Positions 1 through 64,000 of a stretch of 64,000 nucleotides of DNA are shown here, piece by piece. The position numbers and the translations under genes are program-made. Positions within the stretch are counted from its first letter, which is position 1. Every line of letters starts with the position of its first letter. The DNA lies in contig CAZVQU010000001.1 in NCBI GenBank assembly GCA_964629655.1, forward strand, positions 20,788 through 84,787. Reading direction: 5' to 3'. This DNA is from an uncultured Planctomycetia bacterium (GTDB lineage Bacteria; Omnitrophota; Gorgyraeia; Duberdicusellales; 4484-171). The notes under the pieces were generated by a model. That model did not search any database and was not told where the DNA came from. It saw nothing but the letters and a program-made list of their open reading frames with translations.

Positions 1-851
1 GGCAACCCTTCCCACAAAGAACTGATAACCAAAACAGATATCTGTGAAAAAATATCGGACAGATTACCAACCCAGCCGTCTAAAGTAACATACCTTGTTA
101 ATTTACGCTTGGTTATCTCTCGACTAACAGTTCTGCGCAAAGGACCGTCCCCTACGATGGAAAACTTTATATCCGTTCGTTTATTTGAAATCAGGCTTGT
201 CGCCTCCAAAAAATAAATTAAACCTTTCTGGAGCTTTAAACAAGACACGTTGGCTATTAAATTACCGGCAGGACGATTAAATCTTCTTTTAGAAAAAATA
301 ACATCAGCCCATGCCATATCTATTCCGTAGTGTATTATAGCAAATTTATCAGGTAAGGCTACTTTATTCTTAACTCCTCTATTTAAATCTGCATGAGAAA
401 CAACAATTATTTTTTTTGTAATCTTTGCCGTCAGTTTCTCCAAAAATAAATATATTAGGTACAATAAAGGATTTAGAAATCGGTGGAAAGGCCAGCCGTG
501 AACCGTATAGACTATATTCTTAACGCCGCAAAAATAAGCTGCCCACCTCCCTAAAAAAGAGGCTTTGGGTGAATGAGTATGGACAATATCGAATTTATTA
601 CCTTTAATATAATCTACTAACCTAATAAAGGCAATAACATCACAAAGAGGGTTTATGTTACGCACCAATTCCGGAATCAATTTTATATTCAGAAAAGAAA
701 GATCATTAAAATCTTTCTTGAGGTAACCGTAATCCCCGACACAGATGGATACCGAGTATTCCTCAGGATTAAGTTTCTTTATCAAAGAAAGCAACTGCTT
801 CTGGGCTCCTCCTAATTCCAAATGAGTGATTATGCAAAGAACCTTCTTCAT
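1..851 (-). CDS. Glycosyltransferase family 4 (GT-B fold), partial; C-terminus lies beyond the window edge. Start ATG at 849-851 overlaps the stop of the upstream gene by 1 nt.
   Basis: Manual translation of the minus strand from 851 gives MKKVLCIITHLELGGAQKQLLSLIKKLNPEEY... with an open frame to position 1, ending ...SSLWEGLP, an EX7E-like GT4 motif. Absent from the ORF track because no stop falls inside the window. Confidence 0.6.
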   Translation of the reverse strand, partial: MKKVLCIITHLELGGAQKQLLSLIKKLNPEEYSVSICVGDYGYLKKDFNDLSFLNIKLIPELVRNINPLCDVIAFIRLVDYIKGNKFDIVHTHSPKASFLGRWAAYFCGVKNIVYTVHGWPFHRFLNPLLYLIYLFLEKLTAKITKKIIVVSHADLNRGVKNKVALPDKFAIIHYGIDMAWADVIFSKRRFNRPAGNLIANVSCLKLQKGLIYFLEATSLISNKRTDIKFSIVGDGPLRRTVSREITKRKLTRYVTLDGWVGNLSDIFSQISVLVISSLWEGL

Positions 852-1966
852 TATCTGGCTATATCGGCAATCTTATCTTTATAAGTCTTAAAGCAGAGGG
901 CGTCTGGAACATAAAGCTTATCTGCGCCGCTGAATCTTTCGCTTCCTAGCCTGGAAAGTGCTTCCAGCACTCCCTCAACCGTCAAATCCTCTCCCAAACC
1001 GAACATCTCGTAAACTTCCCTTAATCCGCCACTCTTAGGATAAAAAGTCTTCTTACCAAAAGCAAGCGCTTCGGCTACAGCTATGCCAAAAGGCTCCTCT
1101 CTTAAAAAAGGAAATACACAAATATCACTCATAGACAGTATTCTGTCGATGTCGTCACGATAACCCAGGAAAAAAACATTATTAAGCCTGTTTTCCTTGA
1201 TAACCCTTTCCATCTTTCTCTTATACAAAATGCTTTTAGGGCTTAAGCAAGATATGTCTCCGACGATAATCAAAAATAAATCAGGATAAATTTTCAGTAT
1301 GTCTTTGATTTTCTCTATAAACTCATACTGACCTTTTAAGGGATGGATACGGGATATAATCGTAATTATCTTTGCCGAAGGCGACAACTTAAATTCTTTT
1401 CTCACCGACTGACAGTTATATATTTTAAAATTTTTAGTATCTAGAGGTTCATAAATTATATTTGATTTACCTTTCAAATAAAGTTTGTCAGCTATTGCCT
1501 CGGACTGGCAAATGACAGTTGCTGAAAAAAACTTAACAAAAATACCGCAAATCTTATTCAGAATGCCTGACCGAAAAAATTCCCGCACATACCAAATATG
1601 TTTTTTGTTGGTAATTCTTGCCACAGCTCCCGGAAAAGACAAGAGCAAACTATTGGTACAAATTATGTCTATTTTTTTAAAAATAACATAGAAACTAAAA
1701 TAAATAACGTTCACGATAGATAGCAGCGCTGTTTTAATCCAATAAACAGGCGACCAATAGGCAGCCAAAACCGGTAAAGGGAATATTTTTATATCTATAT
1801 CTCGGTTAATGACTTTAAGTTTTTCCTTTAAAAGTCCGGCATTGGGTAAAACAACGGTAATCTCGTAATTGCCACCCAAGGCCTTGATGAAATTGAGTAA
1901 GCCTCTTTCGGCACCATACACGAAAGACGTCCCGTTAAAAATAATGATTTTTTTCATTAGCCTCAT
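851..1966 (-). CDS. Glycosyltransferase family 1/GT4
   Basis: 371 aa; the C-terminal REEPFGIAVAEALAFGKKTF region is typical of GT-B family 1 glycosyltransferases. Confidence 0.7.
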   Translation of the reverse strand: MRLMKKIIIFNGTSFVYGAERGLLNFIKALGGNYEITVVLPNAGLLKEKLKVINRDIDIKIFPLPVLAAYWSPVYWIKTALLSIVNVIYFSFYVIFKKIDIICTNSLLLSFPGAVARITNKKHIWYVREFFRSGILNKICGIFVKFFSATVICQSEAIADKLYLKGKSNIIYEPLDTKNFKIYNCQSVRKEFKLSPSAKIITIISRIHPLKGQYEFIEKIKDILKIYPDLFLIIVGDISCLSPKSILYKRKMERVIKENRLNNVFFLGYRDDIDRILSMSDICVFPFLREEPFGIAVAEALAFGKKTFYPKSGGLREVYEMFGLGEDLTVEGVLEALSRLGSERFSGADKLYVPDALCFKTYKDKIADIAR

Positions 1967-3629
1967 CTTTCTGATTGCCTATGCCTAAGTAAGGATATTT
2001 CGTAAATAAAATCAAAATCCCGCCCTCGAAATATTTACGCCTACTTTCCTTGAAACCAACCCCCACTAGTCCATCAATGACTCCCTGACCGACTTGAGAA
2101 TAAATTAACCACAATCGCCTATTTTTTTCTAAATCTTTAATACCTTTAAACTCTGTGGGCAAAAAGGTAGATGGGTATAATCTTTCGTAGTCAAGTGTAT
2201 ACAAAGTCGAATCTTCGGCGGTAAAAATAACTGTGCCTCGATTAATCTCCTTAATCAAATCGGGATTATCGCTTACCTGATTTATGTAGAATTTTAAAGG
2301 AAATACTGTATGCTTACCTACATGCAAGATTCTATCGTTCTGGCGATAACCATCCGAAATAGCTTTAACGGTCTCTTTCACATTTTGCTTCTTCACTACT
2401 CCGATCCTGCTGTTATCTTCGGGCAAATGATTCAAATAATAATTTTTCAAGCCAAAACAATAAAAGCCTACTAAGATAAACATAAAAATAAACAAAAGTT
2501 TCTTGCTTAATCTTCCCAAGCCTGCCGCAATACCTAATAAGTATAATGGGAATATAGAAAAAAGGTATCTGTCTACATAAGAAGGCTGAATCTGCGATAT
2601 AAGAAATAGACTCATGATCGGAACGAACAGACAAGTCAAAAGCAATCTTCCGCCCATCCTTTTATAAAATTTAGAAACGCCAAGTGAAAACAGGAGAAAA
2701 CTAACGGCAGAAATCACCCTTCCTCCAAATGAGTAATAACTTATATTATAACCAATACTAAAGTTTTTAAATGTGTCCAATAGATGCCCCAAATTTGGTT
2801 TTCCTGCCCAGATAGGAAACTCACTCATTGCAGGATAAATTTTATTGTGGAAAACGAACTGTATATTGGGATAAAGGATTAAGAAGACAGGTGTGAGCAA
2901 AAATATAATGGTTGTATAAGCTAAGATAAACGGTTTTAGAGAACGTTTATAATTTTTTATATTAAAAACGAAGAAAAAACAAAAGGAAAATAATACCAAC
3001 AAACTCATATAGTGAAAATATATGTTTAGAATATTAGAGAAAATATAAATGAACCAATACCTCTTTTTGCCGGTATCTAACGCCTTAAGAAACGAATATA
3101 CAGCAAACATTGTAAGAAAGCATACAGCCGCATACGGCCGTAATTCCTGAGCATAATAGATATGGAAAGGTGAGATAGCTAGTAATAATACGGCCAATCC
3201 GGCAGTTTTAATATTAAAAATATATCTCCCTAACAGATACACACCGTAAATACTTAAGAGAGAGAATATAACTGAAGATATCCTTAAAGCGAACTCCGAT
3301 ACGCCAAATAACATTTTCCAATAATACACAAAGCCATGAGTATAAAGCATTAAATAATCATGATGAGTAAGCAAAAAATTGCCATCGAATAAGTTAGACA
3401 AAGGAAACAGCTGGCCCACACTTCGTGCATCGAGCATAGCGATTGCTTCATCATACCAAAAGCTATATCTACCAAGGTTATAGATCCTAAGAATCACAAC
3501 TGTCACTAAAATTAACCCTAAAATAATTATGTACCTTGAGTTAGAACAATTCTTCATGTCAAAATAATATTTTAATCTTTGTCTTATTGTCATTATAAAG
3601 TTAAAAAGTAATTTTAATTTTGTGTACAA
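1935..3629 (-). CDS. Polytopic membrane glycosyltransferase, GT-C fold (ArnT/PMT-like)
   Basis: 564 aa with more than 10 predicted TM helices in the N-terminal two-thirds, a YDEAIAMLDAR first-loop motif resembling ArnT/PMT_2 DE motifs, and a soluble C-terminal domain. Confidence 0.5.
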   Translation of the reverse strand: MYTKLKLLFNFIMTIRQRLKYYFDMKNCSNSRYIIILGLILVTVVILRIYNLGRYSFWYDEAIAMLDARSVGQLFPLSNLFDGNFLLTHHDYLMLYTHGFVYYWKMLFGVSEFALRISSVIFSLLSIYGVYLLGRYIFNIKTAGLAVLLLAISPFHIYYAQELRPYAAVCFLTMFAVYSFLKALDTGKKRYWFIYIFSNILNIYFHYMSLLVLFSFCFFFVFNIKNYKRSLKPFILAYTTIIFLLTPVFLILYPNIQFVFHNKIYPAMSEFPIWAGKPNLGHLLDTFKNFSIGYNISYYSFGGRVISAVSFLLFSLGVSKFYKRMGGRLLLTCLFVPIMSLFLISQIQPSYVDRYLFSIFPLYLLGIAAGLGRLSKKLLFIFMFILVGFYCFGLKNYYLNHLPEDNSRIGVVKKQNVKETVKAISDGYRQNDRILHVGKHTVFPLKFYINQVSDNPDLIKEINRGTVIFTAEDSTLYTLDYERLYPSTFLPTEFKGIKDLEKNRRLWLIYSQVGQGVIDGLVGVGFKESRRKYFEGGILILFTKYPYLGIGNQKDEANEKNHYF

Positions 3630-3703
3630 TCAAACAAGTAAAGCATCTAAGCTCCCACTACGAATCGCCAATATGAAAAGAAAGAAATATCCTAGTCAAA
3701 ATG

Positions 3704-5440
3704 CTAAGAAAGGTTTTGCATCTTGCGTTTCTTCAACCTCACATATATAGTAACTACTAGGAAACATATGAGGATAACCGCACCAATGATAAAGGAACCC
3801 GGTAAATAATAAACCGTAACATCGTGGTCTTTTTTACTGACCGGAATACCTATAAGACCGTCATGATTGATAACTTTTCCAATCGAAGAGCGCCAGCCAG
3901 AAAAATAATTCTGGTTTATTATCAAGATGTCGTCTTGGTACACATTTAAATTGAATTTAAGCTTGTTGGGAGAGAAAAATAATTGCCGGGCTTCTCCAGA
4001 ATTACCTTCTAAAAAGTATTCACCTCTATAGTCTTTGCGTCCTTTCGGAATTACCTTTGTTTGAATTTGGTTGCTGAAAGAATCATACGCATACACAACT
4101 GCCTTATTATTATATATGGTTGCAAACATCTTCTTAGCATCCCCGTCTGTCTGAAAGAATTCCTTCGTTTGATTGCCAAATTTATATTCTATAATTGGTC
4201 TCTCTTTAAATATTTTACCAGCACAATTAAAAGCATTAAAAGAAATTAAAAAAAGTATGACAAAAATTACAAATTTCGATATTTTTTTATGCACGGTTCT
4301 CGCTTCAAGCTCCTTTAGTGTTAACCCTACAGATAATGCATATATCGAAAGTAAAAGTATAAAAAATTTATGTGGCTCCTTAAATTGAGGAAGGAAATAA
4401 CGTAATATTCTAAAGATATTGAAGGGACTGTTGTCTCCTAAAGCCAAAAAAAGAAAAATAACGCTTATTATTACCAATATCTTATTCTTCTTCCATAGCA
4501 AAAAATGGCTCAAAATCAATATTAAAATTGCAATAAGTGAAAAATTGTATCCGAAAATGCCTGCTTTTTCTGATGTAAGAAATAAATACATATTGTCTCC
4601 AGAAAAGAAAAAATATTTTAATACCAGCAGGCCAGACTTAATATTATCGATATTAAAAAATCCTGAAAAAGAAGCTAATTCTATATGACGCGGATATTGA
4701 CTTAACAATTCTATCATCGGTAAGAGCTTTGGAATTGCAAAAAGTATTGCGAGGAAAAATGCGCCTAACAAAGATAAAATGTATCCTGGTTTCTTTTTGG
4801 CAAATGAAAAATAAATTGTTTCTATAGATAAAACCATAAAACTCATAACAAAAAGATATGTACTTCCGGCATAAATGGTCCAGCTTAAAATAATTGCCAA
4901 AAGAAAAAGATTTCCCTTTCGTTCTATGCTCTTTTTAAAAAGTCGGTATATCCAGGGAAATAAACAAATACTTAGAAGTGGAAAGCTGCCCACAAAAGTA
5001 ACTATATTAAAAATATTCAGAAAAAAGACTGAATTTAATAAACTTAATATACGGCTCAGCCGGTAGTACCGTGATAAAAAATACATTCCTGTTAAGCCTG
5101 CAAATACTTGCAAGAAATAAGCACACACGGTTCCTGAAATACTGCCCAAAATCAAAATCGGCAGAAAGAAAGGACTTAAAAAATTGGAATTAGGGTGGGC
5201 TAGCCAGGGTTCTCCGCCGCAGACATACGGATTCCAAAGAGGAAACTGCTGATACTCTAGGATAGTCTTTCTCTGTAACTCATGGTAGGTAAAATACTTA
5301 TCCCAGTCACATCTGTCGACTGGCTGAAATCCAGAGAAAACAACTATCCACCAAAGCAGAACAATAGCAAAAATAAGAAAAATAAAAAATAGATCTTTTT
5401 TAGAAAAAATTGTTGTAGCCCTCATATGTCGCATTGTCAT
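3704..5440 (-). CDS. Polytopic integral membrane protein of unknown function (possibly GT-C/YfhO-like)
   Basis: 578 aa with many hydrophobic helices, then a C-terminal soluble segment and a final TM helix; no recognisable catalytic motif. Confidence 0.4.
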   Translation of the reverse strand: MTMRHMRATTIFSKKDLFFIFLIFAIVLLWWIVVFSGFQPVDRCDWDKYFTYHELQRKTILEYQQFPLWNPYVCGGEPWLAHPNSNFLSPFFLPILILGSISGTVCAYFLQVFAGLTGMYFLSRYYRLSRILSLLNSVFFLNIFNIVTFVGSFPLLSICLFPWIYRLFKKSIERKGNLFLLAIILSWTIYAGSTYLFVMSFMVLSIETIYFSFAKKKPGYILSLLGAFFLAILFAIPKLLPMIELLSQYPRHIELASFSGFFNIDNIKSGLLVLKYFFFSGDNMYLFLTSEKAGIFGYNFSLIAILILILSHFLLWKKNKILVIISVIFLFLALGDNSPFNIFRILRYFLPQFKEPHKFFILLLSIYALSVGLTLKELEARTVHKKISKFVIFVILFLISFNAFNCAGKIFKERPIIEYKFGNQTKEFFQTDGDAKKMFATIYNNKAVVYAYDSFSNQIQTKVIPKGRKDYRGEYFLEGNSGEARQLFFSPNKLKFNLNVYQDDILIINQNYFSGWRSSIGKVINHDGLIGIPVSKKDHDVTVYYLPGSFIIGAVILICFLVVTIYVRLKKRKMQNLS

Positions 5441-5496
5441 GTTTTCTACAGGCTATACTGGTGCCCACAACTATACTGTTATGTCCGGTAATCTGC

Positions 5497-6636
5497 TTAC
5501 CGGGTATCGGACAAAAATTCTTTTTTAAAAACCCTGTACATCTCCTTAGCAACCACTTCATTCCCTTTCTCAAATAAATGGCAGAAATCAAGATAACATC
5601 TGTTAAAAGTATTGTCCAATATGCTTGAAGTATTGAAAAAATTTGTCAACGGCTTTCCTGCTAAGATTCCATTAACAATTGCATATAATCGACCTAATTG
5701 ATCTCCTTTACGTTTTTGATATATTTTAGTTTCTTCATTTGTTAGATTTTTTTTACTAAATAAAACTGGTTGCCAAAAACATATGTATTTAAAGCCATAT
5801 GCAATAGATAGACGATCCAAAAGGTCCTTTGACTTTACATAATATTCAATAATTCCATCCGCAAGCGAATGTAATTCTCTATTGCTATATCTTTGCCGCC
5901 GCGGTAAATAGGTAGATATTTTTTCTTTGCAGATTTTATAAATCATGCTATGTCTCTTAATTAAGTCTGCTAAATCACTCCCAAAGAAGTAAATATCCAT
6001 TAAAATATCGTTTTGCTTTATTCTTTCTAGTTTTCTTCTAATACCATGAAACGTTCCTCCCGGGATTGCAGACTGATAAGCTCCGTCAACATCGTTGGCG
6101 CCGTCATAAAAAATTACATAGTCTGGCCTATGCCCTTCTCTTAAAAGAATTATCAGATTAATAACCTCTCGTGTAAATGTATGTCCACCCTCTCCATAAT
6201 TGTAAACCAGATAATTATATTCATTATTATTGAGTAGTTTAGAAAAGTAAGACGGTATTGTGTAATCATCTCCTGCTCCTTCACCCCACAAAGACGAGCC
6301 ACCAAATATATATATTGTTTCAGCAAATCTCTTAGGGGCACCGGCTGGAAGCCAGGTTTTTCTAATTCCTTGAGAATTAATATTTACATATTTACCAACC
6401 TGCTCTTCTCTGCGCCAGCTCAGGTACTGGAGGGTATCCAATAGATTCCAGTCTATACCCGTAGATCCTTTACGATCTTCTTTTGATAGACTGGTCATAT
6501 ATTCGCTGTATTTACTTTTTTCTTTTTTTTGGACGCCTGAAATTACAAAATGTGCTATATGCAAGCAAGCCTCTACGGTAACAATAACAAGCACCGCAAC
6601 AATAAAACCAAAAAGTAGTCGTTTTCTTTTTTTCAC
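5497..6636 (-). CDS. Membrane-anchored SGNH/GDSL-family hydrolase (esterase/acyltransferase-like)
   Basis: 379 aa with an N-terminal TM helix, IFGGSSLWGEG (block I Ser), GANDVDG (block III) and DFCHL (block V DxxH). Confidence 0.5.
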   Translation of the reverse strand: MKKRKRLLFGFIVAVLVIVTVEACLHIAHFVISGVQKKEKSKYSEYMTSLSKEDRKGSTGIDWNLLDTLQYLSWRREEQVGKYVNINSQGIRKTWLPAGAPKRFAETIYIFGGSSLWGEGAGDDYTIPSYFSKLLNNNEYNYLVYNYGEGGHTFTREVINLIILLREGHRPDYVIFYDGANDVDGAYQSAIPGGTFHGIRRKLERIKQNDILMDIYFFGSDLADLIKRHSMIYKICKEKISTYLPRRQRYSNRELHSLADGIIEYYVKSKDLLDRLSIAYGFKYICFWQPVLFSKKNLTNEETKIYQKRKGDQLGRLYAIVNGILAGKPLTNFFNTSSILDNTFNRCYLDFCHLFEKGNEVVAKEMYRVFKKEFLSDTR

Positions 6637-6688
6637 CGGATAAATTTATTAAGATTGTTTTTTGTAGTTAGCCATCCTGGCTACATTT

Positions 6689-7990
6689 TCAACAATCAAT
6701 TAGCAATAAATTGCTCAATCGATTACATATTTTATTAAAAATTACCTGCCTGTGGATATAATTTTGAATTTTAATTAAAAGCTTGGCTAAGGCCGGGTGC
6801 CTTCTGGATTTATTATGTAAGAATATAGCCATTTTGAATAGAAAACTTCTTTTCTTTTTTCTGCTAACGCTAAAGTAATAATCAAAATCATTTTTAAGCT
6901 TTTGTTGGTCGTTATGCGGCATGGGGACCTTTATTATTAACTTATAGTCTGGTTTCAAATATACATTTTCTATAATATTGGGTAACTTTTTTAGGAAATT
7001 CTTTTCGTTCGGTCTTATTTCTCTGTTAACTAATAAATGGACTTGCATGTTAGGTAGCTCCTTGGTCTTTTCTAAAAGAGTCATCAAAATAGAAATGGGA
7101 ATATTAATTTTAGCCGCTCCTTTCAGATGATATATGGGAAGGAAGATGCGAACTTTGCGAAAACTTTTCGATAAGTCGTAATATGCTGAGAAGTCGTCAT
7201 AAAAATTGAAAAATTGGTAAGATAAATTTAGATCATAATAGTGACTGAAGACCTTCTTTAGATTGCCGCTACTGTAAATATTTATGAAGTCAGAAACAAT
7301 AAAAATATTCCTAAATTTATTTTTGCTATATGCCTTAAGGTCGCTAATTAATTTTTCTGGGCTTCGGGAAATTAGCCCTCTTTTACATAGCGCTTCCTGC
7401 AATTTTGTATTGCCATAGCATCCACTACAATTATTATAACATCCTTTTATGGCCTGAACAAATAAATAACTAAAATTATCACACTTTTGACTTTCTTTTA
7501 AGGAAGGGAACCAATCCAAATTTACATAATTACACTTATCAAAGTCATTTTGGTCTAACTTATAGGTGAAAGGTGTAGAGAAATCTCTTGCTACGATATT
7601 TGGTATTTTTTTACAGTCTAGTCCATTAAGCAAACTACTTACCAGCACTGGAAATGAACGATCTGCATCTCCTTTAATAATATAATCACAATTAAATCTT
7701 TTTATTAATATATCTGCGAATATTGTTGCAACATATCCACCAAGAACAATTTTTGCTTCTGGATTTATCCTTTTGTATTTTTTACATAAATTATACACCT
7801 GATAAAGAGAATAGAACCAATGTAAGTCCATTGCAATGATTTTCGTATTCTCTATGTCTTTTTTCTTAACTTCAAAATAAAACATCCCCTTCTTCTTACA
7901 ATTTAGGCTATTGATTAGAGAAATGCTACCTGTTGGGACAGTTAAATGACTAGGTATTCCTGTGAAAGGGTGGCTATAAAGTACATCCAT
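6689..7990 (-). CDS. B12-binding radical SAM protein (class B rSAM)
   Basis: 433 aa; CYNNCSGC fits CxxxCxxC and is preceded by a Rossmann-like B12-binding segment (KIVLGGYVATIFADIL...IIKGDAD). Confidence 0.6.
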   Translation of the reverse strand: MDVLYSHPFTGIPSHLTVPTGSISLINSLNCKKKGMFYFEVKKKDIENTKIIAMDLHWFYSLYQVYNLCKKYKRINPEAKIVLGGYVATIFADILIKRFNCDYIIKGDADRSFPVLVSSLLNGLDCKKIPNIVARDFSTPFTYKLDQNDFDKCNYVNLDWFPSLKESQKCDNFSYLFVQAIKGCYNNCSGCYGNTKLQEALCKRGLISRSPEKLISDLKAYSKNKFRNIFIVSDFINIYSSGNLKKVFSHYYDLNLSYQFFNFYDDFSAYYDLSKSFRKVRIFLPIYHLKGAAKINIPISILMTLLEKTKELPNMQVHLLVNREIRPNEKNFLKKLPNIIENVYLKPDYKLIIKVPMPHNDQQKLKNDFDYYFSVSRKKKRSFLFKMAIFLHNKSRRHPALAKLLIKIQNYIHRQVIFNKICNRLSNLLLIDC

Positions 7991-8029
7991 AAGTCTTAAT
8001 AATTCGATATCTTTTGTGGACCAAGGCTA

Positions 8030-8761
8030 TCAGAATTCAGCAAAGTCTCCGATGTTTTTTCCTTCAATCATCCCACCTGTAAGTTCTATCTCTGTATAAA
8101 TTTTGCTGACTGCTCCGCCGTATTCTGTAATCTCCTCGTTTTCCTTAACTTTACCTACACCTTGGGCAAGCCAAGTTGTTGTTATCACAACCATTGAAGA
8201 TCCCTTAATCTTGAGGAAAGAAAATATTACTAAACAATCTTCAAACCTTCCAGCAGGAACAGTTACGTCTTCAAACCCTTGAAATTTAATTTCGGCTGTA
8301 GCCATTCCTCTATCGACTATATTACCATCAGTATCGTAAACTACGAATGCTCTTGAGTCTTTAAATCCTTGATTCAATTGCAAATTATCAGGAAAAGCTA
8401 TTGCCGGCTGGGAGAATACGATATCCCCACCGTCTTTCGCAACTTTATGTAAGTAAATCCCCTCTTCTCCCAAGCTGTAATAGAAAATGGGGTTTCTGTC
8501 CCTGTCTCGTGTTTTGTCCATTTCTCTCTCAAGAAGATACACTTCCTTACCGTTAAGCAAATCCTTAGTTCGAATGACACTATGTATAATATGTCCAGAA
8601 GGCTTGCCCCGTCCTGTCTCAGATAGTGTATACCTCCATTCATTGCCGATTCCTATAGGAAAGTATTTTGATATTTCATAAGAATCCTCTGCTTTTAACA
8701 GCGGTTGAATTAGACAAATGGAAATACAAACTGCAAGAATGCTTAAAGCTATTTTTTTCAT
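8030..8761 (-). CDS. Secreted protein of unknown function (beta-domain family A, copy 1)
   Basis: 243 aa with signal peptide MKKIALSILAVCISICLIQPLLKA. Paralogous to 10949..11677 and to the C-terminal domain of 16921..19161 (shared YxISxYFP, PIFYYSL, VTVPAGRFEDCL, WLAQGVGKVK motifs). Confidence 0.5.
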   Translation of the reverse strand: MKKIALSILAVCISICLIQPLLKAEDSYEISKYFPIGIGNEWRYTLSETGRGKPSGHIIHSVIRTKDLLNGKEVYLLEREMDKTRDRDRNPIFYYSLGEEGIYLHKVAKDGGDIVFSQPAIAFPDNLQLNQGFKDSRAFVVYDTDGNIVDRGMATAEIKFQGFEDVTVPAGRFEDCLVIFSFLKIKGSSMVVITTTWLAQGVGKVKENEEITEYGGAVSKIYTEIELTGGMIEGKNIGDFAEF

Positions 8762-8780
8762 CGTCTACCTCCTCGTTTTT

Positions 8781-9257
8781 TCATGCTTGCGCACTTTTCT
8801 TCTTCTGTAATTCATCTATTCCCAACATCCAGGCAAGAAAAAGCATAGTCAGCCCCAAATTCAATACGAAGATGAATGGCGCAGACGTATTGTATTTACT
8901 TATATGTGCCCCTTCCAGCGCTCCAAGCTGAGACAACCGCGGATCACGGGGATTATAAAGAACTAAGGCTCTCTTACCCTCATTTAGCCGGCGGAAATCA
9001 GCATGGCCTAGCTTCTCCTGGATTGTATATTTTTGCCCTCGGGCATCTTTAAATTCATACCGAATGTATCGAGATGTAAAAATAGTGTTCTTCTCTGAAT
9101 CATCAATATCTTTCTCTAAAATTGTTGCAATAGCAATCTTGCTATTCCTTTCGAATTTGCGGTACTCTTTTACATCTTTGTAGTAAGAGAATATTGGCTT
9201 AGCTGCTATAATGATAAAGACTAAACCAACGGCCTGTATGGTAATAAATACCTTCAT
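8781..9257 (-). CDS. Small two-TM membrane protein (DUF3592-like architecture)
   Basis: 158 aa: N-terminal TM, a charged beta-rich middle region, C-terminal TM. Confidence 0.3.
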   Translation of the reverse strand: MKVFITIQAVGLVFIIIAAKPIFSYYKDVKEYRKFERNSKIAIATILEKDIDDSEKNTIFTSRYIRYEFKDARGQKYTIQEKLGHADFRRLNEGKRALVLYNPRDPRLSQLGALEGAHISKYNTSAPFIFVLNLGLTMLFLAWMLGIDELQKKKSAQA

Positions 9258-10930
9258 TGTCCACCTTGGCTAAATAAAAAAACATCAATTTTATTACCCT
9301 GCCAAGTAGACTCTAATTTTAAATTATCCTGTAAAAAATCTCTATACCTATGTAGCGATTCGATATTCAGATGAGGAACGCCAAAATAATCTTCCCAGGG
9401 AATAATTATCCAGAGCCTATTGCGGAATAATTTCCCTTGCGCCACATCCGTAGGCGATACTGCGTCAAAGTACCGTTCTGAATCAAAAATCCCTTTCGCA
9501 TTTACAGTTACAGGGTCATCTATTAACTCGGCTGGAAAGCCGACAAAGTCATTTTCCCTGAAATCTTTCTTGATATAGCGTAAAGCCTCCTTGTAAGCAG
9601 GATTTGTACGACTGAAAGTCATCTCATTTGTAAGATAAATATTCCATATTAATATTAGGAAAAAACAAGTATAACCTATTATTTTCCCAAATAAACTCCG
9701 CGATCTACTTAATAAAAATATGCCATAGCTATACACCATAGCAATAAAAGGAATTGCCCATGTAAAATGCCTGACATTAAAATACAACCTAGATGTTGCA
9801 TACCAAAAACACAGAAAGGAATGTATGCCGAATAACAAAGCTGAAAATAATATACTTACTACGAAGATGTAAAAGGGCGGCTCTCGATCTCGTAATTTAA
9901 GAATAATATAGGAATACAGAAGAACGAACAGATAACCAAATAGACCTGTTAAAGGTAACCCCCAGACCAATTTTATAATCCGGTCAATAATTAAAGGCCC
10001 ACTTTCTTGGCTCAGATAGAAACTATTGCCCCAGACGCCCTGAAATATGAACCCGCTAAAGATTGCCGAATACATAACAGGGCTCCATAGGATAATAAAA
10101 AAATTAAAAATAACTAGAGCTTTTATAAAATGTGAGAATGAAGACAGAAAAGAATGACCTGTACGGTATTTTCCCCACTTAGCTATAAAAATCGTCAACA
10201 ATTGCGAAAAAATAACTACAAGAGTAAAATAGTGAGTAAAAAAGCACAGTATGCTAACCAGACAATATTTCCATATCTTTTTTTCCTCCTGAGAAATAAA
10301 TGTCTGCCAAAAGTAATAGTAGCTTAATAATGCCAAAAAACAAAATAACGCATACGGTTCTGTTCTTCTGGAATAAAATGCAAAAAGGCTATGGACGTTG
10401 AGAAAGATAAAGCTTAGATAGGATATTAATTTATTATTAAATACTTTGAGAGAAAAATGGAAGGTTAAACAAGCGGTGCAAATACCAAAAAAGACAGAGA
10501 TGAACCTTAAAAAGAAATTATAATATTCGGGATTTAGCAGCCTCATCGGGATATTTAATATAAAGAGATATAAGGGTTGGCGGGATTGCACAACCATATT
10601 GTCAAGCAACGAGAAAATATTTACCTGGAGTTCTTGCGCGATACGTATATTCAGGGATTCCATAAGGTCAAAACTATTACTCCCTAAATATATTATCTTC
10701 CAAATTATAAATATAGAAGTTAATACAAAAAGCAACCTGATGTCCCTGCGGGACAATTTGTTACTTTGCTGGCTTACTTTGAGTGGGCAGACTTTGCTTT
10801 TTTTAAATTGTTTATTTGCATAAATGAATATTCCTATATTTGAAATGAATAAAAAAACAAGCAAAATCCAATAATTACAATAGTAGCTTAACGCGTTGCG
10901 TAAACCAAAATAATTTTCAATATCGTTCAT
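9254..10930 (-). CDS. Polytopic membrane protein, GT-C-like
   Basis: 558 aa with more than 10 TM helices and a C-terminal soluble domain of about 130 aa; flanked by the two secreted family-A paralogs. Confidence 0.4.
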   Translation of the reverse strand: MNDIENYFGLRNALSYYCNYWILLVFLFISNIGIFIYANKQFKKSKVCPLKVSQQSNKLSRRDIRLLFVLTSIFIIWKIIYLGSNSFDLMESLNIRIAQELQVNIFSLLDNMVVQSRQPLYLFILNIPMRLLNPEYYNFFLRFISVFFGICTACLTFHFSLKVFNNKLISYLSFIFLNVHSLFAFYSRRTEPYALFCFLALLSYYYFWQTFISQEEKKIWKYCLVSILCFFTHYFTLVVIFSQLLTIFIAKWGKYRTGHSFLSSFSHFIKALVIFNFFIILWSPVMYSAIFSGFIFQGVWGNSFYLSQESGPLIIDRIIKLVWGLPLTGLFGYLFVLLYSYIILKLRDREPPFYIFVVSILFSALLFGIHSFLCFWYATSRLYFNVRHFTWAIPFIAMVYSYGIFLLSRSRSLFGKIIGYTCFFLILIWNIYLTNEMTFSRTNPAYKEALRYIKKDFRENDFVGFPAELIDDPVTVNAKGIFDSERYFDAVSPTDVAQGKLFRNRLWIIIPWEDYFGVPHLNIESLHRYRDFLQDNLKLESTWQGNKIDVFLFSQGGQ

Positions 10931-10948
10931 AGCGATATAAAATTATAA

Positions 10949-11677
10949 TTAATCCTTACCCCTAACCTTTTTAGTTGTTGCTTTTTTAAGTTCTTTCTCA
11001 TTATAAACTTTGTGGTATCTCCCTTCTCTATACCTAATGAGTTCTTCTTTTACTTTAACTTTGCCTATTCCATGAGCAAACCAAGCTGTTTCTTTAACAA
11101 TTAGAGTATCTCTGGATGTTGAAAATACCCATAAAAAATCAATTTTTAAGCATTTATCGAATTTTCCCGCTGGGACAACCACATCTTCAACACCCTTAAG
11201 TTTAGCCTTTGTCTCAACTGTTCCTGCATCTATTAACTTATTCTTGGCTGTGTAAACTTGTATCGATGCAGAAACACTATGTTCCCGATTCGATTGTAAG
11301 CCGTTAGGGAAAAAAAGTAGCGGAGGGGAAAATACAAGATATCTGTTCTCTTCTACCATTTGATCTAAACTGATTCCTGAATTACTAAGACTATAGTAAA
11401 AAATCGGTTTTTTATTTCGGTCGGGTTCATAAAGATACATTTCTTTTTTACCTAGCAACTTCCTAGACTTAATGCAGCTTAGGGAGTCAACAGAGTCTGT
11501 CTTTGCTTCCTGGGAAAATCCCTCTTCAACCACATACCCTTGATATGCCCAGCTATTTCCTACAATTAGCGGGAAATATTCTGATATATCATAAGGCGCT
11601 TGCGCATTTAAATATACATTGCTTAAAAGAATAATAACGCAACTAAAAAGAATGGTTAAAGTTAATCTTTTTACCAT
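10949..11677 (-). CDS. Secreted protein of unknown function (beta-domain family A, copy 2)
   Basis: 242 aa with a signal peptide and the same motifs as the 8030..8761 product (YDISEYFPLIVGNSW, PIFYYSLSNSG, VVVPAGKFDKCL, WFAHGIGKVKVKEE). Confidence 0.5.
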   Translation of the reverse strand: MVKRLTLTILFSCVIILLSNVYLNAQAPYDISEYFPLIVGNSWAYQGYVVEEGFSQEAKTDSVDSLSCIKSRKLLGKKEMYLYEPDRNKKPIFYYSLSNSGISLDQMVEENRYLVFSPPLLFFPNGLQSNREHSVSASIQVYTAKNKLIDAGTVETKAKLKGVEDVVVPAGKFDKCLKIDFLWVFSTSRDTLIVKETAWFAHGIGKVKVKEELIRYREGRYHKVYNEKELKKATTKKVRGKD

Positions 11678-12471
11678 TACTCATCTCCCTTTTCTCTTAA
11701 TAAAACCATCGCCGCTCCAATAGCTGCAGTAAATTGTGGATATTGCAATATCTTTATATCTCTCATAAATTCTTCTGTTAATGAATACAAAAGCCCTTTA
11801 TTTTGCGCGGGCCCTCCGTCTAAATAGATCTCTTCTTCAACATCTAAACTTCGCATTAAATCGGATAGCCTTCTTGCTATAGACTGATGCAATCCGGTTA
11901 TAATGTCACCTTTATTTACTTTTGCATACAAAAGGGATACTATCTCGCTTTCAACAAAAACAACGCATGTGCTATTAATGGTAACTTTTGACTGGCCTAT
12001 ATTTCCTAAATTTCCCAAATCAGAAACAGAAACACTTAATATATGCGCCGCTTTTTCCAAAAATCTGCCGGTCCCGGCTGCGCATTTGTCGTTCATTTTA
12101 AAATCCACAATTTTACCATCAGAAGAGATCTTAATAACTTTAATATCTTGCCCTCCTACATTGACAACTGTCCTTGCTGTTCCATTACTTAAATGATAAG
12201 CCCCCACGCCGATTGCTGTAATTTCGTCTACAACTCTCTCTCTATCGGGAAAAATACGTTTACCGTAACCAGTAGTAGCCACTCCTAAAATTTTTTCCTT
12301 TGACAAAGAGAGTTCTCCTAACCCCTTCATTAAAAGATTCTTTGATACCTTAGTGCTTTCAAAGGTAGCAGGAGCAACTTTTGACCAAAGCAATCTTCTC
12401 TTTTCATCAATAAAAACAACTTTAATTGCGGCTGTGCCCAAATCAACTCCTGCAGCTACCATTTCCCTCAC
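11677..12471 (-). CDS. BadF/BadG/BcrA/BcrD-type ATPase; HgdC/YjiL-like CoA-substrate-specific enzyme activase
   Basis: 264 aa: AGVDLGTAAIKVV actin-like ATPase N-terminus and the CAAGTGRFLE motif characteristic of [4Fe-4S]-bridged dehydratase activases. Confidence 0.8.
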   Translation of the reverse strand: MREMVAAGVDLGTAAIKVVFIDEKRRLLWSKVAPATFESTKVSKNLLMKGLGELSLSKEKILGVATTGYGKRIFPDRERVVDEITAIGVGAYHLSNGTARTVVNVGGQDIKVIKISSDGKIVDFKMNDKCAAGTGRFLEKAAHILSVSVSDLGNLGNIGQSKVTINSTCVVFVESEIVSLLYAKVNKGDIITGLHQSIARRLSDLMRSLDVEEEIYLDGGPAQNKGLLYSLTEEFMRDIKILQYPQFTAAIGAAMVLLREKGDE

Positions 12472-12482
12472 CCACCTTTTTA

Positions 12483-13709
12483 TTAAAGTGTTTCTTTAAA
12501 CGCCTCTAGCCTTGCTAAAATATTTTCCCTGTCTTCTTTCGAATAGTCTGTCTCAATTTTTATAAAACGAAAACCTTTTTCTTTTATTATCTTCTCATAG
12601 CTAAAGCTTTCTATATCGAACGGGTGGCAGCCTTTAAAAACATGGTAAACCACTCCTTTTATATCCTGTTCCTGCATTATTTCCAAAATGTTCTTCGCTC
12701 TATGTTCATTTTCAATAAACGTAGGGCAAGTACAGCTAAGTTGATATCTCTCTGCGATTGCTCTAAGAAGCTCATACTCTGAAGTATCATCATAAACTAC
12801 GCTGCCAAAAAGTCTCTCCGAAGTACACAAATCATCAGCGGCAATAAACATACCCACTTCCTCAATCAGCTCAGAAATCTTTAACTGAGGAAAGAATAAA
12901 GGCGAACCAAGAAGAAATATTCGAGGCTTTGTATTGCAACATAAATTATTATAGGCGCTACAGAATTCGTTTATCTTTTTTGTCCATGCCCCTGCATCAT
13001 CGAGCATAAAGGCATTGGCCAGAATTATGCTTTCTGTTCCAGAAATCAAGCCCTTACGCCTCATTTCAAGTAATTTTTCAAAGGCTTCCCAAGCTAACAT
13101 ATATTTATGGATTGAATTTAACAACTTTCTCTTATCAAGTCGCCTATTGGCACGTCTCTCTAAATATCGCTTTAATTCATATGTTTCTTCCAGCCATCTT
13201 TTCTGACTCTTTTGCGCTTCTTTAACATGAGGTAGCTCCATTATGTAAAAGTTGTAGTTTTCTTTACCCACCATCCCTGGCAGTTTAACTCTCCAGTCGC
13301 AAGATGTCGGAGTAATTAGCATCTCACATAACCCTTCTAATGATTGCTCACAATGAAACGCGCTTAAGGCAGACTTAATAAGAGGGCACGCCAAAACCGG
13401 CAAAGAAGATGATGAAAGCTTCTGTATAGCTAATGATCCACAGCACAATCGTATAGGGTGGAAACCTAGGGCATCGAGTAATTCCACTGGTACTGTATTG
13501 CAATATGTACCAACCACAGGTCTATCGAATCTTTCTTTTAATCTTTGAGGATAAGCAGCGAGTGAAAGGGTGTCAAGAAAATATTCAAATTCCTTAGAAA
13601 AAGTGCCTTTCTCTTTAAAAAAAACAATCTCTCGATTATACTCCTCAGCCATTTCCCTTTTAACCCGCTCTTGCATCCTTCGATTTAAATCACCGGGTAA
13701 ATTTAACAT
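12483..13709 (-). CDS. 2-hydroxyacyl-CoA dehydratase family protein (HgdB/YjiM-like, HGD-D)
   Basis: 408 aa with a C-terminal GVVYHVFKGCHPFDIESF region typical of the HGD-D family. AAGGAGA RBS 13 nt upstream of the ATG. Confidence 0.65.
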   Translation of the reverse strand: MLNLPGDLNRRMQERVKREMAEEYNREIVFFKEKGTFSKEFEYFLDTLSLAAYPQRLKERFDRPVVGTYCNTVPVELLDALGFHPIRLCCGSLAIQKLSSSSLPVLACPLIKSALSAFHCEQSLEGLCEMLITPTSCDWRVKLPGMVGKENYNFYIMELPHVKEAQKSQKRWLEETYELKRYLERRANRRLDKRKLLNSIHKYMLAWEAFEKLLEMRRKGLISGTESIILANAFMLDDAGAWTKKINEFCSAYNNLCCNTKPRIFLLGSPLFFPQLKISELIEEVGMFIAADDLCTSERLFGSVVYDDTSEYELLRAIAERYQLSCTCPTFIENEHRAKNILEIMQEQDIKGVVYHVFKGCHPFDIESFSYEKIIKEKGFRFIKIETDYSKEDRENILARLEAFKETL

Positions 13710-13760
13710 TGCTACTTATTTCTCCTTTTAAACCATTCAAAAAAATATTTTTGTGAATAC
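13692..13760. repeat. 68-bp duplicated leader element, copy 1 (RBS plus first 6 codons of the hgdB-like gene and about 50 bp upstream)
   Basis: About 96% identical to 15043..15112; on the minus strand it contains the AAGGAGA RBS and ATGTTAAATTTACCCGGT. Confidence 0.8.
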
Positions 13761-13777
13761 CTTAATACAAACATTCT

Positions 13778-14938
13778 TTATTCCGCTAAATGATAGTTCT
13801 TTCCAAGATACTCGGCTAAGTATTCTCCAATAACTCGATGGCTGAATTCATTTAAGTGAGTATCTATTTCAAAAAATAATGAATTAAAACTCGAAGCTCG
13901 ATCTAAAATAGTAACTAAATCTAGATGGGAAATATTCAGAGTGTGGCAGAAATTAACAATATATTCCTCTAACTCCTTCTTGCTATATTCCACCACTAAA
14001 AGTGGTACTTTGTGGCTATCACAAAGCTCTTTATATTGTTTAAGGAGAAGGAATATTAATTTCTGGAAATATTTTTTTTTATATTTTTTTCGCTCTTGCA
14101 CTATAGACTGCTGTTTCTCGGAAATACCCTTCCACCGTTCCTTATCTCTTTCTTCCAAGCTCATCTTGACCCTCTTATGAAATATACTATAATTCAATAG
14201 AGACAATAACCTGCTTTTTCCAAAAATAGCCCCTTTGGCCCATTTGCCTGCGTTTTTTAGAGATACTTTAAGTGCATCATTATTTTTTTGGCTACCCAAT
14301 GCATCTTTAACAAAATCTACATCTTGCAATATGAGCTTAGTTTCATCTTCGTTAAGAACAAATCTCGGTTTGAATGCACCCCAGGGAGTTATAAAATCGC
14401 TGCTTCGCTCAAGAAAATAATCAGATACAAATAATACGACTAAATCTGGATTATATCTAAATCCATCTTTTTTTAGCTGCAATAGTGACTGGCCAATCCC
14501 GAATCCCGAAATTCCCATATTTACCACTTCTACATGTTCCAAAGATTGCTCGATTATGTCCGTAAAGCGCTGGCCATAATTTATACCCCACCCAAGCACA
14601 GTGGATTCACCTAAGGCAATTATCCTGAATTCTTGGGCAGGCTTCTGGAAAGGAATCTCTTTATCTCTTATACCTTGAGAATTTATAGAATAAACAACAT
14701 CGAAATCTGAAGTAATAACGCGGTCTTTCACATAAGGCTTTAATTTCCACCCCAGGTATTTATCAAACCTTGGTGCGCTATGGTAATGTCTCAACATAGA
14801 TTCCATATATTCTATTTTTTCATCTAATTTCGTTCTCTTTATGTATCTATCAGCGGCTACTTCTGCAATTACAGCACCTATAAATAATCCTGCGATTACA
14901 AGGAGTACCTTACGGAAAGATTGTTTTGCCTTCACCAC
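13778..14938 (-). CDS. Membrane-anchored SGNH/GDSL-family hydrolase (second copy)
   Basis: 386 aa with an N-terminal TM helix, IIALGESTVLGWG block I and DTHLNEFSH block V. Confidence 0.5.
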   Translation of the reverse strand: MVKAKQSFRKVLLVIAGLFIGAVIAEVAADRYIKRTKLDEKIEYMESMLRHYHSAPRFDKYLGWKLKPYVKDRVITSDFDVVYSINSQGIRDKEIPFQKPAQEFRIIALGESTVLGWGINYGQRFTDIIEQSLEHVEVVNMGISGFGIGQSLLQLKKDGFRYNPDLVVLFVSDYFLERSSDFITPWGAFKPRFVLNEDETKLILQDVDFVKDALGSQKNNDALKVSLKNAGKWAKGAIFGKSRLLSLLNYSIFHKRVKMSLEERDKERWKGISEKQQSIVQERKKYKKKYFQKLIFLLLKQYKELCDSHKVPLLVVEYSKKELEEYIVNFCHTLNISHLDLVTILDRASSFNSLFFEIDTHLNEFSHRVIGEYLAEYLGKNYHLAE

Positions 14939-15042
14939 TATGCACCCATATCGATTTTTTTAAAATACAATAGTAAAACACTGTTAAGCAAATAATAAAA
15001 CCCTTCTTTCTTAACCTTTTTCTGTATTTTTCTTTTCATTCT

Positions 15043-15112
15043 ACCGGGTAAATTTAACATTGCTACTTATTTCTCTTTTTAAACCATTCAAAAAAATATT
15101 TTTTTGAAGAGG
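15043..15112. repeat. 68-bp duplicated leader element, copy 2 (overlaps the 3' end of the polyferredoxin CDS, upstream of the SGNH gene)
   Basis: Same sequence with one substitution (RBS becomes AAGAGA) and a poly-T length change; it supplies the last 13 codons of 15063..16043. Confidence 0.8.
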
Positions 15113-16043
15113 AAAAGATGTTTTTTCTCAAAAATTTAAGAGACAGCGTTTTATTTTGGGAGCATGCCTCTATACATTTTAGACAAAGAATGCAACCGTC
15201 TTCAGTGACATTGTCTTTTTTTTTCTCTAAATAAACTTCTTTTATATCCATTGGGCACACCCGCCAACAATTCCCACAACTTGTGCAAGAGTTTATTTTC
15301 TTCTTAAGTTGTAAGAAGCTTGCCTTGTTGAATACATCAATAAGAACGCCGACTGGACATAAGATACAAAAAAAGCGTTCTCGAAAAACTATTCCTACAA
15401 AAACTGCTCCTGCAATAACCGATGTAGCTATGCTTGTCCAAAATCTCCCTAAACCAACAGTAAAATCGACTCCTATATTCAAAGGATTCCCCTCAAACAA
15501 AGGAAGAAATGTCTTGACAGGGCATATACGGCAATAAATCGGGTCGAGTTCTCTAACTCCACATGCCAAAAGCACATAAATACTTAGGAAGCTTAAAAGT
15601 AGTACATATTTAAGAATGTTTAGGCCACTTTTTGTTTTCTCGGAAAATTGTGTTTCCCTTACAGAGAGCTTCTTTCTTGCAAAAGTGACTCCATCTTGAA
15701 GTGTTCCAAACGGACATATCCATCCGCACCAAATTTTATTGAAAATAAGAACCACTAAAAAGAAACCTAAAAACAAACGCAAATATGCCCCTGCCCATCC
15801 CCACATAACGGTGTATCCGGGAAAAGGCAGCATCCCTCTCTCCTCCTCCTGAGGATCCATCCTTATCCCATATTGAGAGCGCTGCAAAGGCAATAAATAG
15901 CAGCCACTGCCATGATAACTGTCATTATTAAGACATTGAGTGCCGGGCAAAAAATTATTAAATCGCAAGCCAATATAGCCTCCGTAGATTAAAAGCAGAA
16001 AACATAAAATTTGAATTAGGTAACGAAATCTATAAACTTTCAT
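15063..16043 (-). CDS. Membrane-bound polyferredoxin, NapH/MauN/CcoG-like 4Fe-4S binding protein
   Basis: 326 aa with TM helices plus CGWICPFG, CRICPV, CILCPVG motifs and two ferredoxin motifs (CTSCGNCWRVCP; CILCLKCIEAC). Confidence 0.65.
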   Translation of the reverse strand: MKVYRFRYLIQILCFLLLIYGGYIGLRFNNFLPGTQCLNNDSYHGSGCYLLPLQRSQYGIRMDPQEEERGMLPFPGYTVMWGWAGAYLRLFLGFFLVVLIFNKIWCGWICPFGTLQDGVTFARKKLSVRETQFSEKTKSGLNILKYVLLLSFLSIYVLLACGVRELDPIYCRICPVKTFLPLFEGNPLNIGVDFTVGLGRFWTSIATSVIAGAVFVGIVFRERFFCILCPVGVLIDVFNKASFLQLKKKINSCTSCGNCWRVCPMDIKEVYLEKKKDNVTEDGCILCLKCIEACSQNKTLSLKFLRKNIFSSSKKYFFEWFKKRNK

Positions 16044-16924
16044 TATAACTTAAATCTCTTTCTTGTTACGATGGCAACGAGGGATACGATAACCAGCGAA
16101 GACATAAAAATGCTAACACCTAATCTTAAGTTTATGTCTCTACCCCTTGTTGCAATATGTTCTGAGTGTTTAAATGAAATAGTATAAGAACCTTTAAAAA
16201 TGGAGTCGCCTAAAACACGTTCAACTATGATTAAATCCTGTCTCCGTTCCTTATCTCCCTGTGGAATATAAGAAAAACTATCCACTACGCCCGTCTCTAC
16301 TTGTTGGTTTTTTCCGTTATCGCCGATTATATTTATATTTTTACAATCGAAAGGGATTTTATCAAAATTTACCGAGAACCCTATTGGATAACCTAATCTT
16401 CGGTAAAAAGTATTATCCTCCTTTGCTCGTTCCCTGTGAATATTTATTTCCAATTGCCTTTTAAAAGGGTTATTTAAAGTATTTCCCTTTGCATTATTCA
16501 AGATTGAGTCGTTGCCAAGAATAAAGAAAGACGTCTTAGCAAGATAATTATACTCTAATCCCCGCTCTGATTTAGCCATCTTTACCAAGACAGCACACCA
16601 GCGTTCCCTATCTGAATTAACTCTAATGCGGGCCCTTTTCTCTCCTTTTACAATATTTAATTTGTAAAAAATATCTTCTCCTCTTTTATTTTTTTCTCCA
16701 AAAGTATAAGCGGCTTCAATATTATCTAATCCCTCAATGCTTTTCTTTCTATCGGGGAATTGTCCATAACAAACAAAGAGATGTTGTGTCGCCATATCAC
16801 TTTTATTCCCTGCCTCATCATCATACTCTAGCCAAATGTAATCGTCCTTAGAAAAATCGGCATAGGCTATGCTGGCACTTAAATAGAGAGGTAAAACTAT
16901 GAAAATAAATAAAATATTTTTCAT
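16043..16924 (-). CDS. Exported protein with C-terminal membrane anchor, unknown function
   Basis: 293 aa with an N-terminal signal peptide and a C-terminal hydrophobic helix followed by RKRFKL. Confidence 0.4.
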   Translation of the reverse strand: MKNILFIFIVLPLYLSASIAYADFSKDDYIWLEYDDEAGNKSDMATQHLFVCYGQFPDRKKSIEGLDNIEAAYTFGEKNKRGEDIFYKLNIVKGEKRARIRVNSDRERWCAVLVKMAKSERGLEYNYLAKTSFFILGNDSILNNAKGNTLNNPFKRQLEINIHRERAKEDNTFYRRLGYPIGFSVNFDKIPFDCKNINIIGDNGKNQQVETGVVDSFSYIPQGDKERRQDLIIVERVLGDSIFKGSYTISFKHSEHIATRGRDINLRLGVSIFMSSLVIVSLVAIVTRKRFKL

Positions 16925-19161
16925 TTTTTAGCAACTATTTCTTTGAGTTCGAGAACCTCAACAAAAGAATTATTGTAACGATTCATAATATTTTTTTCTT
17001 CAGGTATCATATATTCTGTATTCATAAAAGGAATATGTGTGTGGATAGTCTTAACATGGCCTATTTTTGCAGCAATCCAAAAATTATAAATATGCATAAG
17101 CTTACCCTTCCCAAGCTCATCTTTATAAACATGCCTTGCTAAGAAATGAAGACATTTGAATTTTCCTGCCTCAACAGTTATTTCTTCTTTACCTATAAAT
17201 GAAATTTCTGCCTCTATTTTTTCCTTACCAATAAGTTTGCCGTCGTAATCAAAAATCGATTGAATAGTAGAAAATGTAATGTCTTCTTTAAGTTTCGAGG
17301 GTATTAACAAAAGTGGTGGGGAAAACTCTCTAATTACTTTTAACGGGACTTCTCCTACCAGATGCTTATTTCTGTAAAACATTACTCCTTGAGAAGTTAG
17401 TTTTCTTGTCTGGATTCTATCGTTATATTCCCCCTGGAAGAGCAAGTCGAATTGTTTTCCGGATTCCATTTGCTGAACATTCTTGATACTTACGGTTACT
17501 ATATTGCTTCTGTTATCCTCAAGATGACTATATACATATTCAACATCTTCATCCAAAGGAAAATATTCAAAAACAGAGTAGGCATCTTTTGACATTGACC
17601 CCTCTATGAAATGTAATGCTTCTTCGTTTCCATTTTGTGTATAGTCTTTTTTCAACAATAGCCACCCGTCTTCAAAGGCAACAACGCCATAGCTATCCTG
17701 TATTATAGCATGTTTTAATTTCGAATAATACTTTGTTTCGCTTAAATTGTAATAAGAATGAGTATATAAATCGACAAATATGTAATCCCATTCGTAGTAT
17801 TTCTCTATAACATGTTTATCAAATAGCCCAAAATACTTGCACCTGCCTAAATGCGGTACCAAAAATTCTGGAGCTAGACAACTTGCCTGATCAGGAATCA
17901 TTTTTAGAAACTTATGCCCAATCCGGGCATGTTTAGTTAACTTATAATCTTTGAAACTAAAGCCCTGGGTAAATGGTAAAGGCCCTAAGTTTTCAGAAAA
18001 ATTACTTTTTGGCTGAACATAGTAATGCTGAAGCAAGACTGGGACCAAGATAAACGTGGCTAATAGATTATGAAGTAACTTTCTGCTATTTTTATATTTA
18101 AAAAAAGCTTTATCTATAAAATCGATAATCCTTCCCGCCCCATATATGGCACCTGCAAAGACAAAAGCCAAGATTAAGAAATGTCCTGAGGAATGTTGGT
18201 TTCTAAGGAGAATATAGCCCGCCTCGGCAATAACTGGTAGAAGATACAGAGGGCTAAAGAAAACAAAGATATTAGGCAAACGAGAAAAAATGTAAATTAA
18301 CATATTGCCCTCATTGAACATATTCTTCATAATCAATATGGGATGGAACAAGGCATATCGCAAAGCATCAATTAGGCTATCTCCATACTGTACAAAATGG
18401 ACCATGCCTACCGGAAAAGGCCTGTTAATTAGCTTAAGGTAAACAGAACATGCGGTTATTGCAATTATCAACCAGATAAGGCTAATTTTTAATATCGCTT
18501 TTCCGTATCTTTTTCTCTCTTTAGAAAAAAGAAGAATTATACCTAAAACTAGAGTCATCAGCACAGCATCAATTTTAGATAGATTGGCCAAAATAATAAA
18601 AATAATGAATTTCTTAAAATCTCCCTTTTCGAGATAATAAAAAGCGAACAAGAGAAATGGTAAAGCTAAAGCAAGGGGTATGTATCCAAGCACTGCGCCT
18701 GTGGTTACGATTGGATGCAACAAATATGCAAGAGAGAATGTAACTGCCAGATAAGCACTATCCAGGCGTTTTTTTGTAAGTAGATACACGGGTAAAGCCC
18801 CGCTTGCTAAAAAAACGCTCTGAAAAACAAGCAATGCCTCCGGCCGGGGAAAAAGCCTATAAATAAAGGCAAGGAGGTAATTGAGGGGACTGGAGAAAAT
18901 AAGTACAGCACTATACTCCGGCAATCTAAGAACATCAAAAGGACTAACTCCTGCAGCCAATTTTGGGTATATATGTGTATATGCCCAGCCAAAGCTAGTT
19001 TGAGAAAAACTTCCAAATTTAAAAATATTAATAAGAGAAAAAAATATGATAAATATCCCAGAAGCTATAAGCACTATAGCTAATCCGAAATTACCTATTT
19101 TTTTATGATGGCTTGAAATAACCATGCTGAAGCGCAGTAATATCTTCTTACCTATTCTCAA
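16921..19161 (-). CDS. Polytopic membrane protein (paralog A) fused to a C-terminal secreted family-A beta-domain
   Basis: 746 aa. Residues from about 92 to 507 are encoded by a 1248-bp block 100% identical to one in 22914..24503. The C-terminal part carries ITVEAGKFKCLHF and WIAAKIGHVK, the motifs of secreted family A. Confidence 0.5.
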   Translation of the reverse strand: MRIGKKILLRFSMVISSHHKKIGNFGLAIVLIASGIFIIFFSLINIFKFGSFSQTSFGWAYTHIYPKLAAGVSPFDVLRLPEYSAVLIFSSPLNYLLAFIYRLFPRPEALLVFQSVFLASGALPVYLLTKKRLDSAYLAVTFSLAYLLHPIVTTGAVLGYIPLALALPFLLFAFYYLEKGDFKKFIIFIILANLSKIDAVLMTLVLGIILLFSKERKRYGKAILKISLIWLIIAITACSVYLKLINRPFPVGMVHFVQYGDSLIDALRYALFHPILIMKNMFNEGNMLIYIFSRLPNIFVFFSPLYLLPVIAEAGYILLRNQHSSGHFLILAFVFAGAIYGAGRIIDFIDKAFFKYKNSRKLLHNLLATFILVPVLLQHYYVQPKSNFSENLGPLPFTQGFSFKDYKLTKHARIGHKFLKMIPDQASCLAPEFLVPHLGRCKYFGLFDKHVIEKYYEWDYIFVDLYTHSYYNLSETKYYSKLKHAIIQDSYGVVAFEDGWLLLKKDYTQNGNEEALHFIEGSMSKDAYSVFEYFPLDEDVEYVYSHLEDNRSNIVTVSIKNVQQMESGKQFDLLFQGEYNDRIQTRKLTSQGVMFYRNKHLVGEVPLKVIREFSPPLLLIPSKLKEDITFSTIQSIFDYDGKLIGKEKIEAEISFIGKEEITVEAGKFKCLHFLARHVYKDELGKGKLMHIYNFWIAAKIGHVKTIHTHIPFMNTEYMIPEEKNIMNRYNNSFVEVLELKEIVAKK
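17641..18888. repeat. 1248-bp perfect direct repeat, copy A (inside CDS 16921..19161)
   Basis: 100% identical to 22971..24218 (offset 5330 bp) in every line compared; flanks diverge abruptly. Confidence 0.9.
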
Positions 19162-20336
19162 TATTTGAATATTTCTCCGGAAATAATTTCTTCTATAAAC
19201 TTATTATAATTATTAGCATTTTTTTGCTTGTACTCAGAATTTATTTTGACAGCTTTTTCTGCTATTTTTCTACAATAATTGCAATCTTCGCAGGATTTAT
19301 AACGGCATTTTTCATTAAAAAAATGTTCTATAAAACCGTCTAATTTTGTGTTATCTATGCATACACCCACATCCGTCAGCATATTTTTCCTATTAATCAG
19401 CTTAAAAATATTTACAGTAAAAGGGTGGAAGAAATGTTTAAACTTATGAAAGAGATTTGGCTTTTGAAGCCAAAGGCTTTTTGAGGAATTAATAAATAAA
19501 TCGTATAAATTGCCTCTATACTCTCTCTTTAAATAGGCACCCACAATAAACGCAATGGCTTCCGTAGTCATATGCCTATCTACAACTTTAAATCTTTCTA
19601 TACCTATACTCTCATAAACAGAAATATCTTCCGGTCTTATCCATGTTGCACGAATAAAATTTGCCGGTTCGGCAATCATCATGTTTCTGCACATAAACCG
19701 ACAATAATCAAACATAAAGCTGCCCAGCTTGCCCGAAGTTTGGGAAGCATGCGAAGTAATATTATTGTGATAAAAAAAGAAAGGACAGTCTTGAATACAA
19801 TCATCATTCACAATAAGCTGCAATTCACATCTTACATTTTCCTTAATGCTCTTTAATAACTTAAAATCGCGCGTTAATTGAGTCTGAGGTAAAGTTATTG
19901 TTGAAGCGCCTAGCTCTTCCCAAAATTTTGCTTTCATTACAGAATTGACATGGGCAAAACAAGAAACTGAAAGTTCAAAATGCGAATAATGCTTTTTTAC
20001 CAACTGGGCGAGATAAGGGGTTGCTGCCACAACTCCGTCTACCTTAATCTCAGATAACCAATTTAACAGCCTATGCAATTTTTTCTGACCAGCCCTGGTG
20101 AACTCCTGACCCCCCATGCAAGATGTATTTAAGAGGTAATAAAACTTCAAACCGCTTTTGTGGATTTCGGATATATGTCTTTTTGCTTTCTTTTTTGTTA
20201 CTTTCAAGGATATACATGACGGCCTTCCTCCACCTGCAAAATCTCTATCCAGTTTCCCATAGACTGTATCTACGTTTGGTTTCTTTATCTTTTCAATCAA
20301 ATCACTCTGCCAGTTTGTAGGAACGGTCAATTTCAT
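19158..20336 (-). CDS. Cys-rich protein, possibly peptidase U32 family-like (tentative)
   Basis: 392 aa; N-terminus MKLTVPTNW...LIEKIKK...VDTVYGKL resembles U32 N-terminal TIM-barrel starts, with several Cys clusters (CIQDCPFF, CRFMC, CEDCNYC). Paralog of 21821..22876. Confidence 0.3.
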   Translation of the reverse strand: MKLTVPTNWQSDLIEKIKKPNVDTVYGKLDRDFAGGGRPSCISLKVTKKKAKRHISEIHKSGLKFYYLLNTSCMGGQEFTRAGQKKLHRLLNWLSEIKVDGVVAATPYLAQLVKKHYSHFELSVSCFAHVNSVMKAKFWEELGASTITLPQTQLTRDFKLLKSIKENVRCELQLIVNDDCIQDCPFFFYHNNITSHASQTSGKLGSFMFDYCRFMCRNMMIAEPANFIRATWIRPEDISVYESIGIERFKVVDRHMTTEAIAFIVGAYLKREYRGNLYDLFINSSKSLWLQKPNLFHKFKHFFHPFTVNIFKLINRKNMLTDVGVCIDNTKLDGFIEHFFNEKCRYKSCEDCNYCRKIAEKAVKINSEYKQKNANNYNKFIEEIISGEIFKY

Positions 20337-21811
20337 ATTTTTTTCCTTATCTTTGCGCGTCCTTTATTTTTCAATCCGCCAATAGCCCCCTTGAGCAACA
20401 TCGAAAATAGCCATATAGATCCGTACAAAAGATTCTTAAAGGTAACTGTCCGTTTCAAAATATGACGGATAATAGCCTTTGGTTGCACATATACCTGAAA
20501 CATAGCTTTTCTCTGTAGGCGTCTGAGAGTGGCGCTATCTAATCCGTCAGGACAATAAACAAGATCGCCGCCAGCCGATGTCCAATCACACCAGCTGGTA
20601 AATTTCTCCGGTTCACCTATATCATTATTTTTAATGTAATCTTCAAAGAATTTAGACCCTGGATAAGGAACAGCTATGTTAAATTTTACTATATCGCATT
20701 CTAAATCCTTAGCAAATTTTATTGTATCATTGCAGGTATCCACAGTTTCTCCCGGAAGACCAAGCATAAACAAGCCCAAACTTAATATTCCCGCTTTTTT
20801 TGTTTCCCGCAAAGCCGTCCTCGCTTGATCCAATGTCGTTCCTTTATTAATGCTTTTAAGAATCTTCTCATTGCCAACTTCTATGCCATACATAATAAGA
20901 TGCAAACCTGCTTCTTTCATTGCTCTTAATAACTTTGGAGTTACTTTATCAACCCTTGTTTCTGTGCACCAGTTAAGTTTTTTATGTAGTTTGCGCTTTA
21001 TCAAGATATCGCAAAATTCTAATCCGGATTTCTCGTCAAAAGGGAAATAGGCATCGGATAGACCAAAATATTTTATATTAAGATTTTCAAAGAAATACTC
21101 CATTTCGTCAACAACCTTGTTTAAATTCCGATAGCGCATCTTGGGATATACCTTATCCTGTGAGCAATAATAACATTTGTAGGCGCAGCCTCGCGATGCC
21201 ATTATTGGTACTGCCCGGGCTTTAGTTATCGCTGCCAACGGAACTTCCCTGTAATCATCTAAATTTAGCATGTCCCAAGCGGGAAAGCTTAAACTATCAA
21301 GGTTCTCGATAATTTCACGCCGGGGATTGTGTCTTATTCCGTTTGCGGTACGGAAACTAATTCCAGATATCTCTTCTAAACTCCCGCCGTGGATAAGGCA
21401 AGTGCTCAGTTCCAGCATAGCGATCTCTCCCTCTCCCCTTACAACAATATCCGCTGTATTATCGCTAAGTACTTCTTCAGGAAAACAAGTAGCATGAGTG
21501 TTGCCTAACACAATTCTGCTATCGATCTTTGAGTCACGCATCTGCCGAACTAACCTTCTTATATCCGGCATAACCGGAGTAAGTGCGGAAAATCCCACTA
21601 TAACCGGTTTCTCCTTTTTAATTAAGTCTATAAGCTCATCGTCAGTAGTTTTTCTCGCGAACTGGTCGACAACCGAAACCTTTACGCCGTTACTTCGCAA
21701 GGTAGCGGCAATATAACATAAACCAAGTGGCGCAATAGGAGTGAGAAACTTTTTATATCCCCAGCTATTTTCTATTAAACTCGAATTAGGATTTATTAAA
21801 AGGACTTCCAT
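20333..21811 (-). CDS. B12-binding radical SAM protein
   Basis: 492 aa: B12-binding domain (RIVLGNTHATCFPEEVL...VVRGEGE) followed by RGCAYKCYYC, which fits CxxxCxxC. Confidence 0.8.
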   Translation of the reverse strand: MEVLLINPNSSLIENSWGYKKFLTPIAPLGLCYIAATLRSNGVKVSVVDQFARKTTDDELIDLIKKEKPVIVGFSALTPVMPDIRRLVRQMRDSKIDSRIVLGNTHATCFPEEVLSDNTADIVVRGEGEIAMLELSTCLIHGGSLEEISGISFRTANGIRHNPRREIIENLDSLSFPAWDMLNLDDYREVPLAAITKARAVPIMASRGCAYKCYYCSQDKVYPKMRYRNLNKVVDEMEYFFENLNIKYFGLSDAYFPFDEKSGLEFCDILIKRKLHKKLNWCTETRVDKVTPKLLRAMKEAGLHLIMYGIEVGNEKILKSINKGTTLDQARTALRETKKAGILSLGLFMLGLPGETVDTCNDTIKFAKDLECDIVKFNIAVPYPGSKFFEDYIKNNDIGEPEKFTSWCDWTSAGGDLVYCPDGLDSATLRRLQRKAMFQVYVQPKAIIRHILKRTVTFKNLLYGSIWLFSMLLKGAIGGLKNKGRAKIRKKI

Positions 21812-21820
21812 CTGGTTTCC

Positions 21821-22876
21821 TTAAGCCTCTTCAAGAACTTTACTAACTTCCTTTAGCAAATATTCTTTCTTTTTTTCATCAATTGAAATTCTTTTATCAT
21901 CTACGTAAAATACATTTTTAGTAGTATAAATTCTTAATAACGATTTAATATGTTTTTCTCTTGAAAGTACTTTAAAAATCTCTTTGGGGTATAAGAAATG
22001 TAAATATTTAAAACTGTTTCTAATGACCGCTTCTGACAATAATCCTAATAAAATTCTAATAAGGGAAGAATACTTACTTTCTAATACTGAAGTGTTTATC
22101 AATCTAAGGCAATTTCCCTTACAGTTTTTCTGAGAATAAGCTGTCACACAATTGACAACCCACTGGGTAGGCTTGGTCCTGCCGGCTATTTTTAAAAAAT
22201 CAACGCCAAGTCTTTCGTATGTTTCTATTTTATTTGGATGGATAAAGCCGGTTCTTCTAACTATTGAAGAGGGGTCGTCTAATTTTAATTTTAAACATTT
22301 TACTATTTCTTTTCCAAAATAATCTGTCTTCTTGAGGTGTTCTTCTTCGTAAGGGCAATTCACTAAGCAAATGTTATTCGCCAGAATCTTTATCTGCAAT
22401 CCTGTCTTCTTTCTCAAAAGCTCAATGAAGTTAAGGTCGTTCTTCTTGCCATAATCTACGCAAAGGATGTCACAGCCTAGGTTCTTATAGAACATTGCTC
22501 TTTCAATAGAATCAATCCTGCAAGCAATGGAACTGCAGATTTTAAACCGATGATTTTTCTTTAAAAATGAAATTACATCCGGATTAGAAGCAGTTACCAT
22601 ATCTACGCTTATTCCACTGAGCTCTTTTAAAAAAGCAATCCTTCTTCCATCTAAGGTGAAGTTTGGATGGTTCATTATATAATTAAATTTAATACCCCGG
22701 GCATGGGAATATTCTATATATTTCTTCAATCTTTCCATACTAACCTTAGGCAAAGCATAAGAAGGCAAGACAGTCTCGCCGGGGTCGTGATTTAAACTGC
22801 CATATGTATCGTGGATTCTGCCTTTTAATCTGTCGATAAGTTCAAAATTGAAATTTGTAGGTGCTGATATCTGCAT
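21821..22876 (-). CDS. Paralog of 19158..20336 (U32-like, tentative)
   Basis: 351 aa; MQISAPTNFNFELIDRLKGRIHDTYGSL aligns with the N-terminus of the 19158 product. Confidence 0.3.
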   Translation of the reverse strand: MQISAPTNFNFELIDRLKGRIHDTYGSLNHDPGETVLPSYALPKVSMERLKKYIEYSHARGIKFNYIMNHPNFTLDGRRIAFLKELSGISVDMVTASNPDVISFLKKNHRFKICSSIACRIDSIERAMFYKNLGCDILCVDYGKKNDLNFIELLRKKTGLQIKILANNICLVNCPYEEEHLKKTDYFGKEIVKCLKLKLDDPSSIVRRTGFIHPNKIETYERLGVDFLKIAGRTKPTQWVVNCVTAYSQKNCKGNCLRLINTSVLESKYSSLIRILLGLLSEAVIRNSFKYLHFLYPKEIFKVLSREKHIKSLLRIYTTKNVFYVDDKRISIDEKKKEYLLKEVSKVLEEA

Positions 22877-22913
22877 TTTTATACTACAACTGTGTCTTTT
22901 TGATTAAATAATA

Positions 22914-24503
22914 TTATCCATCCAGCAATTTCTCTATACAACTTAGCACTTCTGTATTTTTTTCTTTCGCATAGTCTTTTTTCAACAATAGCCACCCGTC
23001 TTCAAAGGCAACAACGCCATAGCTATCCTGTATTATAGCATGTTTTAATTTCGAATAATACTTTGTTTCGCTTAAATTGTAATAAGAATGAGTATATAAA
23101 TCGACAAATATGTAATCCCATTCGTAGTATTTCTCTATAACATGTTTATCAAATAGCCCAAAATACTTGCACCTGCCTAAATGCGGTACCAAAAATTCTG
23201 GAGCTAGACAACTTGCCTGATCAGGAATCATTTTTAGAAACTTATGCCCAATCCGGGCATGTTTAGTTAACTTATAATCTTTGAAACTAAAGCCCTGGGT
23301 AAATGGTAAAGGCCCTAAGTTTTCAGAAAAATTACTTTTTGGCTGAACATAGTAATGCTGAAGCAAGACTGGGACCAAGATAAACGTGGCTAATAGATTA
23401 TGAAGTAACTTTCTGCTATTTTTATATTTAAAAAAAGCTTTATCTATAAAATCGATAATCCTTCCCGCCCCATATATGGCACCTGCAAAGACAAAAGCCA
23501 AGATTAAGAAATGTCCTGAGGAATGTTGGTTTCTAAGGAGAATATAGCCCGCCTCGGCAATAACTGGTAGAAGATACAGAGGGCTAAAGAAAACAAAGAT
23601 ATTAGGCAAACGAGAAAAAATGTAAATTAACATATTGCCCTCATTGAACATATTCTTCATAATCAATATGGGATGGAACAAGGCATATCGCAAAGCATCA
23701 ATTAGGCTATCTCCATACTGTACAAAATGGACCATGCCTACCGGAAAAGGCCTGTTAATTAGCTTAAGGTAAACAGAACATGCGGTTATTGCAATTATCA
23801 ACCAGATAAGGCTAATTTTTAATATCGCTTTTCCGTATCTTTTTCTCTCTTTAGAAAAAAGAAGAATTATACCTAAAACTAGAGTCATCAGCACAGCATC
23901 AATTTTAGATAGATTGGCCAAAATAATAAAAATAATGAATTTCTTAAAATCTCCCTTTTCGAGATAATAAAAAGCGAACAAGAGAAATGGTAAAGCTAAA
24001 GCAAGGGGTATGTATCCAAGCACTGCGCCTGTGGTTACGATTGGATGCAACAAATATGCAAGAGAGAATGTAACTGCCAGATAAGCACTATCCAGGCGTT
24101 TTTTTGTAAGTAGATACACGGGTAAAGCCCCGCTTGCTAAAAAAACGCTCTGAAAAACAAGCAATGCCTCCGGCCGGGGAAAAAGCCTATAAATAAAGGC
24201 AAGGAGGTAATTGAGGGGGGCAAAGAAATGAGAAACAGCTGGATATTCCGGCAGTATATACATTTCAGAAAAACTTCTAAATTCGGTTATCTTTAGATAC
24301 GCGTATGGATATGAATATCCAAAAGAATTAGCAGAAAAACTTCTAAATTTAAAAATATTGACAAAACCGAATGAAACAACAAAAATTGTAATCGCCATTA
24401 GAATAAAAATCAATAAATAATCTCTATTCCTATAACGGATTATACTGTTTATTCTGGAATCGGCTGGATGCTTAGATTCAGATTTTCCACACATTCCAAT
24501 CAT
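22914..24503 (-). CDS. Polytopic membrane protein (paralog B)
   Basis: 529 aa sharing the 1248-bp identical block with 16921..19161; the N- and C-termini are diverged. Confidence 0.5.
   Translation of the reverse strand: MIGMCGKSESKHPADSRINSIIRYRNRDYLLIFILMAITIFVVSFGFVNIFKFRSFSANSFGYSYPYAYLKITEFRSFSEMYILPEYPAVSHFFAPLNYLLAFIYRLFPRPEALLVFQSVFLASGALPVYLLTKKRLDSAYLAVTFSLAYLLHPIVTTGAVLGYIPLALALPFLLFAFYYLEKGDFKKFIIFIILANLSKIDAVLMTLVLGIILLFSKERKRYGKAILKISLIWLIIAITACSVYLKLINRPFPVGMVHFVQYGDSLIDALRYALFHPILIMKNMFNEGNMLIYIFSRLPNIFVFFSPLYLLPVIAEAGYILLRNQHSSGHFLILAFVFAGAIYGAGRIIDFIDKAFFKYKNSRKLLHNLLATFILVPVLLQHYYVQPKSNFSENLGPLPFTQGFSFKDYKLTKHARIGHKFLKMIPDQASCLAPEFLVPHLGRCKYFGLFDKHVIEKYYEWDYIFVDLYTHSYYNLSETKYYSKLKHAIIQDSYGVVAFEDGWLLLKKDYAKEKNTEVLSCIEKLLDG
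22971..24218. repeat. 1248-bp perfect direct repeat, copy B (inside CDS 22914..24503)
   Basis: See copy A. Confidence 0.9.
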
Positions 24504-24513
24504 TTTATTGCCT

Positions 24514-25317
24514 TCACTTTTTACTCAACAAATAATTATGGATAGTTTCTAGTTTATAATTATTTTTGTTACACCATGCTAAGTAATTACCTAAAATATT
24601 TAACATTTTGCGTCCAGTATTATATGTTAGGCTGCGAGGTAAATTAAAAATTGACTTATTGTCAATATCAGCAAAATCCCACGAATGAAAATAAATATTA
24701 GCATAATCTCCTGCTAGAAATACCCAAGATGTGCAAAATTTAGCATAATGTAGTCCAAATGTACGAAACCAAATCCATGAAAAAGGTAACTTTAAAATTG
24801 GGGCAACTGAGATAGGTACATTTATAATTCCATCTTTGAGCTTTATTCTCCTAGATTTGAAAAAATTACAATACCTGCCGGGGACATAGGTAGGGTGGCA
24901 GCTGTTGTCATACTCAAAACCCGCTTCATGCGTAACGGCGGAAGGCAAAATTACCAATTTATGATTTTTAAAACCATAAATTTTTGTTTTTAAATTATTC
25001 TCTACTTTTTCTTTAGCATATTTAATCGTCTCGATAGTTTGCTTAGTGTCACTGCTGTTTTTACGGCTTATACATCCATGAAGCCCTATTTCATGTCCCT
25101 CGGCAACCAATTGCTTTAATAAGTCAGGGTAAACTTCGGCTATTTTCTTAGTAACAAAAAAAGTCATTTTAATCTGCCGGCCCCTGATTAATGTAAGTAA
25201 CCTCTGCGCCCCATCGTAAGCCTTTTCCAGCATTAACTCATTCGGTATACTCTTTTTGAAATCCAACGGGAGATTAAACTCCTCAAAATCACACACTAAT
25301 GATAATATTTTCATCAT
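24514..25317 (-). CDS. Polysaccharide deacetylase (NodB homology / CE4)
   Basis: 267 aa: TFFVTKKIAEVYPDLLKQLVAEGHEIGLHG and later HSWDF, matching NodB motifs. Confidence 0.65.
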   Translation of the reverse strand: MMKILSLVCDFEEFNLPLDFKKSIPNELMLEKAYDGAQRLLTLIRGRQIKMTFFVTKKIAEVYPDLLKQLVAEGHEIGLHGCISRKNSSDTKQTIETIKYAKEKVENNLKTKIYGFKNHKLVILPSAVTHEAGFEYDNSCHPTYVPGRYCNFFKSRRIKLKDGIINVPISVAPILKLPFSWIWFRTFGLHYAKFCTSWVFLAGDYANIYFHSWDFADIDNKSIFNLPRSLTYNTGRKMLNILGNYLAWCNKNNYKLETIHNYLLSKK

Positions 25318-25417
25318 TTTTTAGTTCAATATTATATCTTGTAATTTCACTCAGCATATACATAGAAAAAATTGGAATCTAATAAATCGAAATTAGCCAA
25401 AGTATCTAATTCCTTCA

Positions 25418-26833
25418 CTATCTATTTTGTATATATCGCATCAATATAATCATTCCTTTAAAAAATTCTAAAAGCACTTTTACATTTGTGGATCTTCTCA
25501 AAAAGTTAATTACTATTCTGGGCCTAAAATAAAATTCTTTCAGCATTTTCTTGGCAGCATATAATAATTTTTCTTCATTTAAATGGGTAGAAGCAAACAT
25601 TGGAAAAGCACCATTAAATTTTTGCCAATCTTGGTAAAAATTGCCAACCTTTTTTATATTTTTATATATGGGTGATCCCGGATATGGAGTAAAGAAATTC
25701 ACTTTGATATTATCTAATTTGGTTTTTTTAATAAATACCATTGTCTCTTTAATCGTATCTTCTGTTTCAGAAGGGATCCCTATCATAAAATATCCCATAA
25801 TATTAAACCCAATCCTGCTCACTAAATTAATTGCTTCTTTAATTGTCTCTAGCTGGATACCCTTGTTCAAAATATTTAACATTCTCTGGGAACCACTTTC
25901 TATCCCGATGCAAATTTGCCAACAGCCTGCCTTTTTCATCTCTAAAAGAATATCTTTATCAATACTGTCTGCCCTGACCATGCAAACCCAGCTTACTTTC
26001 AATTTTTCATCTCTTATCATTTTACAAAATTGGAACATTCTCTCTTTAGAAAAAACGAAATCTGGATCATTAAACACAATCTCTCTGATATTATAATAAT
26101 GCTGCAGATGCTTTATTGAATCTATAATATAAGCTGGGCTATGAGATCTTACTTTTTTACCAGAAACAGTTTTACTGCAACAAAAAATACAATTCCCAAC
26201 ACATCCTCGCGAAGTTACAAGGTGAGCAACGGGAAACCTATGAAAACTTGATAAATTTGGAGCATAATGTGAAAAATCTGGCAGCAAATCCCATGCAGGC
26301 ATAGGTAGTGTATCTAATTCATCTATTAATGCAGGCGGTGAGGCAACAACCAAATTATTTTCTTCCCTGAATATAATTCCTTCAATTTTTCTTAAATCCA
26401 TCTTCTCTGCATGAGCTCGCAGCAAACGGACAATAGTCTTCTCTCCTTCCCCAATCACTCCTATATCAAAACCTTTAAAACGCTGCATTGTTATTTCCGG
26501 CAATGCGGATAAATGGACACCCCCGAGAATAATAACTATCCGGGAATTGTATTGTTTAATTGACATAGCTAATTCTCCTGCGCTAATAATAGAACAGGTA
26601 GTAGCAGTGATTCCGACATATTCTGGAGAATCAATCATAATTTGTTCCAATATCTTATTAATGCCTAAATGTAGGGCTGGCGCATCGATAATTTTAGTTT
26701 CAAAACCTGCTTGGCGAGTAACAGCTGCCAAATAACAAAGGTTATTAGGTTGCAATCCATGCAACACTCCTCCTAAAATACCGTATCTTTGATAAGAAGT
26801 TAGTGGCGGATTTATAAAAACTATTTTTGCCAT
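25418..26833 (-). CDS. B12-binding radical SAM protein
   Basis: 471 aa: B12-binding domain (VIILGGVHLSALPE...GVIGEGE) plus RGCVGNCIFC. Confidence 0.8.
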   Translation of the reverse strand: MAKIVFINPPLTSYQRYGILGGVLHGLQPNNLCYLAAVTRQAGFETKIIDAPALHLGINKILEQIMIDSPEYVGITATTCSIISAGELAMSIKQYNSRIVIILGGVHLSALPEITMQRFKGFDIGVIGEGEKTIVRLLRAHAEKMDLRKIEGIIFREENNLVVASPPALIDELDTLPMPAWDLLPDFSHYAPNLSSFHRFPVAHLVTSRGCVGNCIFCCSKTVSGKKVRSHSPAYIIDSIKHLQHYYNIREIVFNDPDFVFSKERMFQFCKMIRDEKLKVSWVCMVRADSIDKDILLEMKKAGCWQICIGIESGSQRMLNILNKGIQLETIKEAINLVSRIGFNIMGYFMIGIPSETEDTIKETMVFIKKTKLDNIKVNFFTPYPGSPIYKNIKKVGNFYQDWQKFNGAFPMFASTHLNEEKLLYAAKKMLKEFYFRPRIVINFLRRSTNVKVLLEFFKGMIILMRYIQNR

Positions 26834-26853
26834 ATATTTTTTCTTAATCGAAG

Positions 26854-28359
26854 CTAAATATATTTAAATAAAAGATTTTTAAATTTAATCTTCAATAGTC
26901 CCGTCATAAAGCAAACATAACGGATATAATATCTTTTTCGCGAGATGTCCAACCGGTCCTTTGTTAACATGGTAAGTGGAACCTCGATAACTGCCGGGCT
27001 AAACAAAGGTAAAAAACGGTATAGCTTTTTATTAATAAACCAATTATAAAACGTCGGAGGTAAAAAATGCAATATCAGCAATAGCCAATGGTACTTTATT
27101 TTATTTCTTGAATGAACCTCATTCTGCGATGTATTAGCCACCCTACAAGGATTTTTCTCTAACTTATTAATAAGCTTATTGGTCAAAATTCCTTCTTTAA
27201 GCCCTGAGTTAACAATTGGGGTTTTGGGAAAATATATCAACCAAAAAATACAAATTCTATTCGGCCTATTCTTATTGTAAAATTTCGCCATTTCTATTAA
27301 ATCCTTTTCGGTTTCTTGGGGCAATCCAATAATATTATCTACAACACAGCGAATTTTATATCTTTTGCATAAATTTATTGCCTCTCTTACTTGACTATTA
27401 TCATCTTTTCTATTGAGAATTTTCTCTCTTAAAAAGGGGCTTGTGCTTTGAACACCTAAGCATAACTGATAGCATTTGATATCTTTTAAACATCTCACTA
27501 CATTCTCGTTGATAGTACTTGGTGAGCCAAAACAATACATGGGCACATCTATATATTTTTTATACTCTTTGGAGAATTCTTTTAACCACTTTTCATTATA
27601 CGTAAAAAGATCGTCATTGATGCGTAAACGTTTAAAATTATATTTTTCTTTTGCCTGTTTTAGCTCTTGAATGGTGTTTTCTACACTCCTAAAACGCAAC
27701 TTCTTCTGGTTGGGGTAAAGTTTTTGCCATATGCTGTTATGACAATAGGCGCAGCTATTTATGCATCCTCTTCTTGTTATCATTGTGTAACCATTCTTGT
27801 ACCCTGGGATAACTTCATAATATAATTCTTTATCAGGAAACGGCAATATATCCAAATTCTCAATATACGGTCTCAATCGATTTTTAACAATTTGTCCGTC
27901 ACGCCTAAACCAGACATTCTTAATAGAGTAATCCAAACTTTTTTTCTCAAGACTCCTTGTTAATTCCAAAAGTGGATACTCTCCCTCCCCTATAATTACC
28001 GAATCTACGCAATCATTTCCTAGCACCTCTTCTGGCACAGAAGTAGGGTGAATACCGCCAAATGTAATATGGATCATGGGGAAATGCTGCTTAATCTTCT
28101 CGGCAACTCTCACTGCCCATATGTATTCGGAACTAACTACAGAAAAAGCTACTACATCCGGATGATAATCGATAATTTGTTTTAAAATAATCTTTTCGTA
28201 ATTAAAAAATTGACTGATGTACTTAATATTGATAAACGGGTCGTTAAATAGTTTAGGATCAAAAGCTAATCGGGTCGAATATCCATGCAGCTTTAAAACG
28301 GCTGATAGATATTCAATACCTAAATTCTCAAATGCACCATATACAAACATTATTTTCAT
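26854..28359 (-). CDS. B12-binding radical SAM protein
   Basis: 501 aa: HITFGGIHPTSVPEEVL...VIIGEGE plus RRGCINSCAYC. Confidence 0.8.
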   Translation of the reverse strand: MKIMFVYGAFENLGIEYLSAVLKLHGYSTRLAFDPKLFNDPFINIKYISQFFNYEKIILKQIIDYHPDVVAFSVVSSEYIWAVRVAEKIKQHFPMIHITFGGIHPTSVPEEVLGNDCVDSVIIGEGEYPLLELTRSLEKKSLDYSIKNVWFRRDGQIVKNRLRPYIENLDILPFPDKELYYEVIPGYKNGYTMITRRGCINSCAYCHNSIWQKLYPNQKKLRFRSVENTIQELKQAKEKYNFKRLRINDDLFTYNEKWLKEFSKEYKKYIDVPMYCFGSPSTINENVVRCLKDIKCYQLCLGVQSTSPFLREKILNRKDDNSQVREAINLCKRYKIRCVVDNIIGLPQETEKDLIEMAKFYNKNRPNRICIFWLIYFPKTPIVNSGLKEGILTNKLINKLEKNPCRVANTSQNEVHSRNKIKYHWLLLILHFLPPTFYNWFINKKLYRFLPLFSPAVIEVPLTMLTKDRLDISRKRYYIRYVCFMTGLLKIKFKNLLFKYI

Positions 28360-28367
28360 TTTTTAAA

Positions 28368-29789
28368 TCAGTTATTTTTTAAATCGCTTTTAACCCTGCA
28401 CAAACCAACGGCACTCTTTATATATCTCTTAAATTCACGAAAAGATTTTATGCCAAAACTAATCTTTGCCAAACGGGAAGGCCTGAAGTAGAATTTGCGA
28501 TAAGCTTCGATTGTGCAGCGTTCAATCGCTTTGTCAGAAACATCTGTCCAGGGAGTTGGAAGACGCTCTTCATCTGCTGTTCCTAAAATATACTCCTTCC
28601 AGTAATCTCTGCCTGTGATTTTCTTTACCGAGTCATACAAAACTGTTGTTGGCTTGGCTATAGTCTTATGAAATTGTGCATAGTCTAAATTTAGTTCCGA
28701 AGCAAAACTAATAGTATCTTTTATGGTATCCATGGTATCTCCCGGCGCACCTATAAGAAAAAAACCCAAAGTTAAAATTCGTTTCTTCTTGGTTAAACTG
28801 ACAATTTCTCTAATCCTCTCCAGCGTTATACCCTTGCTTGCATTATTCAAAATATTTTGATTCCCAGACTCTACGCCATAATAGATTCTGGCACAGCCCG
28901 CACTTTTCATCTCATTTAATAATTCTTCATCTATTTGATCAACTCTTGCCCTACAAGCCCAAGATACATCAATTCTTCTTTTTCTTATCGCTTTACAGAT
29001 CTCAATTATCCGTTTTTTGTCAAAAGTAAAAACGGGATCAAAAAATTCTATTTCGCGTATATTGAATTTTCTAAAACACTGCTCAATTTCATCAACAACA
29101 CCCTCTGCCTTCCTGGCAGAATAAGGTATGTTTTTCATGTGACAGAATTCACACTTACCTGGACAACCCTTGGAAGTAATCATTATCGTGAAGTTCTTTC
29201 TTTTAGACATAACTGTGTAATACTTATGATTAGGCAATAGCTGCCTGGCAGGAAAAGGCAAAGTGTCAAAATCTTCTTTTAATGTATCGGGAGGATTAAT
29301 AAAAATCTCTTCCCCGCGCTTATAGCAAATTCCTTTAATCTTGGCAATATCCATTTTTTGTTCTATTGCAAGCAATAACTCCGGAAGAGACTGCTGGGCA
29401 GAACCAATAATCCCGTACTCTATTTCTTTATGCATCATTACTTCTTTAGGGTAGAGTTCTAGCAAAACATTTCCTACAATAATTGTTAAATTTGTATGCT
29501 GTTTTAAAAACTTTATCCACTCTAAAGTCTGACGAAACATATACACCGTGAGCATAAAACCCAGCATATCCGGTTTAAAACTATTGATCCGTCTTAATAC
29601 CTGTTGTTTTGATAGTCTCGGTTGGCAATTAGCGTCTATTATTACTGCTTGATGCCCTGCTTTTTGAGCAATGGCAGCAGCATACGCTAACCCTAAAGGG
29701 GGAGGCTGTGTAAACTCTCTGCTTACAACATCTATATCTTCCTCAAACCTTTTGTGGTCAAAAGGGGGGAAAATAAAGGCAATTTTCAT
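28368..29789 (-). CDS. B12-binding radical SAM protein
   Basis: 473 aa: TIIVGNVLLELYPKEV plus SKGCPGKCEFC. Confidence 0.8.
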   Translation of the reverse strand: MKIAFIFPPFDHKRFEEDIDVVSREFTQPPPLGLAYAAAIAQKAGHQAVIIDANCQPRLSKQQVLRRINSFKPDMLGFMLTVYMFRQTLEWIKFLKQHTNLTIIVGNVLLELYPKEVMMHKEIEYGIIGSAQQSLPELLLAIEQKMDIAKIKGICYKRGEEIFINPPDTLKEDFDTLPFPARQLLPNHKYYTVMSKRKNFTIMITSKGCPGKCEFCHMKNIPYSARKAEGVVDEIEQCFRKFNIREIEFFDPVFTFDKKRIIEICKAIRKRRIDVSWACRARVDQIDEELLNEMKSAGCARIYYGVESGNQNILNNASKGITLERIREIVSLTKKKRILTLGFFLIGAPGDTMDTIKDTISFASELNLDYAQFHKTIAKPTTVLYDSVKKITGRDYWKEYILGTADEERLPTPWTDVSDKAIERCTIEAYRKFYFRPSRLAKISFGIKSFREFKRYIKSAVGLCRVKSDLKNN

Positions 29790-29796
29790 AATTTTG

Positions 29797-31362
29797 TCAA
29801 TTATTATACCATTTTGGCTTTTTCAGCCTCATAAATCCGGTAAGCCCTTTATGCTTCTCTCTTCCTAAAATGGTATCCCTAATTCCCAAAAACATCATTC
29901 TCAAAGTGTTTCTAAGAAACCACCAATAAAGTCCACGTTTATGCTTATAGGCAGAAAATAACCCCCTTATGAGCCAATGAGGACGATATAAAACATAGCG
30001 TTTATTGAGTTCTATATTCAAACTAACAAAATCCTCTTTAGATAAACCAGCAAGAGAATACATTGTGGGAGTAGACCAGTCATATTTTGTAAAGTCTTTT
30101 TCTTCCAAAAGATTATTTGCTTTAGCTTCCTGGTAAAGATAAGTACCGGGAACCGGAGCAACCGGATGAAAAGCAGGGTAGTCTACATCTATCTCCACAG
30201 CATACTTTACCAAATCCAACATTGATTCTCTAGTATCAAAGGACATGCAAGTGACAAATGTTCCCTGTCTAAACACCTGAGGATATCTTTTTTTAAAAAC
30301 CGCGAAAACTTCTTTTACTAAATCGCGGGTATATCCAGACTTATTAATTTGCTTAAAATCCTCAGAACAGACTCGCTCTATGCCAATTAAAGGATGCACT
30401 AATCCTGCTCGTACCATTTTTTCTAAAATTCCTAAACGTTCATCCCTCAAGGTAAAATCGGCACGTAAAAATGCCCACCAATGCAAGTCCTTATAATTTT
30501 TCTTAAGGAGTCTTTCACAAAATTCATCTGACCATTTCGGATCTACATTAAAAGTAGGATCGGCCCAAATTATGTAGCGCCTATTATATTTATGATAAAC
30601 AATATCTACTTCCTCCAACATCCTATCCACACTCTTACTTCTATATCTCGGATTCACTTCCAAATTCCCTTTCTCTATATCTACCTTAGCTTGGCTGCCC
30701 CAGAATGTCCAAAGAGAACAAAACTTACATCTATCTATACATCCGCGAGAATGTTCAAGGGTAACACTTTGTGGCCAAAGATATCCAAAAGGAGAATATT
30801 TACCCATTGGCATAAGATCATAAGCAGGAATTGGCAACTTATCTAAATCCTCAATTAATGGCCGTAGGGGAGTTGTAACTATCTCTCCATTATTTTTGTA
30901 AGCAATCCCTTTTACCCTAGATAGATCAATTTTATGTATAAAGGCGTCAATTAATTTTACTATTGTTTCTTCTCCTTCAAACCTTACAATAATATCAATT
31001 GGAAAGTTGGATAGGCTATAATCTACCATCCAAGAGAAAAAATGACCTCCTCCAATTGTAATCACCTTTGGATTTATTTTCTTAGCCAGTCTAAACAAAC
31101 TTGCTGCTTCGTGATGATAAAGAGCTTCTTCTCCAGCTCCTACCATATCCGGCTTCTCTTGCTGTAATATCTCCCCTAAAGTCCTCCATCCTATTTTCAA
31201 TGGAGGACAATCTATAATCTTTACCTCAACCGCAGGCAATTTCGCCCTTACAGCTGCGGCTATACAAGGTAAACCTAATGGCAAAAGAAAATTATCGGAT
31301 TCGTTTATAAAAGGCCAAATATACCGCGGAGGCCTTACCAATAACATCTTTTTTATCCTCAT
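29797..31362 (-). CDS. B12-binding radical SAM protein
   Basis: 521 aa: ITIGGGHFFSWMVD...VRFEGEE plus SRGCIDRCKFC. Confidence 0.8.
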   Translation of the reverse strand: MRIKKMLLVRPPRYIWPFINESDNFLLPLGLPCIAAAVRAKLPAVEVKIIDCPPLKIGWRTLGEILQQEKPDMVGAGEEALYHHEAASLFRLAKKINPKVITIGGGHFFSWMVDYSLSNFPIDIIVRFEGEETIVKLIDAFIHKIDLSRVKGIAYKNNGEIVTTPLRPLIEDLDKLPIPAYDLMPMGKYSPFGYLWPQSVTLEHSRGCIDRCKFCSLWTFWGSQAKVDIEKGNLEVNPRYRSKSVDRMLEEVDIVYHKYNRRYIIWADPTFNVDPKWSDEFCERLLKKNYKDLHWWAFLRADFTLRDERLGILEKMVRAGLVHPLIGIERVCSEDFKQINKSGYTRDLVKEVFAVFKKRYPQVFRQGTFVTCMSFDTRESMLDLVKYAVEIDVDYPAFHPVAPVPGTYLYQEAKANNLLEEKDFTKYDWSTPTMYSLAGLSKEDFVSLNIELNKRYVLYRPHWLIRGLFSAYKHKRGLYWWFLRNTLRMMFLGIRDTILGREKHKGLTGFMRLKKPKWYNN

Positions 31363-31587
31363 TTAAAATCCTATATTTGAAGCTGTTTTTTTGTATTGCA
31401 AAATAGCGGGTTTAGAAACCTAACCTTCACTCTAAGTATTATTTATAGCATACATCTACCAAAAACTCAAGCTCTATTGGGGTAAACAGGTGGGAAACTC
31501 TCGCATTCTTAGAGAAAAACTTTATAGGAAAAGTTGTAAAAGGTGATATAGAAACATAAGGATATTTGGAATGAATACTATTTCATA

Positions 31588-33111
31588 TCAATACGACTCA
31601 TTACCTCTGCTACCGACCGGATCAAAGCCAAAAAGCTCTTCCAGACGATCAGGAATTTTTTCAGTCAGAATCACTAAAGCAGTCATGGCTAACTTTAATT
31701 TTTCAATGAAAAGTTCACAGCTTCTCCGATGGGGAACGGCTAAATCATTATTAAAATAATAATTCACGTTAAGGCAAGAACCAGTGGTACGGCATACACT
31801 AAATAAATCGCAATCACAGCAAAAATTAAACCGTCTATCTATGGCTTTAATAAACGCGTCGTGCTTAAATTTATCAATTCCTTTATGGACATTACCTAGA
31901 CTAAACCGCTCTACGCCTAAAAAGGAAGTGCAAGGATATATATTCCCATCACCAGAAACAGCAATTTGCCCCGTAGCAGCAGGGCAGCCTCCACTTACCT
32001 CATGATTATAATATAGCTTCTGCATTAGTTTAAAGAATCTGTTGAAAAACGTTTTTCGGTAATCCAGAAAACCTTCTGTAACTTGATCAATGTAGAGCAA
32101 AGCAAGCCTTTCATACTCCTTAAACAACTTTTGATATTCCTGACCGGTTTTAAAAAAAATGTCTTCTCTCTGAGGAGTAATCTTATGGCAAGCATCCTCA
32201 CTCTCAAAAAGCTCTATTCTTTCAAACCCCAAATCACGTAAATTTTTATATAACGCTACCATATCCGAAAAAAAAGGCGTCACGGTGGTTCTACCCACTA
32301 ATCGTTTTTTTACGTAATCAGGCATGTTCTTAAGATTTTTCGCTATTGTGTCAAAGCTTCCTTTACGGTTTTCATAGGGCCTATTGTTATCATGAATATT
32401 CTTAGGGCCATCAATGCTTACAGCAATCTGAACTCCGCTATCAATCAAATCTTTAGCTATCGAAGGCTTAAGCAAAGTTCCATTTGTAGCCAAGAGAAAA
32501 TGAAAACTAACACCATGATCTTTTTCTTTTTGACGGCAATAACGCACTATCTCCTTGAGAACTTCTACTTTCTCTAATGGTTCACCTCCGTAAAAATCAA
32601 CAACCAGGCGTTTTTCATCTCCACATAATTTTAGCAAAAGGTCTACTGCTTTATGCGCTGTGCCCAAAGACATATCGCTTTCCTTTTGATCACCGCTTTT
32701 AACTGAAGAAGACGACTGTTCAAAGTCGGTATTAGAATACTTACCCTGGTCATTCCAGCAATAAATACATCTAAGATTACAACCTGAGGTTATATTTAAG
32801 GTTAAATCAGTAATGTAAGAAGAAACATCTCTATCTTCCCGTGATAAATCTTTTTCTCCCCTGGGAGGAAATAGATTGCTTATGTCAGGAGGGACGGAGC
32901 ATTTTCTGGCTAATTCATTTGCGATTTCTTGGGATAGACTTTGGCTCGTAGCGTTTATGGCATTATTCCACCTGCCCAAGGCATGATAAGCCTCAGGAGA
33001 AAGGTCGTAAAAATCTCCCTTTTCGGTAGAAACACCTATGTACTGTCCTAATCGTTTAAATAAATAAACCGGGGAAGAAACTTTTTTATTGGTTTTATCT
33101 AAAAAAGGCAT
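31588..33111 (-). CDS. Radical SAM protein with C-terminal SPASM/twitch domain (AnSME-like maturase family)
   Basis: 507 aa: TSGCNLRCIYCWND (CxxxCxxC), a GGEPL SAM-binding motif, and a C-terminal Cys-rich region (GGCPAATG...YPCTSF...FCCDCDLFSVC). Confidence 0.75.
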   Translation of the reverse strand: MPFLDKTNKKVSSPVYLFKRLGQYIGVSTEKGDFYDLSPEAYHALGRWNNAINATSQSLSQEIANELARKCSVPPDISNLFPPRGEKDLSREDRDVSSYITDLTLNITSGCNLRCIYCWNDQGKYSNTDFEQSSSSVKSGDQKESDMSLGTAHKAVDLLLKLCGDEKRLVVDFYGGEPLEKVEVLKEIVRYCRQKEKDHGVSFHFLLATNGTLLKPSIAKDLIDSGVQIAVSIDGPKNIHDNNRPYENRKGSFDTIAKNLKNMPDYVKKRLVGRTTVTPFFSDMVALYKNLRDLGFERIELFESEDACHKITPQREDIFFKTGQEYQKLFKEYERLALLYIDQVTEGFLDYRKTFFNRFFKLMQKLYYNHEVSGGCPAATGQIAVSGDGNIYPCTSFLGVERFSLGNVHKGIDKFKHDAFIKAIDRRFNFCCDCDLFSVCRTTGSCLNVNYYFNNDLAVPHRRSCELFIEKLKLAMTALVILTEKIPDRLEELFGFDPVGSRGNESY

Positions 33112-33365
33112 AATGAAAGGGATCTTCCTCTAGCGAAGTTATTCTCAATCAGTGGACAAAAATGCCTACCACAATACGCGCCCTGAACGGCAATACCGCG
33201 ATAGTTTCTTTTTACTCTTTTTTGCTTTGTTTATCTTTTTCGCACGCATTTTAATCTCCCCCTTCGTTTATCTTTTCGCACGCATTTTAACTTCCAAAAG
33301 ACACAAAACGTACTGCCTGTAGAATAACACAGCATTCACCTTTGTCAAGAAATACCTTCTGGTCA
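33112..33365. promoter_or_regulatory. 254-bp intergenic region upstream (in the minus-strand sense) of the rSAM-SPASM gene, carrying a near-perfect 25-26 bp direct repeat x2
   Basis: GTTTATCTTTTTCGCACGCATTTTAA at about 33228-33253 and GTTTATCTTTTCGCACGCATTTTAA at about 33266-33290. This is the largest non-coding gap in the cluster. Confidence 0.35.
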
Positions 33366-34217
33366 TTATCGTTTCCTTTTAGAATTCCATCGGAAAATTT
33401 TGCAGATAGAAGGCTTAATTAAATTAATAAAGACTATCCGCGGAATATCATAAACCAATAAAGGCAGCACTTTCAGTAAATACCTTTTAAAACCATCATT
33501 TTTAAAAATTGAATGGAGTCGATTATGAAAACAGAAGCATTGCCTCAATCTGTTAGGTGTGCCCGAACTATTACCTGCATGATAACAGTTTACTTCCGGG
33601 ATAAACAACGCCTTCCATCCTCTTTTTTGCGCCCGCCAGGCCAAATCCACATCCTCAACTAAAAAGAAAAATCGTTCGTCGAAATAACCGGTTTCCTCTT
33701 TTAACTCTTGCAGCATCTCCCTTTTATAAAAAGCACAAGCTGAGCAGGCACCAAAAATGCTCCTTGCCTCGTTAAATTCTCCACTACCCCTTCCTCTACC
33801 GATATCATAAAACCTCCGCATCCAGGAAAGATGTATTCCACAGGAATAAACAGTTCGATTACCAAAATTTAATATTTTTGGCTGTAATATTCCTGTATTA
33901 GAAGACAGATCGTCTATTATATTTACAGCCTTTACCAGAAAATCTTCTTCCAAAACCGCATCGCAATCTAAAGCCAATAACCACTCGCCCCTTGAGACGT
34001 CAATACCCTGATTCCTCGCTCTAGAAGCACCAAGATTTTTTCTGTTTTCAATTAAACTAACCTTGGGGTATTCTTTAACCACCTCAAGTGTGCCGTCACT
34101 TGAAGCATTATCAACAACAATTACCTCGAAATCCTGATAGTCTTGACGAAATACAGAATCCAGGCAAGGCCTGATGCAATCCTTGCTATTGTAGGTTAAA
34201 ACTACTATTGAAATCAT
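33366..34217 (-). CDS. Glycosyltransferase family 2
   Basis: 283 aa: MISIVVLTYNSKDCIRPCLDSV...VVDNASSDGT, the classical GT2 N-terminus with DxD. Confidence 0.8.
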   Translation of the reverse strand: MISIVVLTYNSKDCIRPCLDSVFRQDYQDFEVIVVDNASSDGTLEVVKEYPKVSLIENRKNLGASRARNQGIDVSRGEWLLALDCDAVLEEDFLVKAVNIIDDLSSNTGILQPKILNFGNRTVYSCGIHLSWMRRFYDIGRGRGSGEFNEARSIFGACSACAFYKREMLQELKEETGYFDERFFFLVEDVDLAWRAQKRGWKALFIPEVNCYHAGNSSGTPNRLRQCFCFHNRLHSIFKNDGFKRYLLKVLPLLVYDIPRIVFINLIKPSICKIFRWNSKRKR

Positions 34218-35280
34218 TTTCTAAAATGTTGGCGAATCTCTCTCCTAAAATGTCCAAAGAATAGGTTTCTTCTGCTGTTTTACGGGCGGCTATCCCCAGA
34301 TTTTTTGTTAAATCAGGGTTTTTTATAATCTGCTCCATGTTAAAAATAAATTCATTCCTGTCGGAGGCCAAAAAACCGTTGCATCCATTTTTAATTATAT
34401 GGTTTGCCTCCCCTACACAAGATGCAATTGTCGGCTTTGCTTTGGCCATATATTCAAATAATTTAACCGGGCTTTTCGACAAATTAAAACGTGTTTTATC
34501 TAAAAGAGGTATCAGACCACAATCTACACTATCCAAATAAAAAGGAATATCGTTGTAATCAACCCATCCTTTATAAATTAAATTCTTACAGTTATAACTC
34601 TTGATTAACTTAATCAATTCCCGGCCAAAAATTCCATCTGCGGCAATAAAAAGTTTAATAAAAGGATATTTTTCGTAGAGCGCCAAAAAACACTCTATTA
34701 TAAACTTTATATACCCTATTAATTCAATTCTGTTAACTGAGCCGTGCCAGGAGAATACAAAATCATCTCTTTTTTTACCAAAAAACGGCTTAAATTTACC
34801 GGTATCTACCGCTGTCGGGATATAGTAAACCTTTCGGTTGAACTGGGAGAGATAATCTTTCAGATAATTGCTTGCCGCAATACAAAGCCTACTGCTTTTA
34901 GCAAATAGACGACTGAGACACTCGGATCTTGAACCCCATCCCTCTCTTGCCTCCCAGTCATCCATATCAAATACAAAAGGGGTGTTTCTTAATTTAGCAA
35001 CGAGCCATGCCGGAATCGTATGGTAATTGAAGCGGTTTATTACAAAAACTGAGTTTTTTGCCTCTTTTAAGAATATTCTGAATCCTTTATACGAATATTT
35101 TAATTTCCTTCCAAAGGTAAACTTAGTCTCATCCTTTCCTGACTTTGCCCCCAATCTATCCACGAAAGAGAAAACAGATGAATTAAGGCCTTTTTTTTTA
35201 AGCTTCTCTGAAAACCCCCAGCAGCGTATCCTAGCTCCCGGGTCTTTACGGCCTTCCCGGGTTATAAATAAAAATTTCAT
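34186..35280 (-). CDS. Glycosyltransferase (GT-B, family 1/4-like)
   Basis: 364 aa; overall GT-B organisation with a C-terminal SKSPVKLFEYMAKAKPTIAS region resembling the GT1 sugar-donor domain. Confidence 0.5.
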   Translation of the reverse strand: MKFLFITREGRKDPGARIRCWGFSEKLKKKGLNSSVFSFVDRLGAKSGKDETKFTFGRKLKYSYKGFRIFLKEAKNSVFVINRFNYHTIPAWLVAKLRNTPFVFDMDDWEAREGWGSRSECLSRLFAKSSRLCIAASNYLKDYLSQFNRKVYYIPTAVDTGKFKPFFGKKRDDFVFSWHGSVNRIELIGYIKFIIECFLALYEKYPFIKLFIAADGIFGRELIKLIKSYNCKNLIYKGWVDYNDIPFYLDSVDCGLIPLLDKTRFNLSKSPVKLFEYMAKAKPTIASCVGEANHIIKNGCNGFLASDRNEFIFNMEQIIKNPDLTKNLGIAARKTAEETYSLDILGERFANILENDFNSSFNLQ

Positions 35281-36440
35281 TTTAATATTTTCTCATAAGC
35301 ACAAAGCAGAGAGTCAGCAGTGTAATTCCAGTTGTATTTTTCCTTAATCCTGGCTCTTGCGCCATTAGATAATCTTTCTCTTAAATCCGTATCCCTAATC
35401 AATCTTGAAATACCTTCAGCTAAAGAATGAAAATCTCCTTCCTTGGTCAAAACCGCACAACCGCCAGCCATACTCCGCACTTCCCCCACAAGGCTTGCAA
35501 CCACGGGCTTACCGCTTGCCAAATATTCCACGATTTTTAAGGGACTTTTGCAACAGCTAACCTTAGTTTCTTTAAACGGCGCAACACAAATATCAGCAGC
35601 AGCAATATAATAAGGTATATTTTTATGAGCAATAGCTCCAGTAAAAATGATTTTTTTTCTCAAGCCTAAATCAAAAGCTAGTTTCTTTAGCCTCTGTTCT
35701 AAAAACCCTTCTCCGACAATCATAAACAAAACATTTTGATGTTTACGGAGAACTCTACCCGCCGCTTTAATAAATAAATCGGCATATTGAGCTCCATGGA
35801 GCTGTCCTATATATAGTACCAGATCTCCCTTTATATTATACTTTTCCTTAATTCGGCTTCCGTCTAAGCCAGGCTTGAATTTCTCTAGATCCGCACCTAC
35901 CGGTGTCTCAAAAATAAAATCTTCTTTTACCCCGAATTTACGAGTTAATTTTTTTAAATAGCTGCTTGCGCAGGAAACAGAATCGGCTAAAACAGGAAGC
36001 CACCTTTCTAAAACCTTAAAAGAAATCCCTATAAACCTTGAATGCAAGCCTCTACCACAAGACTCATACCATATTTTTTCTTCCCAATCATCCCAATCGT
36101 AATGAAGCGGTTTTTTAGCAATATAGGCTGCGATTGCCGCAGGGACAGCCGCATAATGATGGCACTTCTGAAAATGAACTATATCCGCCCACCGGCATAA
36201 CTCTATAAGTTTTTTTGTATTTTTAATAATCGCAATAGGCGACGGCATCCTGTCTAATGGAATTAATTCTATGGTATCTACATTTTTAGATAAGTGTTTC
36301 TCGTCTAAAGCTAAAGGAAAGTAGCACAGCTTGACCTTGTGTCCCTTTTTTATAAATTCATTGGCAATACTTTTAATCCTTATAGTCCATGGTTCGGATT
36401 TATCAAATAAATCATGAGGATGAATCATTAAAATATCCAT
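35277..36440 (-). CDS. Glycosyltransferase family 4
   Basis: 387 aa with a C-terminal CKSPLKIVEYLASGKPVVAS motif typical of GT4. Confidence 0.7.
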   Translation of the reverse strand: MDILMIHPHDLFDKSEPWTIRIKSIANEFIKKGHKVKLCYFPLALDEKHLSKNVDTIELIPLDRMPSPIAIIKNTKKLIELCRWADIVHFQKCHHYAAVPAAIAAYIAKKPLHYDWDDWEEKIWYESCGRGLHSRFIGISFKVLERWLPVLADSVSCASSYLKKLTRKFGVKEDFIFETPVGADLEKFKPGLDGSRIKEKYNIKGDLVLYIGQLHGAQYADLFIKAAGRVLRKHQNVLFMIVGEGFLEQRLKKLAFDLGLRKKIIFTGAIAHKNIPYYIAAADICVAPFKETKVSCCKSPLKIVEYLASGKPVVASLVGEVRSMAGGCAVLTKEGDFHSLAEGISRLIRDTDLRERLSNGARARIKEKYNWNYTADSLLCAYEKILK

Positions 36441-36654
36441 ATATCAAGTACTCTCTAATCAGCTTGGATAATTTTCCTTAAACGGATAGGCTGGCCCTAT
36501 CCCGATGCGATAGACACTTTAAAGCAAAGAATTCTTATATCAGAAAACTCTTTAGACTACGGTTTAGGTATATTCTCAGGAGTAAAAAGGAAAAAAGAAC
36601 ACTACGCTTTTCTTCCTTTATGCTTTTTTAGATACTTTAAATATTAAATAGAAT

Positions 36655-37065
36655 TTATCTTGTCCTTAATTTACCTCTTAGAATGTCTTTTATCTCCAGG
36701 ATTAACTTCTCCTTGTCAGAATCTAGATGTTCTTCGAGCTTCGGCGGTAACGCGGCAAATACATCCTCGGCATCAATATGATTTTCAAATTTTTCATAGG
36801 CTAAGCTCATGGTTTTGGCTACAATTTCAGCAAGACTCGGCAATAAATAATCTCTGATTTCCTGATCACTTAATTCAAATAGGGGGAACTCTTGAGGGTA
36901 CATAACTTCATTCATAGCATCCTGAAAGGCATCGATGATCTCTCTTTCACTAACAGCCTGGGCATACCCCTTAGGTCCAACCAGACAAATTAGCCCTACA
37001 ATAACTATCCCCAGCATCACCTTTCTGTTTAATTTAAACATTTTCCACCTCCCTTTTTTTGCCAT
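36655..37065 (-). CDS. Small exported or membrane-anchored protein, unknown function
   Basis: 136 aa with an N-terminal hydrophobic segment (VMLGIVIVGLICLVGPKGYAQA) and an acidic remainder. Confidence 0.35.
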   Translation of the reverse strand: MAKKGRWKMFKLNRKVMLGIVIVGLICLVGPKGYAQAVSEREIIDAFQDAMNEVMYPQEFPLFELSDQEIRDYLLPSLAEIVAKTMSLAYEKFENHIDAEDVFAALPPKLEEHLDSDKEKLILEIKDILRGKLRTR

Positions 37066-39596
37066 TATCCGGATTTTCTTCCCCCCAGCAATATTCTACC
37101 TTTTATTTTCGCATAAATCCCGAAATATGCAATATAGATAAGAACATAAACAGAGACAGAAATTAAAATAATCCATTTAAATATAGAATGTTTTGTTATA
37201 ATTGCTTCCTTTCGCTGAGGTAATCCTTGCAAATCATTAATAGAATTTTTAAGCAAGTCCATTCGTTTGGATAGATTTTTACTTCTTTTTATATTCTCAA
37301 AAATGGCTTCTTTGCCTTCTCTGATGTTTGTTTCCATAACCCTTATCCCCAGACTGTAAGCCAAATTCAATAATTCACAAGCCCTCCTTTTTCTCACTTC
37401 ATAAGTATTTCCGTCGTAGGTCTCCCATAAATAATGCCAATTTTCTTTAGGTAATGGTCTCATACCAAACCTTTGTTTACCTTCTTGAAAAACTTCAGTT
37501 CCTGCAACCAGATGTAGCGTATTAATAGATTTAATAGTGTCTATGTATGCGCTATTTCTTTTGATAAAATTGCTAGTCATTTCAAAATCACGATCACCCT
37601 CGCCGGGAAAACCTATTATTACAAATATTTCAGTCTCGATACCTGCCATTTTAGCAAATCTAATATTCTTCGCGGAAATTTCTGCGGTAAACGTCTTCCT
37701 CATTAATTTGAGAACCTTGTTAGACCCAGACTCCAAACCTATCTGAAGCTTGTGGCATCCTGCCTTTCGCATTTTTTTAAAAAACTTAAAATTCATATCT
37801 TTACGCGGGGCAATCTGGCCTGTCCATCGTATCCTTAAATTATTTTCTATTATTTGACTACAAATCGCTTCTAAATTATTTAAATCGCCATTCAAAACAT
37901 TATCTGTAACTGTAAAATCACTTATACCATTTATCTCTTTGTGGTATGTCAACTCATTTACGATCCTCGTAACAGACCTTTTTCTGTAAAGAGAAAATAG
38001 ACGCCAATTCTTACAAAAAGCACATCGTGCCATGCATCCCCTAGACCACTCAACCAGAAGAGATTTATCATATAGACTCATATCAAACTCTTCATATGTA
38101 GGAAAAGGCACTTTGTCCAAAGGCGATAGAGCTGCTCTCTCTTTATAAATCCAGCTTCCATTGCTCTTCACGAAACATCCCGCTACATCCTCTATATGCT
38201 TTTTGCTCTTAAACCTGCTCACCAGATCTACCAAGGCTTCCTCTCCTTCGCCGACAACAAAAGCATCAATATAGTTATCAATATTATCCAGAAAAATCTT
38301 CCTTTGCTCAGGAGTAGAAGTGGCCGGGCCTCCTAAAACTATTCTTTTATCAGGAGCTTTGTCCTTTATTCTTTTTATGAATTCTATAGTCAGCCTTTCC
38401 TTTGGGTCAATTACAGAAAACCCTAAAATATCACAATTATACGATAGAATATTATCTACCGAATTTTCAATATCTTCTTTGAATATTTCGAGAATTAACG
38501 AAAACGTATTCTCATTAGACCAAAAGTTTTTGTTCTCCGCATGCCAAAGCATCTTAAAGTCTGGATGGTTCAAATAAAAACTTTTATTTAAATCCATTAC
38601 ATTAGCACTTACACCCTTATCACGTAAATAGGCATTTAAATACCCTACTCCTATATGAGGGCTCTCCTGAGCCCAAGGAGGAAGGTTGATAAGAAGAAAA
38701 TCGCCATTGGATTTTATCTTTTCTTCAAGTACTGCCTCTTCACATTTTCTGCACAAAAATTCTTCCGGCATACCTCTTTTGCCGGAAATCATTGTCCATG
38801 TCTGTTCTCTACTCCCCTGCCAAACATTATGGATAGTTTCATCATTCAAATCCCCTAAGATTACGTCTCTTCTCCAATCCATACAGCACAATATAACTTT
38901 TCCATCTTCAACGATATGAATCATCTCATCAGCCCATATTGAATTACATCCGATAACTTTTTCTTTATGATAAACTTTCGGTAAATTGATTACATTACCC
39001 CCGCGAGAAACAGGCCCGTCAAAATGACTAATTTGCTCTACCCCCTTATCTTTCCAAAAGCTTACCGTTTCCTCCTTCTCTTCCAAAGTTAAATATTGGT
39101 GCTTTAGAAAAGTAATCATTAAATAATTTTTTATATCTTTATTTTGTTTCACTTTATCTATAAATTTGCTTATTCTTTCCATAGCTATTTCATAGGGTAT
39201 TTGCATCGATTTCTCAATTGTTTCTCTTCTTACACCATGAAAACTTATTCCTATCCAGTCAAGTTTCGAACCAATTAGCTTTTCGCTAATTTCTTCAGTC
39301 AATAAAGCTCCATTGGTGATAATATGAACAGCCGCCTGAGGTACTTTCTCCTTAGCGTAATTTATCCTCTCTACCAAAAAGGGATCAGTTAAAGGTTCGT
39401 TATTCATGTAAAGAATAATTCTTTCAACACCCCCATATCCACTGGTTTCATCGATAATTTTCCTATATAATTCCATATCCATGATTTTAGATGGAAATAA
39501 ATCCTTGATTTCATTGTGCGGACAAAATACGCAAGAAGCGTTACATAGAGAGGTAGTCTGAATTGATAAATACTTCGGGAAAATTATTTTATTCAT
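37065..39596 (-). CDS. Fusion protein: N-terminal radical SAM/SPASM module plus B12-binding radical SAM module, with a C-terminal TM helix
   Basis: 843 aa. Module 1: SIQTTSLCNASCVFC, GGNV, CCMDW (SPASM-like). Module 2: B12 domain (RIVLGGPATSTPEQ...FVVGEGEE) plus SRGCMARCAFC. Ends with a hydrophobic helix, WIILISVSVYVLIYIAYFGIY. Confidence 0.75.
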   Translation of the reverse strand: MNKIIFPKYLSIQTTSLCNASCVFCPHNEIKDLFPSKIMDMELYRKIIDETSGYGGVERIILYMNNEPLTDPFLVERINYAKEKVPQAAVHIITNGALLTEEISEKLIGSKLDWIGISFHGVRRETIEKSMQIPYEIAMERISKFIDKVKQNKDIKNYLMITFLKHQYLTLEEKEETVSFWKDKGVEQISHFDGPVSRGGNVINLPKVYHKEKVIGCNSIWADEMIHIVEDGKVILCCMDWRRDVILGDLNDETIHNVWQGSREQTWTMISGKRGMPEEFLCRKCEEAVLEEKIKSNGDFLLINLPPWAQESPHIGVGYLNAYLRDKGVSANVMDLNKSFYLNHPDFKMLWHAENKNFWSNENTFSLILEIFKEDIENSVDNILSYNCDILGFSVIDPKERLTIEFIKRIKDKAPDKRIVLGGPATSTPEQRKIFLDNIDNYIDAFVVGEGEEALVDLVSRFKSKKHIEDVAGCFVKSNGSWIYKERAALSPLDKVPFPTYEEFDMSLYDKSLLVEWSRGCMARCAFCKNWRLFSLYRKRSVTRIVNELTYHKEINGISDFTVTDNVLNGDLNNLEAICSQIIENNLRIRWTGQIAPRKDMNFKFFKKMRKAGCHKLQIGLESGSNKVLKLMRKTFTAEISAKNIRFAKMAGIETEIFVIIGFPGEGDRDFEMTSNFIKRNSAYIDTIKSINTLHLVAGTEVFQEGKQRFGMRPLPKENWHYLWETYDGNTYEVRKRRACELLNLAYSLGIRVMETNIREGKEAIFENIKRSKNLSKRMDLLKNSINDLQGLPQRKEAIITKHSIFKWIILISVSVYVLIYIAYFGIYAKIKGRILLGGRKSG

Positions 39597-41629
39597 TTAT
39601 TCACATTCATAGATATGGGTATCCTGATATCATAATACTCCTGCAGGTTAAAACCATCAAATTGGATAACGTCTCCTGTTTGATAATGTTTCTCGCAACC
39701 TTTGGAAGATTCTCCCTCATTAGCTACATTATCGCGCAATATTTCATACACCTTTTCTTTCACGCGTGAAGAAATAAAAACATCCACCGGATTATCAGGA
39801 ATCGAAAAAAATATTTCATCGTCAGCAACTGCTGTAATGTCAAAGATGATTTTTATTGATGATAGACATTTTTTCAAAATATAAGCAATCTTTAAGGAAA
39901 ACATTATGCTTTCGCTACGAATATAAAAATAGAATACGCTGGTTCTTAAAGAAATTATTTCGTTAACTGAATCAAAGGTTTTCTGCGCAAAAATATCCGA
40001 AGCTATCAACGTATCCATATGCGATGACCAAAGATGCCTATTCTCATATGCCCAAAGGTAATGGAATCTCTCTCCCGCAGAATTATATAACTTAATATTA
40101 AAATCATAAATAGTCGGACTAAACCCCTTATCCTTCAAGTAAGAATAGATAGACGCGGTTTCGTATTGAGGTAAATCGATTCTTGCCGGAGGAACGACGA
40201 TCAATGCTACTGCATTAGCATCCTCGCCCTTCCTGAATCCTGCCTGGTTAACAATCACATTCTTAATCGCTAAATTCGACAGGATAAAAATCATTTCACG
40301 CACCCTTTTAATTCTCTCTTCTGGCCCTATGCCATTTTCGTCCACATAAAAACCTAAACCTTCCTTTAACCCCTGCTCGTTAATCCCAAAATCTTTAAGA
40401 TGAGTGCCGACATAAGAATTGTTCATAATCGAGAAAGAAGACACATTAGTAACTGTTGTGATATATTCCTTATTCTCCTTTATCGCCTTGGCTGTCTCAC
40501 TAAAATCATCTCGAGTCTCTGAAGGAAAACCTACAATAACATTAACATCAGTCATAATTCCTGCCTGATGGGTTAGCTTTATTATTCTCTTTGCGTCAGA
40601 TGAATCATAAAATTTGTTCATTTTTTTAAGAATTCTATCAGAAAAACTCTCAACCCCATAGCATAGAGAAAAACATCCTGCCTTTTTCATTTTTTTGAGA
40701 AGTTCAAATGTCATATCTTTTCTTATCATTGCATAGCTACCCCATGCGATATCCAATTTCGATTCAATGATACGGTCGCAGAGTGCTTCTAAATGTTTCA
40801 AATCTCCATTACAAGCCAAGTCGCAAAAAGAAAAAGCATTTCTCTTGTTTTCCTCTATGTGATATTTGAATTCTTCAACTATCCTTTCCGGAGATTTGAC
40901 ACGAAATTGTCCGCACATTAAATGATCTATACAAAAAACACATCTTCCTACGCAGCCACGAGTAATTAATATCGGGATAAAACTATTTTTATACTCTTCT
41001 AATTTAAAATCAGTACATTTTGGAAAGGGCAAACTGTCTATATTATCTATACAATAAGGTGTCGCGGGTTTAAAAAACTTATCTCTATCTGTAATTAACC
41101 CTTTTATTCCTTCAAAACTATCAGATTCTCTACTAAGTATTTTCTCTAAAGCCTCTTCTCCTTCGCCGACAACAATAATATCTATACTAGGGATATCTTC
41201 CTTGAATATAAGTCTCCTATCAATATCCCAAAAACAACCGGTTCCTCCGAAAATAATTTTTTTTCTTTTATCCTTTTTCTTAATCAGTGTTGCTATTCTT
41301 CCAGCAACACCTATGCTTGAAATATTTACAGAAAAACCGATATACTTAGCATCATACGACAATATCTCATCAACCAAGCTATCAATCTCCCGACTAAATG
41401 CCTTACAGACATTCCTGGTTATTTCAGGAATGGGCATAAAGTTAATATTGCAAATTTCCCAGAAAATACGCTTTTTTTTATCAGCTTTATGATAAAGCCT
41501 TAAATTAAAATCAATAATTTTAGGATTGAGACTCCTGCATCTTAAATACTCGGCGATATAAGCCAGCCCTAAAGGGGGCATGCTGGGTTCCCAAGGCGGA
41601 GGCATTACAAGAATAATATCTGCTGACAT
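39593..41629 (-). CDS. B12-binding radical SAM protein with an additional C-terminal B12-binding-like domain
   Basis: 678 aa: B12 domain (KIIFGGTGCFWDID...IVVGEGEE), TRGCVGRCVFC, then a C-terminal region of about 250 aa whose start (LPQYETASIYSYLKDKGFSPTIYDFNIKLY) resembles the B12-rSAM N-terminus. Confidence 0.7.
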   Translation of the reverse strand: MSADIILVMPPPWEPSMPPLGLAYIAEYLRCRSLNPKIIDFNLRLYHKADKKKRIFWEICNINFMPIPEITRNVCKAFSREIDSLVDEILSYDAKYIGFSVNISSIGVAGRIATLIKKKDKRKKIIFGGTGCFWDIDRRLIFKEDIPSIDIIVVGEGEEALEKILSRESDSFEGIKGLITDRDKFFKPATPYCIDNIDSLPFPKCTDFKLEEYKNSFIPILITRGCVGRCVFCIDHLMCGQFRVKSPERIVEEFKYHIEENKRNAFSFCDLACNGDLKHLEALCDRIIESKLDIAWGSYAMIRKDMTFELLKKMKKAGCFSLCYGVESFSDRILKKMNKFYDSSDAKRIIKLTHQAGIMTDVNVIVGFPSETRDDFSETAKAIKENKEYITTVTNVSSFSIMNNSYVGTHLKDFGINEQGLKEGLGFYVDENGIGPEERIKRVREMIFILSNLAIKNVIVNQAGFRKGEDANAVALIVVPPARIDLPQYETASIYSYLKDKGFSPTIYDFNIKLYNSAGERFHYLWAYENRHLWSSHMDTLIASDIFAQKTFDSVNEIISLRTSVFYFYIRSESIMFSLKIAYILKKCLSSIKIIFDITAVADDEIFFSIPDNPVDVFISSRVKEKVYEILRDNVANEGESSKGCEKHYQTGDVIQFDGFNLQEYYDIRIPISMNVNK

Positions 41630-41635
41630 TTTATA

Positions 41636-43033
41636 TTAACTATTAATTTTTATTTCTCCGTCGAAATACAAATATTTACCCGAGAAATATCTTTTATTAT
41701 CCGCTTTGTAGCATTTCAAAACTCTGGCATTAAAAATAGTTGAAGTATTCAATACAGCCATACGGTATCCTTCCTTTTGTGCTTTATCGCACAATGATAC
41801 TCGTGGCAGCTCCTTGATAGCATCAGCTTCAATTTTAACCGTATTTACAACTTTATTATCCTCCTCAAAAAGAGTTGGCCAATCATGGTCAAATAACGAA
41901 GGGGCAATACCCCTGGCCCCGTTGCTGGATGACCACCGATTATACTCCTCCCTTAACATAATATTAACTTGCTGTTCACCTTCAATTAACACTTGTCGCA
42001 AAAATTCAATTTCTATTTTTATTCCTATTATTTCTTTTCCCTTTAATTCTATCTCCCAGGTTTGGATTATAGGCAATGACTGCCACTTTCCCTTGAGCGT
42101 CATCTTCTTATCGTTTATCTTACTGACCTGCCAATCGGCATGTTCTGAATCCTGCCACGAGCTATCAGTAAAAATAGATACGTATAACCCAAAACCACTA
42201 GTTACTCTAAAGCCTTTTGAAAAAATACTCCCTTTGCCTTTATCAAAATAAAAACACAGCTTTTCATTTCTTAAAGTATATCTTTCAAATTCATCAAAAA
42301 TAGTTTTAGAAGGATAAATGTAGGCAATGGGTTTATTTAAATCGTGTATTTTGGATACAAAACTATTGAAATCTCTAGCTAAAACCAGTAATCGACGACT
42401 TCTAACCGAATCAAAACAGTGTTTCCTGTGGCAACAACCACCATAAGAAGGATAGTTGAGGGTAAACGCCTCCGAGCAAGACATCACAGTTGTAATTTCA
42501 TTTACCAAGCCAATGTTTTCACGCAAGAAATTAACTGTTTTATCACGATCAAGTTGCTCCTCTAAAGGATGCCCGAAAACTAAATTTATACCGACATCAA
42601 TCCCTGCGCTCCGGTATGCCTTTAATGCACTTAAAACGTCCCTTGTGGTAAATATCGCTCCTATTTTACTAAGTAAATTATCTGAAGCGCTAAATAACTC
42701 AACGATCACCTTCTTGCATCCTGCTTGTTTCATCCGCACTATAGAATCCGGTTTTATGCCAGGGTTTATTATCGCCGGAGCTGACCATTCTATGCGCATT
42801 TTTTTTTGCACAATAGCACGACAAAACTTGTCTAACTCCTCGATATCCAAATTACAAAAATCCACAAATTCAAACTTATCAATTCTATATTTTGTTAAAT
42901 AATATTTGATTTCGGATAAAAAGTGCTTGCAAGATTTAAGCTCTACTTTTAAATCGTGCCGTAAAGCACAAAGCTTATGCCAACATTCATTCCCTGTAGA
43001 ATGCTTTACATTCTCAGGCCAAACATCTTTCAT
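41636..43033 (-). CDS. Radical SAM-like domain lacking the CxxxCxxC cluster motif, fused to a C-terminal W-rich beta-domain (putative non-catalytic paralog or decaying gene)
   Basis: 465 aa. The N-terminal 200 aa align with the post-motif half of the B12-rSAM paralogs (RIEWSAP...MKQAGCKKVIVELFSASD) but carry no Cys triad and no B12 domain. The C-terminal 200 aa match the repeat on Wzt (GFGLYVSIFTDSSWQDSEHADWQV...WQSLPIIQTWEIE). Confidence 0.5.
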   Translation of the reverse strand: MKDVWPENVKHSTGNECWHKLCALRHDLKVELKSCKHFLSEIKYYLTKYRIDKFEFVDFCNLDIEELDKFCRAIVQKKMRIEWSAPAIINPGIKPDSIVRMKQAGCKKVIVELFSASDNLLSKIGAIFTTRDVLSALKAYRSAGIDVGINLVFGHPLEEQLDRDKTVNFLRENIGLVNEITTVMSCSEAFTLNYPSYGGCCHRKHCFDSVRSRRLLVLARDFNSFVSKIHDLNKPIAYIYPSKTIFDEFERYTLRNEKLCFYFDKGKGSIFSKGFRVTSGFGLYVSIFTDSSWQDSEHADWQVSKINDKKMTLKGKWQSLPIIQTWEIELKGKEIIGIKIEIEFLRQVLIEGEQQVNIMLREEYNRWSSSNGARGIAPSLFDHDWPTLFEEDNKVVNTVKIEADAIKELPRVSLCDKAQKEGYRMAVLNTSTIFNARVLKCYKADNKRYFSGKYLYFDGEIKINS

Positions 43034-43038
43034 ATTTA

Positions 43039-46000
43039 CTATTTAACTCCGGTTTGCAATTGACTATGCATTTTTTTGTTATGTATCAAATTATCACATT
43101 CTTTTATACACCCTATCTCTTTGAAATAAACATCCTCTTTAGATAGATGTTTTGCTTTAGCTCTAAACTTATCGTATGCCGAAGAATACCAAATCTCTTT
43201 AAAAGATTTTTCGTTTATATTACCCATTATTTTCTTAACCCCCCGACAGCAAGGCACAATGCTTCCGTCAGCCAAAATTCTTGTAAAAGTCCAACCAGAA
43301 TAGCAGGGAATTTTATTTATGGCTGACTTATCATATTCTCCTTTTTTAAAGTCCTCTTGAGGTGCAGACAACCTTCTTAAAAATCCTTCAAAAAACTCAA
43401 GGCAAATATTATCTTTTTTGCTTCTTTTTTCGATTTCCAAAGCTTTTCTAAGCAGCTGCTCCTTTTCTGCCAGGTCTAAGGAAAAAACATCTGTTTGATG
43501 CAAAAACACATCAGCAAAGGTAAAATAAAGCGCGTCTGCCCCATACCGGCGCCCGATATCATACATTCCTTCGAAATCCTGAAAATTATTATCCATGATC
43601 ACATTAGCAAAAGTGAGACGAGGCTTATGCTTTCTGATTTCTTTTAAATAAACCAGATTTTCCATTAACTTCTCAAAATATGCAGGTGTAGTCCCGGGGT
43701 GAACTTTGCCATAAACCTGAGGACTAGACGCCCAGATGCTTACACACAATTCTTCCAGATTCAAATCAACAAGTTCTTCTATCTCTTTTTTAGAAACCAA
43801 ACCGAAATTTGTAGTTATAGCTACCTGTAATTGTTTTTCCCGAGCGAATTCCACAGCTTCCATAAGGTTTTTATGCATAAAAGGCTCTCCTCCGCCGGTA
43901 AACCTAATTATTTTTGTGCCTAAAAAAGCTAAGTCTTCTATCAACTTAAAAAGCGCATCTTTTGATAATTCCTTTTCCAGCCAATCACAAGAAGGTTTAT
44001 CTTTGTTTAGTAATGGCGAATAAAGCCAGCACGATACGCATCTTAAGTTACACTTATTAGTAGGGTCGATTACTGCCTGCTGAGGGCCTGTGAAAGCTTT
44101 TCTTCCATGGGCAATTCCTGCAATAACAGGATCCTTGTGGTACTTCAGGTAGATTTTCTTATTTTGTGGTTTTATCCTGCGCGCAATTTTTAGCATATAA
44201 GCTATACCCTTAAGCAAACTCTTCTCCGGGAAGCTCAACATCAACAGCCTATTATGCATCCAGGTATTTCTGCCTATATCATCACAGCTTTTATAACAAC
44301 CGGCTTCTTTTATCTTAGGATCGTTGCCGATAAGTCTGAAAAACGGATCATCTTTCTTGCAAGCCAATGTCTTTTTCCTGAAATATTCCTGCTTTTGTGA
44401 ATTCCATATCTCAAAAAACCTATTTAGGTATAAAGATCCTGTGGGGATCCGATGGGCTTTAAGGCAAGAGTGAACTTCCCCGTTAGGAATTACCCTCGCG
44501 AAAAGCCAACCAATATAACAAGGCATACTGTCAATAATATTGCGGTCATACTTTGCCTGCTTTGCATCATGAGACACTGAGATTCTCCGTAAGAACTGGT
44601 CAAACTGAAAAATTAACACGCCGCTTTTCTTAAATTTATTTTGCCTATCTAATCCGGATTGAATTTCGATACAGGAACTCTGCAGATGCTTAAGCTGTGC
44701 TTCGTTTAAAGAAAGAGTATCCGTAACCCCGGGCATAGTATCAACCACGGTAAACTCCAAAGACTCGGCCTTAATTTCCCCGGCAAATTCAACCATCTCC
44801 CTAACTTCAAAATAATTCATGTTAAAAATAACATTGTAAAGCTTAATATAAGGCTTATCCTTTTTTCGACCATTAAGATAATTTAGATTCTCCTTTATCT
44901 TGTAAAAATCCCGGCTACTGCGGCCGGGGTGAGTTTTTACGTAAGTATCCGCCGTTGCTGCCCAGGTACTTACAGTAAGGAAATCTACCCCTATACTTAT
45001 AAGCTGATCCAGCCTTTCTTGATTAAGCAGAGTAAAATTAGTATTAACGTGGCAGGTTAAATTCTTCTTTTTCGTATATTCCAAAATTTCCATAATCTGA
45101 GGATGCATAAACGGCTCACCGCTTCCTGAATAATAGACTTCTACTGCGCCCATACAAGATATCTCATCAAGGAGCTCTCTAACTAGCGCCAACGGTAAAT
45201 ATTGTTTTTTCTTCTCTTCAGAGAGTCGCGGTGTCTTAAAAAAAGGGGAATTACACCAACATGCAATACAAGTATTATTGCAATTATTGGTTAAGTCTAT
45301 CTGGACATGGAACGGACCTTTGTAGCCATGTTTTCTATCATATATGCCTAAAATCTCTAGATATCTGTCTTTTAAATTCCCAGGGATTATATTGTATATA
45401 ATCCGTTTAATTGTTTCTTTAACCCCGTCTCTTGAAGCGCAATTCTTAAACGTTCTAAAATACGATATCTTTTTTTTCTTCCCCTTCGCCGGCGCCCTCC
45501 CCTTTTTTGTATTCTTAGAAGCATCTTTTCCGGCAAATTCCTTCATTGTTTTTTCAATTCCTAAATTCATACCCCAGTTATCACAACTTTTGATACAATT
45601 CAGCTTAGAAAAGTATTTATCACTTTTCGGCAAATTCTTGGCTTTGAATCTAAATTCTTCATACAAAGAAGAATGCCATATCCTGGAAAAATCCGTTTTA
45701 TAAAGATTACCTAAAGGTAATTCCGCTGCCTTACAGCAGGGGATAACACTTCCGTCAGTCAAAACACGTGCATAATACCATCCCATATAGCATGAAACGG
45801 CGTTAACCTGTTTCTCGTATATGCCCTTTTCTAAGTCAGAACAAAACAACCTCCTTAAAAAAGAGCCTATTCCCAATATATTTAATAACTTTACACTAAT
45901 TGCCGCTTTATTATCTAAGCAATTAACCTTCTCTATACAGCTTCCACAGGCTTGGCTCTTAAGCTTATACCAAAAAACAGCGGGATGAGTATCTTTGGTA

Positions 46001-46938
46001 GAGGTAGATTCAGATACGATAATTCTTTTATCGCTTATCTCGCAGCCTTTTTTACAGGTCAAAGAATTACTGTATTGGGAAGCATGAAAATCTTCTTGAT
46101 AGTCTTTCCAAATTTTACCAAAATCAAGAAATTCTTCTTTTGTAAATTCATCTAACGCAGTCCGGAGTGGTGCATTAAAAGGTACTAAATCGCTCCTTTG
46201 CCTTACCCTCTCCAGCTGCCTTGCTATTTCCTCTCTATCCGTCTCTGTAAGCGACAATATATCGGTTTTACCATAAATAATATCTACAACTTGAAACTCT
46301 ATTGAGTCACCGTCTACCCGCTTAGCGAATTCAACCATCCCCTCAATATCATTAGAATTTTTGCTACAAATTACATTATACAGTTTAAGATGCGGTTTCA
46401 GAAAGCCACGCTTTTTCTTATAGAAAGACAGCCTCGTTAAATTGTCCGCGACTTTCTCAAAATCTGCTTCAACTTTCCCGGGATGAGTCAAAATGTATGT
46501 TGCAGGATTTCCAGCCCATATACTTGCTGTGATCAGATCAACTTTAGATTTAACAAGCAGCTCGGCTATTTCTTCATTAATAGACGCTGCGCTGGTAATT
46601 ATATTTAAATATATGTCTTTCGATTTAATTATGCGTATTACCTCTTTTATCTCCGGGTACAAAAAAGGTTCTCCTGAACCGGATAAAATTATCTCCCGGG
46701 TTCCCATGCTATATAAATCCTTTATCAGCTTTTTAACCATCCGAAACGGGAGCTGTTTCCCGCCTTTTGCAAAAACCTCCTTGCTTCTGACTAAAGGCGA
46801 GTGGATCCAGCACCCAATACAGGTATTATTGCATTTATCGGTTAAGTCTATCTGAACAATATGGGGCCCACGAAATGCTTTCTTCCCATTTCCAATACCA
46901 TCGGATATTCTTTTCCACATATCGAGATTTTTCTTCAT
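43039..46938 (-). CDS. Triple-module radical SAM/SPASM protein (three tandem rSAM-SPASM units in one polypeptide)
   Basis: 1299 aa with three motif sets: IDLTDKCNNTCIGCW / SGSGEPFLYPE / CYMGWYYARVLTDGSVIPCC; IDLTNNCNNTCIACW / SGSGEPFMHPQ / CYIGWLFARVIPNGEVHSC; IDPTNKCNLRCVSCW / TGGGEPFMHKN / CYSGWTFTRILADGSIVPCC. Confidence 0.8.
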   Translation of the reverse strand: MKKNLDMWKRISDGIGNGKKAFRGPHIVQIDLTDKCNNTCIGCWIHSPLVRSKEVFAKGGKQLPFRMVKKLIKDLYSMGTREIILSGSGEPFLYPEIKEVIRIIKSKDIYLNIITSAASINEEIAELLVKSKVDLITASIWAGNPATYILTHPGKVEADFEKVADNLTRLSFYKKKRGFLKPHLKLYNVICSKNSNDIEGMVEFAKRVDGDSIEFQVVDIIYGKTDILSLTETDREEIARQLERVRQRSDLVPFNAPLRTALDEFTKEEFLDFGKIWKDYQEDFHASQYSNSLTCKKGCEISDKRIIVSESTSTKDTHPAVFWYKLKSQACGSCIEKVNCLDNKAAISVKLLNILGIGSFLRRLFCSDLEKGIYEKQVNAVSCYMGWYYARVLTDGSVIPCCKAAELPLGNLYKTDFSRIWHSSLYEEFRFKAKNLPKSDKYFSKLNCIKSCDNWGMNLGIEKTMKEFAGKDASKNTKKGRAPAKGKKKKISYFRTFKNCASRDGVKETIKRIIYNIIPGNLKDRYLEILGIYDRKHGYKGPFHVQIDLTNNCNNTCIACWCNSPFFKTPRLSEEKKKQYLPLALVRELLDEISCMGAVEVYYSGSGEPFMHPQIMEILEYTKKKNLTCHVNTNFTLLNQERLDQLISIGVDFLTVSTWAATADTYVKTHPGRSSRDFYKIKENLNYLNGRKKDKPYIKLYNVIFNMNYFEVREMVEFAGEIKAESLEFTVVDTMPGVTDTLSLNEAQLKHLQSSCIEIQSGLDRQNKFKKSGVLIFQFDQFLRRISVSHDAKQAKYDRNIIDSMPCYIGWLFARVIPNGEVHSCLKAHRIPTGSLYLNRFFEIWNSQKQEYFRKKTLACKKDDPFFRLIGNDPKIKEAGCYKSCDDIGRNTWMHNRLLMLSFPEKSLLKGIAYMLKIARRIKPQNKKIYLKYHKDPVIAGIAHGRKAFTGPQQAVIDPTNKCNLRCVSCWLYSPLLNKDKPSCDWLEKELSKDALFKLIEDLAFLGTKIIRFTGGGEPFMHKNLMEAVEFAREKQLQVAITTNFGLVSKKEIEELVDLNLEELCVSIWASSPQVYGKVHPGTTPAYFEKLMENLVYLKEIRKHKPRLTFANVIMDNNFQDFEGMYDIGRRYGADALYFTFADVFLHQTDVFSLDLAEKEQLLRKALEIEKRSKKDNICLEFFEGFLRRLSAPQEDFKKGEYDKSAINKIPCYSGWTFTRILADGSIVPCCRGVKKIMGNINEKSFKEIWYSSAYDKFRAKAKHLSKEDVYFKEIGCIKECDNLIHNKKMHSQLQTGVK

Positions 46939-49325
46939 AATTTTCCTATAAACTTCTGCCGATCAAAACGAAGATAGTTCAAATAGCTCCTTGTCTTCCT
47001 AAAGGCTGTACCTAAGCCATGATTCTGCCAATATTTGAGGAATTTTTTTATATTGCCCAAGGCTCCTCTCTTCTGCCTCTGATGGTCAGCCCACAACCTA
47101 TAGGCATGCTGCTTTGCTTCTTCCAGCTCAGCCGAAGAAAGATTATCTGGTTGAAAAACGCAGCTGTTGTGGCCATCATACATAGAAAAATCTTTGGTTA
47201 AGATTTTGCCTCTTTTATCTAATTCTTCAAAAAGCGCTGTTCCCGGAAAAGGGGTAATTATAGAAAATTGCACAGAATGAGGGTCTAATTCTAAAGCGTA
47301 ATCGATAGTGCCTTTGATTGTCTCTCTGGTCTCTCCGGGAAGGCCGAAAGAAAACGTTAAATGGACATTTATTCCTAACGATTTAGTATATTTAATCACT
47401 CTTTCTGCTTTCCTTAAATCCAAGCTCTTTCCGCATCTATCCACTAATTCTTGTGAAGCACTCTCTACTCCATACTTTACCGCATGCAGACCGGCCTCTT
47501 TCATCTTATCCAGAATTTCCTCATCCATTAAATCCGCTTTCGCCATAATAGCCCAGGGAACCTTGCCCAAGCCTCTTCCTATAATTTCATCACATAGCTT
47601 TATCATCCTGTCTTTGCCTATATTGAAAGTATCATCATCAAAATATATAGATTTAAACCCCCGCTTGAGGATTAAATGTTCCATCTCACCCACCACATCA
47701 TCTACATCCCTCACCCTATAGGCCTTGCTGCCAAAAAAGGCCTGTGGCCATAAACAAAAGTTACAGCGAAAAGGACACCCTCGAGAAGCAACCATTTGAG
47801 CTGAAGGATGAGGTATATTTCCCGGCAAATCCCAATATTTCTCCATCGGGAGGCTATCTCCTCGATAAGGCCAGGGTAAAAAATCTAACTCAAAAGGTTC
47901 CCGAAAACGATTTTTAACCACATTGTTATCCTGATCTTTCCAAATAAGACCTTTTATATGGGAAAGGTCCTTTTCTCCTTGAGAAATAGCCTTAACTAAT
48001 TCAAGAAGGGTAAACTCATACTCTCCAAACAAAATAAAATCGATAAAGTCACTCTTTGCTAAAAATTCCGGTTTGCAGATTTCCGGATGCGGGCCGCATA
48101 AAATTACAGGAATATTCATCAACGATATTTTCCTTAACACTCCCATATCGTGATAAAAAGAAGGGACAGAGGTTTCAGTAACTAAAACATCAAAATCCAT
48201 CACAGATAGCTTCTCCAAGAATTTACCTTCAGGAGTTATCTCAGCAATAGCATCTATTAAACTAGCTTCAACATTATTTTTTATCAAAAGGGAAGTAGCA
48301 TAGGCGAGAAAAAATGGGAAAGGTAAGTAGTTGTTCTCGCTCCTATCTTTGATATGCGGCCAGCGGGAACCGGCCCTTACGCCCCAACTCCCTTCTTTTT
48401 GCCAAGGAAAATTGGTTAACAGCACTTTTAATTTCTTTTTTAGCTTTCTACTTTTTGTCTTTTCCTTTATTGTTGCCCTGAAACAATTTTGGCGTAAATT
48501 TTCTATTTTTTTATCTAACAAATTATCTTTTTCAAATAAGTTCATCCTTCCGGAAAAAAGGTGGTGATGTCCCGGATAATAAACGCCTTCATCCATAGGG
48601 CTTACGCACCTAAAACCGATAACATGAACATTAATATTTGAAGGTGGCTTCTGAATGAGTGCAAATACTTGCTCTTCGCTATTTTGGCACTCCAGCAACA
48701 GAGAAGGTAAAAATTCATCACCGACAGAAAACCTTGCTCCTACTAAAGAAGTAGGAATATTATCCGAGCAAAGGCCTTGCCAATGGTTACTTGGACGAGG
48801 AAAGTCTCCCTGTTGAAAATTATAAATCCAGGTTTTATACTCGGGGTTGACCTGACATATTACGCAGAAATCATCAATATCCATCCATTCTTCTATTTCA
48901 ATAGATATATCCAGATATATTTGACACCCCTCTGTTATTCTCAATACCCAAATCTGGCTTAAGGGCAATTCTTTAAAGGTCACTTTAACCTTGAAATTGT
49001 CTTTACCCATATCTAAAATTTGCCAATCTGCCTTTGTAGAATCTGTCGACAATCCCAAAGTATTAATGCCTACGTTTAAACCCGCCCCTCCAGTAACTTC
49101 AATATCATTGAAATAAATATTTATTCCGAATCCGGAATGAATTATTCTAATATTTCCTTTTGCAATAACATGCACTTTCGGTTGCTTAAGCTTAGCCTCT
49201 TTCCCCTCGGCTAAAAATTTTCTGACTAAAAAAATAAAATATTTAACTCCTCTCAAAAGAGCATAAAATAAACCACCGATTTTCAGATGCTGCCAGAATT
49301 TTCGACAGCTATTTCTAAAATTCAA
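46935..49325 (-). CDS. N-terminal W-rich beta-domain fused to a B12-binding radical SAM protein
   Basis: 796 aa. The N-terminal 290 aa (GFGINIYFND...ADWQILDMG...LSQIWVLRI...NFQQGDFPRPSNHWQGL) match the Wzt repeats; then a B12 domain (VILCGPHPEICKPEFL...ILFGEYE) and SRGCPFRCNFC. Confidence 0.75.
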   Translation of the reverse strand: MNFRNSCRKFWQHLKIGGLFYALLRGVKYFIFLVRKFLAEGKEAKLKQPKVHVIAKGNIRIIHSGFGINIYFNDIEVTGGAGLNVGINTLGLSTDSTKADWQILDMGKDNFKVKVTFKELPLSQIWVLRITEGCQIYLDISIEIEEWMDIDDFCVICQVNPEYKTWIYNFQQGDFPRPSNHWQGLCSDNIPTSLVGARFSVGDEFLPSLLLECQNSEEQVFALIQKPPSNINVHVIGFRCVSPMDEGVYYPGHHHLFSGRMNLFEKDNLLDKKIENLRQNCFRATIKEKTKSRKLKKKLKVLLTNFPWQKEGSWGVRAGSRWPHIKDRSENNYLPFPFFLAYATSLLIKNNVEASLIDAIAEITPEGKFLEKLSVMDFDVLVTETSVPSFYHDMGVLRKISLMNIPVILCGPHPEICKPEFLAKSDFIDFILFGEYEFTLLELVKAISQGEKDLSHIKGLIWKDQDNNVVKNRFREPFELDFLPWPYRGDSLPMEKYWDLPGNIPHPSAQMVASRGCPFRCNFCLWPQAFFGSKAYRVRDVDDVVGEMEHLILKRGFKSIYFDDDTFNIGKDRMIKLCDEIIGRGLGKVPWAIMAKADLMDEEILDKMKEAGLHAVKYGVESASQELVDRCGKSLDLRKAERVIKYTKSLGINVHLTFSFGLPGETRETIKGTIDYALELDPHSVQFSIITPFPGTALFEELDKRGKILTKDFSMYDGHNSCVFQPDNLSSAELEEAKQHAYRLWADHQRQKRGALGNIKKFLKYWQNHGLGTAFRKTRSYLNYLRFDRQKFIGKL

Positions 49326-52300
49326 CTTTTATTGCTCCTTTAAAGTAAGGATATTTTCCCGGTAACATCTTGTAAGTATTGGCTTTTTGATATTGAAGCA
49401 GCCTTGCATGATATAAATCGTCGGTATTTTCTATAATCGCCCGCAGATTCTCGTCCTCCGTATCATTCTGGAAACAAACTCCAGGCAAGATCTCTGCCTT
49501 AGCTACAATTTCTTTTGCCTTACCGTACCAGAATCTAAACGGCAAAATATCATATTCTTGAGTATACTCATTCAAAAAATTCCCGCAGCTGTCCTTAGAT
49601 ACTGTCCAATTTTCATATTGCGAACAAAGCATAATATTCGCTTGGCATATTTCTAAATCAAGCCGTTCATGAATTTCCATACCTACCTGCCAAGAAATTA
49701 AATTTTTACCAACCATTTCGATATGCCAAATCTGAGAAAGAACGATGTGCGGCCAAAAACCCCTTACCGTCAGTTTATTATTTTCTTTCCGTTTTACTTC
49801 CCAAACAGCTTGATAAGAATCATACCAAATTCCTAAAGAGCGTACCGAAGTATATACCCCTAATCCGGAAGTTAGCTCTTCGGCTCCCTTCTTTAAAAAT
49901 ATACCTCCTTTGCCTTGGTTAAAAGCAAATTTCAAACAATTACTGTTTATCTCAACAGCACTACGCTTCCTTGTAAGCTTTCCTATTTTTGCTGTCTTAC
50001 CAACGATTATTTCACCTTCAAAGCAAGTATGTCTACCTAAAGAAATTATTTTCTTTTTTCTAGAAGCAATCGCTCCGGAATAAATACCAATACACTTAGA
50101 ACCTTTCTCTCTTCGTTTATAGATATTAAAAAATCTATTTTCGGAAGGCAATGTGCATCGCAACAATACACGGGGATTACGCTTAGTATCCTTAGATATA
50201 AGGATAATTCCCGGAATTCGATTGTCTTTCAGGCGTATCGGAGCAACATTATTTATATACCTGCTAGTTAAAAGATTTCCCTCCTCTTCCGAAGCCATCC
50301 ATCTTTGGTAACAATCCTTTAGCTCCAGCCTCACCCCTTCGTCAATAAACGATATCGGCCCATCAGATTTAATCTCCACTTTAACCCTTAAGGTATTTTC
50401 ATCGATATACTGGATGTCCCATATTTGGATAACGGAAACCTGAGGATAGGAGAGAGTTAAAATGAGCCGTTTCCCAGATACATTTTCTATTTTCCACTGG
50501 GCGTTAGACAGACCAAATCTCTCCTTGGAATTGTTAAACGAGTAATGCAAACCACAGGCATGAGTTAATTCCTTATTTTTAAAAAAAATCCGTAACGCCA
50601 TTGATTCCTCGTCGGCAAACAGCCGCAGATTCCCGCAAGCGATAGTCCTACTTAAAACGAACAACTCTTGTTCTTCCTGCTGTTTTCGACGGTATTGTTC
50701 CTTTTGTTCGATAAGGTAAGCGGCAATCGGATTTTCTTCTTTCCAGATGCTGATCGGGATTAAAAAAGAACTTTTTCTCTTCATAATATCTTCTTTAGAA
50801 ATACTTAGCTGCAAAGCACGGCACTGCCTCTGTCTATCGCTGTTTTGGATAATGCACTCGTGGCTCTCTCTGTTCTCCAAAATAATTGCCGGAAATTCAG
50901 ATTGCTCTCTTAAACCGCAAAGCTTTGCCTGCGGCTCGATTAACGACATATCCTGCCAACTATTAGAATATTGAGGAAAATTTCCTTGTTGGCAGCCGCA
51001 GAAAAAACTTTTATACGCAGGATTAAAAAGTAAACCGAATTTAAATAGCCTGACCTCAAACGGTTGAGGAAATTGAGAGTCAACCTGCCATAAAAGCTTA
51101 TTGTCACTAAAAGAGATTTCCCATAGTTGTTTGAATTTTAAACAATCCCAAAAGAAAGATAAAATAAGAGTCTCCCCCTTCCTCTTCACCTGCCATTCAC
51201 AGGAAGATAAATCATACCAAACGTTATTAACAAAAAATGAACTATGCAGCCCTGCTTCCTGAGTAATCTCTTTGCCTTTGTAGTAAAGTCTTAAGGCCTT
51301 TTCGTTGATATCAGCAAAAAATTTAACATCTCCCGAATTAATAGTATGTTCAGCGCATAGACGATCCTGTTCTTTTTGCTGCCTTAGAAGAAATTTTTGT
51401 TTAGTCTCCCTGATGCACCCTAAAAACTCACACTCTTTAGGAAATATCTTAATAAAAACAGAGTTTTTAGCCTTTAAAGCTAAATCCCACTGGACAACAC
51501 GAGCTTCTTGTTCATACCCTGCGTTAAATAGTTTAAACAAACCATCCTTAGCTTTTTGTTCCAGAATAAGGCCAGGGTTAGGACGATCTTGATGATGCCA
51601 ATCTCCGGATAGGCCCACCATAGCATCAAAATAGCTGCTTAAACCTAAATCCTGCCAGTTAGACTTAGAAACAAAGGACGGAAAATCACTGCCTTTATCT
51701 AAAGTCTGCCACCTCGCATATTGAGGCATAAAAAACAAATCTACATGTGGCTGCTTTATGCCCTCTCCTCTTACTTCTGTTTGCCATTGTAAACAATTAT
51801 TTTCTAGCTGAAACATCCAGATTTGTGAAAAACTCCCATCATATGATTTTCCTTCAGCAACAATCCTGTCGGCTCCGAAACTCTCTACCTGCCAGAATAG
51901 ATTAAGAGAAGACGACCAACTATTAAGAGAAGGAATAAGAAAAGATACATAACCACCCATTGCCTTAGTGATAGGAAAACCTTTATAGCTAAGAACAACT
52001 TTGCCATTGTTAAATATTACCCTTAATCCTTCTTTCTCTAAAACCGCAATGCCCTTTTTGTCTCCAACGGTTTCTAGATAATACGGGACAACCTTTGTTG
52101 CTAAATCTTCCTGGACAATCCTGCCTTTCTCCAGGAGGATTAACTTATCACATAGCTTGCTTACGATATCCATATCATGGCTGACTAAAATAATGGTTTT
52201 CCCCATTTGCTTCAACTCAAATATCTTCTTAATACACTTCTCCTGCGCTTCCACATCACCTACAGCCAAAATATCGTCAATCAAAAGTATGTCCGGCTCA

Positions 52301-52755
52301 ACGAATATTGCTAAAGCAAAAGCAAGCCGCATGTACATACCCTGAGAATAGTATTTAATAGGTGCATCAATAAACTCACCCAAATCGGCGAACTTTATAA
52401 TATCGCCCATCCTTTGCTTTAGGTCAGTCTCGCTTAAGCCATAGATAGCAGCATTAAGGTTTATATTTTCTATTCCGGTAAACTCAAGGTTAAACCCCGC
52501 TCCCAGTTCCATTAAGGCCGATACTTTGCCTTTAATATGGACTTCCCCTTTATCGGGAATCAGCATTCCGGCTATCAGCTTTAACAAAGTTGTCTTACCG
52601 GCTCCATTTTTGCCAATAATGCCTATAATGTCGCCTTTCTCTACCTTGAAATTGATATTCTCCAGCGCCCAGACCTCTTCCCAGCAAACATTCTTCTGTT
52701 TGATAAACTTTATCCTGTATTTTTCCCAAACACCGTTAAAATTTATTACTTTCAT
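49315..52755 (-). CDS. Wzt/TagH/KpsT-type polysaccharide ABC-transporter ATP-binding protein with a C-terminal extension of about 900 aa carrying four repeats of a W-rich beta-domain
   Basis: 1146 aa: Walker A GKNGAGKTTLLKLIAG, signature YSQGMYMRLAFALA, Walker B LLIDDILAVGD, H-loop SHD. Four repeats follow, each with GLxxS..W.D..WQV/WEV...W...IWxxE and a QQGNFP-like motif. Confidence 0.8.
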   Translation of the reverse strand: MKVINFNGVWEKYRIKFIKQKNVCWEEVWALENINFKVEKGDIIGIIGKNGAGKTTLLKLIAGMLIPDKGEVHIKGKVSALMELGAGFNLEFTGIENINLNAAIYGLSETDLKQRMGDIIKFADLGEFIDAPIKYYSQGMYMRLAFALAIFVEPDILLIDDILAVGDVEAQEKCIKKIFELKQMGKTIILVSHDMDIVSKLCDKLILLEKGRIVQEDLATKVVPYYLETVGDKKGIAVLEKEGLRVIFNNGKVVLSYKGFPITKAMGGYVSFLIPSLNSWSSSLNLFWQVESFGADRIVAEGKSYDGSFSQIWMFQLENNCLQWQTEVRGEGIKQPHVDLFFMPQYARWQTLDKGSDFPSFVSKSNWQDLGLSSYFDAMVGLSGDWHHQDRPNPGLILEQKAKDGLFKLFNAGYEQEARVVQWDLALKAKNSVFIKIFPKECEFLGCIRETKQKFLLRQQKEQDRLCAEHTINSGDVKFFADINEKALRLYYKGKEITQEAGLHSSFFVNNVWYDLSSCEWQVKRKGETLILSFFWDCLKFKQLWEISFSDNKLLWQVDSQFPQPFEVRLFKFGLLFNPAYKSFFCGCQQGNFPQYSNSWQDMSLIEPQAKLCGLREQSEFPAIILENRESHECIIQNSDRQRQCRALQLSISKEDIMKRKSSFLIPISIWKEENPIAAYLIEQKEQYRRKQQEEQELFVLSRTIACGNLRLFADEESMALRIFFKNKELTHACGLHYSFNNSKERFGLSNAQWKIENVSGKRLILTLSYPQVSVIQIWDIQYIDENTLRVKVEIKSDGPISFIDEGVRLELKDCYQRWMASEEEGNLLTSRYINNVAPIRLKDNRIPGIILISKDTKRNPRVLLRCTLPSENRFFNIYKRREKGSKCIGIYSGAIASRKKKIISLGRHTCFEGEIIVGKTAKIGKLTRKRSAVEINSNCLKFAFNQGKGGIFLKKGAEELTSGLGVYTSVRSLGIWYDSYQAVWEVKRKENNKLTVRGFWPHIVLSQIWHIEMVGKNLISWQVGMEIHERLDLEICQANIMLCSQYENWTVSKDSCGNFLNEYTQEYDILPFRFWYGKAKEIVAKAEILPGVCFQNDTEDENLRAIIENTDDLYHARLLQYQKANTYKMLPGKYPYFKGAIKVEF

Positions 52756-53534
52756 AGCTTCTTAAATAATTCCGGTTCCCTCTTTATAAAAAACCAATAT
52801 CCTCCGACAAAAAAAACTACCGAGATTAAGGAGGCTAGGAGCATAAGCTGTAAAGTTGGAACAGATCCTTCATAGAGAATCTGTCGATATAACATGATAT
52901 AGTAAGTTAAGGGATTGAATAGACAGATCCAGCGATAGGGAAATTCTAACATCTGAAGAGAGTAAAATACCGGGGTAACCCAAAACCATAGCATTAAGCC
53001 AACGGATAAAAAATGCATCAAATCGTCAGAAAAGGCATTGAGGGCGGAGAAAATCATCCCTAAGCCCAGAAGAAAAACTAAATGTAAGATAAAAACTAAC
53101 ACAAGAATTGGTAAAACTTTAATCATCTGGGGATTGGCGATGAAGAAAAAAGGTAAAAGAAAAATGATTCCGATTATAAAACTCAAAGAATTCGCAAAAA
53201 CGCAAGACGCCGGAATAAATTCACGCGGGAATATACCTTGTTTTAATATTGCTGAATCGGCAGCAAAAGAGTTAGTTACTTCCATTACAGTATTGGAAAA
53301 AAATAACCAGGGAATAATTCCTGAAAGAACGAATAAAGTGAAATCAGGAATCTCAACCTTAAAAACATGGGTAAAAATAATATCAATGCTAAAAGCCAAA
53401 ATTAAAGGTGTGGCAACCGCCCACCAGAGGCCGAGCATCGCCCCGGAATACTTAGCCTTGAACTTCTTAGCCATCATCCCTTTAAGAATAGCTCTGGCCT
53501 GAAACGCTTTTATTATTCGTCCTTTAACAATCAT
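52752..53534 (-). CDS. ABC-2 type (Wzm/TagG-like) polysaccharide exporter permease
   Basis: 260 aa with 6 predicted TM helices and ABC-2 topology, immediately upstream of the Wzt-like ATPase with a 4-nt overlap. Confidence 0.7.
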   Translation of the reverse strand: MIVKGRIIKAFQARAILKGMMAKKFKAKYSGAMLGLWWAVATPLILAFSIDIIFTHVFKVEIPDFTLFVLSGIIPWLFFSNTVMEVTNSFAADSAILKQGIFPREFIPASCVFANSLSFIIGIIFLLPFFFIANPQMIKVLPILVLVFILHLVFLLGLGMIFSALNAFSDDLMHFLSVGLMLWFWVTPVFYSLQMLEFPYRWICLFNPLTYYIMLYRQILYEGSVPTLQLMLLASLISVVFFVGGYWFFIKREPELFKKL

Positions 53535-54820
53535 AATTTATTCTTAACAATCTTCTCTGCTTCAAGGATAACATCTTCCATTGACAGATAACGCCAGCTA
53601 CCGTACCGGCCGCACGAAATAATACTGTTTCTTGACAAAAAATTTAGTATCTTCCTGCGTACTGAAGTATAATTTTTGTTATAAACAGGATAGCCGTACT
53701 TTATATCGTTTACATTTTCACAACAAATCTCATTTCCATCTTTAATAACTCCGGTAGCAGTTAAGTATTCCCTGATTTGAGCACCAATTTCTCTCCTACG
53801 AAGGGGCCGATCTTTTGAATAGGAAATATCTACATACAACGACCCTCTCTTCCGAGGCACAAGGTGAGAAGAAAAATTATGAAAGAAACCTATTCTAAAA
53901 AAAGGAATATTCTTCTGCGAAAAATAAACCCAATGCCGGCCGGGCTGAATTCTTTTCTTCACTCCCAAATTAACATTGCAAATAGATATCCACCTCAATT
54001 CCTTAAAGTTACTCTTCATGCCTTTAGGTAGCGCTGTGATTATCTTGCCAAGTTCGGGTAAAGGAATAGTAGACACTAACTTGTCAAACTTCTCCTTTCT
54101 CCCGTCTTTAAAAGTCACCGCCTTTTTCTTCAAGTCAATCGCCACTGCCTGAGAGCATAAATGAATGTTGTCCAAGCCTGAGTAGAATCCTTTGATTAAC
54201 CCCTCGATTCCTCCTTTTCTTGGATACCAAAAAGAATTGTTATAGCCTAACGGCTCGCTCTTCTCTCTGTTTAACCTCTCTTTAATTTGCTTGAGAGTAG
54301 GAACAATTATAAACCTTTCTGCCCATTTATGGTTCAACTGGTCTAAAGGAATTTTCCATAATTTGGCATTGTAAGGAATCATAAAATTGCTGGCTATGCC
54401 TTTACCAAACTCATTATGAGTCCATTGCAGAAAATTACTGCTTCTTGAAGCTCGTTTCTTCGCCTCAATAAGCCCCTGCAAACATTGCTTAGCAACTCTT
54501 TTAGGCAGATAGTTAAAATTAACTTGAAATGGGTATGGTATAAATTTTTTAGAAGCATAAACGTAAGCCTTTCTTTTGTGTTTTGTCAAACCGCCGTTTA
54601 AAACTTCCTTTACTAAAGATAATGTATTTCTGTTTCTAAAATGCAAGAGGTGCCCGCTGGAATCAAATGTAAACCCTTGTCTTTCTGTCGAGCGGCACAA
54701 ACCGCCTGGTTTAATTTCTTTCTCGAAAATTTCAGCTTTTACTTTCCTTTCTCTTAAAAAGTATGCTAATGACAGACCTGACAAGCCTGCTCCGATAATT
54801 AAAACTGCTCTTTTTTTCAT
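53531..54820 (-). CDS. FAD-dependent oxidoreductase, UDP-galactopyranose mutase (Glf)-like
   Basis: 429 aa: LIIGAGLSGLSLAY (GxGxxG), EKEIKPGGLCRST, GFTFDSSGHLLHF (compare Glf GG..YT...G...YGAHIFHT). Position next to wzm/wzt mirrors galactofuranose O-antigen loci. Confidence 0.5.
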   Translation of the reverse strand: MKKRAVLIIGAGLSGLSLAYFLRERKVKAEIFEKEIKPGGLCRSTERQGFTFDSSGHLLHFRNRNTLSLVKEVLNGGLTKHKRKAYVYASKKFIPYPFQVNFNYLPKRVAKQCLQGLIEAKKRASRSSNFLQWTHNEFGKGIASNFMIPYNAKLWKIPLDQLNHKWAERFIIVPTLKQIKERLNREKSEPLGYNNSFWYPRKGGIEGLIKGFYSGLDNIHLCSQAVAIDLKKKAVTFKDGRKEKFDKLVSTIPLPELGKIITALPKGMKSNFKELRWISICNVNLGVKKRIQPGRHWVYFSQKNIPFFRIGFFHNFSSHLVPRKRGSLYVDISYSKDRPLRRREIGAQIREYLTATGVIKDGNEICCENVNDIKYGYPVYNKNYTSVRRKILNFLSRNSIISCGRYGSWRYLSMEDVILEAEKIVKNKL

Positions 54821-54932
54821 TATCTAAAAGGTGAATTTGTATAAATTATGCGATTGTGCGCCTTATGCGAACCCTGTTAAAGACCTTTGTTTTCTGGCAG
54901 GGTAAAGGAGCAAAATAAAAAGAATTAAAGCT

Positions 54933-55706
54933 CTAGCAAAGATGGGAGAGAACAATTCTTTTTACCTTATCATAAACAAAAGTATTAGAAGCAATATAGC
55001 CGATATCCTTGTAAGTTAGAAGCTCTCCTTTAAAATTAGTTAATTTTCCTCCAGCTTCCTCTATTATGCATACTCCTCCGGCAAAATCCCAAGGCCGATC
55101 ATGGAACTCTACGACAAAATCAAGCACCCCCTCGGCAAGATAAGACAGATGCCGGGCTGAAGAACCAAGCATTCTTACATTAAAAACCTCACTTGCCAAA
55201 TCTCCTAGAACTTTCAGCATAACCTTAGGCGAATACCTTATACTGGAATCAAAAGCAATCGAACAATCTGCTAGCTTGCTATTAGAAGAAACTTTGATTT
55301 TCTTATTATTTTTGTAGGCCCCTGCGCCCTTTTCACCCACATACAATTCATTTTCCTTAGGCATGTAAATTACTCCGCCAACAAACTTTTCCTTATGGAC
55401 TATACCTATAGAAACTCCAAAAATATCTATATTGCGCATAAAGTTATGTGTTCCATCAAGAGGGTCAATTATCCATAAATACTCTCTATCAGAATCACTG
55501 CTACCGCCTTCTTCAGCAATGATCCCATGATCAGGAAATTTTGTCCTAATCTTATCCAGAATCATCTCTTCAGCTTCCTTGTCAAGATTAGTTGCAAAAT
55601 TTCTGTCTCCCTTCTTTTGAATCTGGCGAACTTTTCCAAAATTATCCAATAAAAAACCACCGGCCTGCTTTGCTGCATCAATTGCTACATTTATGATTTC
55701 ACTCAT
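54933..55706 (-). CDS. Inositol monophosphatase family protein (SuhB/CysQ-like)
   Basis: 257 aa with the WIIDPLDGTHNF motif and AIDAAKQAG N-terminus. Confidence 0.8.
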   Translation of the reverse strand: MSEIINVAIDAAKQAGGFLLDNFGKVRQIQKKGDRNFATNLDKEAEEMILDKIRTKFPDHGIIAEEGGSSDSDREYLWIIDPLDGTHNFMRNIDIFGVSIGIVHKEKFVGGVIYMPKENELYVGEKGAGAYKNNKKIKVSSNSKLADCSIAFDSSIRYSPKVMLKVLGDLASEVFNVRMLGSSARHLSYLAEGVLDFVVEFHDRPWDFAGGVCIIEEAGGKLTNFKGELLTYKDIGYIASNTFVYDKVKRIVLSHLC

Positions 55707-55782
55707 CTCGCTCTCCTGCTAATTAGATTTAGATACTTATTACGATGATTATATCACTAGAAGTTAAAAAAGCGACGCTTTA

Positions 55783-56241
55783 TTACCCTTTGCGGAATCT
55801 TTTTAAGGCTCTCTGGGTCTCTCTTTTAGTTATGTCATCCTTTAACTTCTTCCTTTTATCGAAAGTGTGTTTTCCCCGGGCCAAAGCAATCTCTACCTTA
55901 ACCCGGCCCCGCTCATTAAAATAAACCTTGGTTGGGATAAGGGTGAGGCCCCTCTGAACAGTGAGACCCACCAATTTCCTGATTTCTTTCTTGTGAAGGA
56001 GTAACCTCCTTATTCTATTTGGCTCAGGCCGAAAGAACGAACTCTTCTCGAATTCAGAAATGTGAGCATTGTACAAGAATAGCTCCTCCCGCTCTATCCG
56101 GGCAAAGCTATTATTCAAAACACAACCTCTTGTCCGCAATGACTTAACCTCATTGCCCTTAAGCTCTATACCAGCCTCGTAGGTTTCAAGAATTTGATAA
56201 TCACGCCTGGCCTTTCTGTTTGTAGCTACTATTTTACTCAT
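55783..56241 (-). CDS. smpB: SsrA-binding protein SmpB
   Basis: 152 aa: NRKARRDYQILETYEAGIELKGNEVKSLR aligns with the SmpB consensus. Confidence 0.9.
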   Translation of the reverse strand: MSKIVATNRKARRDYQILETYEAGIELKGNEVKSLRTRGCVLNNSFARIEREELFLYNAHISEFEKSSFFRPEPNRIRRLLLHKKEIRKLVGLTVQRGLTLIPTKVYFNERGRVKVEIALARGKHTFDKRKKLKDDITKRETQRALKRFRKG

Positions 56242-56242
56242 C

Positions 56243-57190
56243 TTAGAAAGTAACTCCTGATACTTTTAAATATAAGCCCAGCCATAGGGGAATAGTAAAT
56301 ATACTTAAGATATGGGTGAAAAATACCCCCTGGGAGACAAACTCAATATCAGCGCCATTTAAATTAGCTACAATCGGTAGCGAGACTGCTGAAGGCATAG
56401 CAGCCTGCAGGATTATGAATAACCCTAGTAATGAAAAAACCTTAAAACTCAACACACCTACAAAGAAAAACAACGGTAAAATTATCAACTTCAAACCTGC
56501 AGCTTCACCTATAAGAAACAATCTCCCAAGAAGCCCTTTTAGCCTCACCTTAGCTAACCAACAACCTAGAATTATTGCTGAAAGCACAAAGCTGGTCTCA
56601 CCAACCATCCTTAAAGGTGAAATGACTAAAGATGGGACCAGCTTAGCAAGCCCGGTGTAAATCAATATAAGGCTTATAGCTGTGCTAGTTATCGGAGGAA
56701 TAAAAAGGCTCTTTAATCGAAATTTTCTCCTATTGCCCCTAAAAATAAAGGAACTTCCTATTGACCACATAATAACATTAAAACCGAGAAGGTATAGAAA
56801 AGTGAAAACAAGGAATTTTTCCCGTATACCCGGAGGAAAGAGGAAAAAAGCGATGTTTATCGGCAAATACCCGCCATTCTGAAAACTTATCATACTAATA
56901 AACTCGCCTCTAAACTCATGGCTTCTCTTGAAAGAAGCAACAAATCCCAAGATATAACCGGATAGAAAAATACCTAAACTTATCGCGACAAACCTCCCCA
57001 AGGAATGCATTAATACTAGGGAAGAGTTTTTAATAAGATTGGAAAATATCAGAAATGGAAAGGCAATATTTATTACAAAAAAAGTCAAAAATTTTAGACT
57101 CCCCTCTCTGATGAAATTCTTCCGGTAAAGACAAAATCCCAAAAAAGCAACCGATGAAAGTTTTATAACCGCTAATGATACTGCTGCCAT
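56243..57190 (-). CDS. AEC (auxin efflux carrier) family membrane transporter
   Basis: 315 aa with about 10 TM helices in an N-terminal pattern (FLGFCLYRKNFI...LKFLTFFVINIAFPFLIFSNL) typical of Mem_trans proteins. Confidence 0.55.
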   Translation of the reverse strand: MAAVSLAVIKLSSVAFLGFCLYRKNFIREGSLKFLTFFVINIAFPFLIFSNLIKNSSLVLMHSLGRFVAISLGIFLSGYILGFVASFKRSHEFRGEFISMISFQNGGYLPINIAFFLFPPGIREKFLVFTFLYLLGFNVIMWSIGSSFIFRGNRRKFRLKSLFIPPITSTAISLILIYTGLAKLVPSLVISPLRMVGETSFVLSAIILGCWLAKVRLKGLLGRLFLIGEAAGLKLIILPLFFFVGVLSFKVFSLLGLFIILQAAMPSAVSLPIVANLNGADIEFVSQGVFFTHILSIFTIPLWLGLYLKVSGVTF

Positions 57191-57204
57191 AACACACCTT
57201 AATA

Positions 57205-57293
57205 AGGAGAGGGCGGGATTTGAACCCGCGTTCCGCCTAAACGGAAACCGGTTTTCGAGACCAGCGCCTTAAACCGGGCTCGGCCACCTCTCC
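57205..57293 (-). tRNA. tRNA-Ser (anticodon CGA), long variable arm
   Basis: Reverse complement GGAGAGGTGGCCGAG...CTGGT-CTCGAAA-ACCGG...GCGGGTTCAAATCCCGCCCTCTCCT: 7-bp acceptor stem, TPsiC loop TTCAAAT, anticodon loop CT-CGA-AA, class II variable arm. Confidence 0.8.
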
Positions 57294-57298
57294 TGGTA

Positions 57299-57382
57299 TG
57301 CCGAAGGAGAGACTTGAACTCTCAAGAGCTTACGCTCACAGCGTCCTGAACGCTGCGTGTCTGCCAATTTCACCACTTCGGC
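57299..57382 (-). tRNA. tRNA-Leu (anticodon CAG), long variable arm
   Basis: Reverse complement GCCGAAGTGGTGAAATTGGCAGACAC-GCAGCG-TTCAGGA-CGCTG...GAGAGTTCAAGTCTCTCCTTCGGCA: acceptor GCCGAAG/CTTCGGC plus A73, anticodon loop TT-CAG-GA. Confidence 0.8.
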
Positions 57383-57413
57383 TTATAAAAATTAATTATA
57401 CCAAAATTTATTG

Positions 57414-58190
57414 CTAATTGATATAGTCATCGACATCTAAGGGAAGCTGCAAAGCCTCTTTAATATGCCTTATTCTCTGGGCTGGATAGGGATGAGTCCT
57501 GAAGTAAGATAAGGGACGTATTGTTTTTTTGCTTTCTTTATAGAGTTTCTCCAAAACCTCTATCCCGGTGGTAGGATCAAACCCGGCAAGCTTGCAATAT
57601 TTAACTGCTAATTCATCAGCATTAAATTCATCCTCCCGGGAATACCCGACTAAAATCTGAATAAGAGCAAAAGAAAGGCCTCTTCGGAACTCCGAAGAAG
57701 TCCCCGAAGTAGCAGAAACCACAGTTAAAAGATTGTACCCCATAGCTGCCTGAAGACGTTTCATATGGTGCCGGCTTACGATATGGCCGGCTTCGTGAGC
57801 AAGGATAAAAGCCAGCTGATCATCACTATCTAAAATATCCAGCAACCCTCTAAATATATACGAATACCCGCCAGGAAGACTAAAAGCATTGACCTGCGAC
57901 TTACCATCTTGGTCTTCCTCGACTATATAAAAGTAATAGCTTAATTCCTTACGGTCTAGGACCGCTACGATTTTATTCGCTATTCGGTTAAGTCTCTGTA
58001 TATCATCAGGACTATTAGAAATCTTGAATTCCTGAGAAATCTTTTTAGCGATATTTCGGCCCATGGTAACTTCGCTCTCGCTGGAATAAAAATAGACATC
58101 TTGCTTGCCAGTACCAACATTATATTCCGTAGTGACACACCCGCTTACTAAAAGAATAAGGAATAAAGGGGAAAACAGAAAACGGTTCAT
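57414..58190 (-). CDS. M48 family zinc metallopeptidase lipoprotein (BepA/YfgC-like, no TPR domain)
   Basis: 258 aa with lipoprotein-like signal LLVSGC and AFILAHEAGHIVSRHH (HExxH). Confidence 0.75.
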   Translation of the reverse strand: MNRFLFSPLFLILLVSGCVTTEYNVGTGKQDVYFYSSESEVTMGRNIAKKISQEFKISNSPDDIQRLNRIANKIVAVLDRKELSYYFYIVEEDQDGKSQVNAFSLPGGYSYIFRGLLDILDSDDQLAFILAHEAGHIVSRHHMKRLQAAMGYNLLTVVSATSGTSSEFRRGLSFALIQILVGYSREDEFNADELAVKYCKLAGFDPTTGIEVLEKLYKESKKTIRPLSYFRTHPYPAQRIRHIKEALQLPLDVDDYIN

Positions 58191-58194
58191 TTAT

Positions 58195-58737
58195 TTAGAA
58201 TAGAAAGTCGGATTTAGCAAAAAGGGAGACGAGGGGGCAATTATAACGAGCGAGAGCTTCTCTTGCGCCCTCCTCTCTATCAATAACACTTACTGCCGCT
58301 ACTACCTGTATTCTTTCTTTCTTTAGAACCTCTATAGCTTTGATCAAAGAAGAACCGCTAGTAGCCACATCATCAACTATAACCACTCTCTCTCTGGAAG
58401 TTAAAACCTGTCCTTCAATCAATTTCTGACGGCCATGCTTCTTAGGCAACTTCCGGATAAGAAAACCCTTTAGTTTTTTCTTATTCTTATAGGCTAAGTA
58501 GCAGACCCCGCTAACAATAGGGTCAGCCCCTAAAGTAGGACCACCAATGGCAGTTATTTTCTTAAATTTTAGAAGGTTGAAGACAAGGTGTGAGATTAAA
58601 TATACGCCTTTGGGACTTAAGCTTACTTTTCTCACATCAATGTAAAAATTGCTGACTTTTCCTGAAGATAGCTTGATCCTTTTTCTCAAGACGGCATTTT
58701 TCCTAAGAAGGGTTAGTAGTTCTTTCTTCTTATCCAT
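58195..58737 (-). CDS. pyrE: Orotate phosphoribosyltransferase
   Basis: 180 aa with PRTase motif VVIVDDVATSGSS and an overall PyrE-like layout. Confidence 0.7.
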   Translation of the reverse strand: MDKKKELLTLLRKNAVLRKRIKLSSGKVSNFYIDVRKVSLSPKGVYLISHLVFNLLKFKKITAIGGPTLGADPIVSGVCYLAYKNKKKLKGFLIRKLPKKHGRQKLIEGQVLTSRERVVIVDDVATSGSSLIKAIEVLKKERIQVVAAVSVIDREEGAREALARYNCPLVSLFAKSDFLF

Positions 58738-58890
58738 ATCTAGGATTATACTTTAAAAATAAATTTCTTGCAATGATTCCTTTTTCTGTATATAATCCAA
58801 TGAGACTTTTCCGATATCGGTCGGGATTAGTCGGATTGATACTGAGGGCACGAAGTACCCAAAGCATCTTAACCCTTCCCTAATAAATCT
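58738..58890. promoter_or_regulatory. Divergent intergenic region; the strand switch between the minus-strand array and the plus-strand Na/Pi-PhoU pair
   Basis: 153 bp between the starts of the pyrE-like gene (-) and the Na/Pi cotransporter (+). No promoter motif was positively identified. Confidence 0.3.
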
Positions 58891-60015
58891 ATGCATAGTG
58901 AAAAAACTAGAGCCTTATTTAAAATAATCCTGGTTCTCACCTTTGTCTATCTCTTCCTGGTAAGCATTGGTCTCATGGGAGTTGCTTTCAAGGGATTTGG
59001 CAAGGAGTTTGCTGAGAATCTAATAAAAACTACCTCTAACCCATTTGTCGGTTTATTCATCGGAATTCTAGCCACTAGTATTGTTCAAAGCTCGTCGACC
59101 ACCACCTCTATTGTGGTAGGAATGGTAGGTTCAGGAGTAATCACTGTTTCAAATGCAATCCCGATAGTAATGGGAGCAAATATCGGGACTACGGTAACCG
59201 GGATACTGGTATCCATAGGGCACATCGGACGCCGGGAAGAGTTTAAAAGAGCTGTAAGCGGAGGTACTCTTGGTGGTTTCTTTAAAATGATGTGTGTTAC
59301 TATAATTTTTCCCCTTGAACTGGCTACCGGCATATTAGGTAAAATAGCTAACTGGATGAGCAGTGCCTTTGTTGATATCGGAGGTATTACTTTTACCAGC
59401 CCGATTAAATTAGCCACAAAACCAATAGTGCACTTTATAGAAAATATAGTCATGAAGTTAAAAGTTTCCTCTGGTATGGCCTATACTATAATGTTAGTCA
59501 TTTCCTTAATACTATTATTTGCTGCTTTATACTATATCGTAAAGCTGATGCGAACTATGGTAGCAAAGAGAGCGGAAATTGTTCTTAATAATGTAATTGG
59601 CAAGCACGGAATACTAGCTATTTTCGCTGCCACCTTCTTTACTGCAGTAATCCAGAGCAGTTCAATAACCGTTGCCCTGATGATTCCTCTTAGTGCTGCC
59701 GGGATCCTAACGCTTGAGACAATGTATCCTCTGGTAATGGGAGCAAATGTCGGAACTACGATAACAGCTATTCTGGCATCATTCGCTACCGGAAATATTG
59801 CTGCGCTCACTGTAGCCTTTGTCCACTTTCTCTTCAATATGATATGTCTTTTCTGTATCTATCCGATAAAAATATTAAGAAAAATCCCTATACTCCTATC
59901 AAAAAAACTCGGCGACTTGGCTTACAAAAAACGTCGCTATGCTCTAATATATACTTTAGTTACATTTTTTGTGATACCAACATTATTTATTTTTATTTTT
60001 AAAGTATTAAAATAA
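58891..60015 (+). CDS. Na+/phosphate cotransporter family II (NptA/YjbB-like)
   Basis: 374 aa with duplicated QSSS motifs (QSSSTTTSIVVGM; QSSSITVALMIPL) and GANIGTT/GANVGTT repeats. Confidence 0.85.
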   Translation: MHSEKTRALFKIILVLTFVYLFLVSIGLMGVAFKGFGKEFAENLIKTTSNPFVGLFIGILATSIVQSSSTTTSIVVGMVGSGVITVSNAIPIVMGANIGTTVTGILVSIGHIGRREEFKRAVSGGTLGGFFKMMCVTIIFPLELATGILGKIANWMSSAFVDIGGITFTSPIKLATKPIVHFIENIVMKLKVSSGMAYTIMLVISLILLFAALYYIVKLMRTMVAKRAEIVLNNVIGKHGILAIFAATFFTAVIQSSSITVALMIPLSAAGILTLETMYPLVMGANVGTTITAILASFATGNIAALTVAFVHFLFNMICLFCIYPIKILRKIPILLSKKLGDLAYKKRRYALIYTLVTFFVIPTLFIFIFKVLK

Positions 60016-60028
60016 AGGGAGGTAGATT

Positions 60029-60703
60029 ATGTTTAAAAATCTATTGCAATTCTGGAAAGGAAAGGATTTCTTAAACCAGGTATTAGAAGAATTCAAAAAT
60101 ATGCTCGATGATGCCCAAATAATGTTTGACTCTGTCTGCAGGAGGCTAATCGATAATGAAGAAGGCCCTGGCTTAAGGAATAAGGTCTACAGCATAGATA
60201 AACAAGTCAATGACCTACAGAGAGATATCCGGAAACGGGTAATTGAGCACTTATCTCTCCAGCCTTCATCAGATGTACCGACTTGCTTGCTTCTTATGAG
60301 TGTAGTAAAAGATGCTGAAAGATTAGGAGATTATGCAAAAAATCTTTATGAGGTAAGCACCCTGATGAAAGGCCCTTTAAATAAGAAAAAATATTTAGAG
60401 CTTTTCAACAGTATTGAAGGGGAAATATCTGAACTCTTTAAAGAAACAATAAAAGCTTTTATGGAATCCGACGAAACTAAAGCAGCCAAAGCTTGGGATT
60501 ATAAAACAAAGATCGCCAAACGTTGCGATCAGATTATTGAAAAACTAGCCAGTAGCGACCTTTCGGTAAACGAATCGGTCTGTTTTACCCTTATGGCCCG
60601 ATATTTTAAACGCATCACTGCCCACTTAACAAATATTGCTACTTCAGTAATACTGCCTTTGACAGATTTAGACTACTTTGATGAAGAAAGAAGGGAAACT
60701 TAA
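60029..60703 (+). CDS. PhoU-domain protein (partner of the Na/Pi cotransporter)
   Basis: 224 aa, helical with two PhoU-like repeats (DxxRD-like motifs), immediately downstream of the Na/Pi gene. Confidence 0.55.
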   Translation: MFKNLLQFWKGKDFLNQVLEEFKNMLDDAQIMFDSVCRRLIDNEEGPGLRNKVYSIDKQVNDLQRDIRKRVIEHLSLQPSSDVPTCLLLMSVVKDAERLGDYAKNLYEVSTLMKGPLNKKKYLELFNSIEGEISELFKETIKAFMESDETKAAKAWDYKTKIAKRCDQIIEKLASSDLSVNESVCFTLMARYFKRITAHLTNIATSVILPLTDLDYFDEERRET

Positions 60704-60707
60704 GAAT

Positions 60708-62171
60708 TTATCCGGGCAAGAGTTCTTTATCGAAAATATTGTCTAACCCTAAGAGACAGGGAGGATCAAAATACTTTTTCAGCGCAACCATCTCCTTAAT
60801 CTCAGACTCCTTATACATAATCTTTAGATAAGGCTTTTTTATCTTGCCGATACCATGCTCGGCAGAAACAGTTCCCCCTAAGGACACTGCCTTCTGACAA
60901 AGCTTCTTAAGATATTCTTTAGCCTCTTTGCCTTCTTGGTCATTTGAAGGCAAGAAATTAAAATGAAGATGCGACTCTCCGATATGTCCAAAATTAACAT
61001 ATCTTATTTTAGCTTCTCTAGCGATTTTCTTATAAAAATCATACATTTGATTAAATTTACCCTCAGGTACTGCGATATCGCTGGCGACCTTCACCTGATT
61101 ATTCCTTCTTAAAAACTCATTAATCATCTGCGGCAGTTTATGCCGAAAATCAAATACTCGCTTTCTCTGGCTCTGGGTATCAGCAAGAATGCTCTCATCC
61201 AAGTAAGCTTTATTCTTCTCAATTAATCCTTGCCATTTAAGAAGAAGTGGTTCAAAACCGGTCTCGTCCTCAACTTCCTGCTCAAAGTAAACTGCTGCCT
61301 CGGAATCTGGTACAAAAGAATACTCACTCTTTAGCAATTCTAGAGAATTTTTATCGAGGAATTCTAAAGAAGTTGGTTTCAGCTCTCCTCTTCTCTTTAG
61401 ACTCTTTATCTCTTCTATAAACCCAAGAGCATTAGCTTCCTGGGGGAAAAATATTAACCCATCAAAAATATTATAAGGAATTTTTCCTAGATTTAGCTCG
61501 CAAGAAACAATAATACCTAGGGTTCCTTCGCTGCCGATAAATAAATCGATTAAATCCATATTATCCTTAACGTAATAACCAGCCTGAGACTTGACTTTAG
61601 GCAGTTGATAGGAAGGCAGATCAAATTTGAAAAGTCTTCCTTCGCATTCAAACTCAAAACGCCTTTGTTTCGATATAATTTCGCCTCTTTTTATATTAAT
61701 TACCTCTCCGGTAGTTAGTATGACCTCTAGCGCCCTTACATATTCTCTTATTGAGCCATAGCCGAATCCCCTTACTCCGGAAGCTGAGGTTGCGATTGCT
61801 CCGCCGATGAAAGCTAAATTCTCAGTAGGAGATGCCTGCAAAGTTAAGTTGAACTTATTAACTTCTTTCTCTAAATTTTCTAGAGTTACGCCAGACTGAG
61901 AACGAACAATTTGTTTTTCCTGGTTAATGTCAATAACTTGATTCAGATTCTCTAAGGAAATAACTGCCCCCTCTAAAGAAACACAACCGCCGGTTGTGCC
62001 AGTATGGCCAGAAGATAAAGTAAAAGGGATCTTATCCCTGGAACAACTCTTTATGCTTTCTAAAACTTCCCTGTTGTTTTGGGGAAGGTAAAGCAAGGAG
62101 GCTTTACCCTTAACATTAGAGGTATCCTCTAGGTAATTAACCAGGTCCTGAGTATTGTTTCGTACAATCAT
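60708..62171 (-). CDS. FAD-linked oxidase (GlcD/D-lactate dehydrogenase-like, PCMH-type FAD binding)
   Basis: 487 aa with FIGGAIATSASGVRGFGYGSIREYV and FIGSEGTLGII motifs. Confidence 0.7.
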   Translation of the reverse strand: MIVRNNTQDLVNYLEDTSNVKGKASLLYLPQNNREVLESIKSCSRDKIPFTLSSGHTGTTGGCVSLEGAVISLENLNQVIDINQEKQIVRSQSGVTLENLEKEVNKFNLTLQASPTENLAFIGGAIATSASGVRGFGYGSIREYVRALEVILTTGEVINIKRGEIISKQRRFEFECEGRLFKFDLPSYQLPKVKSQAGYYVKDNMDLIDLFIGSEGTLGIIVSCELNLGKIPYNIFDGLIFFPQEANALGFIEEIKSLKRRGELKPTSLEFLDKNSLELLKSEYSFVPDSEAAVYFEQEVEDETGFEPLLLKWQGLIEKNKAYLDESILADTQSQRKRVFDFRHKLPQMINEFLRRNNQVKVASDIAVPEGKFNQMYDFYKKIAREAKIRYVNFGHIGESHLHFNFLPSNDQEGKEAKEYLKKLCQKAVSLGGTVSAEHGIGKIKKPYLKIMYKESEIKEMVALKKYFDPPCLLGLDNIFDKELLPG

Positions 62172-62185
62172 TAAGGGTGGGGTTA

Positions 62186-62881
62186 TTAGAACTTAAAGTT
62201 AAAACTACAGGCCAAAGCTTGGCCGTCAATAAATTGGCCTTCTAAATTAAGCCAAGTTTTCTCGGTAAGATTTATATCAAGACCACAGACAAGTCCTGCT
62301 GATTTAGTTAAGTCAGACATCCTCCTTTCTCTGTTCTCCTCTATCCAGTGGATATAATCAACCCTTGAAAGCTTACCTCCTAGATAAGGGGTGAATTTGG
62401 AAAAATCATAGGAGGCTAGAAGTGACACTTGCCAATCATCTAAGATTCCCTTATACTTCACATTTCCTAAATGAATGGCTTTGGGATGTACACTTATGTG
62501 TTGAAAGCCAAAAACCATTCTTATTCTTTGCCAGTCACAAAGCTTTACCCGAATTCCATAACCACCGGCAAAAGAAGAGGTATAGTCAACTTCATCACTA
62601 CTTAAAGGATGTTGTTTTATATTTCCGGCACCGCCTTTTAAATCTAAAGACAACCAATCCCAAACTCCATAGGAGAACTTAAAAAAATGCTGGGTTGATC
62701 TCAATTTTCCGTAATCAGCCTCCAGATTCCGTTTAAAAATAGTATGGTTTTGGAATCCCCAAAAAAATCTGCTTTCCTCAGGCATCTTTGTACCAGAGCA
62801 AGGGGCAGCTAAAGTGGTTAAATAAAAACAAAAAGATAGAATAACTAATAAAAGAACTCTTCGTATAAAATTTTCCATCAA
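62186..62881 (-). CDS. Putative outer-membrane beta-barrel protein
   Basis: 231 aa with a signal peptide, alternating hydrophobic residues and a C-terminal ...FNFKF (aromatic terminal residue). Confidence 0.4.
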   Translation of the reverse strand: MMENFIRRVLLLVILSFCFYLTTLAAPCSGTKMPEESRFFWGFQNHTIFKRNLEADYGKLRSTQHFFKFSYGVWDWLSLDLKGGAGNIKQHPLSSDEVDYTSSFAGGYGIRVKLCDWQRIRMVFGFQHISVHPKAIHLGNVKYKGILDDWQVSLLASYDFSKFTPYLGGKLSRVDYIHWIEENRERRMSDLTKSAGLVCGLDINLTEKTWLNLEGQFIDGQALACSFNFKF

Positions 62882-62997
62882 AAAATTATATCAAAAAATA
62901 TAGTTCTTGCAAAACAAAAGTAGGGCGTGTTAAAGCAAGGTGTCTATTACCATGCGTCTGCAAAATTCCAAATTTTCTTTATTGCTGGTATAAAATA

Positions 62998-63597
62998 TTA
63001 GTTCCAGGAGTGGGCAAGAGGATAGAAATATACGGTGGAACTGCCTGTCGTATCCCTAATAGTCACCTGAGGATTAGAGCTAGGGTCAGCGGCAGAGCCG
63101 GGCTCTAACCTTAAAGCAAGATTGCTTACTGCCACCCCTCCATTGGCTATGCTTAATGCAAAAGCGGCGCCTCCGCCAAGGTCGACAAAACGTCCTGTAA
63201 GCTCTTCCCAGCTAGCTCCATCGGTATTACTAAACATGACACTATTCGGGCTAGCGGCAGCACCAAATGTATATGCGACTACTAAATCATCACTATAATC
63301 AGCCGGAGTAGAGTTTGAAACTCCGGCGGCGGTTATGTCTTGGCGAATAGTTAGACTGTCAGCAGTAGTACTTATCCCTTGATGATTAATATCCCCAGTC
63401 CCTAATGAAACATTCTTATGAAGATGCTGCAAAACAAGGGTCAAATCATTTAATACCTGAGTCTTTCTTTCCGAAGAGCCTAAGAACCTTTCGCTGGAAA
63501 GATGAAAGGCTATAGCGCCTAAAACAATTATTCCTAATAGTGCTATGGAAATAAGAAGCTCGACCAAGGTAGCCGATTTTTTCAATGAGGCTTGCAT
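62998..63597 (-). CDS. Pilin/pseudopilin-like protein with an atypical prepilin N-terminus
   Basis: 199 aa: KKSATLVELLISIALLGIIVLGAIAF has a hydrophobic N-terminal helix with Glu at +5, but Ser replaces the usual Gly at the cleavage site. Confidence 0.45.
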   Translation of the reverse strand: MQASLKKSATLVELLISIALLGIIVLGAIAFHLSSERFLGSSERKTQVLNDLTLVLQHLHKNVSLGTGDINHQGISTTADSLTIRQDITAAGVSNSTPADYSDDLVVAYTFGAAASPNSVMFSNTDGASWEELTGRFVDLGGGAAFALSIANGGVAVSNLALRLEPGSAADPSSNPQVTIRDTTGSSTVYFYPLAHSWN

Positions 63598-63631
63598 TTT
63601 TTTCCTAAAAAATGGTTAATCGAATTGATCA

Positions 63632-63964
63632 CTAAGGATAATTTATGGTCACACTTACCTGGCGATGATCTCCGGCAGTAGCACTTACTGAATAACTATT
63701 GCCGGCGTAACTCTGTCCATCTATTGTGTAAGAGTCCAGATTTGTAGAACCAGTCTGCAAATCCCCTGAATCCCAAGTGTCAGCGCTAACCGCCCGATAT
63801 AGATTATCGAATTGATGAGTAGCCAAATTAACAGCAATAAGCCGCTTGTTGGCCCGATTGACATATTTCCTTACAGCCACAAAAGTAGCTAGCAATCCTC
63901 CAAAGGCAACAGACAAAATTACTGCCCCGACAATCACTTCAGTTAAAGTAACTCCTTTTCTCAT
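63632..63964 (-). CDS. Type IV pilin / pseudopilin-like protein (prepilin-type N-terminal methylation domain)
   Basis: 110 aa: MRKGVTLTEVIVGAVILSVAFGGLLATF (G-[FV]-T-L-x-E motif). Confidence 0.6.
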   Translation of the reverse strand: MRKGVTLTEVIVGAVILSVAFGGLLATFVAVRKYVNRANKRLIAVNLATHQFDNLYRAVSADTWDSGDLQTGSTNLDSYTIDGQSYAGNSYSVSATAGDHRQVSVTINYP

Positions 63965-64000
63965 TTGGCTAACCTTTTTAAGGTATGTAGGTACAACCGG

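What the first reader, a model, noticed from the sequence alone, without database searches (positions are those of the whole stretch)
41636..52755. Previously undescribed W-rich beta-domain of about 200 aa, repeated 4x on the Wzt ATPase and fused to rSAM enzymes (a shared substrate-recognition module)
The C-terminal 900 aa of the Wzt-like ATPase (49315..52755) consist of four repeats with a conserved pattern: GLxxS/V ... W.D ... WQV/WEV ... W ... LSQIW/LKQLW, plus a QQGNFPxxSNxWQ motif. The same domain forms the N-terminus of the B12-rSAM at 46935..49325 and the C-terminus of the degenerate rSAM at 41636..43033. In characterised Wzt proteins a C-terminal carbohydrate-binding module reads the chain-terminating modification of the polymer to license export. 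Here the same module sits on the exporter and on the modifying enzymes. That suggests it binds the rSAM-modified glycan, tethering the tailoring enzymes and gating export on completed modification.
Basis: partly seen in the sequence, partly recalled or inferred. Interest (0 to 1): 0.85.

Follow-up and report, generated by a model that had tools for sequence, protein, structure and literature searches.

The report
Sugar-domain repeats linking exporter and radical enzymes
A roughly 215-residue all-beta domain with no entry in protein family databases is repeated four times on the tail of a polysaccharide-export ATPase and occurs once on each of two neighbouring radical-SAM proteins; its predicted fold is a known sugar-associated one, and the arrangement is conserved in Omnitrophota bacteria, which points to a surface-glycan pathway that couples radical chemistry to export.

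Summary
The window holds exactly six copies of a ~215-aa domain: four on the Wzt-like ATPase, one at the N-terminus of the B12 radical-SAM (rSAM) enzyme, and one at the C-terminus of a truncated rSAM protein that lacks the CxxxCxxC motif. Leave-one-out profiles score 61-110 bits against at most 8 bits for shuffles.

An exhaustive search finds 627 cluster representatives. Every named one examined is Candidatus Omnitrophota. Most have an ABC ATPase followed by 2-5 copies. Others fuse the domain to rSAM enzymes, GT-C glycosyltransferases or a sulfatase. Two are ATPase-domain-rSAM fusions.

In 46 of 47 related metagenomic loci, the gene directly after Wzt also encodes the domain. The copies form conserved positional subtypes, so they are not interchangeable.

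A shared glycan-recognition or scaffold role that couples rSAM tailoring to export is well supported as an inference. Ligand identity and gating of export on completed modification are untested. I class it as a new variant of a known kind.

The parts
52752..53534 (-). Wzm-like ABC-2 permease (260 aa), immediately upstream of and overlapping the Wzt gene
   Evidence: Pfam ABC2_membrane E 2.4e-14. Weak NCBIfam hits to galactan Wzm and KpsM. Conserved directly upstream of Wzt in the related loci whose sequence reaches that far.
52060..52755 (-). Wzt nucleotide-binding domain (aa 1-232)
   Evidence: Pfam ABC_tran E 1.4e-21. Best NCBIfam hits are TagH (198 bits) and galactan Wzt (156 bits), all below equivalog cut-offs and covering only aa 6-250.
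51403..52050 (-). Domain copy 1 on Wzt (aa 236-451), subtype A ('first')
   Evidence: HMM domain hit. Leave-one-out 60.8 bits, E 3e-18. Clusters with the first copy of the 3-, 4- and 5-copy Wzt proteins in the related loci.
50704..51348 (-). Domain copy 2 on Wzt (aa 470-684), subtype B ('middle'; absent from 2- and 3-copy Wzt, doubled in 5-copy Wzt)
   Evidence: (92.8 bits).
49978..50649 (-). Domain copy 3 on Wzt (aa 703-926), subtype C ('penultimate')
   Evidence: (97.7 bits).
49321..49959 (-). Domain copy 4 on Wzt (aa 933-1145), subtype D ('last'), the best-conserved subtype (motifs DYDILPFRFWYG and ARLLQYQK)
49176..49325 (-). Conserved basic/aromatic amphipathic N-terminal segment (aa 1-50) of the B12-rSAM protein; possible membrane-surface anchor
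   Evidence: The motif NYxKFKxHLKxGGLxYAxWRGIKYFIFLxKK recurs in most orthologues. The membrane role is inference only.
48498..49175 (-). Domain copy on the B12-rSAM protein (aa 51-276), subtype E ('rSAM N-terminal')
46968..48377 (-). B12-type radical SAM catalytic region (aa 317-786), HpnJ-like, with CPFRCNFC at aa 517
   Evidence: Pfam Radical_SAM E 2.7e-22; B12-binding only E 0.004. NCBIfam HpnJ 244 bits over the full profile, but the cut-off is 577.6. CxxxCxxC motif found.
43039..46938 (-). Triple rSAM/SPASM fusion protein (1299 aa, three CxxxCxxC motifs). It carries no copy of the domain but is part of the conserved cassette.
   Evidence: Present as one fused gene or three separate genes downstream of the domain-rSAM gene in most related loci.
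42284..43033 (-). Truncated rSAM remnant (aa 1-250): second half of the rSAM barrel only, no CxxxCxxC, no B12 domain
   Evidence: Pfam Radical_SAM E 9.7e-6, below cut-off, profile positions 57-165 of 166. No motif. Orthologues at 62% and 51% identity over the C-terminal 254 aa used as the query (mainly the domain) in L003 and L004; the same gene is also present in L010, L051 and L056.
41639..42283 (-). Domain copy at the C-terminus of the truncated rSAM (aa 251-465), closest to subtype D
   Evidence: BLASTP against Wzt copy 4: 31% identity over 212 aa, E 1e-22 to 4e-27. Leave-one-out 109.9 bits. Five of six such copies cluster with subtype D.
53531..54820 (-). FAD/NAD-binding amine-oxidase-like protein (429 aa), conserved directly upstream of Wzm in the cassette; function unknown
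   Evidence: Pfam Amino_oxidase and NAD_binding_8. NCBIfam PRK07208-like 'hypothetical protein'; only a weak N-terminal match to UDP-galactopyranose mutase. Synteny.

Best explanation
The repeat is a sequence family absent from Pfam, NCBIfam and the PDB, within the known galactose-mutarotase-like (glycoside-hydrolase-type carbohydrate-binding) beta-supersandwich fold. So far it is found in Candidatus Omnitrophota.

The most likely function is a non-catalytic, cytoplasmic glycan-recognition module of a conserved ABC-transporter-dependent glycan pathway. The cassette is: GT1, a FAD protein, Wzm, Wzt carrying 2-5 copies, domain-B12-rSAM, three rSAM/SPASM enzymes, then GT1 and GT2.

Proposed mechanism:
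1. A lipid-linked glycan is built at the inner face of the membrane.
2. The copy on the HpnJ-like B12-rSAM brings the enzyme to that glycan. The copy on the catalytically dead rSAM remnant does the same for its protein. A conserved amphipathic N-terminus may help on the B12-rSAM.
3. The array on Wzt takes the place of the classical jelly-roll CBD. It captures the polymer and hands it to the Wzm channel.

Shown here: homology of the six copies, the predicted fold, the fusion partners, the conserved synteny and the positional subtypes.

Inferred: sugar binding, the identity of the ligand, and any coupling of export to completed modification.
For: - Fusion partners are all glycan enzymes or transporters. 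Among the best 150 of 627 representatives there are 84 ABC+domain, 11 domain+rSAM, 2 ABC+domain+rSAM/SPASM, 6 GT-C/PMT_2+domain and 1 sulfatase+domain.
- Synteny: in 46 of 47 related loci with downstream sequence, the gene after Wzt encodes the domain. It is fused to an rSAM in 43 and stands alone before a B12 rSAM in 3.
- Glycosyltransferases GT1 and GT2 flank the cassette.
- No predicted transmembrane segment lies in the Wzt tail, so it is cytoplasmic like the rSAM enzymes.
- Precedent: characterised Wzt proteins use a C-terminal CBD that reads the polymer cap, is essential for export and can act in trans (PMC9445017).
- Cobalamin rSAM enzymes related to the one here act on sugars. HpnJ is proposed to contract a glucosamine ring. 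MoeK5 and GenK are associated with sugar-containing products (moenomycin, gentamicin) (PMC9204698).
- The conserved columns are mostly Trp, Tyr, Phe, Gly, Pro, Thr, Gln and Asn, with no conserved His/Asp/Glu catalytic set.
Against: - No ligand or binding data exist.
- The superfamily assignment rests on predicted structures built from a six-sequence alignment and on structural similarity at 4-13% identity. No sequence profile links the family to any known one.
- The same fold also serves as a protein-interaction module (YidC P1 domain, PnsB2, a PBCV-1 minor capsid protein) and as a catalytic domain (aldose epimerases, OpgG/OpgD).
- The copies are divergent positional subtypes, so a single common ligand is not implied.
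- The synteny statistic comes from loci retrieved with a subtype-D pattern. It describes one orthologous cassette and includes a few near-duplicate contigs.
Confidence: 0.55

Rival explanations
1. The domains are protein-protein docking modules. Contacts between unlike copies (for example Wzt subtype D with the D-like copy on the truncated rSAM, or Wzt copies with the rSAM subtype E) assemble the rSAM enzymes onto the transporter as a membrane-associated metabolon. The domains themselves do not bind sugar.
For: - The positional subtypes are strictly conserved, as expected for specific partner interfaces.
- A catalytically dead rSAM remnant is kept only as a carrier of a D-type copy.
- Stand-alone copies are encoded between Wzt and the rSAM gene in three loci.
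- ABC-domain-rSAM fusion proteins show that the partners work in physical proximity.
- The same fold is a protein-interaction module in YidC P1, PnsB2 and PBCV-1 P19.
- The classical Wzt CBD also dimerises.
Against: - The domain is also fused to GT-C glycosyltransferases and to a sulfatase. There the common denominator is a glycan, not an rSAM or Wzt partner. In GT-C enzymes the C-terminal domain is normally on the other side of the membrane; that topology is my inference from 9-10 hydrophobic segments.
- Most structural neighbours are sugar-handling proteins.
- The two roles are not mutually exclusive.
Confidence: 0.25
2. The domains are enzymes in their own right, acting on the glycan or its sugar precursors. 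Candidate activities are mutarotase/epimerase-like or OpgG/GH186-like glycan-processing.
Against: - No conserved His, Asp or Glu set exists. The only acidic column at 60% or more is E960, at 68%.
- Across the six window copies only seven positions are invariant, in the order T, G, W, Q, W, Y, P.
- Up to 5-8 copies occur per protein and the subtypes diverge. This fits binding or scaffold modules better than active sites.
Confidence: 0.07
3. The cassette does not act on a polysaccharide. It acts on a peptide (RiPP) or on a lipid or glycolipid, which the ABC-2 transporter exports. The domain then recognises that non-glycan substrate.
For: - Several rSAM genes in the window have their best, sub-threshold NCBIfam hits to RiPP maturases: PapB-like at 228 bits against a cut-off of 340, and rSAM_ocin_1 at 129-138 bits against 281.85.
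- The B12-rSAM is HpnJ-like, and HpnJ's substrate is a glycolipid.
- ABC-2 transporters also export lipids and peptides (general knowledge).
Against: - The RiPP-like genes lie outside the conserved core cassette.
- The core always includes Wzm/Wzt with TagH/Wzt-like ATPases and GT1/GT2 genes.
- The domain is fused to GT39-type glycosyltransferases and a sulfatase.
- The fold is typical of carbohydrate-active proteins.
- I did not search for a precursor-peptide gene. A glycolipid substrate would still be compatible with the best explanation.
Confidence: 0.08

Closest known systems
Wzt C-terminal carbohydrate-binding domain (Pfam Wzt_C; E. coli O9a, Raoultella terrigena, Aquifex aeolicus)
   Same: It is fused directly after the nucleotide-binding domain of a Wzm/Wzt-type exporter ATPase and is cytoplasmic. 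It probably recognises the substrate. The characterised CBD reads the polymer cap, is essential for export and can work in trans (PMC9445017). Stand-alone copies of the new domain also exist.
   Different: - The fold and family differ. The known CBD is a single ~150-aa jelly-roll that dimerises by strand exchange. Here there are 2-8 tandem ~215-aa supersandwich domains.
- There is no Pfam Wzt_C match even at E up to 10.
- The new domain is shared with the tailoring enzymes. I am not aware that this has been reported for the classical CBD.
Galactose mutarotase-like / glycoside-hydrolase-type carbohydrate-binding supersandwich superfamily (aldose 1-epimerase; N- or C-terminal accessory domains of GH2, GH15, GH36, GH38, GH94, GH97 and PL8-type lyases; OpgG/D; YidC P1)
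   Different: - Identity is only 4-13% and no sequence-profile link exists.
- The aldose-epimerase catalytic residues are not conserved.
- It is attached to an ABC ATPase, rSAM enzymes and GT-C transferases rather than to glycoside hydrolases or lyases.
- It occurs in long tandem arrays.
HpnJ and related cobalamin-dependent radical SAM enzymes acting on sugars (MoeK5, GenK, Fom3 cluster)
   Same: The catalytic part of the 796-aa protein aligns over the whole HpnJ profile at E 3e-72 and has the CxxxCxxC motif. HpnJ is proposed to contract the glucosamine ring of a hopanoid glycolipid (PMC9204698).
   Different: The score is far below the HpnJ equivalog cut-off (244 against 577.6 bits), so it is not an HpnJ orthologue. 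The HpnJ profile match covers only aa 317-786, so the N-terminal supersandwich domain and the amphipathic leader lie outside it. The context is a Wzm/Wzt glycan cassette, not a hopanoid cluster.
Substrate-recognition domains fused to rSAM enzymes (the RiPP recognition element, a PqqD-like domain on RiPP maturases)
   Same: The logic is the same: a non-catalytic recognition domain fused to an rSAM enzyme and shared among several proteins of one pathway (general knowledge).
   Different: The fold is unrelated (a winged helix-turn-helix in the RRE), and the presumed ligand is a glycan rather than a leader peptide.

Membership tests
Wzm/Wzt (ABC-transporter-dependent glycan export) system | ABC nucleotide-binding domain of the Wzt/TagH/KpsT type | tested here: met
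   Pfam ABC_tran E 1.4e-21. The top NCBIfam hits are TagH (E 3e-58) and galactan Wzt (E 9e-46), though all fall below equivalog cut-offs.
Wzm/Wzt (ABC-transporter-dependent glycan export) system | Adjacent ABC-2 type permease (Wzm) | tested here: met
   The gene at 52752-53534 matches ABC2_membrane at E 2.4e-14 and overlaps the Wzt start. This arrangement is conserved in related loci.
Wzm/Wzt (ABC-transporter-dependent glycan export) system | Glycosyltransferases for cytoplasmic polymer assembly in the same cluster | tested here: met
   GT1/GT4 and GT2 genes lie at 33366-36440, and a PMT_2 gene at 1935-3629. GT1 and GT2 genes flank the cassette in related loci.
Wzm/Wzt (ABC-transporter-dependent glycan export) system | Export of an undecaprenyl-diphosphate-linked glycan | not testable with these tools
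   This needs biochemistry or genetics. No cultured host was identified.
Classical Wzt carbohydrate-binding domain (Pfam Wzt_C, jelly-roll) | Sequence match to the Wzt_C family | tested here: not met
   No Wzt_C hit for the full protein, for the six copies at E up to 10, or for 56 diverse copies at E up to 1.
Classical Wzt carbohydrate-binding domain (Pfam Wzt_C, jelly-roll) | Jelly-roll fold resembling solved Wzt CBD structures | tested here: not met
Galactose mutarotase-like supersandwich superfamily | The fold itself | tested here: met
Galactose mutarotase-like supersandwich superfamily | Detectable sequence-profile relationship to a member family | tested here: not met
   HMM profiles of 6 and 56 copies searched against all PDB sequences gave only chance hits at E 0.03 or worse. 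Pfam scans gave nothing consistent. HHsearch against Pfam, ECOD or CATH profiles could not be run.
Aldose 1-epimerase (catalytic mutarotase) | Conserved catalytic His/His/Asp/Glu set | tested here: not met
   No His or Asp column reaches 60% conservation across 153 copies. The only acidic column is E960 at 68%. This was tested by column conservation only, not by structural superposition.
Cobalamin-dependent radical SAM enzymes (796-aa protein) | Radical SAM core with CxxxCxxC | tested here: met
   Pfam Radical_SAM E 2.7e-22. CPFRCNFC at aa 517.
Cobalamin-dependent radical SAM enzymes (796-aa protein) | B12-binding domain | tested here: inconclusive
   Pfam B12-binding gives only E 0.004, at 17.4 bits against a cut-off of 32.1. 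However, the full-length alignments to HpnJ and BchE profiles include that region.
HpnJ (equivalog) | Score above the NCBIfam equivalog cut-off | tested here: not met
   244 bits against a cut-off of 577.6.
Radical SAM enzymes (465-aa protein) | CxxxCxxC cluster motif and a complete barrel | tested here: not met
   No motif is present. Only profile positions 57-165 of 166 match, at a score below the cut-off. It is a conserved remnant, not an active rSAM enzyme.

The most novel reading that the evidence does not exclude
The tandem array is more than a simple lectin. It would be an ordered assembly line or ruler on the exporter. Each positional subtype (A to D) would read a different state or segment of a lipid-linked glycan. 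The E- and D-type copies on the rSAM proteins would dock the radical enzymes at defined stations. The number of copies (2 to 8) would set chain length or the number of modifications before release into the Wzm channel. The product would be a radical-SAM-tailored surface glycan (for example ring-contracted, C-methylated or cross-linked) specific to Omnitrophota.
Probability: 0.15. Interest if true: 0.85.

Novelty: new variant of a known kind. Interest (0 to 1): 0.66.

Why it matters
Characterised Wzt exporters check their cargo with one small jelly-roll domain. Here a different, much larger array does that job, and the same domain family also sits on the tailoring enzymes.

This gives a testable handle on how modification and export are coupled. 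It also defines a conserved Omnitrophota cassette in which a Wzm/Wzt exporter is wired to four or more radical SAM enzymes, in two cases by gene fusion. To my knowledge, radical-SAM tailoring of ABC-transporter-exported glycans has not been described, and targeted literature searches found nothing.

Omnitrophota are ultra-small, largely uncultured bacteria, so their cell surface is likely to matter biologically.

The family deserves a Pfam entry. It also offers a sequence marker for finding the pathway in metagenomes.

Tried and rejected
- The word-index homologue search with the six copies found only two truncated Wzt orthologues. With 56 copies it found 11 short proteins. The exhaustive HMMER search was needed to find the family.
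- The search for related loci with the six-copy alignment failed because no stretch was conserved enough. A single-protein query against genomes gave two loci. An alignment of subtype-D copies against metagenomes gave 54 loci.
- The AlphaFold database fold library (afdb50) was not available.
- Pfam, NCBIfam and PDB sequence searches gave no real match for the domain.
- Literature searches found no description of this domain or cassette. The terms were Wzt + radical SAM, Wzt + carbohydrate-binding + mutarotase, and Omnitrophota + radical SAM.
- I rejected a recent tandem duplication or low-complexity artefact. The copies are 17-31% identical and fall into subtypes conserved across loci.
- I rejected the idea that the 465-aa gene is a pseudogene or frameshift fragment. 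The same gene is present in five other loci, and two orthologues have intact ORFs of 467 and 476 aa.
- I considered UDP-galactopyranose mutase for the upstream FAD protein. Only a weak N-terminal match exists, so I left it unassigned.
Full report
**What is at the locus.**
All genes between 37 kb and 57 kb of the window are on the minus strand. Reading in the direction of transcription, the genes are:
- 53531-54820: a FAD/NAD-binding amine-oxidase-like protein.
- 52752-53534: an ABC-2 permease (Wzm-like).
- 49315-52755: a 1146-aa ABC ATPase.
- 46935-49325: a 796-aa B12-type radical SAM (rSAM) protein.
- 43039-46938: a 1299-aa triple rSAM/SPASM fusion.
- 41636-43033: a 465-aa protein that matches only the second half of the rSAM barrel.
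- 37065-41629: two more B12-rSAM proteins.

In the ATPase, only aa 31-161 match Pfam (ABC_tran). The best NCBIfam hits are TagH and galactan Wzt, and they cover only aa 6-250. The remaining ~900 residues have no annotation.

- BLASTP among the cluster proteins shows four segments of the ATPase tail matching the C-terminus of the 465-aa protein (E down to 1e-22 to 4e-27). The same segments match the N-terminus of the 796-aa protein (E down to 6e-10).
- An alignment of the six segments has seven invariant positions, in the order T, G, W, Q, W, Y, P.
- Each copy is found by a profile built from the other five at 61-110 bits. The best of 500 shuffles reaches at most 8 bits.
- A six-frame scan of the whole 64-kb window finds exactly these six copies.
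- With orthologues added, profile-profile comparison between every pair of subtypes gives 98.8-100% probability. This includes exporter copies against rSAM copies.
- The domain has about twice the tryptophan content of the other proteins in the window.
- The 465-aa protein has no CxxxCxxC motif and no B12 domain. The 796-aa protein has CPFRCNFC. 'Degenerate rSAM' is therefore right.

**Is the domain known?**
By sequence, no.
- Pfam, NCBIfam and all PDB sequences give nothing beyond chance. This holds for the six copies and for 56 diverse copies.
- Homologues in public records are annotated only as 'ABC transporter ATP-binding protein', 'radical SAM protein', 'glycosyltransferase family 39 protein' or 'hypothetical'.

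By fold, yes.
- AlphaFold models of Wzt copy 4 and of the rSAM-borne copy are confident for such shallow alignments (pLDDT 84.4 and 84.9, pTM 0.84) and are all-beta.
- Foldseek agrees, with TM 0.72-0.74.

This is the galactose-mutarotase-like supersandwich. It is not the jelly-roll of the characterised Wzt carbohydrate-binding domain. That domain does not appear among the hits, and its Pfam family is not matched.

**How widespread is it?**
- An exhaustive HMMER search of 1.84 billion cluster representatives finds 627 proteins at E <= 1e-3, of which 525 are at E <= 1e-10.
- Among the best 150, the architectures are:
  - 84 ABC ATPase plus domain copies. By my local domain count these carry 2 (18 proteins), 3 (41), 4 (14), 5 (10) or 7 copies (1). 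The search itself reports up to 8 stretches for that last protein.
  - 11 domain-rSAM fusions.
  - 2 ABC-domain-rSAM/SPASM fusions.
  - 6 GT-C (PMT_2/GT39)-domain fusions.
  - 1 sulfatase-domain fusion.
  - 43 domain-only proteins, many of them fragments.
- Every member with an organism name is Candidatus Omnitrophota.
- The two genome loci found are one Omnitrophota MAG and one MAG labelled Planctomycetia.

**Conserved cassette.**
- A metagenome scan with an alignment of the last-copy subtype returned 54 loci at 42-77% identity, apart from one 1.1-kb fragment at 27%.
- I annotated them locally with profiles built from the window's own proteins. This shows one recurring gene order: GT1, FAD protein, Wzm, Wzt with 2-5 copies, domain-B12-rSAM, often a second B12-rSAM, three rSAM/SPASM enzymes (fused or separate), GT1, GT2.
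- Of 47 loci with at least 1.5 kb downstream of Wzt, the next gene encodes the domain in 46. It is fused to an rSAM in 43 and stands alone before a B12-rSAM in 3.
- The truncated-rSAM-plus-domain gene recurs in five other loci.
- Caveat: these loci were fetched with a subtype-specific pattern and include a few near-duplicates. The statistic describes one orthologous cassette, not independent associations.

**The copies are not equivalent.**
Clustering 153 copies from these loci separates five groups:
- Subtype A is always the first copy after the ATPase domain.
- Subtype B is a middle copy. It is absent from 2- and 3-copy proteins and doubled in 5-copy proteins.
- Subtype C is the penultimate copy.
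- Subtype D is the last copy. Five of the six copies on truncated rSAM proteins also belong here.
- Subtype E is the N-terminal copy of the rSAM enzymes.

The duplications are therefore old and each position is conserved. This argues for specialised roles rather than four identical binding sites.

**Mechanism.**
The most economical reading has five parts:
- The domain is a non-catalytic, glycan-associated module.
- Its fusion partners share only one thing, action on glycans. They are an exporter ATPase, rSAM enzymes whose closest relatives act on sugars, GT-C glycosyltransferases and a sulfatase.
- The fold is typical of accessory domains in carbohydrate-active enzymes.
- No catalytic acid/base set is conserved.
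- The Wzt tail has no transmembrane segment, so it shares the cytoplasm with the oxygen-sensitive rSAM enzymes.

In characterised systems the Wzt CBD binds the polymer's terminal cap, is essential for export and can act in trans (PMC9445017). Here an array of supersandwich domains probably plays that role, and related copies bring the tailoring enzymes to the same substrate or to the transporter.

A conserved basic and aromatic amphipathic segment precedes the domain on the B12-rSAM in most orthologues. This fits action at the membrane surface on a lipid-linked substrate.

The B12-rSAM aligns over the full HpnJ profile but scores far below its cut-off. HpnJ is proposed to contract a glucosamine ring (PMC9204698), so unusual sugar chemistry is plausible but unproven.

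The main rival is that the copies dock proteins to each other rather than binding sugar. The two roles could coexist. A catalytic role and a non-glycan substrate are less likely.

A shared module that couples exporter and rSAM enzymes is strongly backed by fold, fusions and synteny. However:
- The fold is known.
- The domain is analogous, not homologous, to the classical Wzt CBD.
- 'The same module' hides conserved subtypes.
- Binding of the modified glycan and gating of export remain untested.

**Novelty.**
This is a new sequence family within a known fold, used in a new way on a known kind of transporter. It defines a previously undescribed rSAM-coupled Wzm/Wzt cassette in Omnitrophota. Literature searches found no prior description. 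I rate it a new variant of a known kind, with interest about 0.66.

Noticed in passing
window 49176-49325 (aa 1-50 of the B12-rSAM protein); orthologues in L005, L009, L012, L016, L035, L047 and others: A conserved basic/aromatic amphipathic motif (NYxKFKxHLKxGGLxYAxWRGIKYFIFLxKK) precedes the domain on most domain-B12-rSAM proteins. It may be an in-plane membrane anchor. The gene start overlaps the Wzt stop.
   Followed up: partly
window 43039-46938; compare L009, L013, L016, L018 and L022: The 1299-aa protein is a fusion of three complete rSAM/SPASM enzymes, each with its own CxxxCxxC. In many related loci the same three are separate genes of about 400 aa. Their best NCBIfam hit is the tungsten-cofactor maturase family, below cut-off.
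   Followed up: partly
P0032 (1856 aa) and P0131 (1217 aa), from the representative search: These are single polypeptides made of ABC ATPase, 2-5 domain copies and an rSAM/SPASM enzyme. They are gene-fusion evidence that the exporter and a radical enzyme work together.
   Followed up: partly
window 39593-41629 (678 aa): This B12-rSAM protein carries a second B12-binding-like region at aa 476-631. That region matches the B12 region of the neighbouring 843-aa protein (E 7e-12) and has no second rSAM core.
   Followed up: no
window 20333-49325: There is an unusually dense run of about a dozen radical SAM genes (B12-type, SPASM-type, one PapB-like). It is interleaved with GT1/GT2 genes, two DUF2079 membrane proteins, a polysaccharide deacetylase and two U32-peptidase-like genes.
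   Followed up: partly
window 11677-13709: A 2-hydroxyacyl-CoA dehydratase D-component gene (HGD-D) lies next to a BcrAD/BadFG-type activator ATPase gene, downstream of the glycan cluster on the same strand. Whether they are connected to the cluster is unknown.
   Followed up: no
window 53531-54820: A FAD/NAD-binding amine-oxidase-like protein is conserved immediately upstream of Wzm in most related loci whose sequence extends that far. It matches only 'hypothetical protein' NCBIfam models (PRK07208) and, weakly, the N-terminus of UDP-galactopyranose mutase.
   Followed up: partly
L004 2574-3071: In the MAG labelled Planctomycetia, an extra 165-aa ORF with a hydrophobic N-terminus sits between the SPASM gene and the truncated-rSAM gene. 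It is absent from the window and from L003.
   Followed up: no
L059 7070-13555 (JGI Ga0434947_000126): In one related contig the Wzt tail is called as separate ORFs (508 aa with the ATPase domain, then 226 and 404 aa). A 295-aa ORF (not checked for the domain) is separate from the following rSAM gene. This is either real splitting into proteins that act in trans or the result of assembly frameshifts.
   Followed up: no
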